From positions 431,977-463,976 of the forward strand of contig CAWFMC010000018.1 of the NCBI GenBank assembly GCA_963816725.1: DNA of 32,000 nucleotides. Direction: 5' to 3'. Numbering within the stretch: the first letter of the stretch is position 1; each line of letters starts with the position of its first letter. This document shows, piece after piece, positions 1 to 32,000 of this stretch. The notes under the pieces are model-generated. The model saw only the letters and a program-made list of their open reading frames with translations, made no database searches and was not told the origin of the DNA. The stretch comes from an uncultured Acidobacteriota bacterium. GTDB taxonomy: Bacteria; Acidobacteriota; Vicinamibacteria; Vicinamibacterales; 2-12-FULL-66-21. The position numbers and the translations under genes were made by a program.

Positions 1-1
1 G

Positions 2-487
2 GCTGACAATCCCGACTTCGAGGGCCGCGTGTCGGACAGCCTCAAGACGGCCAAGATCGACGACGTGAAGGCAAACTGGAAGGCTGACGAAAAGGCGCTG
101 CACCTGTCGGGTGAAGTCGAGCGCGCCGCGGACAAGGCGCGCGCCGAGGAGCTCGCGCAGCAGGTCGTCGGCACCAGCGGCCGGGTCGTCAACGAAGTGA
201 AGGTCGAAGGCACGAACGCCGATGACGTCGATCGCCGGATCGAGAAGGATCTGGACGCGTCCTTCAAGGAAGACGACCAGTGGGACAAGGACCATCTCGA
301 TCTGAGCTTCAGTGCCAAGGCCGGCGTCGTGACGATCAAGGGTGATGCGCCGTCCCAGGCGGCCAAGGACCGCGTCAGCGCCGCCGTCCGCAAGATCGAC
401 GGCGTGAAGGACGTGGTCAACGACCTCGAGATCAAGCCGGAGAAGGCCCCGGTCAAGGCCGATCGGGCGCCACGCGCCCGCAAGTAA
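2..487 (+). CDS. BON domain-containing protein (probably 5'-truncated by the window edge)
   Basis: Frame is open from nt 2; the ORF track starts at GTG 29. BON-like repeat AGVVTIKGDAPSQAAKDRVSAAVRKIDGVKDVVNDLEI and an earlier GRVVNEVKVEG segment. Confidence 0.7.
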   Translation, partial: ADNPDFEGRVSDSLKTAKIDDVKANWKADEKALHLSGEVERAADKARAEELAQQVVGTSGRVVNEVKVEGTNADDVDRRIEKDLDASFKEDDQWDKDHLDLSFSAKAGVVTIKGDAPSQAAKDRVSAAVRKIDGVKDVVNDLEIKPEKAPVKADRAPRARK

Positions 488-507
488 GCCCGCTCGCGAG
501 CCGGCGG

Positions 508-1176
508 TCAGGTGAGGAACGGATTTGTGCCCCGTTCCCGCCCGACCGTCGTCTTGCCGCCGTGTCCGGGCCAGACGACCGTGTCGTCGGGGAAGCTGAA
601 GAGCACGGTCCGAATCGACGTCAGCAGCGTCTCGAGGTTTCCGCCGGGCAGATCGGTCCGGCCAATGCCGCCCGCGAACAGCGTGTCGCCGACGATCAGC
701 GTGCGGGACGGATCCGCGTCAGTGCCGATCGCCAGACACACGCCGCCGGGGGAGTGCCCAGGCGTGTGACTGACCCAGGCGGCGTACTTCCCGAACCGCC
801 ACGGACCTTCGTCGTCGAAATAGAAGTCGATCGGCGGCTGCGGCTCCACTTTGAAGCCGAACGCGATCCCCTGCTGCACGGCAGCCTGGTACAGGAACTC
901 GTCGGCGCGGTGTAAACCGACCGGAACCTGCAGGGCGGACTTGGCTTTGCGCACACCGGTGATGTGGTCCATGTGCGCGTGCGTCAGCAGGATGTACTTC
1001 ACGGTGAGGTCGCGCGCTCGCACCATCTCGAGCAGTTGATCGACCTCGTCGCCAGGGTCGATGACGACCGCCTCCCGGGTCGATTCGCAGCCCACCACGA
1101 AGCCGTTCTTGCTGAACGGCGGGACTTCACGGACCTCGATGATCACGCTGCACGCTCCGGACCCGGCATCCAGCAA
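508..1176 (-). CDS. MBL-fold metallo-hydrolase (glyoxalase II-like)
   Basis: Zinc motif THAHMDHITG (HxHxDH), later HTPGHSPGG and GDTLFAGGIGRTD. The true start may be an internal GTG (VIIEV, about 1146). Confidence 0.85.
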   Translation of the reverse strand: MLDAGSGACSVIIEVREVPPFSKNGFVVGCESTREAVVIDPGDEVDQLLEMVRARDLTVKYILLTHAHMDHITGVRKAKSALQVPVGLHRADEFLYQAAVQQGIAFGFKVEPQPPIDFYFDDEGPWRFGKYAAWVSHTPGHSPGGVCLAIGTDADPSRTLIVGDTLFAGGIGRTDLPGGNLETLLTSIRTVLFSFPDDTVVWPGHGGKTTVGRERGTNPFLT

Positions 1177-1223
1177 TTATGGTGCACGGCGCGGGGCGCG
1201 GGCCTGGACGGTACAATGCGTCC

Positions 1224-1589
1224 ATGGTTTTGGTCGCAGTGGACGATTTGCTCTTCAGCTCGAAGATTCGGGCAACCGCGAAGCAGGTCGGCGTCGAGCT
1301 GGCGTTTGCGCGCAGCCGGCAGGAAGTGCTCGATCAAGCCAGGGCGCTGACCCCGCCGTTGGTGATCTTCGATCTGAACAGCGGGAAGATCGATTCGATC
1401 GCGGCGATCACCGCGATGAAGCAGGACCCGGAGTTGGCCGGCATCCGAACGCTCGGCTTCGTGTCCCACGTCGACGCCGGCGCGATCACCGCGGCCCGCA
1501 ACGCCGGCACCGACCAGGTGATGGCGCGCTCGGCGTTCGCGGCGCAACTCGCCGACATTCTCCTCGCCGGCGGAACCGGCCAGGCCTGA
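1224..1589 (+). CDS. single-domain response-regulator receiver-like protein
   Basis: MVLVAVDDLLF (acidic pair), VIFDLN (putative phospho-Asp), GFVSH. The conserved Lys position looks substituted (MARSAF). Start moved to ATG 1224 inside ORF 1179..1589. Confidence 0.6.
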   Translation: MVLVAVDDLLFSSKIRATAKQVGVELAFARSRQEVLDQARALTPPLVIFDLNSGKIDSIAAITAMKQDPELAGIRTLGFVSHVDAGAITAARNAGTDQVMARSAFAAQLADILLAGGTGQA

Positions 1590-2548
1590 TCACCCGGGAC
1601 GAGATTCGCGCCGCGGCGGACCGCGTCGCCGGGCGCGTGCTACGGACGCCCCTGCGGCACTCCCCCTGGCTGTCCGAGCTGACGGGCTCCGTGGTGCGCC
1701 TCAAGCTCGAGACCCTCCAACCGACGTTCTCGTACAAGATTCGCGGCGCCTTCAATGCGGTGCTCAAGCTCCGGGATCGGGATCGAGACCGGGCATTGCG
1801 GCCGGCGCTGGTGACCGCATCAGCGGGCAACCACGGACGGGCGCTCGCTCATGCCGCGCGTCTCGCCGGCCTGCCCTTGACCGTTTACGTGTCCGCGCAT
1901 GCCCCCCGGGTGAAGCTCGAGGCGATGCGCGCCGAAGGCGCGGACCTGCGGTTGTGCGATGACTACGACGCCGCAGAGCAGTCGGCCAAGGCGCACGGCG
2001 GCGCGGTGTTTATCTCGCCGTACGCGCATCACGATGTGATCGCCGGGGCAGGGACCGTGGGTCTCGAGATCGTGGAGGACTGGCCGGAGGTCGACACGAT
2101 CGTCGTCGCTATCGGCGGTGGCGGCTTGATCAGCGGGATCGCGATGGCCGCCCCCTCGGCCGCGATTGTCGGCGTCGAAGCCGCTGCGTCGTCGCCCTTT
2201 ACGGCGGGCCTGGCGGCCGGCCGGATCGTCCAGATCGACGTGCAGCCGACGCTCGCCGACGGCCTCGCCGGCAACCTCGATCCGGATACGCCGACATTCG
2301 GGATCGTGCGATCGAGGGTCGGCCGCGTGGTCCGTGTGTCAGAGGACTCGCTGCGCGCCGCGATTGGCGGAGTGGTGCGCAATGAGCGGTTGGTCGTGGA
2401 GGGGGCCGGCGCTGCCGGCGTCGCTGCCCTCTTATCTGGCGACGTCAGTGATCTGGGCGGTCGCGTGGCCGTCGTGCTGTCCGGAGGGAACATCGATTCG
2501 CACGTGCTCGCCGGCATCCTTTCCGAACGGAACGGCGGGCCGGCCTAG
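1586..2548 (+). CDS. PLP-dependent threonine/serine dehydratase (IlvA/TdcB family, catalytic domain only)
   Basis: PLP-Lys motif LETLQPTFSYKIRGAFN, SAGNHGRA, glycine loop VAIGGGGLISG. Homology begins at about 1589 (ITRDEIRAAADRVAG). The 5' part of ORF 1061..2548 is rejected. No ATG/GTG at the homology boundary; the next canonical start is GTG 1637. Confidence 0.8.
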   Translation: MITRDEIRAAADRVAGRVLRTPLRHSPWLSELTGSVVRLKLETLQPTFSYKIRGAFNAVLKLRDRDRDRALRPALVTASAGNHGRALAHAARLAGLPLTVYVSAHAPRVKLEAMRAEGADLRLCDDYDAAEQSAKAHGGAVFISPYAHHDVIAGAGTVGLEIVEDWPEVDTIVVAIGGGGLISGIAMAAPSAAIVGVEAAASSPFTAGLAAGRIVQIDVQPTLADGLAGNLDPDTPTFGIVRSRVGRVVRVSEDSLRAAIGGVVRNERLVVEGAGAAGVAALLSGDVSDLGGRVAVVLSGGNIDSHVLAGILSERNGGPA

Positions 2549-2564
2549 TCAGGAACCGAACCGG

Positions 2565-3530
2565 CTAGTGAAGCCACCACCAGGCGATGCCAGCGGCCAT
2601 TACTGCCGCCGCACCGAGCCACCACGCGCCGCGCCCGCGATCCTCTTCCAGCGGAATCAACGTGCCTTGGGCGCGGTCACCGGCCCGCGCGTCGAGCAGC
2701 CCGACAATCGCGCGCAGATCGGAAGCCAGGGCCGCCGCCGTCGCCGGCCGCGCATCGAGATTCTTGGACGTGGCGCGGGCGATCAGCGCGTCGAGCTCGG
2801 GAGGGACGTCGGGGTTGGCCGTCGAGGGCGCGGCGACCGACGCACGGGTGACGTTCAGGACGGTATCCGACGGCTTCGCGGCCTCGAGCGGATTCCGGCC
2901 GGTGAGCATCTCGTGCAGCATCACCCCGAGCGTGAAGAGATCGCTGCGCGCATCAGTGCCGCCGCCGATCGCCTGCTCGGGTGACAGATAGCCGGCGACC
3001 ACGGCTTCATCCGCCGAGAGCGAGTCGGGGGACACGGCCGCGAGTGCGCGCGCGGCGCCGCCCGCAGTCCACGGCACCATCCCGAAGTTCAGGATCTTGG
3101 TGCTGCCCTTGGGCGTGACGACGACGGTGTCGGGCCGCAGATCACCATGCACGATGCCGCGCGAATGCCCCTCGGCGAGCGCGTCCGCAACTTGCGCGGC
3201 GAGCTCCACCGCCCGCCTGACGCCCAGACGAACACCCGACATCTCCTGACGAAGCGACGGTCCGGCGGCGAACTCGTACACCAGGTAGCAGCGGCCGTCC
3301 TCGTCGATGACGTCGAAGAGCGCCGCGATATTGGGATGGTTGAGGGTCGTCGCGACCCGCGCCTGCTCGACGAAGCGGGCGCGCCGCCGCTCGTCTGATA
3401 CGAGATGTGCGGGCGGCTGCATCAGCGCCACGGTGCGGCCGATCTTCGTGTCGCGAGCGCGGTAGACGTCGCCGAGCGCGCCGCCGCCCAGCCGCTCGAG
3501 GATGTTGTAGTGCGCGACCTGCTCTGTCAC
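2565..3530 (-). CDS. Hanks-type Ser/Thr protein kinase-like protein, predicted pseudokinase, C-terminal membrane anchor
   Basis: G-loop LGGGALGDVY, SPE (APE) and DLFTLGVMLHEMLTG are present. VAIK is VALM, HRDLKPxN is HGDLRPDT, DFG is NFG. C-terminal TM helix AWWLGAAAVMAAGIAWWWLH. Confidence 0.8.
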   Translation of the reverse strand: MTEQVAHYNILERLGGGALGDVYRARDTKIGRTVALMQPPAHLVSDERRRARFVEQARVATTLNHPNIAALFDVIDEDGRCYLVYEFAAGPSLRQEMSGVRLGVRRAVELAAQVADALAEGHSRGIVHGDLRPDTVVVTPKGSTKILNFGMVPWTAGGAARALAAVSPDSLSADEAVVAGYLSPEQAIGGGTDARSDLFTLGVMLHEMLTGRNPLEAAKPSDTVLNVTRASVAAPSTANPDVPPELDALIARATSKNLDARPATAAALASDLRAIVGLLDARAGDRAQGTLIPLEEDRGRGAWWLGAAAVMAAGIAWWWLH

Positions 3531-3545
3531 CGGCCGCTTTCGTGG

Positions 3546-4289
3546 CTACTTCGCCGCCGGCCGGGACGGGCGCAGCTCGAGCCGGCTCGGAAGACTGCGT
3601 GGAGGAAAGCCGATCAGATCGATCACCGCGCGGGCGACGTCCTCAGGGGCGAGCTTCCAGTCCGCCCCCGAGCTCCGTCCGCCGAAGCCGGTCGCCGTCG
3701 ACCCGGGCAGCACGCAGCTCACGCGGATGTTGTCGCTCCGTAGTTCCTGCATCATGGCGTCGCTGAACGCCGTCACCGCGGCTTTGGTGGCGCAGTAGGC
3801 GGCCCCGCCGGCGAACGGCTGGGTGCTCGACAGACTGCCGATGTTGATGATCCATCCGGCGCCGCGAGCGCGCAGCGCTGGAATCGCGGCCCGGCAGCAG
3901 TGGAACAGCCCGTTGAGATTGGTCCCGATCATCCGGTTCCAGTCGTCCAGCGCCAGCGTGTCGACGTTCGCGAACGAACCCACGCCGGCGTTGTTGACCA
4001 GGATGTCCAGCCCACCGAACGCCCTCGATGCGGCAGCGACCGCGTTGGCTGCTTCGTCCGGCTTGGAGATGTCCGCCTGAACGGTGTGCACCGAACCGGC
4101 CGACGAGAGCTGCCCCGCGGCGTTATCGAGCGCACCCTGGTCGCGCCCGGTGATAGCCACGCGTGCGCCCGCATCAAGAAGCGCGCGCGCGATCGCCAGG
4201 CCGATCCCGCGCGACCCGCCTGTGACGAGCGCCACTTTGCCCGAGGCCGCGGATGTGCTCTGGCTTGGACTGCTTGTGGCCATCCCCAT
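3546..4289 (-). CDS. SDR family oxidoreductase (short-chain dehydrogenase/reductase)
   Basis: Cofactor motif VALVTGGSRGIGLAIA, NNAG, catalytic YCATKAA. Confidence 0.9.
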   Translation of the reverse strand: MGMATSSPSQSTSAASGKVALVTGGSRGIGLAIARALLDAGARVAITGRDQGALDNAAGQLSSAGSVHTVQADISKPDEAANAVAAASRAFGGLDILVNNAGVGSFANVDTLALDDWNRMIGTNLNGLFHCCRAAIPALRARGAGWIINIGSLSSTQPFAGGAAYCATKAAVTAFSDAMMQELRSDNIRVSCVLPGSTATGFGGRSSGADWKLAPEDVARAVIDLIGFPPRSLPSRLELRPSRPAAK

Positions 4290-4306
4290 TAGAATAATCG
4301 ACTCGC

Positions 4307-5149
4307 ATGCCCTTCATCGCGATCGTCGGGTGCGGTCCGCTCGGCGGCGCGCTCGCGCACACGCTTGCCGCACGGGATCGCGCGGCCGAAGTCCGCCTGA
4401 TTGATCCGGCGGCTGCGATGGCGCAGGGAAAGGCACTCGACATCCAGCAGTCCGGGCCGGTGGAGCAGTTCCGCACGCGACTCACCCACGCCGGCTCGTG
4501 GGCCGCAGTGGCCGGAGCCGACGTCATCCTCTTGGCAGACGATGGCGCGACGGGCCGTGAACACGCGGGTGAGGCTGGGCTGTCGGTGCTTCGGGAGGTC
4601 GTCAAGAGCGCGGGATCAGCGCCGCTGCTGTTTGCCGGCGCCGGCCAGCGCGAGCTGATGGTGACGGCGGCGGCCGAGCTCAGAGTGCCCGTCGCCCGCT
4701 TGATCGGCAGTGCGCCGCTGGCGTTGGAGTCCGCGGTTCGGGCGCTGTCAGGCGTGCTGCTCGACACCAGTGGTGTCGAGATCGCTCTCCGCATCGTTGG
4801 CGTGCCGCCCCGGGCGGGCGTGATCGCCTGGGAGGAAGGTAGCGCCTCGGCGTTGCCTGTGGCGTCGCAACTCGCAGCGCATCAGATCGCGGCCCTCAAC
4901 GCCAAGCTCCCCTCGCTGTGGCCGCCGGGACCGTACGCGCTCGCATCTGCGGCGACGAGGGTCGTCGAAGGTCTGCTCGGACGATCGCGGCGGCGGTTCT
5001 CGTGTTTCGTGGCGCTCGGGCGCGGGCCGCGGCGAGATTGCGTCGTGGCGATGCCGATCGAGGTCGGGCTGGAAGGGGTGCGACGAGTGATCGAGCCGAG
5101 GCTCACCCGCCAGGAGCAGACGTTGCTCGAGAACGCGATGGAGATGTGA
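4307..5149 (+). CDS. lactate/malate dehydrogenase-like Rossmann protein lacking recognisable catalytic residues
   Basis: N-terminus IAIVGCGPLGGALA...EVRLID...GKALDI resembles LDH-like MDH. Regions expected to hold the substrate Arg, the NP(V/M)D motif and the catalytic His (GxHG) are not recognisable. Confidence 0.6.
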   Translation: MPFIAIVGCGPLGGALAHTLAARDRAAEVRLIDPAAAMAQGKALDIQQSGPVEQFRTRLTHAGSWAAVAGADVILLADDGATGREHAGEAGLSVLREVVKSAGSAPLLFAGAGQRELMVTAAAELRVPVARLIGSAPLALESAVRALSGVLLDTSGVEIALRIVGVPPRAGVIAWEEGSASALPVASQLAAHQIAALNAKLPSLWPPGPYALASAATRVVEGLLGRSRRRFSCFVALGRGPRRDCVVAMPIEVGLEGVRRVIEPRLTRQEQTLLENAMEM

Positions 5150-5226
5150 GGGCACATCCCGGCCTTCGCCAAGGCTGCGGCCGCGGGCCGTAGCTTCAGC
5201 GAAGGTGTAGTTGCAGCGAAGGCTGG

Positions 5227-5850
5227 TCAGTTGACGGCGTCACGAGTGTGCAGCATGACGCCGCCAGCGAAGTCCGCGAGGCGTTCACGAAGTATCAGGC
5301 GGCCGCGATGGAGCCGCGACTTGAGCGTCTGCGGCTTGACACGCAGCACCGCGCTTGCCTCCTCCGTCGACAACCCCTGGATGTCGCGAAGAATCACCGG
5401 CACCCGGTAGACCGGAGGCAGGTGCGTGAGAGCGCCGATCAGCCGCTGGCGCATCTCGCCGCGCAGGACGTGGTCATCCGCGAGCGACGACCAGTCTGCC
5501 GGCTCGGCCGGTTGACGGTTCAGATCGTCCCCGGACGCGCTGGTGTCCCCTTTCTGCTTGTCCGCCGCGCGCGCCGCGCGGGCAGTCCGCAGCCTGGACA
5601 TGGCTGTATTGAAGGTGATGCGGTAAATCCAGGACGACAGCGCCGCGTCCCCGCGGAAGGCGTCGATCTTTCGATAGACCTTCAGCAGAACGTCCTGCGC
5701 GACCTCTTCCGCATCCTCCCAGTTCTTCACGTAGCGAAATGCAAGCTGCTGGATCCGTGGTCCGTACATCGAGGCTAGCTCGCCGACGGCTGCGGTGTCC
5801 CCGGCCTGCATTCTGCCGATCAGATCCACTTCTGAGTTCGACTGACGCAT
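5227..5850 (-). CDS. ECF-type RNA polymerase sigma-70 family factor
   Basis: Region 2 (EDAEEVAQDVLLKVYRKIDAFRGDAALSSWIYRITFNTAMSRLR) and region 4 (VILRDIQGLSTEEASAVLRVKPQTLKSRLHRGR). GGGGAGG SD upstream of ATG 5850. No adjacent anti-sigma gene. Confidence 0.9.
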   Translation of the reverse strand: MRQSNSEVDLIGRMQAGDTAAVGELASMYGPRIQQLAFRYVKNWEDAEEVAQDVLLKVYRKIDAFRGDAALSSWIYRITFNTAMSRLRTARAARAADKQKGDTSASGDDLNRQPAEPADWSSLADDHVLRGEMRQRLIGALTHLPPVYRVPVILRDIQGLSTEEASAVLRVKPQTLKSRLHRGRLILRERLADFAGGVMLHTRDAVN

Positions 5851-6109
5851 TCAGGGCCTCCCCGTGTATGGGACAAAACACGCGTTTCGCCGCGGTTATT
5901 CCGCACCGGGCGGCGTTTGCCGGGGTCCTGACCGCCGGTTCTGGCGTCACCGAGATACGTGTTCTCACAACTATTGCGCTACCAAGGGTTTACACGACAG
6001 CTCAGCCGGTTCACCCCGGCGCAAGATTTTTCGCGGAGTGCGACGCGCGGGGCCTACCTCGAGCCGGAGCGGCTCGAGTCCTGGCAGTCAGGGGGTGAAT
6101 CGCGGGCTG

Positions 6110-6275
6110 CTAGTCCCCTGGAACCGTGATAGCTGGGACAAGTCCCGGAGCGCGGCGCCCGGCGGGCAAGGCGAGAGGAGTGAGCATATTGGGCATATGT
6201 GAGCGACGAGCAACGCCGCCCGGCGGGATGCCCCGCCCGGGAGTTGTCCTAGAAATCACGGTTCCAGGGGACTAG
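6110..6275. mobile_element. MITE-like element: perfect 21-bp terminal inverted repeats flanking about 124 bp of imperfectly self-complementary sequence
   Basis: CTAGTCCCCTGGAACCGTGAT at 6110-6130 and its exact reverse complement at 6255-6275. Inner partial pairing (GGACAAGTCCCGG / CCGGGAGTTGTCC). Ends can be read as an 18-bp TIR flanked by TA/TA. No coding capacity. Confidence 0.5.
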
Positions 6276-6691
6276 AGCCAGGTCGGGCAGTGCGGGCGGC
6301 AGCGGCACTTGATGGTGTGGTCGCCGACGGTCGCGTAGTCGTAGGTCAGCTCTTCCCCGGTCTCGATTAGCCGGGACGCGCGGATCCAGATCGTCGTGCC
6401 GGCCACCTCGAACCAGCAGTTGGGGCGGCAGGCGTGATTGATGAAGCGGGCGATGTTGCCCCCGACGGCGGCGTCGCGGCTCCATGCGCGATTGATCCGG
6501 AACACCCAGATGCATCCCTGCTCGAGGTATCGCGCCTCCCGCGGCCCGCTGTCGCGATTGCGAATCAACTCGCCGGCGTAGTCGACGATGCGCGTGTTCT
6601 TCGTGATCGGCTCGGCCGCGAACACGCCATAGCCGTGCAACTTCGACCGGCGGCGGACGATCTTGGGGAGTGGCTTTGGCGCGCGGGGCAT
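6272..6691 (-). CDS. SET domain-containing protein-lysine N-methyltransferase (minimal, 139 aa)
   Basis: LHGYGVFA, FINHACRPNC (NHxCxPN), GEELTYDY, C-terminal Cys cluster CRCRPHCP (post-SET-like). Confidence 0.9.
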   Translation of the reverse strand: MPRAPKPLPKIVRRRSKLHGYGVFAAEPITKNTRIVDYAGELIRNRDSGPREARYLEQGCIWVFRINRAWSRDAAVGGNIARFINHACRPNCWFEVAGTTIWIRASRLIETGEELTYDYATVGDHTIKCRCRPHCPTWL

Positions 6692-6730
6692 CGTTGGGCG
6701 TTGAGCGCTGACTACGGGCCTCAGGCTTCA

Positions 6731-6777
6731 GGTCGGGCGTGGGCCCATTGCGTCTTCGCCCGACCGGAAGGTCGGGC
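6731..6777 (-). terminator. GC-rich stem-loops with mutually exclusive pairings between lipB and the SET gene
   Basis: GGTCGGGCG (6731-6739), CGCCCGACC (6757-6765), GGTCGGGC (6770-6777). The middle arm can pair with either neighbour (9-bp stem, or 8-bp stem with a 4-nt loop). No U-tract. Confidence 0.3.
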
Positions 6778-6827
6778 CTACAACATCGTGGCGTTCTGCG
6801 TCCGCCGAAGGGCGAAAGCGCTGCTCA

Positions 6828-7556
6828 TCAACCCCGCCCCCAAGTCTGAACGCCGGATCCCTGGTGCCCGATCCGTGGTCCCGACTCTGCCGTCTCGGCA
6901 TCAAAGACCTCGGCGAACGCAGCGATGACCGCGGCAGCCACATCAGCCATCGTCGGGGCCTGGCCGAGCAGGCGCTCGATCGAGGTGACGCCCTTGTCGA
7001 TAATCCCGCACGGCACGATGTAGCCGAAATGATCGAGATCAGTGGTGACGTTGAGGGCGAATCCATGGCTCGTCACCCAGCGCGAGATGCGGATGCCGAT
7101 AGCCGCGAGCTTGTCCTCGCCGACCCACACGCCGGTGAGCCCGGGCATGCGGCCGGCGCGGATGCCGAACCGCTCGACCGCCCGGATGAGCACCGCTTCG
7201 AGGTCGCGAACGTAGCGATGAACGTCGCAGCGATCGGGCTTGAGATCCAGGATGGGATAGCCGACCAGCTGGCCAGGGCCGTGATACGTCACGTCTCCGC
7301 CGCGCCCCGTCTCGACCACCTCGATGCCGTGGTCGCGCAGCGTCGACTCGGAAGCGACGACATGAGAGCGGTCGGCGCGCGTCTTCACGCCGAGCGTAAT
7401 GACTGGAGGGTGCTCGAGCAGGAGCAGCTGATCCGGAATGCGGTTGGCCTTGCGTTCCTCGACCAGCGTCTTCTGAAGCGCGATCCCTTCGGCATACGGG
7501 ACCACGCCGAGCTGCCTGACCTCAATCTGTCGAGCCGCGCCTTCGGTCAGAGCCAT
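6828..7556 (-). CDS. lipB: lipoyl(octanoyl) transferase LipB
   Basis: [53 protein letters not shown]. Start set to ATG 7556 (MALTEG), overlapping the E2 stop at 7547 by 10 nt. Confidence 0.9.
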
Positions 7557-8827
7557 GCCTCCTCGAAGTGCTCCAGGCGCTCCTTCATCGAGGTGAGAAA
7601 CCGACCCGCTTCCGCGCCATCGATCAACCGGTGATCGTAGCCGAGCGTCAGGTGGCACACCGGGCGGATCGCGATCGCATCGTCGATCACGACCACGCGC
7701 TTGTCGATGCTGCCGACGCCGAGAATTGCGACCTGGGGCTGGTTGATCAGGGGCAGGCCGTAGAGCGCGCCGAACACACCGGGGTTGGTGATCGTGAACG
7801 TGCCCGCCTGCACCTCCTCGGGACTCAGCCTCTTCGATCGGGCGCGCCCCGAAAGGTCGTTGATCGCGCGGCTCAACCCGAGCAGGTTCTTCTCGTCGGC
7901 GTTGCGGATCACCGGCACGATCAGGCCGTTGTCGAGCGCCACGGCGATGCCGAGGTTGATGTCTTTGCGGTAGACGATGTTGTCGCCGTCAATCGAGGCG
8001 TTGACCATCGGGAACTGGCGCAGCGCATCGACCGTGACCTTGGCGATGAATGCGGTGAAGGTGAGCTTCGCGCCGGCCGCCTCGAACGCCGCCTTCCGTG
8101 ACTCGCGCAGCGCATGGACCCGCCCGAAGTTGACCTCGTAGACGGAGTAGACGTGCGGCGAGGTGTGCGCGCTGAGCACCATGTGCTCGGCGATCTTCTT
8201 GCGCATCACCGTCATCGGCACGATGCTGACGCGCTCCCCCGGTTTGAACGTCACGCTCGGGGCCGGCCTCTTGGCGCTCCTGGCGGCCGCCGGCGTGACG
8301 GCTGCCCCACGTTCGATGTAGTCGAGGATGTCCTGCTTGGTGACCCGCCCGGCGATGCCGGTCCCGTGAATCGACCTGATGTCGATGTGGTGTTCCTGCG
8401 CGATGCGGCGCACCAGGGGCGAGGACTTCTGGCGCCGAAGATCGTCCGCGCTCGGCTCGTCTGCGGAGGACTCGCTTTCGGAGCGATCCATTTCCGGCTC
8501 GCCCGCTACGGCCGCCGGAAGCTCGCTCGGCCCGCTCGCATCAGCCGCGCCGTGGGCGTCAAGGTCCGGGGTGGCGGCCTCTCCGGCGCGCTCGCCGCCG
8601 ATGATCGCGACGACGCTGTTGACGGGGACGGTCTCCCCTTCTTTCGCCGTGATCGACGTCAGCACGCCGGCCGCCGGGGATGGAATCTCGGCGTCGACCT
8701 TGTCGGTCGAGATTTCGAACAGCGGCTCGTCGCGGTCGACCTCGTCGCCGATCTTCTTGATCCAGCGGACGATGGTCCCTTCGGCGATCGACTCGCCCAT
8801 CTGGGGCATGACGACGTTTGTGGGCAT
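7547..8827 (-). CDS. 2-oxo acid dehydrogenase complex E2 (dihydrolipoamide acyltransferase)
   Basis: Lipoyl domain [46 protein letters not shown]3-binding domain [32 protein letters not shown], catalytic [11 protein letters not shown] 8827 chosen; the upstream 170 aa of the ORF-track entry is rejected. Confidence 0.9.
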
Positions 8828-8991
8828 GGTCTTGAGCTTCCAGCTCCCAGGTTCCAGGGGGGCGATGACGGCGGCCTTCACCTCGGGAGGGGCAGTCGCC
8901 TGCTCGCCCGCCACAATCGTCCCACCTTCGCGAGCCTCCAAACTACCCCAATACCGGCAGCTGGCAGCTGGAAGCTGAGGAGCGTCAGTTC

Positions 8992-10416
8992 CTAAGCGTG
9001 AATCGCCCCGCCGTGCGCCGCGTGCGCTGCTTCGCCGATTGCTTCCGACATGGTCGGGTGCGCGTGGATGGTACGGATCAACTCCTCGACCGTGCACTCC
9101 AAGCGTAGCGCGAGGGTCGCCTCGGCAATCAGCTCGGTGGCGCGCGGGCCGATCAGGTGGACGCCGAGGATTTCGTCGTACTTGGTGTCGAACACGATCT
9201 TCGCAAAACCCTCGACTTCGCCGGCGATCCGGGCGCGGGCCAGGATGCCGAATTTGAAGGTGCCGATCTTGACCTCGTAGCCGCGGGCCTGTGCTTCCTT
9301 CTCGGTCAGGCCGACGCTGCCGATCTCGGGGTCGCAATACGTGCAGCCGGGCACCTGGTCGTAGTTGATCGGCCGGAACTCGCGCCCGGCAATCCGCTCG
9401 GCGAGGGCCACGCCTTCCGCGGAGGACAGGTGCGCCAGTTGGGGGTGCCCGGGATGGTCGAAGGTGATCACGTCGCCGATCGCGGAAATTCCGGGCACGC
9501 CGGTTTCGAATTGCTTGTTGACCTTGATGTAGCCGCGCTCCAGCGTCAGGCCGGCTTCCTCAGCGCCGAGCCCCTTCGTGACCGGGCCCCGCCCGGTCGC
9601 GACCAGCAGGTAGTCGGCTTTGAGCGAGGCGGTCTTGCCATCGCCCCCTTGGGCCTCGAGGCTGACGCCGTCGGCGGCGGGCTTCGCGGAGGTGACCTTG
9701 GCCGCGGTCATGACCTTGATGCCCTGCTTCTTGAACGAGCGCTCCAGCTCCGCCGACACGGCCTCGTCTTCGACCGGCACCAGGCGCGGCAACAGCTCGA
9801 TGATCGTCACGTCGCTACCGAAGCGGCGGAAAATCGAGGCGAACTCGACACCGACCGCGCCGCTGCCCATGATCGCAATCGATTTGGGCACCTCGCGCAG
9901 TCCGATCGCTTCGTCGCTGGTGATGATCCGTTTCCGGTCGATGGCGATGCCGGGAACGCTGCGCGGTTCGGACCCGGTGGCGACGATGATCTCCTTGCTG
10001 GCGGTCAAGGTCTGGGTCTGCCCTTGGCCATCGGTCACCTCGACGGTGCCCTTACCGGCCAGCCGCCCGCTGCCCTTGATCCAGTCGATCTTGTTCTTCC
10101 TGAAGAGCAGCTCGACGCCACCCGTGAGGCCCTTGACGATCTTGTCCTTGCGCGCGTGCACCTGGGTCATGTCGAGCGCAACGGCGGCCTCGCCGATGGT
10201 CAGGCCCCACTCTTTCCAGTTCTGGGCGATCTTCAGGGCATGCGCGTGCTCGAGCAGCGCCTTAGTAGGAATGCAGCCCCAGTTCAGGCAGGTTCCGCCC
10301 AGGGTCGGCGCGCGCTCGACGACCGCGGTGCGCAACCCGAGCTGCGCGGCGCGGATGGCGGCGACGTAACCGCCGGTTCCGGAACCAATCACGACGACGT
10401 CGTAGGTATTCGCCAC
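8992..10416 (-). CDS. lpdA: dihydrolipoyl dehydrogenase (E3)
   Basis: FAD motif VVIGSGTGGYVAA, redox-active disulfide GGTCLNWGCIPTK, C-terminal HAHPTMSE. Confidence 0.95.
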   Translation of the reverse strand: MANTYDVVVIGSGTGGYVAAIRAAQLGLRTAVVERAPTLGGTCLNWGCIPTKALLEHAHALKIAQNWKEWGLTIGEAAVALDMTQVHARKDKIVKGLTGGVELLFRKNKIDWIKGSGRLAGKGTVEVTDGQGQTQTLTASKEIIVATGSEPRSVPGIAIDRKRIITSDEAIGLREVPKSIAIMGSGAVGVEFASIFRRFGSDVTIIELLPRLVPVEDEAVSAELERSFKKQGIKVMTAAKVTSAKPAADGVSLEAQGGDGKTASLKADYLLVATGRGPVTKGLGAEEAGLTLERGYIKVNKQFETGVPGISAIGDVITFDHPGHPQLAHLSSAEGVALAERIAGREFRPINYDQVPGCTYCDPEIGSVGLTEKEAQARGYEVKIGTFKFGILARARIAGEVEGFAKIVFDTKYDEILGVHLIGPRATELIAEATLALRLECTVEELIRTIHAHPTMSEAIGEAAHAAHGGAIHA

Positions 10417-10420
10417 AGGG

Positions 10421-10678
10421 TTACGAGTCCTTCTTGCGGATGGACGACAGCGGGACGAAAGTCATCGAGGGAGTCGACGCGGCCACCGGTTCGGGCGCCG
10501 CCGCGGGGGCGTCACCGGGATCGAGACGGGCGACCTGCGATCGCAGGCGGGTATAGTCGTAGCGCAGCTCCCAGTACGACTGGTTCAGCGTTTCGAGCCG
10601 GCGCGCCTGACGCCGGACCAGCAGCAGCGCTATTGCCGCGAGAGCCAGCGCCAGGGCGGTCACGCTCCACAACACCAC
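10421..10678 (-). CDS. small single-pass membrane protein, unknown function
   Basis: GTG start. N-terminal TM helix LWSVTALALALAAIALLLV followed by a charged helix. Ends 4 nt before the lpdA start and carries the lpdA SD (AAGGA) in its 3' end. Confidence 0.5.
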   Translation of the reverse strand: MVLWSVTALALALAAIALLLVRRQARRLETLNQSYWELRYDYTRLRSQVARLDPGDAPAAAPEPVAASTPSMTFVPLSSIRKKDS

Positions 10679-10764
10679 AACCGACCTACCTTACCGATCG
10701 TCAGCCAGCACTGTCAATGGACCGCGGCGCCGGCCGCGGAGCCTTGATACAATGCGCTCGCTCC

Positions 10765-12150
10765 ATGTCCGGACTCTCGAAGACGGTCCTGATCTGCGAC
10801 GACGATCAGGGCATGCGCGACACGATCGCGGCGATCCTGCAGCGCGAGTACCGCGTGCTCTCGGTGCCGAGCGGCGAGTCCGCGTTGGCCGTGCTCAAGC
10901 AGGAGGACGTCGACGTCCTGCTGCTCGATGTCCGCCTCCCGGGCATCAACGGGCTCGACGTCCTGCGCATCGTGCGGGAGAACTACGGCTTCGTCGAGTG
11001 CATCGTGATCTCGGCGATCAGCGAGGTCGAGACCGCCGTCCAGGCGATGAAGTACGGCGCCTACCACTACGTCACCAAGACGTTTGAGTACGACGAGCTG
11101 CGATCGCTCGTGCGCAACGCCTGCGAGCACCAGGATCTCAACCGCCAGGTGGCGATGCTGAGCGCCCAGGTGGCCGAGGGAGAGCGCGAGTTCCTGATCG
11201 GTCCGAGCCGGCAGATCCGGGAGATCGTGGACCTGGTGCACAAGGTCGCGAAGCTGTCGGCCACGGTGCTGATTCTGGGCGAGAGCGGTACCGGCAAAGA
11301 GTTGCTGGCGCGACTGCTCCATCGCGAGTCCGGCCGGCGCGACGCGCCGTTCATCGCCGTCAACCTGTCCGCGATCCCGCACGAGCTGGTAGAGAGCACG
11401 CTGTTCGGCCACGAGCGCGGCTCGTTCACCGGTGCGCACAAGCAGCAACTCGGGAAGTTCGAGCTCGCATCGGGCGGCACGCTCTTCCTCGACGAGATCG
11501 GGGACCTCCGCCTGGACCTCCAGGCCAAGCTGTTGCGGGCCATTCAGGAAGGGGAAATCGAGCGGATCGGCGGCACCAAGCCGATTCGGACGAACTTCCG
11601 GCTGGTGGTGGCCACCAACGTCGACGTCGAGAAGGCGGCCAAAGAGGGACGCTTCCGCGAGGATCTCTACTATCGGATCAACGTCATTCCCATTCGGATG
11701 CCGCCGCTCCGCGAACGCCTCGACGACCTGCCGGAACTGGCCCGGCTGTTTCTCGAGCGCTACCGGGTCAAGTTCCGGAAGCCGGTGCTCGGGATCGCGG
11801 ATTCGGCGGTAAAAATCTTGGCCTCGTACTGGTGGCCGGGCAACATCCGGGAGCTCGAGAACCTGATCGAGCGACTGGTCGCGGTCAGCGACAAGGAGTG
11901 GATCACCGACGAGGACCTCCCGATGGAGTATCACCTCGCCAAGCTGGATTCGGGCCCGGCGGCCGGCGAGACGCTGTTCCAGGAGGCCTGCGACACCTTC
12001 GAGCGCAACTTCATTCTCCGCGCGCTCGAGAAGTCCGACTGGAACGTGACCGCGACCGCCCGCTATCTCGGGATTCCGCTCAGCACGCTGAAGCACAAGA
12101 TGGCTCGTCTCGAGCTGCGCGATCTCGCGCGCAGGCTGCGCGGCGTCTGA
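10765..12150 (+). CDS. sigma-54-dependent response regulator (NtrC/Fis family bacterial enhancer-binding protein)
   Basis: Receiver (VLICDDDQGMRD, LLLDVRLPG), AAA+ sigma-54 interaction domain (Walker A GESGTGKE, GSFTGA loop, LFLDEIG), C-terminal HTH (TATARYLGIPLSTLKHKM). ATG 10765; the upstream 536 aa of the 997-aa ORF is antisense to lpdA and rejected. Confidence 0.95.
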   Translation: MSGLSKTVLICDDDQGMRDTIAAILQREYRVLSVPSGESALAVLKQEDVDVLLLDVRLPGINGLDVLRIVRENYGFVECIVISAISEVETAVQAMKYGAYHYVTKTFEYDELRSLVRNACEHQDLNRQVAMLSAQVAEGEREFLIGPSRQIREIVDLVHKVAKLSATVLILGESGTGKELLARLLHRESGRRDAPFIAVNLSAIPHELVESTLFGHERGSFTGAHKQQLGKFELASGGTLFLDEIGDLRLDLQAKLLRAIQEGEIERIGGTKPIRTNFRLVVATNVDVEKAAKEGRFREDLYYRINVIPIRMPPLRERLDDLPELARLFLERYRVKFRKPVLGIADSAVKILASYWWPGNIRELENLIERLVAVSDKEWITDEDLPMEYHLAKLDSGPAAGETLFQEACDTFERNFILRALEKSDWNVTATARYLGIPLSTLKHKMARLELRDLARRLRGV

Positions 12151-12212
12151 CGCCAACCAGCCCGCCATCCGTCCCATTACGGCTCGTCTTCCAGGCTTCC
12201 GGTTGGCGGGGG

Positions 12213-12282
12213 CGGCCAATCACTCGGCCAATCAGCGAACCGGGCGGCTAACCTATTGGCCGGATCGGTGGGCCGATCGGCC
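12213..12282 (+). promoter_or_regulatory. candidate enhancer (UAS) repeats
   Basis: CGGCCAATCA at 12213-12222 and 12225-12234 (direct). Inverted copy TATTGGCCGG at 12254-12263. Perfect 12-bp palindrome GGCCGATCGGCC at 12271-12282. Lies about 135-205 bp upstream of the putative -12 element. Confidence 0.35.
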
Positions 12283-12404
12283 CTCTTGCGCTCGCGTACG
12301 GCCGACGGGCCCGCAGAGCTCTATCCAAAGAGTTCACTGGAATCGGCCACTTATCGCTTATCTCCCGCCGTCGATATGACTCTTTGGTCAGTCCGTAAGA
12401 CCGT

Positions 12405-12420
12405 CGGAATATCGGTTGCA
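12405..12420 (+). promoter_or_regulatory. candidate sigma-54 (-24/-12) promoter
   Basis: cGGaatatcggTTGCA has correct GG-N10-GC spacing (GG 12406-12407, GC 12418-12419) and a perfect -12 TTGCA, but a weak -24 (CGGAAT vs TGGCAC). It lies 76 nt upstream of the rSAM ATG and just downstream of a sigma-54 activator gene. Confidence 0.35.
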
Positions 12421-12495
12421 CTTCGCCGGGCGGTGGGCGGCGCGCTGGTTCGTCCGATGAGCGCTCCGTCGATCGCCAGGCCACGGAGGAGTCCC

Positions 12496-13914
12496 ATGCA
12501 GCCCTCGATGTTCAACGTGAGTGTCCCGCTCGATGGTCGCGACGACGTGTTCCTGATGAACACGTTTTCGGACGCGCAGCTGATTGTGTCGCGTGACGTG
12601 GCCGACGTGCTCGATCGCATCGCCCGCGGTGAACGGCAGTTCGCCGCCGACGAGCGTGACGCCATCGACACCCTCGTCGAGCAGGGGTTCATCGTCGAGA
12701 GTCGGGCCGCGGATCATCAGGCGCTGGAGGAGTTCTTCCACAACGTTCGGGAGGATCGCAGCCAGCTGCGGGTCACGGTCCTGACCACCCTGCAGTGCAA
12801 CTTCGCCTGCGATTACTGCATCCAGGGCGATCACGGCGATTACAACAAGCACGCCGCCAAGATGTCGCTGGACACCGCCGCGCGCACCGCCGAGTGGGCC
12901 GAGCAGCGGCTGGACGCGGTGGCCCCGTCGAGCTTCGCGCTGACGTTCTTCGGCGGCGAGCCGCTCCTCAACCTGCCGGTTCTGTTCTACCTGTCCGAGC
13001 GCCTCGCCGAGAGCTGCCGTGTGCGCGGTGTGCGGATGATGATCAACATCATCACCAACGGGCTGCTGCTGACGCCGGCGATCGTCGATCGGCTGACGCC
13101 CCTGGGCCTGAACGGCGTCAAGGTCACGCTCGACGGCGACCGCGACACGCACAACAGGATGCGGCCGCTGCGCGGGGGCCAAGGCACCTTCGACCGAATC
13201 CTCGACAACGTGCGGCAGGTCGCCGGCAAGACGCGGATCTCGATCGGCGGCAACTTCGACGAGCAGAGCGTCGACAGCTACCCGGCGCTCCTCGACTTCC
13301 TGCGCGAGCAGGAGTTCGCCGGTCAGCTGGCCAAGGTCGCGTTCAAGCCGATCATCAAGCCGGCGCAGTCCGCCCATCCGAAAGGCACGTTCGCACTGAC
13401 CGCGGTCGGCTCGGACGGGAAGCCGCTCGGCGGCGCGTGCATGACGTCGGCCGGGACCGGCGTCTCGAGTGCCTGCGACAACTGCCACTTCCTCGACGAG
13501 AAGATGTCGTATTTGCGCGAGGAAACGATGCGGCGCGGCTTTCCGACGATGGACGGCGTGCACATGGGGCCGTGCGAGATCCACAAGCATCACGCGCACA
13601 CCGTCGGGCCGGACGGTTCGCTCTACGCCTGCCCGGGGTTCGCCGGCGAAGCCACGCAGTCGACCGGCCACATCGACGGCCGCGACGAACAGTGGCGGCG
13701 CGAGTCGGCCAGGCGCTTCGAGGTGATCACGGCGTGGTCCGAGTGCAACGACTGCGCGTTCATTCCGGTCTGCGCCGGCGGCTGCAGTGTCGCGGCGCAC
13801 GCCGAGCTGGGCGACCTGCAGAAGCCCAATTGCCACAAAACGAGTTTCGAGGCTGGCGTGGTGACGCTGGCGAGACAGGCAGCAGCGCGAGCGGAGCCCG
13901 CGCTGGCCGGGTAA
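12496..13914 (+). CDS. radical SAM/SPASM domain peptide-modifying enzyme (RiPP maturase-like)
   Basis: GGAGGA SD 5 nt before ATG 12496. About 95-aa N-terminal extension before the core (RRE/PqqD-like position). CNFACDYC (CxxxCxxC) at aa 101-108. GGEPLL. SPASM motifs GSLYAC (GX4C) and CNDCAFIPVCAGGC (CX2CX5CX3C) plus the trailing Cys in PNCHK. Extra Cys triad CMTSAGTGVSSACDNC. Confidence 0.9.
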   Translation: MQPSMFNVSVPLDGRDDVFLMNTFSDAQLIVSRDVADVLDRIARGERQFAADERDAIDTLVEQGFIVESRAADHQALEEFFHNVREDRSQLRVTVLTTLQCNFACDYCIQGDHGDYNKHAAKMSLDTAARTAEWAEQRLDAVAPSSFALTFFGGEPLLNLPVLFYLSERLAESCRVRGVRMMINIITNGLLLTPAIVDRLTPLGLNGVKVTLDGDRDTHNRMRPLRGGQGTFDRILDNVRQVAGKTRISIGGNFDEQSVDSYPALLDFLREQEFAGQLAKVAFKPIIKPAQSAHPKGTFALTAVGSDGKPLGGACMTSAGTGVSSACDNCHFLDEKMSYLREETMRRGFPTMDGVHMGPCEIHKHHAHTVGPDGSLYACPGFAGEATQSTGHIDGRDEQWRRESARRFEVITAWSECNDCAFIPVCAGGCSVAAHAELGDLQKPNCHKTSFEAGVVTLARQAAARAEPALAG

Positions 13915-13946
13915 GGGGAATGGCTTCGCTAGTTTGGGAGGGTCCG

Positions 13947-14027
13947 GTGGAAGTAGAACGCAACGAGAGCGGCAAGAAAAAGGGGGCGCTGCGCCCCTGG
14001 CTGGTCGACGTCGTCATCGACGAATAG
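13947..14027 (+). CDS. putative divergent precursor-like peptide (26 aa from GTG 13947; 35 aa if ATG 13920)
   Basis: GGGAGGG SD 4 nt before GTG. (M)EVERNESGKKKGALRPWLVDVVIDE aligns with the two 31-aa peptides (M1, G9, K11, K12 and PW.VD identical, with a 3-residue gap where the others have HVC). Confidence 0.45.
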   Translation: MEVERNESGKKKGALRPWLVDVVIDE

Positions 14028-14081
14028 CTGCGCTGAGGGCAGCTCGGGTCACGCTTCACTCACGTCAGTCAGGAGAGAGTC

Positions 14082-14177
14082 ATGAAAATCCAGGTCGTTC
14101 AAAAGGGTACGAAGAAGATCATGTCGAATCACGTGTGCCCTTGGTACGTCGACGAGCCGCCGGCCGCCAAGAAGTAG
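14082..14177 (+). CDS. radical-SAM-associated precursor peptide, copy 1 (31 aa)
   Basis: AGGAG SD 6 nt upstream. MKIQVVQKGTKKIMSNHVCPWYVDEPPAAKK. Not in the ORF track (too short). Paralogue 141 nt downstream. Confidence 0.8.
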   Translation: MKIQVVQKGTKKIMSNHVCPWYVDEPPAAKK

Positions 14178-14222
14178 GCGCCGCCCGCGATCGACGAATT
14201 CACCATTTTCTGAAGAGGCATC

Positions 14223-14318
14223 ATGAAGATCCACGTCGTTCAGAAGGGCACCAAGAAGATCATGTCCAACCACGTGTGCCCTTGGTACGTCGACGAGCCG
14301 CCGGCCGCCAAGAAGTAG
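14223..14318 (+). CDS. radical-SAM-associated precursor peptide, copy 2 (31 aa)
   Basis: AAGAGG SD. MKIHVVQKGTKKIMSNHVCPWYVDEPPAAKK. It has 7 nt differences from copy 1, all at third codon positions: 6 synonymous and 1 Q4H. Flanks are not conserved. Confidence 0.8.
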   Translation: MKIHVVQKGTKKIMSNHVCPWYVDEPPAAKK

Positions 14319-14327
14319 CTGCACGTG

Positions 14328-14357
14328 GCCCGTTGCCGGGAATCCACGGCAACGGGC
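14328..14357 (+). terminator. perfect 11-bp GC-rich hairpin 10 nt after the last peptide gene (terminator/attenuator or mRNA stabiliser)
   Basis: GCCCGTTGCCG-ggaatcca-CGGCAACGGGC. No U-tract follows. Confidence 0.45.
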
Positions 14358-14497
14358 GCAGCACCATCCGCGGTCGTCGACAGGGGTACAGCTCGCCATC
14401 GGTTCTGCCGATACCCCGCTGAGACGCTGGCACCGACGATCAGAGGGCATGGCTTGCCCTCGGCGACTGTGGCAGAGTAGCGCCATAGCGGCGAGAC

Positions 14498-16039
14498 ATG
14501 CTGGTGCGCTCCACACAACGTTCGTCCCTCCTTCCGACCCGGCGCGAGCTGGGCATTTTCGCCTGCCTGCTATGTGCGGTCGTCGCCCTGGCCTGCCGAA
14601 ACAGCGGTCCTGTGAGCGCGGTCAAGGACAGCCTGACGATCGGCATCTCAATACCCAAGGTCGGTGGGGACGAAAACAACATCGACAAAGTGAGCGGGTC
14701 GATGACGTTGGAAACGGCGGTAGCCAACGCACTCGACGGCAAGCCGGCAAAGCGCATATTCGACAGTTGGAAATGGATCGAACACGGCCACGCCCTCGAG
14801 CTGCACCTGCAGCCTCGTGTTTTCTTTCACGACGGTACTCCTCTCAACGCTGAGCTCGCCGCTGACATCCTCAGGGACAGTCTCACCCACCCGGAGCTAA
14901 CGCAGATTTCCGAAGTCGATTCGGTCGCCGCGACCGACGACGAGCATGTCGTGATCAGGACCAAGCGACAGGAGGGACTGCTACTGTCGGACCTGTCGAT
15001 GATCGAATTCGAGCGCCCAGGCAAGCCCGGTGTGGGCACGGGTCCCTTCAAGGCGACAGCCGACCCGGCGACCGTGGAAGCCTTCGATCGGTACTACCTG
15101 GGCGCGCCGACACTCAAGCGGGTCAGGCTCGTCGAATACGATTCTCAGCGGGCCGCCTGGTCGGCCATGATGCGCGGCGAGATTGACATGCTGCATCAAG
15201 TCAGTCGAGACGCCGAGGAGTTCGTCGAAGCCGAGTCGAGTGTCAAGGCCACCAAGTTCCTCAGGCCCTACTACAACGGCATCGTGTTCAACACTCGTCA
15301 TGCCGACCTCTCCAAGCGGGAGGTCCGAGTCGCGCTGAACGAGGCGATCGATCGTGCCGCGATTGTGCGCCTCAGCCTGGGCGGACAGGGGCGGCCGGCC
15401 AGCGGACCCGTATGGCCTCTGCATTGGGCGTATTCGACGTCGGTGTCGGAGTTCGGTTACGACCCGGCTCGCGCTGCGGAGCGGCTGGATGCTCTCGGCT
15501 ACACCGTCGGTCGGGTCAAAGAACCGGGGCGGATGCCGAGCCGGTTTCATTTCAAGTGCCTGCTGGTCGAGAACGATCCGGGTGCCGAGCGAATCGCCCT
15601 GCGCGTGCAGCGACAGCTTTACGAGCTGGGCGTCGACATGGAGGTCGTGCCGGTAAAGAGTCTGAGGAAGGCCTTCAGCACCGGCGACTTCGATGCGGCG
15701 CTGCTGGAATTCATCGGCTCGCGTGCGCTGAACTGGCTCTATATACTCTGGCACTCGCCGCAGCCAGGAGCACGGAGTCAGCTCCCAACCGGGTACGACG
15801 CCGCCGACTCGGCACTCGACCGATTCCGGTCAGCAACCGACGAGACCGATATCCGGGCGTCAGTGGAAGAAATGCAGCGAGTGTTCCGCGACGATCCTCC
15901 GGCTCTGTTCCTGGCCTGGCAGGAACGCTCGCGAGCCCTGAGCAGGGCGTTCGAAGCACCGGACGAGGGCAACGTCGACATCCTCGGAACGATCCGCCAG
16001 TGGCGCGGCGTGCCGATGCCAAAGCAGGGCCGCAAATGA
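14498..16039 (+). CDS. family-5 (peptide/nickel/opine type) substrate-binding protein, no cognate transporter genes nearby
   Basis: SBP_bac_5-like motifs FFHDGTPLNA, GTGPFK, FGYDPARAAERLDALGY. N-terminal signal sequence with a possible lipobox (VVALAC). No permease or ATPase genes adjacent. Confidence 0.85.
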   Translation: MLVRSTQRSSLLPTRRELGIFACLLCAVVALACRNSGPVSAVKDSLTIGISIPKVGGDENNIDKVSGSMTLETAVANALDGKPAKRIFDSWKWIEHGHALELHLQPRVFFHDGTPLNAELAADILRDSLTHPELTQISEVDSVAATDDEHVVIRTKRQEGLLLSDLSMIEFERPGKPGVGTGPFKATADPATVEAFDRYYLGAPTLKRVRLVEYDSQRAAWSAMMRGEIDMLHQVSRDAEEFVEAESSVKATKFLRPYYNGIVFNTRHADLSKREVRVALNEAIDRAAIVRLSLGGQGRPASGPVWPLHWAYSTSVSEFGYDPARAAERLDALGYTVGRVKEPGRMPSRFHFKCLLVENDPGAERIALRVQRQLYELGVDMEVVPVKSLRKAFSTGDFDAALLEFIGSRALNWLYILWHSPQPGARSQLPTGYDAADSALDRFRSATDETDIRASVEEMQRVFRDDPPALFLAWQERSRALSRAFEAPDEGNVDILGTIRQWRGVPMPKQGRK

Positions 16040-17751
16040 GGGGCGTCACCGCCAGGTTCGTGATGCTCATTGCGACGGCAGCCGTCGCGCCGCTGGTCGT
16101 GTATGGCGTCGTCTCGATTCTCCGCCTCGAATCGGGCACCAAACAGTCGGTGACCGAAGGCAACACGCGGGTCGCCAAACAAGCCGCCGAGCAGATCAAG
16201 CAGTACATCGAGAACAACCAGCGCGTCCTCAAGTCCCTCGGCGTCGAGCTCCGCGCTCCGGAGCTGCAGGACTGGCAGCGGTCCGGGATCCTGCGCGACT
16301 ATGTGCTCGATTTTCCGGAGTTCCGCGAGATTGCCTTACTCGACGACAGCGGTGCCGTGGTGGTCACCAGCCGGTTTGGACAATCCAGGGCCACGGTCCC
16401 CCCGGCCGAGAATGTCACGGGCGACCTCTACGTTTCGGCGCTGCGCCTCGATGACGACTTCCTGCCGACCGCCACTATCGGTGTCAGGACCAACAGCCCG
16501 CAGAGCGGCCGGACGTGGATCGTCGGCGAGATCGCGCTCGAAGAGCTGTGGCGCATGGTCGACCGCATTCGCGTCGGGCAATACGGATACGCGCTGCTGT
16601 TGTCCGAGAAGGGCGTGCTGGTCGCGCATGGCAATCCGGACAAGAAGCGGCAGATCGCGGTGGCCGCAAAGACGGCCTCTGGCGACACGCTGGCAGGTCA
16701 GCGGTACGTCAAGAACAACCCCGGATTGCTTTACGTCGATGAGCCCGTCGACGGCCTGAACTGGCGAGTCGGTGTGGAGCAGCCGGAATCCGAAGCCTTC
16801 CGGCTGAATGGCGAGCTGCGCACCCAACTCCTCTACGTCATCGGCGCGGCGCTCCTCGGCACGTTGGTGGTCGGTTACCTCTGGGCCCGCACCTTCATCA
16901 CCCGCATCTTCGCGCTCAAGCGCGCCACCCTGGCCATCGGCGAAGGGCGCTTCGACGAGCGGGTCGCGCTCACCGGAGACGACGAGCTGAAGCAGCTCGG
17001 CGACTCCTTCAACTCGATGGCCGACAGCATCGTCCAGCTGCAGGAGGACGTGCGTAAGCAGGAACGGCAGGCGATGTTCGGCCGGATCGCCGCCGGCCTG
17101 GTCCACGACCTGTCACACCCGATCCAGAACATCGGGAACAGCTGCAAGCTGATTCAGAAGATGTACGACGACCTCGAGTACCGCGCCACCTTCAAGCGCA
17201 CCGTCGAGCGCGAGATGGTCGTCGTCAAACGGGTGCTCGACGACCTGCGCAACATCGCCCGGCCGATTCCGCTCGAACGGTTCCCAATCGAAGTCGATCG
17301 GACGCTGGGCGAAGTCGTCGAATCGATGCAGCAGCATGCCGAAACCGCCGGCCTGACGCTGCGCGGCGAGTTCGCCGCCACCGGCGCCTTCATCGAGGGC
17401 GACCTTTTTGCATTGGGGCGGGTGTACCGGAATCTGATCGTCAACGCGATTCAGGCCACCGCGCCGGGCGGGCTGGTCGCGGTCGCGACCGAGCTGGCCG
17501 GGGCCCGCGTGCACGTCCGTATTTACGACACCGGTTGCGGGATTCCGCCCGACCGTCTGGGCAGGATTTTCGAAGATTTCGTGACCACGAAGCGGCGCGG
17601 CCTGGGGCTGGGGCTGGCGATTTCCAAGAAGATCGTCGAGCAGCTCGGCGGGACGATTTCGGTTGCCAGCGAGGTTGGCAAGGGCACAACCTTCGTCCTG
17701 GAGTTTCCAAGGACGAAAGGCGGCAACGTGGCCCTCGATCAGGCCGGCTGA
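16036..17751 (+). CDS. sensor histidine kinase (TM, periplasmic Cache-like domain, TM, HAMP, HisKA, HATPase)
   Basis: ATG 16036 overlaps the SBP stop (ATGA). TM helices at about aa 8-28 and 264-288. HAMP region (LKRATLAIGEGRFDERV...ELKQLGDSFNSMA), H-box GLVHDLSHPIQN, NLIVNAIQAT, DTGCGIPP, GLGLGLAISKKIV. Confidence 0.9.
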   Translation: MRGVTARFVMLIATAAVAPLVVYGVVSILRLESGTKQSVTEGNTRVAKQAAEQIKQYIENNQRVLKSLGVELRAPELQDWQRSGILRDYVLDFPEFREIALLDDSGAVVVTSRFGQSRATVPPAENVTGDLYVSALRLDDDFLPTATIGVRTNSPQSGRTWIVGEIALEELWRMVDRIRVGQYGYALLLSEKGVLVAHGNPDKKRQIAVAAKTASGDTLAGQRYVKNNPGLLYVDEPVDGLNWRVGVEQPESEAFRLNGELRTQLLYVIGAALLGTLVVGYLWARTFITRIFALKRATLAIGEGRFDERVALTGDDELKQLGDSFNSMADSIVQLQEDVRKQERQAMFGRIAAGLVHDLSHPIQNIGNSCKLIQKMYDDLEYRATFKRTVEREMVVVKRVLDDLRNIARPIPLERFPIEVDRTLGEVVESMQQHAETAGLTLRGEFAATGAFIEGDLFALGRVYRNLIVNAIQATAPGGLVAVATELAGARVHVRIYDTGCGIPPDRLGRIFEDFVTTKRRGLGLGLAISKKIVEQLGGTISVASEVGKGTTFVLEFPRTKGGNVALDQAG

Positions 17752-17834
17752 CATGTTCCGTTCGGGGTCGGCGCGCGTTGATCCTTGTTGGGCCCGTCGC
17801 GAAATCGCGGCGCCGCCGTTCTGTGGAGGATGCG

Positions 17835-18083
17835 ATGTTTCGAACGCTCGTGAAGACCGGCGAGATCGAGGCGGACGGACGCACGTACGTCGCCTACTAC
17901 TTCGAGCTGCGCACGGCGCGTGGCGCGCGCCGCTACAGCTGCGAGATCCTCCTCAAGGCGCCGGACCGGATCATCGTCGACGACGACTCCCTGACCAGCC
18001 TCGAGCTGCTGGTCGCCCGCACCGTGCCGGCCACCCTGGCCAGCCGCCGCCTCGCCGCCCGCCCCGCTGTCGTCGCCGCCTGA
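17835..18083 (+). CDS. hypothetical protein (82 aa)
   Basis: GGAGGA SD 4 nt before ATG 17835. MFRTLVKTGEIEADGRTYVAYYFELRT...; no family recognised. Confidence 0.45.
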   Translation: MFRTLVKTGEIEADGRTYVAYYFELRTARGARRYSCEILLKAPDRIIVDDDSLTSLELLVARTVPATLASRRLAARPAVVAA

Positions 18084-18115
18084 GTCTGCGCGGGACCGGC
18101 CGTACAAAGCAAATC

Positions 18116-18155
18116 GGCCCGCTGGCGCGCCGCATCGAACAGGGCGCCAGGGGCC
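18116..18155 (-). terminator. hairpin terminator downstream of hup (between convergent genes)
   Basis: GGCCC(G)CTGGCGC / GCGCCAGGGGCC forms a 12-bp stem with one bulge. On the minus strand it is followed by GATTTGCTTTG. Confidence 0.45.
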
Positions 18156-18173
18156 GATCAGGCAACGGGCTTG

Positions 18174-18473
18174 CTACTTCCGCGGCAGTACCGAGTCCTT
18201 CAGCTGCTTCGCGATCCGCGCCTTGACGACCGTCTTCGCCGGAATCTTGATCGCTTCGCCAGTCGCGGGGTTGCGGCCCATCCGGGCCTTCCGCTTCTGA
18301 ACCACCAGCTTGACCATTCCCGGCAAGACGAACTCGCCAGAGCGCTTCAGCTCCTTCTCCGCCAGCGTCGTCATCTCATCGAAGAACTCCCTCGCCTGCG
18401 TCCGCTTGATCTCGAAACGATCGGCGAAGTGCGAGAAGAGTTCTGACTTGCCCATTCTGCGGGCCTCTGCCAT
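18174..18473 (-). CDS. hup: HU family DNA-binding protein
   Basis: KSELFSHFADRF..., beta-arm RKARMGRNPATGEAIKIPAKTVVK. An alternative start at ATG 18455 (MGKSEL) is possible. Confidence 0.9.
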   Translation of the reverse strand: MAEARRMGKSELFSHFADRFEIKRTQAREFFDEMTTLAEKELKRSGEFVLPGMVKLVVQKRKARMGRNPATGEAIKIPAKTVVKARIAKQLKDSVLPRK

Positions 18474-18585
18474 CGGCTGTTCCCCTTGCTGTGGGCGCGC
18501 TGTCTGTTGCCCGCGGTCGGCCGCGCGCGCGTGCGGCGGAGGCGGAGAAATTGTGTGAAAGCAGCCGGTATCCTAGCGCGCCGCG

Positions 18586-18627
18586 TTTTGGCCTGTCAAT
18601 GCGCGATCCTGCGGACACAGGCCAAAA
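18586..18627 (+). other. perfect 11-bp stem-loop in the hup/queF divergent intergenic region (possible queF leader structure)
   Basis: TTTTGGCCTGT (18586-18596) pairs with ACAGGCCAAAA (18617-18627) around a 20-nt loop, 28 nt upstream of the queF ATG. Confidence 0.3.
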
Positions 18628-18654
18628 TCGGCCTGAATGCTACAATTTTCTGCC

Positions 18655-19020
18655 ATGGATCTGGAGACCTTCCCCAACCCGAACTCCGCGCGCGACTACG
18701 AGATCGCCATCCGCTGCACCGAATTCACCTCCGTCTGCCCCAAGACCGGCATGCCGGACTTCGGTGAAATCCGCATCGCGTATGTGCCGGATGCCCTGTG
18801 CGTCGAGCTCAAGTCGCTGAAGTACTACATGTTGCAGTTCCGTGACCGCGGCATTTTCTACGAGGCGGTGACTAATCAAATCCTCGACGACCTGGTCGCC
18901 GCGGTCCAGCCGCGACGCATGACCGTGGTCGGCGACTTCTCGGTCCGCGGCGGGATCAGCACGATCGTCACCGCCACGCATGAGAGCGGTGCCCGGCCGC
19001 ACGCCGGGGTGACGAGTTAG
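18655..19020 (+). CDS. queF: NADPH-dependent 7-cyano-7-deazaguanine (preQ0) reductase, unimodular type
   Basis: Catalytic Cys context [14 protein letters not shown] and QueF motif ELKSLKYYM. Start set to ATG 18655 (MDLETF). Confidence 0.9.
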
Positions 19021-19059
19021 AAGCGGTCGGGGAACTTAGCGCGAGGAGTAAGAGGTCTC

Positions 19060-19356
19060 ATGGACGACGCGGTCCGGCTCCCGATCGAGGACACGCTGGA
19101 TCTACACAGCTTCCAGCCGCGCGACGTCGTCTCGGTGGTCGAGGAGTTCGTCACCGCCGCGGCAGCCGCCGGGCTCACCGAGGTGCGACTGATTCACGGA
19201 CGCGGCCGCGGTGTGCAGCGCGGCATGGTGCAGGCCGTCCTCGAACGCCTTCCGCTCATCGACGCGTTCTGGGACGCGCCGGAGAGCCACCTCGGGGCGA
19301 CGGTGGCCAGGCTGGTTCGGGACTCCACCCAGCGCGAGCAAGGAGGACGAGGCTAG
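19060..19356 (+). CDS. Smr domain-containing protein
   Basis: TLDLHSF and IHGRGRGVQRGMV match the Smr LDLHG / HGxG pattern. 98 aa. Confidence 0.8.
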   Translation: MDDAVRLPIEDTLDLHSFQPRDVVSVVEEFVTAAAAAGLTEVRLIHGRGRGVQRGMVQAVLERLPLIDAFWDAPESHLGATVARLVRDSTQREQGGRG

Positions 19357-20045
19357 AACACGCCCGGTAGGACGCGCCAGCGAACCACCTGCTGATACCG
19401 CCGATAGGCATCGTCTTTCGCCAGCGTCCGCTCCTCGCAAACCGCCCGCGCCAGCAGTGCCGTATCCGCAGCCGCCAGCAGCAGCAGGTTCCAGAGGATC
19501 GGGTTGGCGGCGACGAAGGCCAGGTGGGTGACGAGATACCCCAGATAGATCGGATGGCGGACCGACCGGTAAAGTCCCGTCGACACGATGCCACGGTTGG
19601 CCGGCATCAGGCCAAAGCTCCGGCCGAGAGACATCTTCCCCACGATCACGACCAGGAGGCCGGCGGCGGAGACGAGCACGGTGGTCAGCTCCGGCGCGAT
19701 GCCCTCACCCATGGTCGGGCGCACCAGCGGCGGTCCGAGCATGGACAAGGCCGTCAGGACCCGTGCGCGATGGCTGCGATCGACCGTCGCGGGCGATCGG
19801 CGGAGGACGGTCAGCACGACGACCAGGGCCTCGCTCGCCAACAGCAGCAACCCGGTCAACTTCCCGCTCTGCGCGTAATCGACACCGAGTCGTACGGCCA
19901 TCACCGTGAAGAGCGCGATCACGATCGAGCGCGCCGCCGTCTCAGCTACGTCGCGTCGCGCCTCGACGACCGGCTGCGCTGTCGAGCGCGACGGGAGGCC
20001 GACCTCCAGCGTCGCGGCGAGCTCCGGGGAGCCATCGAACGCCAT
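19353..20045 (-). CDS. isoprenylcysteine carboxyl methyltransferase (ICMT)/phospholipid methyltransferase family membrane protein
   Basis: Multi-TM protein with C-terminal GLYRSVRHPIYLGYL...EERTL...YRRY signature. Start set to ATG 20045 (MAFDGS), 11 nt after the AAA+ gene stop. Its stop overlaps the Smr stop (CTAG). Confidence 0.8.
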   Translation of the reverse strand: MAFDGSPELAATLEVGLPSRSTAQPVVEARRDVAETAARSIVIALFTVMAVRLGVDYAQSGKLTGLLLLASEALVVVLTVLRRSPATVDRSHRARVLTALSMLGPPLVRPTMGEGIAPELTTVLVSAAGLLVVIVGKMSLGRSFGLMPANRGIVSTGLYRSVRHPIYLGYLVTHLAFVAANPILWNLLLLAAADTALLARAVCEERTLAKDDAYRRYQQVVRWRVLPGVF

Positions 20046-20056
20046 CGCGCGGCGCT

Positions 20057-21385
20057 TCACGCCTCGCCTCCCTGTGAGCTGGTCTCTTCGAGGAAATAGC
20101 TGCGGCACGCCGCGTCCAGCAGGTCGCGCGAAAGCGCCGGCGGCCGGCCCTGGTAGCGGCACATATCGACGACCTGCTCGACCAAATCGCGCGGGTGGCA
20201 GGCGCGCATCTGGAGCTTGCGTGGCGTGTAGTACTTCCGGTTCAAGTACTCGACCATCACCGGATCGAACGCCAGCCCGCGCTTCCGGCAATTCAGCTCG
20301 AAGATCCGGCAGTACTCGTCGAGGGTCGGGTTCTTCGCCAGGATCTTGTAGGGGATCCGGCGCAGGAACGCTTCGTCGGCCAGCGATTCCGGTTTGAGAT
20401 TGGTGGCGAACACGATCAGCACGTTGAACGGAACCTCGAATTTTCGTCCGGTGTGCAGCGTGAGGAAATCCACCCGGCTCTCGAGGGGCACGATCCACCG
20501 GTTCAGCAAATCCCGCGGCGGCACACGCTGTCGGCCGAAGTCGTCGACCACGAACACCCCGCCGTTGGCCTTGAGCTGGATCGGGGCTTCATAGAACCGC
20601 GCGATCGGGTTGAACGTCAGGTCGAGCATCTCCAGCGTCAGCTCACCGCCGACCACGACCACCGGCCGGCGGATGGACTCCCAGCGGCGATCGTGTGCCG
20701 CGCTGGTGATCACGCTGGAGGACGCCCCGGTGCTGCGGATGTGCGTGTGGTTCACCGGATCGAACATGGTGATCACCTGCCCGTCCACGTCGAGCGCGTG
20801 CGGGATGTGCATCTCCTCACCCAGGGCCCGTCCGATGCCTTCGGCGACCACCGTCTTGCCGTTGCCGGGTGCGCCGTACAGGAACAGCGACTTGCCCGAG
20901 TTCACCGCCGGGCCGAGCCGCTCGAACATCGAGTCGTTGACGATCAGGTCCTTGAATCCGGTCGCCAGGCGCTCGCGATCGACATAGGGCCGCGCCGCCA
21001 TGCAGGCTCGCACGTAGCCGTTGTAGTGCGCCAGCGGCACCGGAGCCGGGCCGACGTAACGCGAGATCTCCAGGAACTGGAAGGCCCGATCGCGGCCCAG
21101 ATCGGTGAGCGCGTAACGGTACCCCGCGCTGCCTACGCCGTTGGCGCCCCGGACTTCGAGCAGCTTCTCGAGCCGGGCATGCTGGATCAGCGCGTCGAGC
21201 AGCGAGTACGGCAGCCGCAGGCTGTCGGCCAGCCCGGACCCGCTCGACTCGCCGGCGACAAGCGTCTTCAGCAGCAGCTGCTTCAGCGTGTCCGGGTGGA
21301 GGCCGCTCTCCTCGATTGTCGCCGGCGGCGCCGGCGGCATCGGCTTCGCGGTGGCGGGGCCGACGTCAAGGGCGGCGGCACTCAT
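20057..21385 (-). CDS. AAA+ ATPase of unknown role, translationally coupled to tadC
   Basis: Walker A LYGAPGNGKT, Walker B-like VFVVDDFG, sensor-1-like VFATN, FLRRI. About 170-aa non-ATPase N-terminal domain. Its ATG overlaps the tadC stop (ATGA, 21382-21385). Confidence 0.85.
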   Translation of the reverse strand: MSAAALDVGPATAKPMPPAPPATIEESGLHPDTLKQLLLKTLVAGESSGSGLADSLRLPYSLLDALIQHARLEKLLEVRGANGVGSAGYRYALTDLGRDRAFQFLEISRYVGPAPVPLAHYNGYVRACMAARPYVDRERLATGFKDLIVNDSMFERLGPAVNSGKSLFLYGAPGNGKTVVAEGIGRALGEEMHIPHALDVDGQVITMFDPVNHTHIRSTGASSSVITSAAHDRRWESIRRPVVVVGGELTLEMLDLTFNPIARFYEAPIQLKANGGVFVVDDFGRQRVPPRDLLNRWIVPLESRVDFLTLHTGRKFEVPFNVLIVFATNLKPESLADEAFLRRIPYKILAKNPTLDEYCRIFELNCRKRGLAFDPVMVEYLNRKYYTPRKLQMRACHPRDLVEQVVDMCRYQGRPPALSRDLLDAACRSYFLEETSSQGGEA

Positions 21386-22302
21386 CGGCGGGTGTTCTCG
21401 ATCATGGGGAACAGCACCGTGACGAACCGGATCGCCGCCGGTCCGATGGTGACGACCCAGATTGCCGGGAAGATGCAGAACACCAGCGGGAAGACCATCT
21501 TGACCCCGGTTTTCGCGGCGGCTTCCTCGGCCCGCTGCCGCCGCTTCGTGCGGAGCGTCTCCGAGTAGACCCGCAGCGACTGCGCGACGCTCGTGCCGAA
21601 CTTGTCGGTCTGGATCAGCATCGTGCAGAGCGAGTTCAGGTCATCGACACCGGTGCGGTCGGCGAGGTTGCGGAGCGCCTCGCCGCGCGGCTTGCCGGCA
21701 CGCAGTTCGAGGTTGACGAGCCGCAGCTCGTCCGACAGATCCGCGTAGGCGAATGAGAGCTCGTCTCCCACGCGCGTCAGCGCCTGATCCAGGCCCAGGC
21801 CGGCCTCGACGCTGACCACCAGCAGATCGAGCGCGTCGGCGAGCGACAGGCGGATGCGGTGCGCACGACGTCGGGCGAGCCGCGCGAGCACCATCCCGGG
21901 GATGATGTAGCCGAAGCCCAAGCCAGCGAGCGCGATCGACACGTTCGGACGCATGAGGATCGAGCTGGAGAACAGGAGGAACAGCCCGAGCGCCAGCAGC
22001 ACCCGGATGCCGAAAAAGATCGTCACCGCTTCAGGGCGCCGGTAGCCCGACTGCACCAGCCGCGTCCGCAGCGACCCGAGCTCCTTGGTATTCCGCGGCG
22101 CCCGTTCTCCAATCCGCTTCACCACCCCGACCATCGCGTCGAACGTCTTGCGCTCGACCGGCTCGGCGCCCTGGGCGGCAGTGGTCAGCTCCTCGAGACG
22201 TCGATCGATCGCTCCGGCGCGCTTCGGCAGCAGCACGAATGCCGCACCCGTGACGATCACCGAGCCGAATAGAAATGCCAGCAGCGGCAGCAGCAACGTC
22301 AC
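21382..22302 (-). CDS. tadC: Flp pilus assembly inner-membrane platform protein TadC (T2SS F family)
   Basis: T2SSF-type topology and position after tadB. GTG start at 22302. Confidence 0.85.
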   Translation of the reverse strand: MTLLLPLLAFLFGSVIVTGAAFVLLPKRAGAIDRRLEELTTAAQGAEPVERKTFDAMVGVVKRIGERAPRNTKELGSLRTRLVQSGYRRPEAVTIFFGIRVLLALGLFLLFSSSILMRPNVSIALAGLGFGYIIPGMVLARLARRRAHRIRLSLADALDLLVVSVEAGLGLDQALTRVGDELSFAYADLSDELRLVNLELRAGKPRGEALRNLADRTGVDDLNSLCTMLIQTDKFGTSVAQSLRVYSETLRTKRRQRAEEAAAKTGVKMVFPLVFCIFPAIWVVTIGPAAIRFVTVLFPMIENTRR

Positions 22303-22303
22303 G

Positions 22304-23280
22304 CTACACCTCGATCTTGACGACCTGGCGAATCCACATGTAGCCGCACGTCTGCATGACGATCGCGCCGAGGAGCAGCATCTGGCCCATGTGCTCGCGG
22401 AACAGAAGGTTCATGTGGTCGGGGTTGATGAACGCCAGCGCCACGCACAGCACCGCCGGGAGCGCCAGCAGGACGTAGCCGGTCATGCGGCCGTGCGCCG
22501 TGTAGACCCGGACTTGCCGCAGGATCTTGAAGCGCTCGCGCACGACGTGGGCGAGGTTTTCGAGGATCTCCGAAAGATTGCCGCCGGTTTCGCGCTGAAT
22601 CAGAACCGCGGTGGCGAAGAAGCGCACGTCGATGATCGGCACCCGCTGCGTGAGGTTGTCGAGCGCGTCCTTCATCGGCAGGCCGAAGTTCTGCTCGTCG
22701 AACGTCTTGCGGAACTCGGGCCCGACCGGCTCGGCCATCTCGTCGGCCACCATCTTCAGGCCGGTGGCGAATGCGTGCCCGGCCTTGAGCGCCCGCGAGA
22801 TGAGGTCGAGCGCTTCCGGAAACTCCTCTTCGAACGCCCGCATGCGCTTCCCGCGCTTGCGACTGAGCAGTAGGAACGGCAGCGCGAATCCGACGGCCGC
22901 GCCGACCGGCAGCCCCCACGACGCACGCACCGCCATGCCGACCCCCATGGCCACGATGATCGCGACCATCACGGCCTTGACGACGACCGCACTGAGCGTG
23001 GTCTGGACGCCCGTCTGCTCGAGCCAGCGGCTCAGGGCAGACCCTGGAGCCGAGCCGCGCAACAGACGATCGAGCGCCGGCAGCGGGCCGGAGGCCTGCG
23101 CCTTCAGGAGGTCCTCATCTATCGCCGCGCCGCGCTGGTCGGGCGTCTGAGAGATTTGCTGCAGCCGCCTGTCGAGCTTCCTGCGCATCAGCATGCCGGG
23201 CACGCGCGTCGCCCCGAGATAGGCGCCCACCACCAACCCGACGCCGATCACGAACGCCACGCTCACCAGCAGCACCGGCA

Positions 23281-23281
<1 letters not shown>
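22304..23281 (-). CDS. tadB: Flp pilus assembly inner-membrane platform protein TadB (T2SS F family)
   Basis: T2SSF-like. Start set to ATG 23281 (MPVLLVS), overlapping the cpaF stop by 1 nt (TGATG). Confidence 0.85.
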
Positions 23282-24621
<1,340 letters not shown>

Positions 24622-24634
24622 GATGACGTCCTGA

Positions 24635-25819
24635 TTAGAGGATGCCGAGGAACGGCCGGCGCTTCTCCGGCTCCTTCACGGCGGGCGAGGCGCCGAGCAG
24701 CTGGCGCGTGAACCGGTCGAACTCGCCGGCAATCTCCGAGTGGTTGGACAGCGTCAGCGGCACCCCGGAGTTCAGCGCCGTGGACACCGCCCGGTAATCG
24801 CTCGTAAACGAGTGATGGATGCCGTAGCCGAGCGCCGTCTCGATCTGCTTCGGCGCGATCAGCAGGTTCTCGGAGACTCGATTGAGGAGGATCTTCACCC
24901 GCTCGCTGCCGGCACCGAGCTGCCGCACGCGCTCGACCAGGCGCTGCGCGTTGCGGATCGACGGCACGTCGGGGTTGGTCACCAGGAACACGGTGTCGGC
25001 CGCGTAGAGCGCCGCGACCGCGCACGAGGTGATCGTGTTGCCGGCGTCCACGATCACGTAGTCGTAGGTCCGGGTCAGGATCCGCAGCAGTTCCTCGATC
25101 GGGCCGACGTCCTGCGCGTTGGGCCGATCGAATTGCTCCGACGCCGGGATGATGTCGAGCCCGGACTTGTGATGCGACACCAGCTCCTTGAGAAAATCCT
25201 TGTCGAGGCGGTGGAGGTTCTCGATCGCGTCGAGCACGGTGAAGCGTGGTCGCACGCCGAGGAACAGGGCCACCTCGCCGAGGCAGCTCTTGAGGTCGAC
25301 GATCACCGTCGGCCGCTTCGTCTGACGCGCCAGTTCCACCGCGCAGTTCACCGCCACCGTCGTCGTCCCCGCACCACCCTTGGCGCCGAGGAAGACGTGC
25401 GTCACACAGGGCAGTCGGGTACCCGCTGTTGCCGCCTCGCGGCGTGCGGCCGTGCGCCGGACCGCGGCGTGGAACGACTCCTCCATCGAGCGCGACGCCG
25501 GCGTCGCCCCACCGGGCGTCCACGCGAAGAACTCGTTCGCCCCCGCCCGCATCGCTTGAAGGATGAGGTCCGGCTCGGCGCTGACGGCAATCGCGAAGAC
25601 GGCCATCGCCGGCTGCGACGCGCGCAGCCGCTCGATCGCCGCCATGCCGGACGAGGCATCGGCGCGGATGTCGACGAGGGTGATGTCGGGAGGCGAAGTC
25701 TCGGCCCCGGCGCGGGCCTCGAGGATGCCGATCGGCACGCCGCACGCCCGCAGCAGTTGCGCGGCCTGACGCTTGAAGTCCTCGTCGTGCGTGATGATCG
25801 TAACGGTCAGTTGGGCCAT
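24635..25819 (-). CDS. cpaE: CpaE/TadZ: atypical receiver domain fused to a ParA/MinD-like ATPase
   Basis: N-terminal receiver-like domain (TIITHDEDF...TLVDIRAD). Deviant Walker [15 protein letters not shown]. Confidence 0.9.
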
Positions 25820-26120
25820 CGGCGGTGACTCGCAGTGATCGTGAGTGGGCGTGCCGTCCTCATGCGCATCCGCAAGTGGCGTACCTGGCCGGGTGCGCCG
25901 ATGCCGGCCTGCTAAGCGACGGCTGCGCCAGATCTTGCGAATCCACTCGCAGCCGCAACACCGCGCTGCTGCCCGGCTGCTGTAACGGAACCGTCGAGGA
26001 CCAGACGCTTTCGTGGAGCCTGGGTGGCGCCGGTGCTGTACGCCGTACAGCGCAACGCGCGGCCCCCAGCAGGGAGCCGCGCGTTCGAAGACCCACGCCC
26101 GATGCGCGTGACGGCCGCGT

Positions 26121-27287
26121 CTATTTCACGAGGTGAATGGCGACCGGGAACGCGGCCGCGGGCGCGGGGCCGAAGGTGCCCCCCTTCATCAGCCCCCCGA
26201 CCGGTGTGATGCGGCCGACGACTTCGTTGCCGTTCATCCCCTCGATGAAGAACCCGAGGTAGTTCACGAATTTGAGGCTGGCGTTTCGTCCGCTGGCAAC
26301 TCCCGTGTCGTAGTAGTACGGATCGAACAGCGGAATCACCCGCACGCGCGGGCTCGTACCCTTCAAGGGGGAGACGACCTCGTTCTTGCTCGTGTCCCAG
26401 TAGGCATCAGGATCCGAGGCGACGAGATCCTCGATGCCCTGCGCAACCGGCCCCGACTGCATCCCGGGCTTGTGAACGAACGTGTCGCCGTAGCCCATGA
26501 AGTCACCCGGCTTGCACCCGCTGATGCCAAATCTGACGTCGTCGGACCCGCGGTTGCCGCCGACGGTATCCCACACCTGATACATGCTGGGCGCGAGCTT
26601 GGATCCGTTGTCGGCCTTGAGGACGACCCGCATCCCCTTGTCGCGCACCGCGTTGTAGCCCGTGTAGTTCGTCTTGTCGTTCGGCCCGACATAGATGTCG
26701 GGAGTGGCCAGCGGGACGCCCTTGTCCGTGACCGCGTCGAAATCGTCGTTGATGGGGTCCCACGGGGCCGTCTGCATTTCTTTCCAGCGATCCGGAATCG
26801 TAAACGGCAGCGGGCACGCCACGGCGTTCGCGGGCGCAACTTCCGCCGTCGCCGTCGCGCCGATGTCGGCGTTCGGGCTGCCGAAGAACCGCGCGATCAT
26901 CGTCGAGAGCGGGTTGCCGCGCGACTGCCGGCGATAGACGTCCACCTTGACGCGGTTCGGCTCGCCGGACGGATCCTTGGGGAACTGCACGTCGGCGACG
27001 GTCAGCGACACGTCCGCGCGCATGACCTGGTTCGCCTTGCCGGTCGTGATCGCGCTCGTCACCGCCGGACCGTTCGCGGAGCGATCGTTGTAGTCGTCGA
27101 AGGCCAGCGCCGTCGCCCCGGCGAGTGCCCCGGCGTCGGCCGAGTTCTGCGCCTGGTTCCGCGCCGTCATGAGCATGCCGACGTCGACGGCAAGGATGCT
27201 GGCGCTCAGAAACGCCATTAGGCCCATGCCGACGAAGACAAGGCTCATGCCCGATTCGTCCTGCAGCCGTCGTTGTGTTCTTCTCAT
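26121..27287 (-). CDS. tadG: TadG-like pilus assembly protein / pseudopilin-like
   Basis: N-terminus SGMSLVFVGMGLMAFLSASILAVDVGMLMTARNQAQNSADAGALAGA is typical of the TadE/G-like N-terminal domain. Confidence 0.75.
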   Translation of the reverse strand: MRRTQRRLQDESGMSLVFVGMGLMAFLSASILAVDVGMLMTARNQAQNSADAGALAGATALAFDDYNDRSANGPAVTSAITTGKANQVMRADVSLTVADVQFPKDPSGEPNRVKVDVYRRQSRGNPLSTMIARFFGSPNADIGATATAEVAPANAVACPLPFTIPDRWKEMQTAPWDPINDDFDAVTDKGVPLATPDIYVGPNDKTNYTGYNAVRDKGMRVVLKADNGSKLAPSMYQVWDTVGGNRGSDDVRFGISGCKPGDFMGYGDTFVHKPGMQSGPVAQGIEDLVASDPDAYWDTSKNEVVSPLKGTSPRVRVIPLFDPYYYDTGVASGRNASLKFVNYLGFFIEGMNGNEVVGRITPVGGLMKGGTFGPAPAAAFPVAIHLVK

Positions 27288-27305
27288 GGCCTGCCCTTCG
27301 ATCTC

Positions 27306-29354
27306 TTACTGCTTCGAGGAGCCTGCCGTGGCAGGCTTGTCCTTCTGCAGCTCCTCGTAAGCAGCCTGCGCCGCCTTGAGGCGGCTCGCCGCGTCGGTGA
27401 GTTCCTTCTCGCGCTTGCGTTCCTGTTCCGCCTGCTTGCCCTCGTTCTTCTTCGCGACCTCCGCTTCGCGTGCCGCGCGCTCGTTCGCGAGCTTCTCGGC
27501 CTGCCGCCTCGACTCGTCCGCTTTCTTAGCCGCGGCCGCATCGATCGCCGCCTGCTTGCGCGCGGCGATCGCGTCCTCGTCGGCCTGCTTCTTCGCCGCG
27601 GCGGCATCGGCCTCCGCCTGCTTCCTGGCGGCGGCGGCCTGGTCCGCTTCCTGCTGCCTGGCGGCGGCGGACCGCGCCTCGGCTTCGCGGCGCTCTGCCG
27701 CAGTGGCCTCGTCCGCAGCGCGCTTCTCCTTGGCGACCCGCTCGCGCGCCTCCGCCTCGTCAGCCTTCTGCTTGCGCTGCGCCTCCTCCAGTTGTCTGGC
27801 TTGATTCTTCGATGGCTTCGTCGGGGCCGCTGCAGGTGCGGCGGTCTCCGGAGCCGCAGCGGGCGGCGCCGCAGCGGACATCGCCGCCGCCGGTGCCTCG
27901 CCCGACACCGCTTTCGTCGCCGGCTTCTCGACTGGGTAACGGGGCGAGCCAACGTAGGGGTCCGGGTTGGCGACGGTCTTCTCGGGAGCCGTCATGTAGG
28001 GTTCGACCGGGCTCGGGAGCCCGGCCGACACGCCGGTCTGGCCGCGGCGGATGATCGTCGGCGTGATCATCACCACGAGCTCGGTCTGGTTCTTCTGATG
28101 CGCCTTGCTGCGGAACAGCAAGCCGAGCACCGGCACGTCGCCGATGCCGGGAATCTTCGACATCGAGCTGGTGACCGTGTTGTTCATCAGGCCGGCGATC
28201 GCGAACGTCTGTCCATCCTGAAGCTCGATCTCGGTCTCCGTCCGGCGGGTCGAGATCGCCGGGATCCGGAATCCGGAGAGCGTCACCGCATTCGTGAAGT
28301 CGAGCGCGCTGACCTCAGGCCGCACCTTCAGGTTGATCAGATCCCCGCCCAGCACGGTCGGCGTGAAGTTCAGGCGAATGCCGAATTCCTTGAACTGCAC
28401 GGTGACCGCGTTGCCGCCGGAGCTGGGCTGCACGATCGGATACGGATACTCGCCGCCCGCCAGGAAGCTCGCCTCCTTGCCGTTGTTGGCGATCAGATTC
28501 GGCTCGGCCAGGCTCTGGAACAGACCCTTCGTCTGCAGCGCCTTCACCACGCCGCCCAGACCTTCCTTGGTGTTGAACAGGAACAGGTTCAGGAAGTCGC
28601 TGAACACCAGCTTGCCGTCCTGATCCCACGCCGGGGCCGCGAACTGCTGGGTGGTGGTGCGGCCGACCCAGGCGTCCTTGAACCCGTTGGCGACGAACGA
28701 CGCGCCGAGTTCGGTCAGCGCGCTGCGGCTCACTTCCGCGAAGCGCACCCGGAGCATCACCTGGTTCGAAGCAACGCCTTCCTGCTGCTTCAGCAGGTTG
28801 ACGACGTTCTCCTTCTTCTCGACGTAGCCGGCGGCGACATCAGCGGCCTTCTCGATGGCGTACTTGCTGGCGACGGTGCCCGAGAGGACGACGTCCTTGC
28901 CGCTGCCCGCGGCGGTGATCGGTTCGCCGGGAAAGAGCTGACGCAACTGCTCCGACAACGCGCTGAGATCGCGCCGGACGGTGACCTCGTAGGTCTTGAT
29001 CGCACCCGCCTTGTCCCACACGAAGAGCGAGATGGTGCCCGGCTGCTTGCCATGGATCAGCAGCTGCCCGGGAGCAGTGACGAGGGCGTCCGCGACGTCC
29101 GGCACGGTCAGCGACACGCGCGCGATCGGCGAGCCGATGTTCAGCACCGCCGAGCGGCCGACCAGCAGATCGATGTCCATCGGAATGGCCGTATCGATGC
29201 CGATGCCGGTGTTGCTGCCCGGCGCGGCAGTGAATGCCGGGGGCTGCTGCGCCTGCGGCTGCTGCGCCTGGGGCGCGGCAACGAGGATGGCAATGATGAA
29301 CGCGCTCAGTGCCGTGCCGAAGGCGGCCGGCCGCTGTCTGAAGTGCCCGATCAT
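27306..29354 (-). CDS. cpaC: Tad secretin CpaC/RcpA with a long Pro/Ala linker and Ala/Glu/Lys/Arg-rich C-terminal tail
   Basis: GGAGGA SD before ATG 29354 (MIGHFRQ, signal peptide). Secretin core LAEPNLIANNGKEASFLAGGEYP, FKEFGIRLNFTP, IPGIGDVPVLGLLFRS. About 245 aa follow the core, with no stop or frameshift. Confidence 0.9.
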   Translation of the reverse strand: MIGHFRQRPAAFGTALSAFIIAILVAAPQAQQPQAQQPPAFTAAPGSNTGIGIDTAIPMDIDLLVGRSAVLNIGSPIARVSLTVPDVADALVTAPGQLLIHGKQPGTISLFVWDKAGAIKTYEVTVRRDLSALSEQLRQLFPGEPITAAGSGKDVVLSGTVASKYAIEKAADVAAGYVEKKENVVNLLKQQEGVASNQVMLRVRFAEVSRSALTELGASFVANGFKDAWVGRTTTQQFAAPAWDQDGKLVFSDFLNLFLFNTKEGLGGVVKALQTKGLFQSLAEPNLIANNGKEASFLAGGEYPYPIVQPSSGGNAVTVQFKEFGIRLNFTPTVLGGDLINLKVRPEVSALDFTNAVTLSGFRIPAISTRRTETEIELQDGQTFAIAGLMNNTVTSSMSKIPGIGDVPVLGLLFRSKAHQKNQTELVVMITPTIIRRGQTGVSAGLPSPVEPYMTAPEKTVANPDPYVGSPRYPVEKPATKAVSGEAPAAAMSAAAPPAAAPETAAPAAAPTKPSKNQARQLEEAQRKQKADEAEARERVAKEKRAADEATAAERREAEARSAAARQQEADQAAAARKQAEADAAAAKKQADEDAIAARKQAAIDAAAAKKADESRRQAEKLANERAAREAEVAKKNEGKQAEQERKREKELTDAASRLKAAQAAYEELQKDKPATAGSSKQ

Positions 29355-29445
29355 GGAGTCCTCCGCATACCTCTGGAAGCCCGTTGCGGGCCGGTTCAGC
29401 GAGACTGTCGTCCGGGTCGAGAATGTGCGTGCCACTGGTGTGCCT

Positions 29446-30306
29446 CTACTTCACGATTTCCGTGGCGCGCTTGTCGCCGCGAATCATTTCCACGGTCGGT
29501 GCCGGCGGCGGCGCCGGCGCTTCCATCGTCACTGGGGCGGCCACCTTGCGGGCCGAGGTCGTCCGTGGCGCGGGAACCGCCGCCACGACACCCTTGGTCG
29601 AGCCCAGCAGGCCCGCCGGCTTGATGCCGGGCGTGAGCGGCGCACCCTGATCGAGCGGATTGCGGAGAGCGAGTTGAATCTTGCCTTCGGTGCTGGCGAG
29701 CGCCAGGCGCTCGACCTGCTCGGGCGTGACCAGCAGCGTCACGACCGTGACCTGCATCGGCTTGCCTTTCTCCTGGTCCTGCTCCATGCGTGTGCCGGCG
29801 GTCAGCACCTGCACGTTCGCGAGCACCACCTTCGAGGTCGTGTCCGTCTGATTCATCGTTGGCGTCGCCGTCGCGACCACGTCGACGCGGGTGCCAGGGA
29901 GGACGTAACCGGCGACGCCAACCACCTCGTTGACCCGAACCGAGACCGCCCGCATCCCTTCAGGAATGACGGGCGGAAGCCCCGACCCCGCTTCCTTGGA
30001 TGCGAGCTTCGCCGCGAGGATCGGCTCGTTCTTGACGAGCGGCACGATGATGCCGCGGCCGACGATCTCGTCGGGCGTGGCGAACGCCCCGTCGGGCCCC
30101 TGGCCGGCCGGGAAGGCGGCGACGTGCAGGTCCTCTCTCTTCAGCTCGGCCCCCAGCGAGAGGTCGGCTGCGGCGACGACGACGGGTTGGGTCGCCGCTT
30201 CGGCGGTCCGTACCGGCTGCCGCTGGACGAAGTTGTAGGTGGCGTAGGCGAGCCCGCCGCCGGCGAGGATGGCAATGGCAATGACGGCGAAGATTCGATT
30301 GCGCAT
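29446..30306 (-). CDS. cpaB: Flp pilus assembly protein CpaB/RcpC
   Basis: N-terminal TM IFAVIAIAILAGGGLAY, a SAF-like region, and position upstream of the secretin. Confidence 0.85.
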   Translation of the reverse strand: MRNRIFAVIAIAILAGGGLAYATYNFVQRQPVRTAEAATQPVVVAAADLSLGAELKREDLHVAAFPAGQGPDGAFATPDEIVGRGIIVPLVKNEPILAAKLASKEAGSGLPPVIPEGMRAVSVRVNEVVGVAGYVLPGTRVDVVATATPTMNQTDTTSKVVLANVQVLTAGTRMEQDQEKGKPMQVTVVTLLVTPEQVERLALASTEGKIQLALRNPLDQGAPLTPGIKPAGLLGSTKGVVAAVPAPRTTSARKVAAPVTMEAPAPPPAPTVEMIRGDKRATEIVK

Positions 30307-30315
30307 GAGGGTTCC

Positions 30316-30744
30316 CTAGCTCTCGTTTCGCATGACCGCCACTGCCGACATGGTCAGTGGCGTGCCCAGGGTGGAAGACCTGACGACCAGGCGGGCAACG
30401 GGATTGAGCACCATGAACTGGAACGGGTAATTGATGGTGACCTGCGAGCCGGTACTCGACCCGAGCGCAACGTTGCGGTTGAGCAGCACCGGCGCGGTGG
30501 TGGCCTTTGACAGGCTGCCGATGGTCATGTAGCGCCGCACGGTGACTTCAACCTCCGCGTCGGTGGTGCCGGCAATCACCGCGACGCGAGCGCCCTCGCG
30601 CGCGGCGTTGGTGAGCACCTGCCAGGTCTGGTAGGCGCGGCCGAATTCGAAAATCGCGACCGAGACCAGGAGGATCAGCGGCAGCGTCACCGCCGCTTCG
30701 ATGAGCGCCGCTCCGCGTTGATTCGATCTCAGTCTCGAGCGCAT
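30316..30744 (-). CDS. tadE: TadE-like pseudopilin
   Basis: RGAALIEAAVTLPLILLVSVAIFEFGRAY is a typical TadE N-terminus. Confidence 0.85.
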   Translation of the reverse strand: MRSRLRSNQRGAALIEAAVTLPLILLVSVAIFEFGRAYQTWQVLTNAAREGARVAVIAGTTDAEVEVTVRRYMTIGSLSKATTAPVLLNRNVALGSSTGSQVTINYPFQFMVLNPVARLVVRSSTLGTPLTMSAVAVMRNES

Positions 30745-30788
30745 GGTTCCCTTCTTCCGGCAGCTCGCCCGTCCGGGGCGGCGTCTGA

Positions 30789-31334
30789 CTAGCCGATGAC
30801 CGCCGCCAGCAGGCTGCCGACGGCAATCGCTGGTCCGTAGGCGAAACGGCGGCCTGGTCCGGCCGTCGCCAGGTTGTGCGGCGCATCCGACGGTTGCGCC
30901 ACCAGGTGCGCGGTGCCACGAATCGTTGTCGCCAGGCGGCCCCGGCGCGCGGCGACGAGCACCGCGAGCACGCCGCCGGCGACGGCGGTGAACAAGAACG
31001 CCCGGACGATCAGTCCCGGCCCGAGCAGCGCGCCGACCGCGCCCATCAGCTTCACGTCGCCGGCACCCGTCGCGCCCAGCAGATGCCCGGGCAGCATCAG
31101 GAGCAACCCGAGTGCGACGCCGGCGCCGACCGCGGGCAGCGACAGCCCGCTTGCACCCGTCACCGCCAGAGCGACGCCGGTGGCGGCCATCAGAGCGGTC
31201 ACCACGTTCGGGATCCGGCGCGTGCGCAGGTCGATCGCCGTCGCGATCAGTAGACCCGCGGCGAGCGCCGCGAACGACGGCTCAGAAATTGGCGGCAATG
31301 GACTGCCAGAAAATAGTGTTGATGGTGTTGCCAA
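30789..31334 (-). CDS. cpaA: A24 family prepilin peptidase CpaA/TadV
   Basis: IDLRTRRIPN and GAGDVKLMGAVG carry the two catalytic Asp motifs. The start is uncertain: TTG 31334 overlaps flp by 53 nt, and TTG 31298 is an alternative. Confidence 0.85.
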   Translation of the reverse strand: MATPSTLFSGSPLPPISEPSFAALAAGLLIATAIDLRTRRIPNVVTALMAATGVALAVTGASGLSLPAVGAGVALGLLLMLPGHLLGATGAGDVKLMGAVGALLGPGLIVRAFLFTAVAGGVLAVLVAARRGRLATTIRGTAHLVAQPSDAPHNLATAGPGRRFAYGPAIAVGSLLAAVIG

Positions 31335-31473
31335 GGGCCGACACCGCGCCGATCGCGAACACCGCGATCAGCGCCATGAGCAGGCCATACTCGAGCAGAT
31401 CCTGCCCGTCGTCCGTACGGCGCAGTCGCAGGTCGAGCAGTCGTTTCCAGAGGGCGGTCGTGGTCGGTGGCAT
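31282..31473 (-). CDS. flp: Flp family type IVb pilin (63 aa)
   Basis: GAGGAG SD. Flp motif DDGQDLLEYGLLMALIAV (G/xxxxEY). Confidence 0.9.
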   Translation of the reverse strand: MPPTTTALWKRLLDLRLRRTDDGQDLLEYGLLMALIAVFAIGAVSALGNTINTIFWQSIAANF

Positions 31474-31527
31474 GGTCTGCTCCTCGACAGCGAAAGATGG
31501 CCTGCGTGAGATCCGGTCGAAAGAGAA

Positions 31528-31553
31528 GGGACCGGCGGCACCCCGCCGATCCC
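31528..31553 (-). terminator. intrinsic terminator/attenuator after the first flp gene
   Basis: GGGATCGGCGG-ggtg-CCGCCGGTCCC on the minus strand forms an 11-bp stem with one mismatch, followed by TTCTCTTTCG. Confidence 0.55.
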
Positions 31554-31566
31554 TTCCGAGTGCGGC

Positions 31567-31749
31567 CTACGCCGCGGCGCCGAGCTGACCGGCGATGTTG
31601 TTGAAGATCTGCGAGACGCTGGTGCCGGCCGCGCCGACGGCGCCGATCGCGATCAGCGCGATCAACGCGACGAGCAGCGCGTACTCGAGCAGGTCCTGTC
31701 CTTCTTCATCACGCGCGAACGACTTCACGAGGTTGAGCAGGTTCAACAT
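31567..31749 (-). CDS. flp: Flp family type IVb pilin (60 aa), first gene of the locus
   Basis: GGAGGA SD 4 nt before ATG 31749. MLNLLNLVKSFARDEEGQDLLEYALLVALIALIAIG. The 5' part of ORF 31567..31968 is rejected. Confidence 0.9.
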   Translation of the reverse strand: MLNLLNLVKSFARDEEGQDLLEYALLVALIALIAIGAVGAAGTSVSQIFNNIAGQLGAAA

Positions 31750-32000
31750 GAGTTCCTCCCCCGAGGAAATTGCACTGCGCCAGCAGTGCGTTGCGGCAGC
31801 GCCGCGTTGGTCGGTGTTGGGCGGCGGTTGCCGCGTCACGGCCGCTTGAATCGCAACGGCGATGCCACGCGGGAAACGCTGCGCGGGACCCGCGAGGCAA
31901 CTTGTTCGTGCGCCAGTGATTGGTTCGGAATCGTCGATGAGCGGGCCAGGAACCGGCGCCGGCGGCACACCTCGATCGAACGCCGCAAATCCGTAACGCC

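Follow-up and report, generated by a model that had tools for sequence, protein, structure and literature searches.

A conserved radical SAM-peptide cassette of Vicinamibacterales with the look of a new peptide-signal or peptide-sensing circuit

The window, a 32,000-nucleotide stretch of DNA from an acidobacterium of soil, was analyzed for the region between positions 10765 and 18083. All eight elements that a preliminary description had listed there on the + strand are found where it placed them (Table 1). A conserved -24/-12 promoter precedes the radical SAM (rSAM) gene and two to three short precursor genes, which are predicted to be transcribed as one unit. The adjoining genes are predicted to encode a matching activator and a periplasmic sensing pair, in which a SBP_bac_5 lipoprotein is translationally coupled to a dCache/HAMP kinase. 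The locus was compared with those of 80 Vicinamibacterales species, and peptide counts were made on the 76 untruncated loci.

Table 1 Genes and sequence elements of the cassette, with positions in the window.
Feature	Position	Strand	Remarks
NtrC-family response regulator / sigma-54 enhancer-binding protein (bEBP)	10765..12150	+	REC + AAA+ + HTH_8; GSFTGA loop
Inverted repeat CCAAAGAGT ... ACTCTTTGG	arms 12325-12333 / 12379-12387 (element 12325..12387)	.	perfect 9-nt arms
Sigma-54 type -24/-12 promoter element CGGAATATCGGTTGCA (GG-N10-GC)	12405..12420	+	75 nt 5' of rSAM ATG
Radical SAM/SPASM peptide maturase with N-terminal RRE-like domain	12496..13914	+	Radical_SAM + SPASM models
Class A short peptide gene, 35 aa, ...GALRPWLVDVVIDE, without Cys	13920..14027	+	ends ...RPWLVDVVIDE
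Class B precursor peptide, copy 1 (MKIQVVQKGTKKIMSNHVCPWYVDEPPAAKK)	14082..14177	+	Shine-Dalgarno aggagag ahead
Class B precursor peptide, copy 2, Q4H variant	14223..14318	+	tandem copy of 14082..14177
Stem-loop, 11-bp perfect stem, 8-nt loop	14328-14338/14347-14357	+	10 nt past last peptide stop; no T-run after
Orphan family-5 solute-binding protein (SBP)	14498..16039	+	SBP_bac_5, 5.9e-45
Sensor histidine kinase, TM - dCache_1 - TM - HAMP - H-box - HATPase_c	16036..17751	+	Pfam dCache_1, HAMP, HATPase_c
Conserved 82-aa protein	17835..18083	+	ORF after kinase

The rSAM enzyme scores 47.6 bits against the SPASM model TIGR04085 (cut-off 27). Its CX3CX2C motif corresponds to C101, C105 and C108, and seven more near-invariant cysteines (C360, C379, C417, C420, C426, C430 and C446) belong to the SPASM motif. 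In the AF2 model (pLDDT 71), residues 8-86 form three strands and three helices. The fold matches are headed by CteB (5why/5wgg; E 1e-16, full length including the N-terminal domain), followed by TigE and then anSME, and sequence comparison also ranks CteB first among solved structures (E 1.6e-16). As modeled, the enzyme is of RRE-rSAM-SPASM architecture with a CteB-like fold. The preliminary description had allowed that the closest relatives might act on non-peptide or protein substrates, but the nearest solved one is a peptide thioether synthase and not a sulfatase maturase. The NCBIfam rSAM-maturase models, which it had proposed as a check, place the enzyme below the cut-off for every named family. 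Geopeptide maturases (TIGR04280) score highest, with 254.5 bits against a curated cut-off of 400 and ~26-30% identity over the full length. The further neighbors are all Cys-directed peptide maturases, namely CefB, TIGR04463, PapB (120.7 vs 340), QhpD (113 vs 453) and SCIFF (94 vs 425).

The short genes that follow belong to two classes. The class B copies share MKI[Q/H]VVQKGTKKIMSNHVCPWYVDEPPAAKK; over 98 nt they match at 93% of positions, and the two peptides differ at a single residue. Class B peptides are encoded in 72 of the 76 loci, in 1-4 copies each, and their Cys is invariant in all 97 unique sequences; relative to it, position +2 is aromatic (W70/F20/Y7) and position +5 acidic (D52/E44). 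The class A family (..TLRPWLVDVxV[DE]HLR) is found in 57/76 loci, always as the first gene 3' of the rSAM gene; it lacks Cys altogether and may not be an equivalent substrate. Codon-position variability is of the coding type in both classes (0.25/0.14/0.31 for class B; 0.12/0.05/0.35, with third-position wobble, for class A), and the precursor genes carry Shine-Dalgarno sequences. Short ORFs such as these are not significant from the window alone, and their support is positional conservation across species. Cassettes from other phyla encode precursors with the same leader and a single Cys, in genes that overlap the rSAM stop or come directly after it. In the universal precursor, a MK[IL]xV[IV]KKG leader is separated by ~10 residues from a single invariant Cys, and the tail past this Cys is short and hydrophobic/aromatic. 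The conserved leader gives way to a hypervariable core (mean distance 0.64), as is usual for secreted RiPPs but not for cofactor precursors. These results agree with the preliminary description in that the locus is a radical-SAM/SPASM peptide (RiPP-like) module whose short ORFs are real, coding, precursor-type genes kept next to rSAM homologues, and in that the precursor, which it could assign to none of the families it named, matches no NCBIfam peptide model. However, the PWxVD motif by which it had linked the three peptides is clade-specific, and the single Cys is the universal mark. The 90 nt past the last class B gene have a median of -35.7 kcal/mol (70 loci), compared with -25.8 for a coding control, and the stem-loop there would serve as a 3' end stabilizer or attenuator.

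Pfam matches of the bEBP comprise Response_reg (5.6e-26), Sigma54_activat (6.3e-68), AAA_lid_14 and HTH_8, and the GSFTGA loop was read from its sequence. Its top NCBIfam matches, AtoC and NtrC, are both under cut-off, and identity is 82-90% in near relatives and 48-56% in the other-phylum cassettes. A GG-N8-TTGCW element is present at the equivalent position in 70/72 bEBP-rSAM intergenic regions, with the canonical TGGCA/TGGTA...TTGCT in the more distant ones, and comparable elements lie 5' of the rSAM gene in loci L084 and L089-L093. The pattern alone is not significant in the window (5 matches vs 5.4 expected), but a PWM from the conserved sites scores 27.7 at the listed element and at most 11.3 elsewhere in the window. 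The sigma-54 promoter that had been proposed ahead of the enzyme-peptide genes is therefore borne out by conservation, including in other phyla. The inverted repeat just 5' of the -24 element provides candidate activator or operator sites, and an A[AT]AGAGT - ~63 nt - ACTCTTT pair is found 5' of that element in 40/70 loci (0/3500 shuffles). The proximal arm lies ~25 nt ahead of the -24 GG, unusually near the promoter for an activator site; we counted this against the feedback interpretation given below.

As the preliminary description had stated, the SBP gene is without permease or ATPase genes, none being found in the module or its flanks, and the kinase ATG overlaps the SBP stop (ATGA). Most of the SBP N-termini read have a hydrophobic stretch followed by Cys, and the strict lipobox pattern is present in 24/60, so that the protein is probably a periplasmic lipoprotein. 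Its nearest named NCBIfam families, all far under cut-off, are nickel, opine and oligopeptide binders, including NikA and CntA; that their ligands are not only peptides but also nickel or opine-metal complexes was likewise counted against feedback. The top NCBIfam match of the kinase is AtoS, under cut-off. The SBP is the fastest-evolving cassette member (mean distance 0.62), and within the kinase the dCache part has diverged more than the kinase part (0.54 vs 0.28). The dCache part co-varies with the SBP (partial r 0.67), and the two form a fast-evolving block, with dS ~2x that of the flanks in 7/8 close pairs. An all-pairs partial Mantel test suggested co-variation of SBP and peptide. However, this signal is not robust, since in 24 phylogenetically independent sister pairs SBP and peptide-core divergence are unlinked after removal of rSAM divergence (rho 0.22, p 0.29). 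Species with identical peptide cores have SBPs that are 11-33% different.

The 82-aa protein, previously noted only as an unknown, indeed has no Pfam or NCBIfam match, but it is a conserved cassette member and not a bystander. Homologues lie 3' of the kinase gene in 36/80 fetched loci and are encoded in L092 of Syntrophobacterales (32% identity, E 5e-13) and in L089. Modeled from the single sequence (pLDDT 62), it forms four strands and one helix, and a fold search with this model gave no significant match.

The gene-neighborhood survey that the preliminary description had called for finds SBP, kinase and sigma-54 activator together with enzyme and peptides: bEBP, rSAM, SBP and kinase are present in every sufficiently long locus among the 80 Vicinamibacterales species. 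Orthologous cassettes, usually with a TonB-dependent receptor, occur in Nitrospiria, Syntrophobacterales and unclassified metagenomic contigs; the four proteins are full-length orthologues in the first two and in three further metagenomic contigs. The gene set spans several bacterial phyla and apparently has not been described before. The receptor lies in or beside 5/5 complete other-phylum cassettes, with a TonB_C protein as well in L091, and it is absent from the Vicinamibacterales cassette, as judged from the relatives' loci and the window ORF map. Partial versions consist of rSAM, peptide and SBP or of rSAM and dCache kinase. Neither an exporter nor a protease is found in the module or its housekeeping flanks, as had been reported, and no exporter or leader peptidase is seen in any cassette examined, from Vicinamibacterales or other phyla. 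It is doubtful that the module is self-contained, since the other-phylum relatives add the receptor, and export and leader removal are unexplained by gene content.

Judged by its genes, the cassette has the look of a new circuit for peptide signaling or sensing. The best explanation, to which we give slightly less than an even chance, is a RiPP operon that depends on sigma-54, is controlled by a two-component system and probably includes a feedback loop. The product is probably a Cys-crosslinked peptide. The RRE of the enzyme would bind the conserved leader, and the 5'-deoxyadenosyl radical would join the invariant Cys to one of the residues of the short hydrophobic tail behind it, most likely as a thioether (cf. 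CteB, PapB and QhpD). The Asp/Glu at +5 may serve as acceptor in Vicinamibacterales; this residue is found only there, and acceptors vary across phyla (L084 has Cys at +5). The small cyclic peptide would then leave the cell and come back into the periplasm, through the TonB-dependent receptor in Nitrospiria, Syntrophobacterales and related cassettes and by some other way in Vicinamibacterales. The receptor in or beside all the complete other-phylum cassettes implies that the ligand is external and too large for porins. We infer that the SBP-kinase pair reads the modified peptide back in the periplasm: peptide binding by the SBP would switch the kinase, and the phosphorylated activator would open the sigma-54 promoter. 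The net effect would be autoinduction, with the peptide acting as a pheromone or the cell sensing its own secreted product. We counted gene content and domains, the CteB-like enzyme, the precursors, the promoter, co-occurrence, the signs of extracytoplasmic sensing (lipobox-like SBP N-termini and the receptor of the other-phylum cassettes) and the variable core in favor of this explanation, and the missing exporter and leader peptidase, the lack of a sister-pair tie between SBP and core, the variation of the acceptor between phyla, and the Cys-less class A peptide against it.

The promoter, activator and sensor wiring would be identical if the relay, with the receptor where present, responded to something in the environment that has no relation to the peptide, be it an oligopeptide, a chelate of nickel or another metal, or a product of some other organism, and merely switched on an antimicrobial or effector peptide. 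Such external gating is unlikely, if by no means negligible. It accounts for sensing without an exporter and fits the decoupling of SBP from core divergence in the sister pairs, the fast-evolving SBP-dCache block and the presence of NikA and CntA among the SBP relatives. However, this SBP family and the dCache kinase are tightly linked to the rSAM-peptide pair across phyla, even in the minimal rSAM-peptide-SBP versions, so that an enzyme-made ligand is the simplest explanation. Immunity or export genes, normally expected with an antimicrobial, are also not present.

A metal-chelating peptide could instead be a public good, its complex imported by the receptor and bound by the SBP as with MbnT/MbnE and methanobactin, and the kinase would report the loaded complex and so keep synthesis uninduced unless the system works. 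The receptors and TonB_C protein of the other-phylum cassettes speak for this, as do the family-5 membership of MbnE, the nickel and staphylopine-metal binders among the top (far sub-cut-off) SBP matches, and true geopeptide loci, which too join receptor, orphan SBP, kinase, rSAM and a Cys-Cys peptide. We nevertheless find it improbable: no inner-membrane permease or ATPase is encoded that could bring metal into the cytoplasm, the single Cys would be consumed by a thioether, no His or second thiol is conserved, the hypervariable core is largely hydrophobic/aromatic, and Vicinamibacterales have no receptor in the cassette. It would be more surprising still if the enzyme modified a protein, such as the neighboring SBP (cf. 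QhpD on QhpC, or anSME), or made a peptide-derived cofactor, with the short ORFs not giving a released product. QhpD and anSME are among its detectable relatives, and rSAM-SBP adjacency is kept even without the kinase. Against this stand the RRE-like domain, the conserved, coding short ORFs, which have leader/core architecture and in several phyla show translational coupling with the enzyme gene, the hypervariable core where cofactor precursors are highly conserved, and the absence of peptidase or tailoring enzymes.

The cassette can be set beside several known systems. True geopeptide loci likewise encode, besides an rSAM and a short Cys peptide, a TonB-dependent receptor, an orphan SBP, and a response regulator along with a HAMP kinase; the family was defined bioinformatically, and we found no characterized product. 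There the precursor lies upstream of the enzyme, its leader is acidic (MEREE..IIILDEG) and its core contains Cys-Cys; the SBP belongs to PF04392 rather than SBP_bac_5, and the regulators are GerE-type or REC-only rather than sigma-54 activators. The CteB, PapB and SCIFF maturases (ranthipeptide and sactipeptide thioether synthases) and QhpD share the RRE-rSAM-SPASM architecture and Cys-dependent substrates. The Cys-X4-Asp/Glu cores of Vicinamibacterales recall the Cys-X3-Asp substrates of PapB and the Cys-Asp/Glu links made by QhpD. In contrast to those systems, the precursor here has a single Cys in place of several, acceptors differ from phylum to phylum, and scores fall far under the cut-offs; to our knowledge, none of them has been described with a dedicated SBP-kinase-sigma-54 sensing set.

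Peptide autoinduction circuits include Agr with its AIP and the streptococcal shp/rgg-controlled rSAM RiPPs such as streptide; methanobactin has the uptake pair MbnT/MbnE. Common to these and the cassette are producer genes under a dedicated sensor and a short peptide made on the ribosome, whose leader is conserved and whose variable, hydrophobic C-terminal core contains Cys. Methanobactin resembles the other-phylum relatives in its receptor and family-5 SBP; the feedback loop of the cassette is a putative one. However, the hosts here are Gram-negative, periplasmic SBP, dCache kinase and sigma-54 replace AgrC/AgrA or Rgg, and AgrB-like, PCAT-like and MbnBC-like genes are absent from the cassette. 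SBP-dependent two-component systems are AioX-AioS-AioR (SBP, kinase and sigma-54 activator), ChiS with its family-5 chitin-oligosaccharide binding protein, LuxP-LuxQ and TorT-TorS. The target here differs, being an rSAM and peptide precursors and not a catabolic or respiratory operon. As in these systems, a transporter-less SBP gene adjoins that of a periplasm-sensing kinase (here translationally coupled), the output is an NtrC-type activator on a sigma-54 promoter near the sensor genes, and the SBP co-varies with the kinase sensor domain.

Gene calls together with Pfam and NCBIfam matches recovered every member of the plus-strand gene list that the preliminary description had proposed, running from an NtrC-type sigma-54 activator (bEBP) through a radical SAM/SPASM enzyme (rSAM) and short peptide genes to a solute-binding protein (SBP), a histidine kinase and an 82-aa ORF. 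The two class B precursor genes, whose products hold a single Cys, are a tandem duplication with 93% identity over 98 nt. The cassette occupies a fixed housekeeping site (lpdA / cassette / hup-queF-smr): lipoate ligase, E2 component and LpdA genes lie upstream on the minus strand, and HU, QueF, Smr protein and Tad/Flp pilus genes lie downstream. Neither the module nor its flanks contain a gene for an ABC exporter, peptidase or permease, in agreement with the earlier remark that the module holds no protease or exporter. Window positions 10000-19000 contain no riboswitch or other known RNA in Rfam, and rpoN is absent from the window.

Features of the radical SAM peptide cassette and its upstream sites
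Feature	Window positions	Strand	Basis or remark
Response regulator (bEBP)	10765-12150	+	REC, sigma-54-interaction AAA+, AAA_lid_14, HTH_8; GSFTGA loop read in translation
Inverted repeat arms	12325-12333 / 12379-12387		A[A/T]AGAGT ... ACTCTTT pattern
-24/-12 promoter element CGGAATATCGGTTGCA	12405-12420	+	comparison across loci
Radical SAM/SPASM enzyme	12496-13914	+	Pfam Radical_SAM, SPASM model TIGR04085
Class A short ORF	13920-14027	+	C-terminus ...RPWLVDVVIDE
Class B short ORF, copy 1	14082-14177	+	product MKI[Q/H]VVQKGTKKIMSNHVCPWYVDEPPAAKK
Class B short ORF, copy 2	14223-14318	+	product MKI[Q/H]VVQKGTKKIMSNHVCPWYVDEPPAAKK
Stem-loop	14328-14357	+	perfect stem of 11 bp
SBP_bac_5 protein	14498-16039	+	Pfam
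dCache_1/HAMP/HATPase_c kinase	16036-17751	+	ATG overlaps SBP stop (ATGA)
82-aa ORF	17835-18083	+	without family match

Some neighbouring features were recorded alongside. An 85-aa ORF (10421-10678, minus strand), with a hydrophobic N-terminal segment and without Pfam matches, is found between lpdA and the activator gene, directly upstream of lpdA. Minus-strand genes for a Ser/Thr protein kinase and an ECF-type sigma factor (2565-3530 and 5227-5850) sit upstream of the lipoate/E2/LpdA genes and have no evident link to the module. The Tad/Flp-type pilus cluster (approx. 21382-29435, minus strand) encodes two T2SSF proteins, a T2SSE ATPase, an AAA_31+REC (CpaE-like) protein, a TadE/G-like protein and a secretin with BON and pilus-N domains; in the composition profile, the 1-kb bin at 27001-28000, inside the secretin gene region, has a strong AT skew (-0.43).

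Conservation of the cassette was assessed by scanning relatives of the enzyme in one genome per species, which gave 291 stretches in the species-representative collection. The best 80 of these 291 are all from Acidobacteriota, most of them labelled Vicinamibacterales, a lineage common in soil and groundwater metagenomes, and the order bEBP - rSAM - short ORFs - SBP - kinase holds in every sufficiently long locus among them. A full HMMER search returned 9,308 enzyme relatives at E <= 1e-10, and neighbourhoods were inspected for relatives of 33-56% identity. The relative L084 (54%) carries the same cassette in the same hup-queF-smr synteny, with the peptide MKITVLKKAQKAPSREMCPWMICVPPESGK. Three unclassified metagenomic contigs (L089, L090 and L091) and a Nitrospiria locus (L093) have the order bEBP - TonB-dependent receptor - rSAM - peptide - SBP_bac_5 - dCache kinase, with an additional TonB_C protein upstream in L091. 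On a Syntrophobacterales chromosome (L092, CP070774) the order is bEBP - rSAM - peptide - SBP_bac_5 - kinase - 66-aa ORF - homologue of the 82-aa protein - TonB-dependent receptor. All four large proteins can be aligned end to end with their window counterparts (bEBP 48-56%, kinase 33-41%, rSAM 33-37%, SBP 24-28% identity), and the 82-aa protein, which gave no significant fold match with a low-confidence single-sequence model, is retained downstream of the kinase gene in two or more phyla. Partial sets are seen in L086 (rSAM, peptide and SBP_bac_5) and in L088 from Latescibacterota (rSAM and dCache kinase). The co-occurrence that the preliminary description had proposed to look for, of SBP, kinase and bEBP with the rSAM-peptide genes, is thus found in every sufficiently long locus and in other phyla. 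We conclude that, across phyla, the rSAM and its precursors are tied genetically to an activator of NtrC type and to a pair of SBP_bac_5 protein and dCache kinase.

Two ENA long-read contigs (L085 and L087) were left out of the counts; their homologous cassettes are split into many short called genes, probably by assembly frameshift errors. In L086, pilMNOPQ genes follow the rSAM-SBP pair, probably by coincidence. The related cassettes likewise yielded neither exporter nor protease genes. Peptidase genes do occur a few genes away, encoding M14 carboxypeptidase-like proteins in L084 (7563-9730) and L087 (6073-6489) and an M29 peptidase in L088 (10112-11479). Trimming of the Lys-rich C-terminus of the Vicinamibacterales precursors by an M14 enzyme is conceivable, but the window, which has no such gene, leaves this link unsupported.

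The distribution of precursor peptides is known from loci reached via the enzyme. Class B peptides follow the pattern MKIxV[IV]KK, about 10 residues, then C-[P/A]-[W/F/Y]-x-x-[D/E]..., and were detected in 72 of 76 untruncated loci at 1-4 copies each; L062, one of the four misses, carries a variant skipped by the search pattern. The Cys is invariant in all 97 distinct class B sequences (97/97), the residue at +2 is aromatic (W70/F20/Y7) and that at +5 acidic (D52/E44). Class A peptides (...TLRPWLVDVxV[D/E]HLR) lack Cys, occur in 57/76 loci and are absent from the more distant sub-clade of the surveyed loci. Variability at the three codon positions (0.12/0.05/0.35 for class A and 0.25/0.14/0.31 for class B) marks both classes as protein-coding, and Shine-Dalgarno sequences precede the peptide genes. 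The first 90 nt downstream of the last peptide gene fold more stably than a coding control (median -35.7 vs -25.8 kcal/mol). In other phyla, the peptide genes overlap or directly follow the rSAM stop and have strong Shine-Dalgarno sequences; their products are MKITTLKKGTKKSNPSPVWCPHWVR, MKLVVVKKGSRKENAKPTKCQAFVSW, MKIRVIKKADEEHDPKPQWCWWFFW, MKLKVVKKGSKEDKKVLWCFWYLYV, MKMKIVKKGERKTRSAPPSCPVFIR and MKIIKKGSKIVVPRPDCQVVIDWR. Compared across phyla, these peptides point to a family signature consisting of the leader MK[IL]xV[IV]KKG, one Cys and 5-7 (12 in the window) mostly hydrophobic or aromatic residues; over the precursor family as a whole, tails span 5-13 residues. The PWxVD motif and the acidic +5 residue are specific to Vicinamibacterales, so that PWxVD, which had been singled out at the start, fails as a general signature. 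Five peptides compared with NCBIfam gave no match at E values up to 10, in keeping with the initial impression that the precursor resembles none of the families listed there.

Further variation was seen among the peptide genes. Class A is under strong purifying selection and has an Arg exactly at the position of the invariant Cys of the universal precursor, the two codons (CGC and TGC) being one transition apart. It is limited to one Vicinamibacterales sub-clade, largely that with the AAAGAGT/ACTCTTT repeat upstream of the promoter, and the window copy stops early (..VVIDE), without the HLR tail. Class B is amplified to four near-identical tandem copies in L023 (approx. 8550-9200) and to three in L033.

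The CX3CX2C motif of the enzyme (C101, C105, C108; Pfam Radical_SAM, 7.7e-16) is invariant or near-invariant in both enzyme alignments, and the full seven-Cys SPASM pattern is conserved (C360, G374...C379, C417-X2-C420-X5-C426-X3-C430, C446). Radical SAM maturase models, a check put forward in the preliminary description, gave a divided result: the SPASM model TIGR04085 scores above its cut-off (47.6 bits vs 27), and every named maturase family scores below. The best of these is the geopeptide maturase TIGR04280 (254.5 bits vs 400), followed by CefB, TIGR04463, Clo7bot, FlmE/OhkG, PapB (120.7 vs 340), QhpD and SCIFF (94.2 vs 425) maturases. By NCBIfam name, most nearby families (geopeptide, CefB, TIGR04463, PapB, SCIFF maturase and CcpM) are maturases of Cys-rich or thioether-linked peptides; public records label the Vicinamibacterales orthologues just 'radical SAM protein'. 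The closest solved protein by sequence is the thioether synthase CteB (5wgg, E 1.6e-16), and a Foldseek search with an AlphaFold model (pLDDT 71) returned 5why/5wgg over the full length at E ~1e-16, then TigE, then anSME. Residues 8-86 of the model form three strands and three helices, as in an RRE, with moderate confidence (pLDDT 53-84), and are included in the full-length alignment to CteB. Relatives directed at non-peptide or protein substrates, combined with short ORFs that are not kept, had been named at the outset as a ground for doubt; instead, the nearest solved protein is CteB and the ORFs are retained beside the homologues. These results mark the enzyme as an rSAM/SPASM enzyme of RiPP type with dedicated precursors. 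Its likely target is the single Cys, where it probably forms a thioether. QhpD makes Cys-Asp/Glu links; an Asp/Glu at Cys+5 as universal crosslink acceptor was considered and rejected, since this residue is not conserved in L084 or L089-L093. Ranthipeptide (PapB/SCIFF) precursors are multi-Cys, with CX3D repeats or the six Cys of SCIFF, whereas the window core has one.

Within the single window, neither the short ORFs nor the promoter element is statistically remarkable (GG-N8-TTGCW has 5 matches vs 5.4 expected at 66% GC), and therefore the reality of both rests on comparison between species. The element CGGAATATCGGTTGCA recurs as [C/T]GG-N8-TTGC[A/T] in 70/72 bEBP-rSAM intergenic regions, at a median distance of 96 nt from the rSAM start, and takes the canonical form TGGCA/TGGTA...TTGCT in more distant loci. 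With a PWM built from the conserved sites, position 12404 scores 27.7 and nothing else in the window exceeds 11.3, and no second sigma-54 element of comparable PWM score lies inside the module. A simple scan, uninformative for this phylum, found no sigma-70 consensus promoters in the module. Sigma-54-type elements also precede the rSAM gene in the other-phylum cassettes (TGGCACCTAAGTTGCA in L090, TGGCATAACCATTGCT in L092 and AGGCACGCGTCTTGCT in L093, with weaker matches in L089 and L091); where the receptor gene sits upstream (L089, L090, L091 and L093), the element lies between it and the rSAM gene. The inverted repeat A[A/T]AGAGT - ~63 nt - ACTCTTT is found upstream of the element in 40/70 loci vs 0/3500 shuffles. 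Its arms are candidate regulator sites; enhancer sites do not usually lie as near the -24 GG as the proximal arm does (only ~25 nt). The bEBP itself has the receiver domain, the sigma-54-interaction AAA+ domain with a GAFTGA-type loop and the HTH_8 domain of the NtrC family, and it likely drives this promoter.

The SBP gene has no permease or ATPase genes in the window flanks examined and adjoins a gene for a kinase with a periplasmic domain (topology TM-dCache-TM, read from sequence). In most of 30 SBP N-termini read, a hydrophobic stretch is followed by Cys, which suggests a periplasm-facing lipoprotein; the strict lipobox pattern is present in 24/60. Mean pairwise protein distances across 48 complete loci are 0.18 for the bEBP, 0.31 for the rSAM, 0.40 for the whole kinase (0.28 for the cytoplasmic part and 0.54 for the dCache domain), 0.62 for the SBP and 0.64 for the peptide core. 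SBP and dCache distances co-vary when the kinase core is controlled for (partial r 0.67). Gene-wide positive selection on the SBP was not seen in eight close species pairs (dN/dS 0.12-0.51), and dN/dS is below 1 throughout. SBP dS (1.1-1.6) is roughly double the values of the bEBP, rSAM and kinase core (0.4-0.8) in 7/8 pairs and dCache-segment dS (0.6-1.7) exceeds kinase-core dS in 8/8, only slightly for L009/L021, with saturation and alignment noise as possible contributors to these raised values. Pairs in which SBP and dCache dS are both roughly twofold over the bEBP, rSAM and kinase-core segments include L027/L032, L001/L002, L023/L053 and L050/L056. Such a pattern would fit a deeper allelic history (old polymorphism) of the sensory block (SBP and dCache), or else allele exchange or recombination.

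If the mature peptide were the SBP ligand, as we infer, the circuit would be autoinducing. The placement of promoter and regulator fits a signal gene under the control of its own sensor. Also in favour are the persistence of the rSAM-peptide-sensor linkage in minimal cassettes, the hypervariable core behind a conserved leader, and the recurring TonB-dependent receptors, which imply a large external ligand. One main rival is that an unrelated external ligand gates the module. Co-evolution of SBP and peptide was sought among the 48 loci: an all-pairs partial Mantel test with rSAM distance removed gave r 0.44 between peptide core and SBP, but in 24 phylogenetically independent sister pairs the effect was gone (peptide vs SBP given rSAM, rho 0.22, p 0.29), with peptide vs rSAM at rho 0.87. 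Even where the peptide cores of a sister pair are identical, the SBPs are 11-33% different. The co-variation is therefore not counted as support for binding of the peptide by the SBP, and the failed sister-pair test, like the lack of any exporter or protease found, argues against autoinduction. So does the presence of metal-chelate binders among the nearest named relatives of the SBP; a metallophore-type public good is the other main rival.

In its fullest form, autoinduction would amount to a peptide-pheromone system of Gram-negative bacteria spanning Acidobacteriota, Nitrospirota and Desulfobacterota. A radical-SAM-cyclised single-Cys peptide would be released and retaken across the outer membrane, in most lineages through the TonB-dependent receptor, and would be read in the periplasm by the lipoprotein SBP docked to the dCache kinase. 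The kinase would then act through the sigma-54 activator on synthesis of the peptide itself. The SBP and dCache block would be swapped or diversified between lineages in the manner of a pherotype locus, and the Cys-less class A peptide would serve as a natural antagonist or second signal. That all of these steps hold together seems doubtful. If the loop is real, signalling between cells or through a cell's own product would become experimentally tractable in Acidobacteriota and Nitrospirota, phyla from which we know of no such system, and diderm peptide signalling would gain a further receptor design (SBP, dCache kinase and sigma-54 with TonB-dependent re-entry).

All components are of known kinds (an rSAM/SPASM RiPP maturase, an SBP-dependent kinase and a sigma-54 activator), but no curated NCBIfam or Pfam family covers the precursor family, the enzyme sub-family or their conserved combination. 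Since no curated rSAM-RiPP family includes this precursor family or its enzyme, the product is likely of undescribed structure, whatever its signalling role, and is expected to be easy to obtain by two-gene co-expression. No description of the cassette was found in the searchable literature, PMC8692599 included (subscription-only papers lie outside this scope).

A bioinformatically defined cousin already exists in the geopeptide system. True members of TIGR04280 (P0209 and P0219) score 582 and 508 bits, and membership of the window enzyme is ruled out by its score (254.5 vs 400), precursor type and gene context. Geopeptide loci are ordered TonB-dependent receptor - 33-42-aa peptide - rSAM, and the precursor, encoded upstream of the enzyme, has an acidic leader and a Cys-Cys core (MEREE..IIILDEG..CC.. 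in L081 and L082). In contrast, the window precursors (MKIxVVQKG..C..) are encoded downstream. Geopeptide loci also have a PF04392 SBP and a HAMP kinase transcribed divergently, with GerE-type or REC-only regulators. Common to both systems are an rSAM peptide, an orphan SBP, a two-component system and, in theme, a TonB-dependent receptor, although the protein families differ. The window system is thus a sister design of the geopeptide system rather than a member of it. Because geopeptide loci keep the same themes with other families, the combination of rSAM peptide, TonB-dependent receptor, orphan SBP and two-component system may be a recurring design realised with different protein families. 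The geopeptide context is conserved in L081 (3050-8314) and in L082/L083 (1339-8293).

Follow-up and report, generated by a model that had tools for sequence, protein, structure and literature searches.

The gene at 12496-13914 on the plus strand of the 32-kb window (the whole stretch of DNA analysed here) encodes a radical SAM/SPASM enzyme of 472 amino acids which is very probably a RiPP maturase acting on the short peptides, designated type B, that are encoded after it. Together they form a real, uncharacterised RiPP system, and possibly a peptide signal circuit. Relatives of the enzyme were found in 291 species-level genomes, and the best 80 loci were read. Eighty Vicinamibacterales genomes share a cassette made up of a sigma-54 activator, a sigma-54 promoter, the radical SAM gene, the peptides, a family-5 solute-binding protein (SBP5) and a dCache sensor kinase; the synteny holds among the best 80 loci wherever the contig extends far enough. 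The original prediction of a peptide-modifying radical SAM/SPASM enzyme agrees with these data, in that every one of the nearest curated families is a RiPP maturase and no non-RiPP subfamily claims the enzyme.

The radical SAM/SPASM enzyme and its domains

The features of the enzyme gene discussed in this section are the following.

12496..13914, plus strand: radical SAM/SPASM enzyme, very probable RiPP maturase, 472 aa
12496..12780, plus strand: predicted RRE-like winged helix, residues 1-95 (AF2 and Foldseek)
12796..12819, plus strand: CX3CX2C radical SAM cluster motif, C101/C105/C108 (Cys map and conservation)
13438..13485, plus strand: extra cysteines C315-x11-C327-x2-C330 (invariant in the family)
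13573..13833, plus strand: SPASM domain with seven cysteines, C360/C379/C417/C420/C426/C430/C446 (TIGR04085)

The start codon is backed by more than 120 homologue clusters, the lengths of which range from 468 to 481 aa. Membership in the radical SAM superfamily is indicated by a score of 59.1 bits against PF04055 (gathering cut-off 29.5), and the cluster motif C101-x3-C105-x2-C108 lies, as noted before, within CNFACDYC at residues 101-108. The SPASM model TIGR04085 matches residues 360-444 with 47.6 bits against a cut-off of 27. The full complement of seven SPASM cysteines is present: C360-x13-G-x4-C379, which ends in GSLYAC; C417-x2-C420-x5-C426-x3-C430 (CNDCAFIPVCAGGC); and the trailing C446. 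The complement had been claimed before, on a list giving six of the seven, and the missing residue is C360. All 13 motif cysteines are invariant among 56 family members of 70-92% identity, in which C174, outside the motifs, varies.

The additional CX11CX2C noted earlier between the core and the SPASM domain is found as C315-x11-C327-x2-C330 (CMTSAGTGVSSACDNC). Its three cysteines are invariant, but they do not constitute one unit. All three are also present in a relative of 56% identity; among 69 distant relatives C327 is kept in 77%, C330 in 26% and C315 in 7%, the last residing inside a clade-specific insertion of approximately 25 aa. As to the role of these residues, we infer from the alignment that C327 is probably the usual eighth cysteine ligand and would complete the normal coordination of auxiliary cluster I as its fourth ligand; two clade-enriched cysteines therefore remain, which are insufficient alone for a cluster. 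It is thus unlikely that C315, C327 and C330 bind an additional, fourth Fe-S cluster, which would imply a mechanism unlike that of SPASM enzymes with two auxiliary clusters. Their invariance across the family and in the 56%-identical relative, and the clade-specific insertion that accompanies C315, are what such a cluster would lead one to expect, but C327 aligns with an upstream cysteine of 77% of the relatives, and the region defies modelling (AF2 pLDDT of about 30 at residues 289-330, at which the extra cysteines cannot be placed relative to the clusters).

The extension of about 95 residues ahead of the core corresponds to residues 1-95, over which the models of related RiPP maturases extend. 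It is predicted to consist of three strands (7-11, 17-22 and 27-32) followed by three helices (33-43, 51-62 and 70-86), with AF2 pLDDT values of approximately 85-91 in both the whole-protein and the domain-only models. This predicted order, N-terminal to the catalytic domain, is the topology of an RRE. The best Foldseek match is TbiB1 with bound leader (E 6e-3, probability 0.99), and RRE proteins make up seven of the top 12 matches, the best being TbiB1, ThcOx, CteB, LynD, McbB and lasso B1; every E-value is above 1e-3 and TM scores are about 0.4. PqqD (PF05402) gave no Pfam match to the enzyme at E <= 1, and the profile of the domain returned only chance matches, none of them relevant, from the sequences of the PDB. 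The assignment is for this reason one of predicted fold: of the PqqD-like RRE proposed originally, the RRE-like winged helix stands as a prediction, whereas a match at the level of sequence was not obtained.

The enzyme reaches the cut-off of no curated family, and the nearest models are those of thioether-forming or Cys-peptide maturases. These include the geopeptide maturase TIGR04280 (254.5 bits vs a cut-off of 400), CefB (NF038107; 184 vs 600), TIGR04463 (172 vs 525), the PapB family NF047865 (120.7 vs 340), QhpD (TIGR03906; 113 vs 453, the match spanning residues 46-447) and the SCIFF maturase TIGR03974 (94 vs 425); Clo7bot, FlmE/OhkG and CcpM are other best curated relatives. The cyclophane families score lower, YhhB (NF041707) at 71 bits against 445 and FxsB (TIGR04269) at 57 against 370, and the DynA model gives 76 bits. 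TIGR04280, CefB and TIGR04463, the best-scoring models, align from about residue 8 onwards and thus include the N-terminal domain, but the enzyme falls below all of their cut-offs and these families are defined bioinformatically only. None of 20 relatives sampled in sequence space reaches the TIGR04280 cut-off, and the relatives nearest to that model have Cys peptides with an MK-x-[IV]-x-KKG leader and dCache kinases alongside. We found no paper on "geopeptide", and literature searches on geopeptide, OhkG/FlmE/CefB, Vicinamibacter ranthipeptides and sigma-54-linked RiPPs returned nothing on the present system.

Membership in the SCIFF and QhpD families fails on context as well, the neighbouring genes being unrelated. 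QhpD resembles the proposed activity in forming Cys-Asp/Glu thioethers, but its substrate is an enzyme subunit and not a 31-aa peptide, and no qhp neighbours occur here. Among solved structures, sequence places CteB and TigE nearest, and TigE makes cyclopropyl residues; fold places CteB, TigE, SuiB, ChlB, SkfB and anSME nearest. CteB (5WGG, 5WHY) and TigE (8VPO) are closest both by sequence profile and by full-length fold, the N-terminal RRE included, although the identity is 15-18% and SCIFF precursors have six cysteines.

The precursor peptides and their candidate cross-links

Three small coding sequences and a stem-loop follow the radical SAM gene.

13947..14027, plus strand: type A peptide, ...KKKGALRPWLVDVVIDE, without Cys (codon-position entropy)
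14082..14177, plus strand: type B precursor 1, MKIQVVQKGTKKIMSNHVCPWYVDEPPAAKK, with RBS AGGAGA upstream
14223..14318, plus strand: type B precursor 2, MKIHVVQKGTKKIMSNHVCPWYVDEPPAAKK, a direct repeat of precursor 1
14328..14357, plus strand: perfect 11-bp stem-loop immediately downstream of the second type B precursor gene (fold -34.3 kcal/mol, z = -4.2)

The three peptides had been regarded as equivalent paralogues with an invariant Trp. Neither point is upheld: two of them are type B, which is universal, and the third is a distinct type A confined to one subclade. Type B peptides are 31 aa in length, conform to MKIxVxKK-x10-C-x-[WFY]-x-x-[DE], and are found after the radical SAM gene in essentially all loci that are long enough. 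The two copies in the window have identical cores with C19, W21, D24 and E25 as described originally; as a direct repeat of 98 nt they are 93% identical, and six of their seven differences are synonymous. A six-frame translation of the window contains just three instances of PW-x-V-[DE], each directly after the radical SAM gene. The stem-loop stands out in only 12 of 71 loci, being conserved only in the closest relatives, and was dropped as a general feature.

For a census of type B, 92 complete ORFs were selected with the leader as the sole criterion. The motif C-x-[WFY]-x-x-[DE] is present in 91 of these, the exception being a frameshift. The aromatic residue at +2 from the Cys is W in 69, F in 17 and Y in 5 peptides; the acid at +5 is D in 50 and E in 41, the two interchanging freely. 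Pro is common at +1, and two peptides terminate precisely at the +5 Glu. The peptide of the 56%-identical relative (CPWMICVPPE) has Cys, not an acid, at +5.

The type A peptide starts either at GTG 13947 (26 aa, after GGGAGGG) or at ATG 13920 (35 aa), and the absence of Cys reported for the third peptide is confirmed for both starts, through to 14027. The entropies at the three codon positions are 0.56, 0.34 and 1.19 bits over 58 loci, from which it follows that type A is coding and under purifying selection. Its core RPWLVDV is nearly invariant, the Trp being kept in all members, and the HLR with which type A usually ends is missing from the window copy. Type A shares P-W-x-V-D with type B, but Arg replaces the Cys of type B and there is no MKIxVxKK leader.

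Sister-clade enzymes are 33-40% identical to the present one and are again paired with SBP5, dCache kinase and sigma-54 activator, often together with a TonB-dependent receptor. Their peptides keep an MK-x-V-x-KKG leader and a single Cys without the +2 aromatic residue, having V, P, A or S at that position. The C-terminal residue is exactly Cys+5 in four of eight such peptides (CKPVLY, CPVWIR, CVPLAF and CLAYFF), and one has Asp at +5 (CQVVIDWR); three break the +5 rule, at +4, at +6 and in one case with several cysteines. Pfam and NCBIfam scans of the type A, type B and sister-clade peptides found no family at E <= 10.

We propose that the predicted RRE-like domain (residues 1-95) would bind the MKIxVxKK leader of type B, which in the window reads MKIQVVQK (peptide MKIQVVQKGTKK). 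The radical SAM cluster at C101/C105/C108 would then generate a 5'-deoxyadenosyl radical, and the substrate radical would be captured by the Cys19 thiol, which would probably be bound to auxiliary cluster I. The product would be a six-residue ring, C-P-W-Y-V-D, closed by a thioether, a ranthipeptide-type cross-link as made by PapB and QhpD. Ranthipeptides as a class have a thioether in which the Cys sulfur is attached to a carbon other than the alpha carbon. We infer both the binding of the leader by the N-terminal domain and the identity of the bond, the latter from conservation and distant homology (PapB 121 bits vs a cut-off of 340). Judged from sequence, a RiPP maturase that forms a PapB-like thioether between Cys and a carboxylate-bearing residue is on balance probable. 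Against the thioether stand the Cys at +5 in the peptide of the 56%-identical relative and the three sister peptides outside the +5 rule.

[quoted passage not shown] PapB can also use a C-terminal carboxylate, which was shown for D- and beta-amino-acid termini and not for L (PMC12373016). Like the PapB/freyrasin system, the present one combines a radical SAM/SPASM enzyme with an invariant Cys and an interchangeable downstream Asp/Glu in type B; it differs in that PapA has six CX3D repeats, whereas each 31-aa peptide here carries a single CX4[DE], and in its genomic context.

Originally, a Cys-to-Asp/Glu thioether in copies 1 and 2 and a cross-link to the Trp were held to be equally plausible. 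The thioether is now favoured, since 91 of 92 type B ORFs retain both the Cys and the acid at +5, the Trp varies, and the sister clades keep Cys and a +5 carboxylate but not the aromatic residue. We consider it unlikely that the enzyme instead makes an aromatic cross-link over an X-P-aromatic triad, be it from Cys19-S or an Arg carbon to the +2 indole or phenyl ring, or a cyclophane to a downstream residue. Such a bond would accord with the aromatic residue that every type B (W/F/Y) and every type A (W) peptide has at +2, and with the frequent Pro at +1. It also has a counterpart in WprB, which joins Trp-C5 to Arg-C-gamma in W-P-R (PMC11851443), the mirror image of the R-P-W of type A. The likeness, drawn by description only, lies in a motif of three residues in which Pro separates Arg and Trp, but the residue order is reversed; WprB is moreover a twitch-domain enzyme without auxiliary cluster I that requires the partner WprC (PMC11851443). 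An aromatic bond is the only simple model that makes type A a substrate, with one enzyme for C-P-W and R-P-W. A thioether cannot explain type A, because Arg stands where type B has Cys, and type A is a separate, highly conserved peptide type left unexplained by the thioether model. Type A is, however, missing the MKIxVxKK leader, and the sister peptides retain Cys while carrying V/P/A/S at +2. An aromatic bond would also leave the invariant +5 acid, and the peptides that end there, without explanation, and the scores for DynA (76 bits), YhhB (71) and FxsB (57) are far below the 254, 184 and 121 bits of the Cys-peptide maturases.

The cassette and a possible signal circuit

The remaining parts of the cassette in the window are listed below.

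10765..12150, plus strand: sigma-54-dependent response regulator of NtrC/AtoC type (receiver, AAA+ sigma-54 activator and Fis-type HTH)
12203..12219, no strand assigned: palindrome TTGGCG-N5-GGCCAA, candidate activator binding site (UAS), with further half-sites GGCCAAT/ATTGGCC to about 12265
12325..12387, no strand assigned: inverted repeat CCAAAGAGTT...GACTCTTTGG, candidate activator or IHF site just upstream of the promoter
12406..12420, plus strand: putative sigma-54 type -24/-12 promoter GGAATATCGGTTGCA, 76 nt upstream of the radical SAM start codon
14498..16039, plus strand: family-5 solute-binding protein (peptide/nickel/opine type), probable lipoprotein (SBP_bac_5)
16036..17751, plus strand: sensor histidine kinase with TM, periplasmic dCache, TM, HAMP and kinase core (AtoS/ZraS-like)

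The activator starts with the Met at 10765 and contains the Pfam domains Response_reg, Sigma54_activat, AAA_lid_14 and HTH_8; it reaches no NCBIfam cut-off, the best model being AtoC with 408 bits against 714. Wherever a locus offers enough sequence, the activator gene directly precedes the radical SAM gene, with 63-90% identity. The pattern GGMAYN5TTGCW has a single match on both strands of the 32-kb window, where 0.36 are expected, and 76 of 79 loci have a GG-N10-GC element 28-200 nt ahead of the radical SAM start; in divergent loci this element is often nearer to the TGGCAC-N5-TTGC consensus. The -24/-12 element with its canonical spacing and the adjacent activator gene suggest a sigma-54-dependent operon, and no sigma-70-like promoter was found within 12100-14600. 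The palindrome TTGGCG-N5-GGCCAA, which may be the activator binding site, is the sole match in the window (0.09 expected by chance), and related loci have TTGGCC-N5-GGCCAA-N4-TTGGCC at the same place. Most of the closer loci preserve both arms of the inverted repeat but not the sequence that separates them.

The hydrophobic N-terminal signal of SBP5 ends in LAC, as read from the sequence. The protein scores 154 bits against SBP_bac_5 and matches the NCBIfam models of NikA and Opp4A weakly. All loci that extend far enough carry it, yet at only 29-46% identity; the kinase, the start of which overlaps the SBP5 stop by 4 nt, is 48-75% identical. The divergence of type B correlates with that of SBP5 when the radical SAM enzyme, kinase and activator are controlled for (partial Mantel r = 0.43, p = 0.001), and these three add nothing further to the correlation. 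SBP5 and the kinase likewise vary together (r = 0.60), and the signal that SBP5 shares with type B could arise simply from SBP5 being the fastest clock. Neither the cassette nor the remainder of the window was found to contain an exporter or a leader protease, and their absence from the cassette counts against the feedback loop proposed below. Encoded elsewhere in the window are Tad pilus genes, 2-oxoacid dehydrogenase E2/E3, a Ser/Thr kinase, an HU/IHF-like protein, an ECF sigma factor, an Smr-like ORF and a probable QueF, named from its sequence.

We tentatively propose a feedback loop, which may well prove not to exist, in which the neighbouring response regulator would activate transcription of the operon from the sigma-54 promoter, and SBP5 and the dCache kinase would sense the mature peptide in the periplasm and so close the loop. 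More doubtful is a full diderm pheromone or peptide-uptake signalling circuit, in which the hexapeptide ring would be exported, would re-enter, in the sister clades, via the TonB-dependent receptor, and would act through SBP5, kinase and activator on the operon. In such a circuit peptide and SBP5 would diversify rapidly together, so that each species in Vicinamibacterales and related lineages would have its own "pherotype", and a general ring rule would apply, by which Cys is joined to the residue with a carboxylate at +5, whether on the side chain or at the C-terminus.

The peptide might, on the other hand, not be a self-signal: the two-component system may sense some other cue, with the modified peptide as its output, either an antibiotic or a metal-binding peptide, the latter taken up through the TonB receptor and SBP5 much like methanobactin through MbnT/MbnE. 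We regard this as rather unlikely, taken as a whole. SBP5 is most like nickel/opine-metal binders, albeit weakly (NikA 88 bits, CntA 47), TonB-dependent receptors flank the radical SAM gene in five sister loci, the peptide core offers a thiol, a carboxylate and an indole, and the exporter typical of pheromone systems is absent. SBP5 is, however, encoded without ABC permease or ATPase genes, its stop instead overlapping the start of the dCache kinase, and a thioether would take the thiol away as a metal ligand. That SBP5 divergence tracks peptide divergence fits peptide binding, with uptake and sensing fitting equally.

The streptococcal RaS-RiPPs (streptide and others) are encoded next to shp/rgg and linked to quorum sensing (PMC11851443, PMC9389541). 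They resemble the proposed feedback loop in that a short peptide cyclised by a radical SAM enzyme is encoded beside a dedicated regulatory circuit; they differ in being Gram-positive and in using cytoplasmic Rgg, in contrast to the periplasmic SBP5, the dCache kinase, the sigma-54 activator and, in the sister clades, the TonB-dependent receptor found here.

The Vicinamibacterales (Acidobacteria subdivision 6) rank with the most abundant bacteria of soil, and to our knowledge very little is known of their biology. In these common soil Acidobacteria the cassette suggests a peptide system that has yet to be described. If the proposed chemistry is true, its product would be a minimal ranthipeptide with one six-residue thioether ring, and the substrate rule, Cys plus a carboxylate at +5, would bring natural C-terminal residues within reach of PapB-type chemistry. 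Should the sensing loop be true, it would represent widespread peptide signalling in Gram-negative-type bacteria by way of a solute-binding protein, a dCache kinase and a sigma-54 activator, in which the co-evolution of receptor and ligand would be directly testable.

The radical SAM enzyme and its relatives

The radical SAM/SPASM gene (rSAM) has a start codon common to more than 120 homologue clusters, whose products are 468-481 aa long.

Reading frame and cysteine motifs of rSAM
12496-13914, plus strand: rSAM gene, 472 aa
C101-x3-C105-x2-C108: radical SAM motif
C360-x13-G-x4-C379, C417-x2-C420-x5-C426-x3-C430, C446: SPASM motif
C315-x11-C327-x2-C330: extra cysteines

The protein passes the Radical_SAM model (59 bits; cut-off 29.5) and the SPASM model TIGR04085 (47.6 bits; cut-off 27), and all 13 motif cysteines are invariant among 56 family members of 70-92% identity, in which the non-motif C174 varies. 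Map, model scores and conservation thus bear out the cysteine complement described in the original prediction. When 69 distant full-length relatives are aligned, C327 is kept in 77%, C330 in 26%, and C315, which lies within a clade-specific insertion of about 25 residues, in 7%; a C-x2-C at the C327/C330 position is common to several near relatives. By analogy with anSME-type SPASM enzymes, we take C327 for auxiliary cluster I's usual upstream ligand, while C315 and C330 are, judging by the alignment, clade-enriched additions. A fourth Fe-S cluster on C315/C327/C330 would use all three but is quite improbable; the model has a pLDDT of about 30 in this region, and hence no geometry can be read from it.

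No curated NCBIfam model claims the rSAM protein, the best scores all lying under their cut-offs.

Best NCBIfam scores of the rSAM protein
Geopeptide maturase TIGR04280: 254 bits, cut-off 400
CefB: 184 bits, cut-off 600
TIGR04463: 172 bits, cut-off 525
Clo7bot: 141 bits, cut-off 600
FlmE/OhkG: 138 bits, cut-off 500
PapB: 121 bits, cut-off 340
QhpD: 113 bits, cut-off 453
SCIFF maturase: 94 bits, cut-off 425

Lower scores go to the cyclophane synthases (DynA 76, YhhB 71, FxsB 57 bits). By score the rSAM protein therefore stands among Cys-peptide and thioether maturases, every one a RiPP enzyme. The clade is tight: a search of 1.84 billion representatives returned one full-length representative at 56% identity and the next at 33-44%, and none of 20 relatives sampled from the latter range reaches any family cut-off. 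Among solved proteins, CteB and TigE come nearest in sequence profile; in full-length fold the nearest are CteB, TigE, SuiB, ChlB, SkfB and anSME. The domain architecture is ordinary.

AlphaFold2 predicts an N-terminal domain of three strands (7-11, 17-22, 27-32) followed by three helices (33-43, 51-62, 70-86), with a pLDDT of 85-91, whether residues 1-95 are modelled within the full chain or by themselves. The Foldseek matches of the isolated domain are headed by proteins with a RiPP recognition element (RRE), namely TbiB1 with bound leader (E 6e-3, probability 0.99), ThcOx, CteB, LynD, lasso B1 and McbB, with modest E-values and TM scores of about 0.4. The predicted fold thus supports the RRE proposed for the first 95 or so residues, but no PqqD or PDB match was found for the domain by sequence.

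Precursor peptides

Six-frame translation of the window gives three instances of the motif PW-x-V-[DE], each of them just past the rSAM gene. Of 291 genomes matched in all, 80 loci were fetched (Acidobacteriota or Vicinamibacterales MAGs, a few odd bin labels aside), and these hold two distinct peptide types.

13947-14027, or from 13920: type A
14082-14177: type B
14223-14318: type B

Practically every locus of sufficient length has one to four copies of type B, which reads M-K-I-[QT]-[VI]-[VI]-K-K, some ten variable residues, C-[PA]-[WFY]-hydrophobic-hydrophobic-[DE] and a short C-terminal stretch. When reading frames were chosen by leader alone, C-x-aromatic-x-x-[DE] was present in 91 of 92, the remaining one being a frameshift. 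The Trp once regarded as invariant is in part replaced by other aromatics (W 69, F 17, Y 5), and the acid five residues after the Cys (+5) interchanges between Asp and Glu, 50 to 41; in two peptides this Glu is the last residue. Between the two window copies there are seven base differences, and six of these are synonymous. One locus (L023, 7603-8100) carries four tandem type B genes with the identical core CAWMVEQMPEP[KR]K. In two others the gene appears frameshifted (L031, ~7600-7700) or truncated (L046, ~7440-7480; MKITLPGF...), which could reflect assembly errors or decay of precursor genes. A perfect 11-bp GC-rich stem-loop (14328-14357, -34 kcal/mol) lies 3′ of the last precursor gene and is common to the closest relatives only.

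Type A is always first after the rSAM gene. Its N-terminus is rich in Lys and its tail, LRPWLVDV-x-V-[DE]-H-L-R, varies hardly at all, with the core LRPWLVDV nearly invariant over 58 loci; the window copy ends ...VVIDE, without the usual HLR. It is clearly coding, with entropies of 0.56, 0.34 and 1.19 bits by codon position. The original prediction rightly noted that this "third paralogue" has no Cys, but since it also lacks the MKIxVxKK leader, and is confined to one subclade and missing from the B-only subclade, it is a different kind of peptide.

In sister clades (rSAM identity 33-40%, genome GC 32-58%) a small reading frame touching the rSAM gene encodes a peptide with the leader MK-x-[IV]-x-KKG and, close to its C-terminus, a Cys.

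Sister-clade peptides
1: MKIIKKGSKIVVPRPDCQVVIDWR
2: MKVTVLKKGNKKSNPSPVWCPVWIR
3: MKITVIKKGTRKQAPKPVACKPVLY
4: MKISKGKKVSSPKPAVCVPLAF
5: MTIKVIKKGNKATETNMTGCLAYFF
6: MKLVVVKKGSRKENAKPTKCQAFVSW
7: MKVVKKGRRKTSRVTYCRSKW
8: MKIKILKKGKMNSNMKCYCCIYAGLPIA

The aromatic at +2 is lost here. The C-terminal residue falls exactly at +5 in four of the eight and Asp does so in one; the other three lie outside this pattern. Taken with the invariant Asp/Glu of type B, the recurring feature is therefore a carboxylate-bearing residue five after the Cys. An exception is the 56%-identical relative (L081, 2727-2819), whose peptide MKITVLKKAQKAPSREMCPWMICVPPESGK, core CPWMICVPPE, has a second Cys at that position. 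No curated family matched the precursor peptides.

The proposed cross-link

The rSAM enzyme is very probably a RiPP maturase acting on type B. PapB links Cys to the carbon alpha to the carboxylate on an Asp/Glu side chain, and a C-terminal carboxylate can serve it as well (PMC9413430, PMC10739248, PMC12373016). For the bond itself we lean towards a thioether from Cys19 to the residue bearing the Asp24/Glu carboxylate: the RRE-like domain would bind the MKIxVxKK leader, the enzyme would abstract a hydrogen next to the carboxylate, and the thioether would close to Cys19 as a six-residue ring. Such working would liken the enzyme to the ranthipeptide maturases PapB, QhpD and CteB, although it falls outside every curated family. 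An aromatic cross-link across X-P-aromatic would take in type A as well and has a precedent in WprB, which acts on a W-P-R motif (PMC11851443); with the +2 aromatic lost from the sister peptides and the cyclophane synthases scoring low, we consider it unlikely.

Gene neighbourhood and regulation

Gene order is the same in all 80 loci, as far as each contig reaches. The minus-strand flank encodes two 2-oxoacid dehydrogenase components, E2 and E3, as well as a small membrane protein.

Plus-strand genes in order, with identity to the window protein
Sigma-54 response regulator: 63-90%
rSAM: 64-81%
Peptides: not scored
Family-5 solute-binding protein (SBP5): 29-46%
dCache/HAMP sensor kinase: 48-75%

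An 85-aa reading frame (10421-10678, minus strand), placed between the genes for E3 and the activator, has one hydrophobic segment and no Pfam family; most related loci keep it, at 38-83% identity.

12203-12265: conserved palindromes, TTGGCC-N5-GGCCAA-N4-TTGGCC
12325-12387: conserved inverted repeat, CCAAAGAGTT...GACTCTTTGG
12406-12420: sigma-54 type element, GGAATATCGGTTGCA, 76 nt 5′ of the rSAM start

The sigma-54 type element is the single match in the window (chance expectation 0.36). Of 79 loci, 76 retain a GG-N10-GC element, which is nearer consensus in divergent loci whose flanks otherwise do not align; no sigma-70-like promoter was found in the rSAM region. The palindromes and inverted repeat upstream are candidate activator or IHF sites. 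IHF often helps sigma-54 promoters. An HU/IHF-like protein (18174-18473) is encoded on the minus strand, just past the kinase gene, and a Bac_DNA_binding gene has the same position in L081 (6282-6581); a link to the cassette's promoter is speculative. The Tad/Flp-type pilus genes at 21382-24621 (minus strand; two T2SSF proteins and a T2SSE ATPase), outside the 6-kb flanks with which related loci were fetched, are unrelated to the cassette.

Sister clades repeat SBP5, the dCache kinase and the sigma-54 activator, in many cases with a TonB-dependent receptor as well; sigma-54-like elements precede four of their rSAM genes. The receptor genes flank rSAM in L084, L085, L087, L090 and the P0175 contig, often with the activator alongside, an arrangement that suggests peptide uptake across the outer membrane. 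No exporter or protease was found near the cassette.

Over 43 complete loci, type B divergence follows that of SBP5 (partial Mantel r = 0.43, p = 0.001, with rSAM, kinase and activator controlled), and rSAM, kinase and activator add nothing more; because no cassette protein evolves faster than SBP5, which co-varies with the kinase as well, a clock effect may lie behind this correlation. Gene content, promoter and co-variation tentatively point to a sensing loop, in which the peptide would be a self-signal. That it is instead an effector or metallophore seems somewhat less probable still. The literature yielded nothing on a system of rSAM, type B, SBP5 and kinase. New here are the peptide family, with its regular carboxylate at +5, the type A companion that lacks a Cys, and the conserved pairing with SBP5, dCache kinase, sigma-54 activator and sigma-54 promoter.

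Follow-up and report, generated by a model that had tools for sequence, protein, structure and literature searches.

Two families of conserved micro-ORFs beside a radical SAM/SPASM enzyme of Vicinamibacterales are candidate RiPP precursor genes

Three tiny ORFs on the forward strand between 13947 and 14318 of the window, the whole 32,000-nucleotide stretch of acidobacterial DNA analysed here, are, to judge from sequence comparison, real, conserved genes that are predicted to be translated. Two of them are tandem copies of one family, here called type B, and the third belongs to a second family, type A. We think it likely that they encode precursor peptides, of two families, on which the radical SAM (rSAM)/SPASM enzyme encoded immediately upstream would act, which would make the locus a RiPP system. 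This kind of system is known; the peptide families are new. They fall outside every Pfam, NCBIfam and Rfam family and are undescribed in the literature searched, and the module to which they belong is not yet described in any family database. Its conserved gene order is sigma-54 response regulator, upstream repeats and sigma-54 promoter, rSAM/SPASM enzyme, A, B(n), lipoprotein solute-binding protein (SBP) and dCache histidine kinase. By genome comparison, the module is common to the Vicinamibacterales (Acidobacteriota), belongs to the core genome and is vertically inherited. At least 312 species-level genomes and many metagenomes carry the locus. The genome survey covered the best 80 of 312 matching genomes, all of them MAGs, and the 81 loci mentioned below are the 80 genome loci and the window.

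Conservation and coding status of the micro-ORFs

Type B copy 1 (14082..14177, +; MKIQVVQKGTKKIMSNHVCPWYVDEPPAAKK) and copy 2 (14223..14318, +; MKIHVVQKGTKKIMSNHVCPWYVDEPPAAKK) each encode 31 amino acids, and both read MKI(Q/H)VVQKGTKKIMSNHVCPWYVDEPPAAKK. Direct sequence comparison bore out the preliminary description of this pair. The copies differ at seven nucleotides, all at third codon positions, six of them synonymous and one giving the Q/H exchange, while the flanks are unrelated, with 11/40 nucleotides matching before the ATG and 10/40 after the stop, which is chance level. Seven of seven differences at third positions has P = 4.6e-4 under uniform placement, and by the Nei-Gojobori method the pair has Sd = 6 at 18 synonymous sites and Nd = 1 at 75 non-synonymous sites. 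The Shine-Dalgarno sequences that had been reported for both copies are present as CAGGAGAGA 5' of copy 1 and GAAGAGGC 5' of copy 2. Across the family, a Shine-Dalgarno core is found 4-18 nt 5' of 92/99 B starts, compared with 9.4% of control positions.

The same pattern of substitution is seen in other genomes, where the preliminary description had proposed that dN/dS be measured. The 24 within-genome B pairs, from 22 loci, show 228 differences, which are distributed 24/23/181 over codon positions 1/2/3, and the pooled dN/dS of these paralogue pairs is 0.055. Their ORFs are 90% identical and their flanks 32-34%. In codon alignments of orthologues, type B has a mean entropy of 0.98/0.86/1.26 at positions 1/2/3 and type A one of 0.73/0.66/1.22; at the codons of invariant residues it is zero for the first two positions and reaches up to 1.8 bits for the third. 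Thus, the claim that selection acts on the peptide and not on an RNA holds up, with third-position variation in both orthologues and paralogues and no match in an Rfam scan of the region.

It could be argued that the conservation reflects cis-regulation, the ORFs being leader ORFs that attenuate SBP-kinase expression or parts of a repeated structured RNA. The ORFs do lie upstream of the SBP and kinase genes, and a stable stem-loop (14318..14362, +; -34.3 kcal/mol, z = -4.2) directly follows the last peptide gene; it is a possible terminator or mRNA stabiliser. However, the Cys, the aromatic residue, the Asp/Glu and MKIxVxKK are kept as amino acids with their synonymous sites free, the spacers between B copies are unalignable, Rfam gives no match, and only the closest relatives have a strong hairpin. 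We therefore regard a cis-regulatory origin as extremely improbable. Across loci, the enrichment of hairpins 3' of the last B gene is weak (mean -25.5 vs -22.4, p = 3e-4), and for this reason the stem-loop is not counted as a conserved part of the module.

Homologues of the micro-ORFs adjoin the orthologous rSAM gene in essentially all 80 related genomes (the best 80 of 312), as expected if the three ORFs are real genes. Type B has the consensus MKI[QT]V[IV]KK...C-x-[WFY]-x-x-[DE] and is present in about 66/68 complete loci from the best 80 of 312 genomes, between the rSAM/SPASM and family-5 SBP genes. The precursors are 29-34 aa long, and their tandem copy number, for which a check among related genomes had been suggested, varies from 1 to 4 per locus. 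B-like ORFs are confined to the rSAM-SBP gap, with none elsewhere in the loci examined (best 80 of 312), and this strict co-location supports the previously proposed link with the neighbouring rSAM gene. The proposed P-W-(Y/L)-V-D core did not survive as the core of type B. The universal B core is instead C-x-[WFY]-x-x-[DE]: in 80/80 unique B peptides the Cys is followed by an aromatic residue at +2 and by Asp/Glu at +5, while positions beside the core and in the tail are free to vary. In the window copies, these core residues are C19, W21 and D24. When all ORFs are listed, some loci have the core variants CPF, CPY, CAW and CAF. A provisional finding that many loci carry type A only was rejected, since those loci hold B peptides with these variants, which do not fit a Trp-only pattern.

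The window peptide that is copy 1 is indexed, as an exact match, in 80 blocks of the metagenome collection, and the B family forms 52 clusters at 50% identity among 1.84 billion representative proteins. Metagenome samples with the exact locus include ENA ERZ27251485, ERZ27252051 and ERZ25039464. A query of concatenated B1 and B2 found six gene calls with over-extended N-termini, all labelled 'hypothetical'. An 891-aa repeat protein (P0130) and the Mcm helicases (P0183, P0191) inside the 90% cluster of the peptide were discarded as artefact matches that are unrelated to the peptides. NCBIfam yielded no family for the three window peptides (E <= 1) and none for 48 diverse type B peptides even with the threshold relaxed to E <= 10, and Pfam/NCBIfam scans of the long overlapping shadow ORFs (13934-14422 on the plus strand and 14049-14516 on the minus strand) gave nothing meaningful. 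The micro-ORFs had been called unannotated. This is correct in that 'hypothetical protein' is their only label, but gene callers already predict the peptides in many metagenomes. Even strongly conserved genes may, at about 30 codons, be annotated only in this way.

Type A (13947..14027, GTG to TAG, +; VEVERNESGKKKGALRPWLVDVVIDE) has 26 aa when read from the GTG and is preceded by GGGAGGG at 13936-13942. An in-frame ATG at 13920 would give a 35-aa peptide and is also possible as the start. In 29/58 type A orthologues, a start codon (25 ATG, 4 GTG) lies exactly 15 codons before R-P-W. Because the window GTG is at this same position, it is favoured, in agreement with the preliminary description. 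The family consensus is ...GTLRPWLVDVxV[DE]xLR, without Cys; P, W, L and D are invariant, and the C-terminus is extremely conserved. Type A occurs in the rSAM-SBP gap in 52/68 complete loci from the best 80 of 312 genomes. It had been taken for a divergent paralogue of the other two, and the profiles of A and B do align at the core (hhalign probability 87%), but the alignment of orthologues shows a separate, conserved, Cys-free family. By this evidence, type A is a second family and not a decaying copy of B. Likewise, the 3-residue length difference between A and B is real, but its placement as a deletion of H-V-C is only one option, since the profile-profile alignment sets the type A Arg directly opposite the type B Cys.

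The rSAM/SPASM enzyme and the predicted modification

The upstream gene (12496..13914, +) encodes a 472-aa radical SAM/SPASM enzyme that resembles peptide maturases and may have an RRE-like N-terminal domain. It matches Radical_SAM (E = 1.1e-15) and Fer4_12 in Pfam. The CxxxCxxC motif is present, and its C101/C105/C108 are invariant in 25 orthologues. The SPASM domain scores 47.2 bits against TIGR04085 (cut-off 27), and C417/C420/C426/C430 of its CX2CX5CX3C motif, as well as C360/C379/C446, are also invariant in the 25 orthologues. The nearest curated families are all peptide maturases (geopeptide maturase, CefB, TIGR04463, Clo7bot, PapB, QhpD, CcpM and SCIFF), which mostly act on Cys-containing peptides, and the closest solved structures, CteB, TigE, SuiB and SkfB, are RiPP maturases. 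However, for no named maturase family does the enzyme reach the curated cut-off. Residues 1-95 have no Pfam match. In the AF2 model, residues 1-85 (pLDDT about 63-88) form three strands followed by three helices, which suggests an RRE-like domain. Foldseek aligns the whole model to CteB, although with a mean pLDDT of 58 the model is usable for domain layout only.

We propose that the putative RRE-like N-terminal domain would bind the conserved MKIxVxKK N-terminus of type B, and that the enzyme would then cross-link the invariant C-x-aromatic-x-x-[Asp/Glu] core. The divergence of the N-terminal half of B tracks that of the rSAM enzyme with the regulator controlled (partial r = 0.57, p = 0.001). 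The most likely product would be a thioether that joins the Cys sulfur to a carbon of the acidic side chain, of the ranthipeptide type (Cys-X4-Asp/Glu), so type B probably receives a Cys-to-Asp/Glu thioether. Since type A has no Cys, this thioether cannot be the modification common to A and B. Type A, with Arg in place of Cys in its P-W-x-V-D core, may be a second substrate with a different, Trp-centred modification, or a competitor that could not be cross-linked.

The micro-ORFs might instead encode small proteins that stay unmodified and, for example, modulate the SBP, kinase or regulator, with the rSAM enzyme acting on some other substrate. The Cys-free type A with its extremely conserved C-terminus would suit a binding peptide, and modification of the peptides is something we infer. 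Nevertheless, the architecture and nearest relatives of the enzyme are those of peptide maturases, the peptide genes are always directly 3' of the rSAM gene in the same sigma-54 operon, and the N-terminal half of B co-varies with the enzyme. This makes the small-protein explanation unlikely. We consider it quite unlikely, too, that the peptides are precursors of a small cofactor or metal-binding molecule, as in PqqA/PqqE or MftA/MftC. The precursors are very short with a single invariant Cys-aromatic-acidic core, the locus keeps a fixed position in the core genome and is inherited vertically, and the QhpD family is among the full-length matches of the enzyme, all of which would fit a cofactor. 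On the other hand, genes for the kind of peptidase, oxidase or carrier that a cofactor pathway needs are absent from the locus, and variable residues in 1-4 copies suit a peptide product better than a two-residue cofactor.

The reading as peptide precursors can be compared with three known groups. The ranthipeptide enzymes PapB, CteB and QhpD share the rSAM and SPASM layout and may also share an RRE-like N-terminus; among solved structures CteB is the closest, and PapB, QhpD and SCIFF are among the family matches. Furthermore, short precursor genes adjoin the maturase in both, and the precursor here has a Cys with Asp/Glu five residues on. PapB forms thioethers between Cys and Asp/Glu and tolerates Cys-Xn-Asp spacings of n = 0-6 (PMC9413430), a range that includes the one here. 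The scores, however, are far below the cut-offs: 119.9 vs 340 for PapB (NF047865), 93.4 vs 425 for ScfB (TIGR03974) and 112 vs 453 for QhpD. Type B has one Cys in a single C-X4-[DE] motif, whereas SCIFF or freyrasin has six Cys. Unlike ranthipeptide precursors, those here are only 29-34 aa and are accompanied by a second, Cys-free family, and the host is a diderm acidobacterium with the module under predicted sigma-54 three-component control.

The best full-length NCBIfam match of the enzyme is the geopeptide maturase TIGR04280 (253.5 bits, E = 3.8e-75, residues 89-374), which we take to be an rSAM/SPASM enzyme with short peptide partners in Proteobacteria-like anaerobes. The enzyme falls short of the 400-bit cut-off, and no NCBIfam peptide model matches the window peptides or the 48 type B peptides; this comparison was made at the level of family models. 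The third group is the triceptides (XyeB, GrrM, FxsB, YhhB), which A and B resemble in their aromatic-x-x sequences (W-Y-V and W-L-V in the window). All B peptides have [WFY]-x-x and all A peptides have W-L-V, a motif that alone is not specific. It is the only candidate modification site common to A and B, and it would fit an aromatic-to-C-beta cross-link. However, the enzyme scores 70.5 against YhhB (cut-off 445) and 56.7 against FxsB (cut-off 370), the third residue here is an aliphatic Val/Ile/Leu while in triceptides it is usually Asn/Lys/Arg/Asp, and a triceptide would leave the invariant Cys and acidic residue of B unexplained.

The promoter, the regulator and the predicted sensor

A sigma-54 (-24/-12) promoter-like element, CGGAAT-ATCGG-TTGCA (12405..12420, +), lies 91 nt before the rSAM start. 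Elements that have GG/GC in register and agree with the consensus at 8 or more of 11 positions are present upstream of the rSAM gene in 74/79 loci from the best 80 of 312 genomes, compared with 7.7% of control windows. Within 12100-14600, no sigma-70 promoter was found, and the only terminator-like matches are on the minus strand, inside or beside ORFs. The sigma-54 promoter would drive rSAM, A, B1 and B2 as a single transcript. The adjacent upstream gene (10765..12150, +) encodes a 461-aa sigma-54-dependent response regulator with receiver, AAA+ sigma-54 activator and Fis-type HTH domains (Pfam Response_reg, Sigma54_activat, AAA_lid_14 and HTH_8), whose start was set by the 461-aa gene calls in loci L005 and L008-L010. 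It is 5' of the rSAM gene on the same strand in 72/73 loci from the best 80 of 312 genomes. Candidate activator-binding sites are found at 12213..12262, where CGGCCAAT occurs at 12213-12220 and 12225-12232 and the inverted ATTGGCCG at 12255-12262. The CGGCCAAT 8-mer or its complement is present 20-260 nt upstream of the sigma-54 promoter in 50/74 loci and in 0 equal-sized control regions. The regulator would activate the promoter, and it probably binds at these repeats.

The gene at 14498..16039 (+) encodes a family-5 solute-binding protein (Pfam SBP_bac_5), a predicted lipoprotein whose N-terminus ends in the lipobox-like ...VALAC. Its closest solved relatives are AgaA and AppA, and the locus contains no ABC transporter partner genes for it. 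It is 3' of the peptides in 68/81 loci, and most of the others end before the SBP. The next gene (16036..17751, +) encodes a 571-aa dCache-HAMP histidine kinase (Pfam dCache_1, HAMP, HATPase_c). The kinase start overlaps the SBP stop (ATGA), from which the kinase is predicted to be translationally coupled to the SBP, and the kinase is 3' of the SBP in 61/61 loci from the best 80 of 312 genomes. We propose that the lipoprotein SBP and the coupled dCache kinase would be the sensor that controls the regulator. The arrangement resembles AioX-AioS-AioR, which consists of a periplasmic SBP, a histidine kinase and a sigma-54 response regulator (PMC7565993, PMC6011840). As there, an orphan extracytoplasmic SBP, a membrane kinase, a sigma-54 activator and a neighbouring -24/-12 operon are found together, here identified from sequence only, and the likeness is one of working logic, not of family membership. 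Unlike in AioXSR, the SBP is a family-5 lipoprotein (the peptide/opine/nickel type), the kinase is of the dCache type, and the target would be a peptide-maturation operon.

The signal for the SBP and kinase could be the exported product itself. Released, modified B would bind to the lipoprotein SBP and act through the dCache kinase and the sigma-54 regulator to increase transcription of the rSAM-peptide operon, giving autoinduction. The solved family-5 relatives AppA and AgaA bind oligopeptides and opines, the SBP has a lipobox and a coupled kinase and lacks transporter partners, and the peptide operon itself bears the sigma-54 promoter. A separate promoter-like GCCGATA(A/T) element precedes the SBP gene in many loci, and therefore the sensor could be made ahead of induction. 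With rSAM and regulator controlled, divergence of the B core correlates best with that of the SBP (partial r = 0.34, p = 0.001; 0.10-0.15 for the kinase), although rate differences and shared ancestry confound this Mantel result. Against autoinduction, the module encodes no exporter or leader protease. At locus L011, the SBP has about 45% identity while the rSAM enzyme is 81% identical and the B core is almost unchanged (CPWYVDEPPASKK vs CPWYVDEPPAAKK); at L012, the SBP identity is again about 45% with a nearly identical B core. The retention of the core at L011 while the SBP diverges therefore indicates that SBP divergence is largely decoupled from the peptide, despite the correlation. In addition, the ligand of the dCache domain or of the SBP could just as well be a nutrient, an opine or a metal complex that has nothing to do with the peptide. 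Autoinduction by the peptide is thus possible, and we advance it tentatively. The complete, self-contained peptide-pheromone circuit of a diderm soil phylum, in which a cross-linked 30-residue peptide would be released, captured by the SBP and relayed by the kinase to its own sigma-54 activator, with type A as a competitor or second signal, is doubtful.

The module in the Vicinamibacterales

The locus has a fixed position across the order. Its flanks are syntenic, and the neighbouring HU is about 95% identical. This fixed-position, vertically inherited locus contrasts with typical mobile biosynthetic clusters. Neither Pfam, gene calls nor neighbour scans showed a protease, exporter or other tailoring gene at the locus. 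A conserved 82-aa protein of unknown function (17835..18083, +) is encoded 3' of the kinase and is found at the same position in 48 loci from the best 80 of 312 genomes, with 60-77% identity by tblastn. It has no Pfam match, and Pfam/NCBIfam scans of the 82-aa and 85-aa neighbours gave nothing meaningful. The 82-aa protein possibly belongs to the module. Literature searches on geopeptides, on Acidobacteria RiPPs and on rSAM with sigma-54, SBP and kinase found no account of this system.

Few soil bacteria are as abundant as the Vicinamibacterales (Acidobacteria subgroup 6) or as rarely cultured, and to our knowledge almost nothing is known of their peptide natural products and signalling. The locus gives an experimentally tractable prediction that involves a single enzyme, two substrates of 26-31 aa and an invariant motif, and it therefore offers enzymology a new radical-SAM substrate family with a natural Cys-containing/Cys-free pair. 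The defined sigma-54 promoter and sensor set provide a handle on what an abundant soil acidobacterium senses. If the pheromone circuit were true, Acidobacteria would have their first described case of peptide-based cell-cell signalling, extending over a whole order in one of the most abundant soil lineages.

Layout and conservation of the locus

The window (66.9% G+C) carries, all on the + strand, genes for a sigma-54-dependent response regulator (10765–12150), a radical SAM/SPASM protein of 472 residues (rSAM; ATG 12496, stop 13914), a family-5 solute-binding protein with a lipobox-like N-terminus (SBP; 14498–16039), and a dCache-HAMP histidine kinase (16036–17751). The SBP stop and the kinase ATG overlap (ATGA). 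The spacer between the regulator and rSAM genes is 345 nt, and three micro-ORFs, also on the + strand, sit between the rSAM and SBP genes. Two of these, type B copy 1 (14082–14177) and copy 2 (14223–14318), encode 31 residues each, MKI(Q/H)VVQKGTKKIMSNHVCPWYVDEPPAAKK. The third, type A, runs from a GTG at 13947 to a TAG at 14027 and encodes VEVERNESGKKKGALRPWLVDVVIDE, with GGGAGGG upstream at 13936–13942.

The two copies differ at 7 nucleotides, all at third codon positions (6 synonymous, 1 Q/H), while their 40-nt flanks are identical at 11/40 and 10/40 positions, which is chance level. Since our recomputed coordinates, differences, and flanks agree with the preliminary description of two copies and a third ORF, that observation is correct as stated. 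By the Nei–Gojobori method, there are 6 synonymous differences over 18 sites and 1 nonsynonymous difference over 75 sites. At all 7 positions copy 1 has A, T, or G and copy 2 has G or C, which makes the codons of copy 2 the G+C-richer ones throughout. The copies do not differ over their final 49 nt, a stretch of identity that could stem from gene conversion.

Long shadow ORFs are typical of high-G+C DNA. Three that overlap the rSAM gene or the micro-ORFs, 12795–14027 (+), 13934–14422 (+), and 14049–14516 (−), were rejected as genes because the spacers that they cross cannot be aligned between the copies; Pfam has no match to the latter two.

rSAM has thousands of homologues, the best 120 of which are 69–100% identical, one being named ‘radical SAM protein [Acidobacteria bacterium]’. 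A scan with the rSAM alignment, one genome per species, found relatives encoded in 312 genomes; the best 80 of these are all Acidobacteriota/Vicinamibacterales MAGs except for three otherwise labelled bins (one Acidimicrobiia, two Bifidobacteriaceae). Among the loci of these 80 genomes, the gap from rSAM to SBP is 300–1100 nt in almost every case. The regulator is 5′ of rSAM in 72/73 loci, and the kinase is 3′ of SBP in 61/61. The wider neighbourhood is also syntenic, with 2-oxoacid dehydrogenase genes, an 85-aa membrane protein, an 82-aa protein, and HU, the identity of which is about 95% across loci (95–97% in the comparison of related loci L011–L090). The locus is part of the core genome and vertically inherited, not a mobile cluster.

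The 82-aa ORF (17835–18083, +), directly 3′ of the kinase, recurs there in 48 related loci at 60–77% identity, has no Pfam match, and might be an additional member of the module. The 85-aa ORF (10424–10678, −), divergent and 5′ of the regulator, has an N-terminal hydrophobic segment, is conserved in 64 loci, and gave no significant Pfam match. Several near-identical metagenome contigs (L001–L007; ENA ERZ250395xx) have fragmented gene calls and in-frame stops at the locus: copy 2, for instance, contains a stop in L007 and is frameshifted in L006. Such breaks look like long-read assembly errors and not real pseudogenes.

The type A and type B peptides

Type B peptides are mostly 30–33 aa long. 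A conserved N-terminus, MKI[QT]V[IV]KK, and about 10 variable residues lead to the core, C-x-[WFY]-x-x-[DE], which is invariant; in most cases, P-P and a tail rich in Lys come after it. This core is present in 80/80 unique peptides (CPW 46, CAW 10, CPF 10, CAF 5, CPY 5, others 4). In the checks proposed earlier, homologous micro-ORFs were found beside related rSAM genes, with a copy number that varies between related genomes: type B occurs in about 66/68 complete loci, in 1–4 tandem copies. Two loci, L060 and L067, have two copies each, L042 has a frameshifted copy, and none was found among the ORFs of the L057 locus.

Type A is a single gene directly 3′ of rSAM in 52/68 loci and was not found in the 19 B-only loci checked. 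Its consensus is MKxxKKxxxKKxGTLRPWLVDVVVDxLR, in which P, W, L, and D are invariant and there is no Cys. The window GTG lies exactly 15 codons before R-P-W, and because 29 orthologues have a start codon at this position (ATG 25, GTG 4), the GTG start proposed earlier is better supported than the alternative ATG at 13920, in frame and further upstream. Close strains keep GGGAGGG but show radical changes (LV to QP) in the stretch that separates the candidate starts. The profile alignment of A with B (hhalign) is restricted to the core, CPWxVDxPP against RPWLVDVvV (probability 87%, E = 4e-6). Thus, the third ORF, initially taken for a divergent paralogue, is indeed related to B at the core, but it represents a distinct conserved family rather than a decaying copy.

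With 63 unique sequences per family in the codon alignments, the mean entropies at positions 1/2/3 are 0.98/0.86/1.26 for B and 0.73/0.66/1.22 for A. At invariant residues (for example, Pro in B, and Pro, Leu, and Val in A), the entropy is zero at positions 1 and 2 and 1.2–1.8 bits at position 3. The purifying selection claimed from the window pair is seen again in 24 same-length B paralogue pairs from 22 loci, which have 228 differences distributed 24/23/181 over the codon positions, ORF identity of 90% compared with 32–34% in the 40-nt flanks, and a pooled dN/dS of 0.055. Three copies in one locus (L041) encode identical peptides despite 5–11 synonymous differences. A Shine–Dalgarno core precedes 92/99 B starts, compared with 9.4% of random positions. 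The variation at third positions, together with an Rfam scan of 12100–14600 that gave no match, bears out the view that the peptide rather than an RNA is conserved. On these comparative grounds, the micro-ORFs are shown to be coding and under strong purifying selection.

Neither type was found elsewhere in the window or in the compared loci, beyond the rSAM–SBP gap. Syntenic contigs in 80 blocks of a metagenome collection carry the exact copy 1 peptide. Among 1.84 billion representative proteins, a profile search gave 52 clusters at E ≤ 1e-3; P0130 and a few gene calls with N- or C-terminal extensions aside, these are 30–37-aa peptides of common design. P0130, an 891-aa tandem-repeat protein, is unrelated and looks like a low-complexity or clustering artefact, as do the Mcm-helicase-sized P0183 and P0191 in the 90% cluster of the 31-aa peptide. 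Wherever a source names the peptides, they are ‘hypothetical protein’. A literature search did not find the system described.

The radical SAM/SPASM protein and the proposed modification

Both the CxxxCxxC motif and a complete SPASM motif are present in rSAM. The best NCBIfam matches to rSAM are peptide maturases without exception, every one scoring under its curated cut-off: the geopeptide maturase TIGR04280 (253 bits; cut-off 400), CefB (183; 600), TIGR04463 (171; 525), Clo7bot (141; 600), PapB (120; 340), QhpD (112; 453), and the SCIFF maturase (93; 425). In both sequence and fold, the closest solved structures are those of the RiPP maturases CteB, TigE, SuiB, and SkfB. The overall quality of the AF2 model is poor (pLDDT 58); in its better-predicted N-terminal 85 residues, three strands are followed by three helices, the layout of an RRE (peptide-recognition domain), and no Pfam model confirmed an RRE-like domain at the N-terminus. 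As judged from sequence, rSAM is shown to have features and relatives of RiPP maturases.

The divergence of the N-terminal half of B tracks that of rSAM (partial r = 0.57, p = 0.001), from which we infer that the enzyme may bind the conserved B N-terminus. It would then cross-link the B core. The leading candidate for this putative modification is a thioether from Cys to Asp/Glu, because the Cys and the acidic residue at +5 are invariant and the nearest families form thioethers. PapB forms Cys-Asp/Glu thioethers and accepts Cys-Xn-Asp with n = 0–6 (PMC9413430). Type A is a difficulty for this proposal, since it retains P-W-x-V-D with Arg at the position of the B Cys. One possibility is that A and B share a modification with the aromatic residue at its centre, such as a three-residue cyclophane; however, cyclophane-enzyme models score poorly against rSAM, also below their thresholds. 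Another possibility is that A is not cross-linked and is a competitor or has some other role.

An rSAM/SPASM maturase with adjacent short precursor genes is an established kind of system, not a new one. Since none of the named-family thresholds tested is reached, and searches of Pfam and NCBIfam with the window peptides and with 48 diverse B peptides gave no match, we regard this system as new within that kind.

Regulation and sensing

A −24/−12 element, CGGAAT-ATCGG-TTGCA, lies at 12405–12420, 91 nt 5′ of the rSAM ATG. Equivalents (CGGAAY-N5-TTGCA) are found in 74/79 loci, nearly all 70–160 nt upstream, compared with 7.7% of control windows. This conserved sigma-54 promoter argues that the rSAM, A, and B genes form one sigma-54 operon, and locus comparison shows the micro-ORFs to be strictly tied to the rSAM/SPASM gene and this predicted promoter. 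A further 140–190 nt 5′ of the element, at 12213–12262, are two copies of CGGCCAAT and one of ATTGGCCG; the 8-mer CGGCCAAT occurs in 50/74 loci and in no control region. The position and repetition of these sequences fit putative sites for the adjacent enhancer-binding regulator. Between them and the promoter there is an inverted repeat, CCAAAGAGT ... GACTCTTTGG (12325–12388). Its 8-mer, AAAGAGTC/GACTCTTT, found in 31/74 loci and no controls, is a candidate for either a second regulator site or a site for a DNA-bending protein.

A stable hairpin follows copy 2 (−34.3 kcal/mol, z = −4.2), but elsewhere comparable hairpins show only weak enrichment. In the interval from the last B gene to SBP, a conserved element, GCCGATA(A/T), occurs in 28/65 loci (L011–L082) and in no controls, often preceded by TTCGG at a distance of about 17 nt; in the window it reads TGCCGATACC and lies at about 14407 (region 14400–14497). 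This suggests a separate, sigma-70-type-looking promoter for the SBP and kinase genes.

Do the SBP and kinase sense the peptide product itself? The SBP family binds peptides and opines (the closest solved relatives are AgaA and AppA), the SBP has no transporter partner, and among the module proteins its divergence is the best correlate of B-core divergence (partial r 0.34, compared with 0.00–0.15). However, SBP is simply the fastest-evolving module protein (mean p-distance 0.61; rSAM 0.31, regulator 0.18), the module encodes neither an exporter nor a protease, and in one related locus (L011) SBP is only 45% identical to that of the window although the B core is nearly unchanged and rSAM is 81% identical. 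We consider self-sensing an unlikely but appreciable possibility. The kinase and regulator of L011 are 72% and 91% identical to those of the window. The periplasmic part of the kinase diverges faster than the cytoplasmic part (p-distance 0.48 vs 0.28, window against L011–L090).

In AioX/AioS/AioR, a periplasmic binding protein, a kinase, and a sigma-54 regulator control an adjacent operon (PMC7565993, PMC6011840), and the SBP–kinase–regulator arrangement here would work in the same way. The present system is unusual in this dedicated sigma-54 three-component sensor, in having two related precursor families, one without Cys, in the very short precursors, and in a core-genome position fixed across an order. 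The preliminary interpretation of selected peptides beside an rSAM gene is supported, with the refinements that type A is a distinct conserved family, that the B core is C-x-[WFY]-x-x-[DE], and that the genes belong to a sigma-54 module. The finding offers RiPP enzymology and acidobacterial biology a solid lead.
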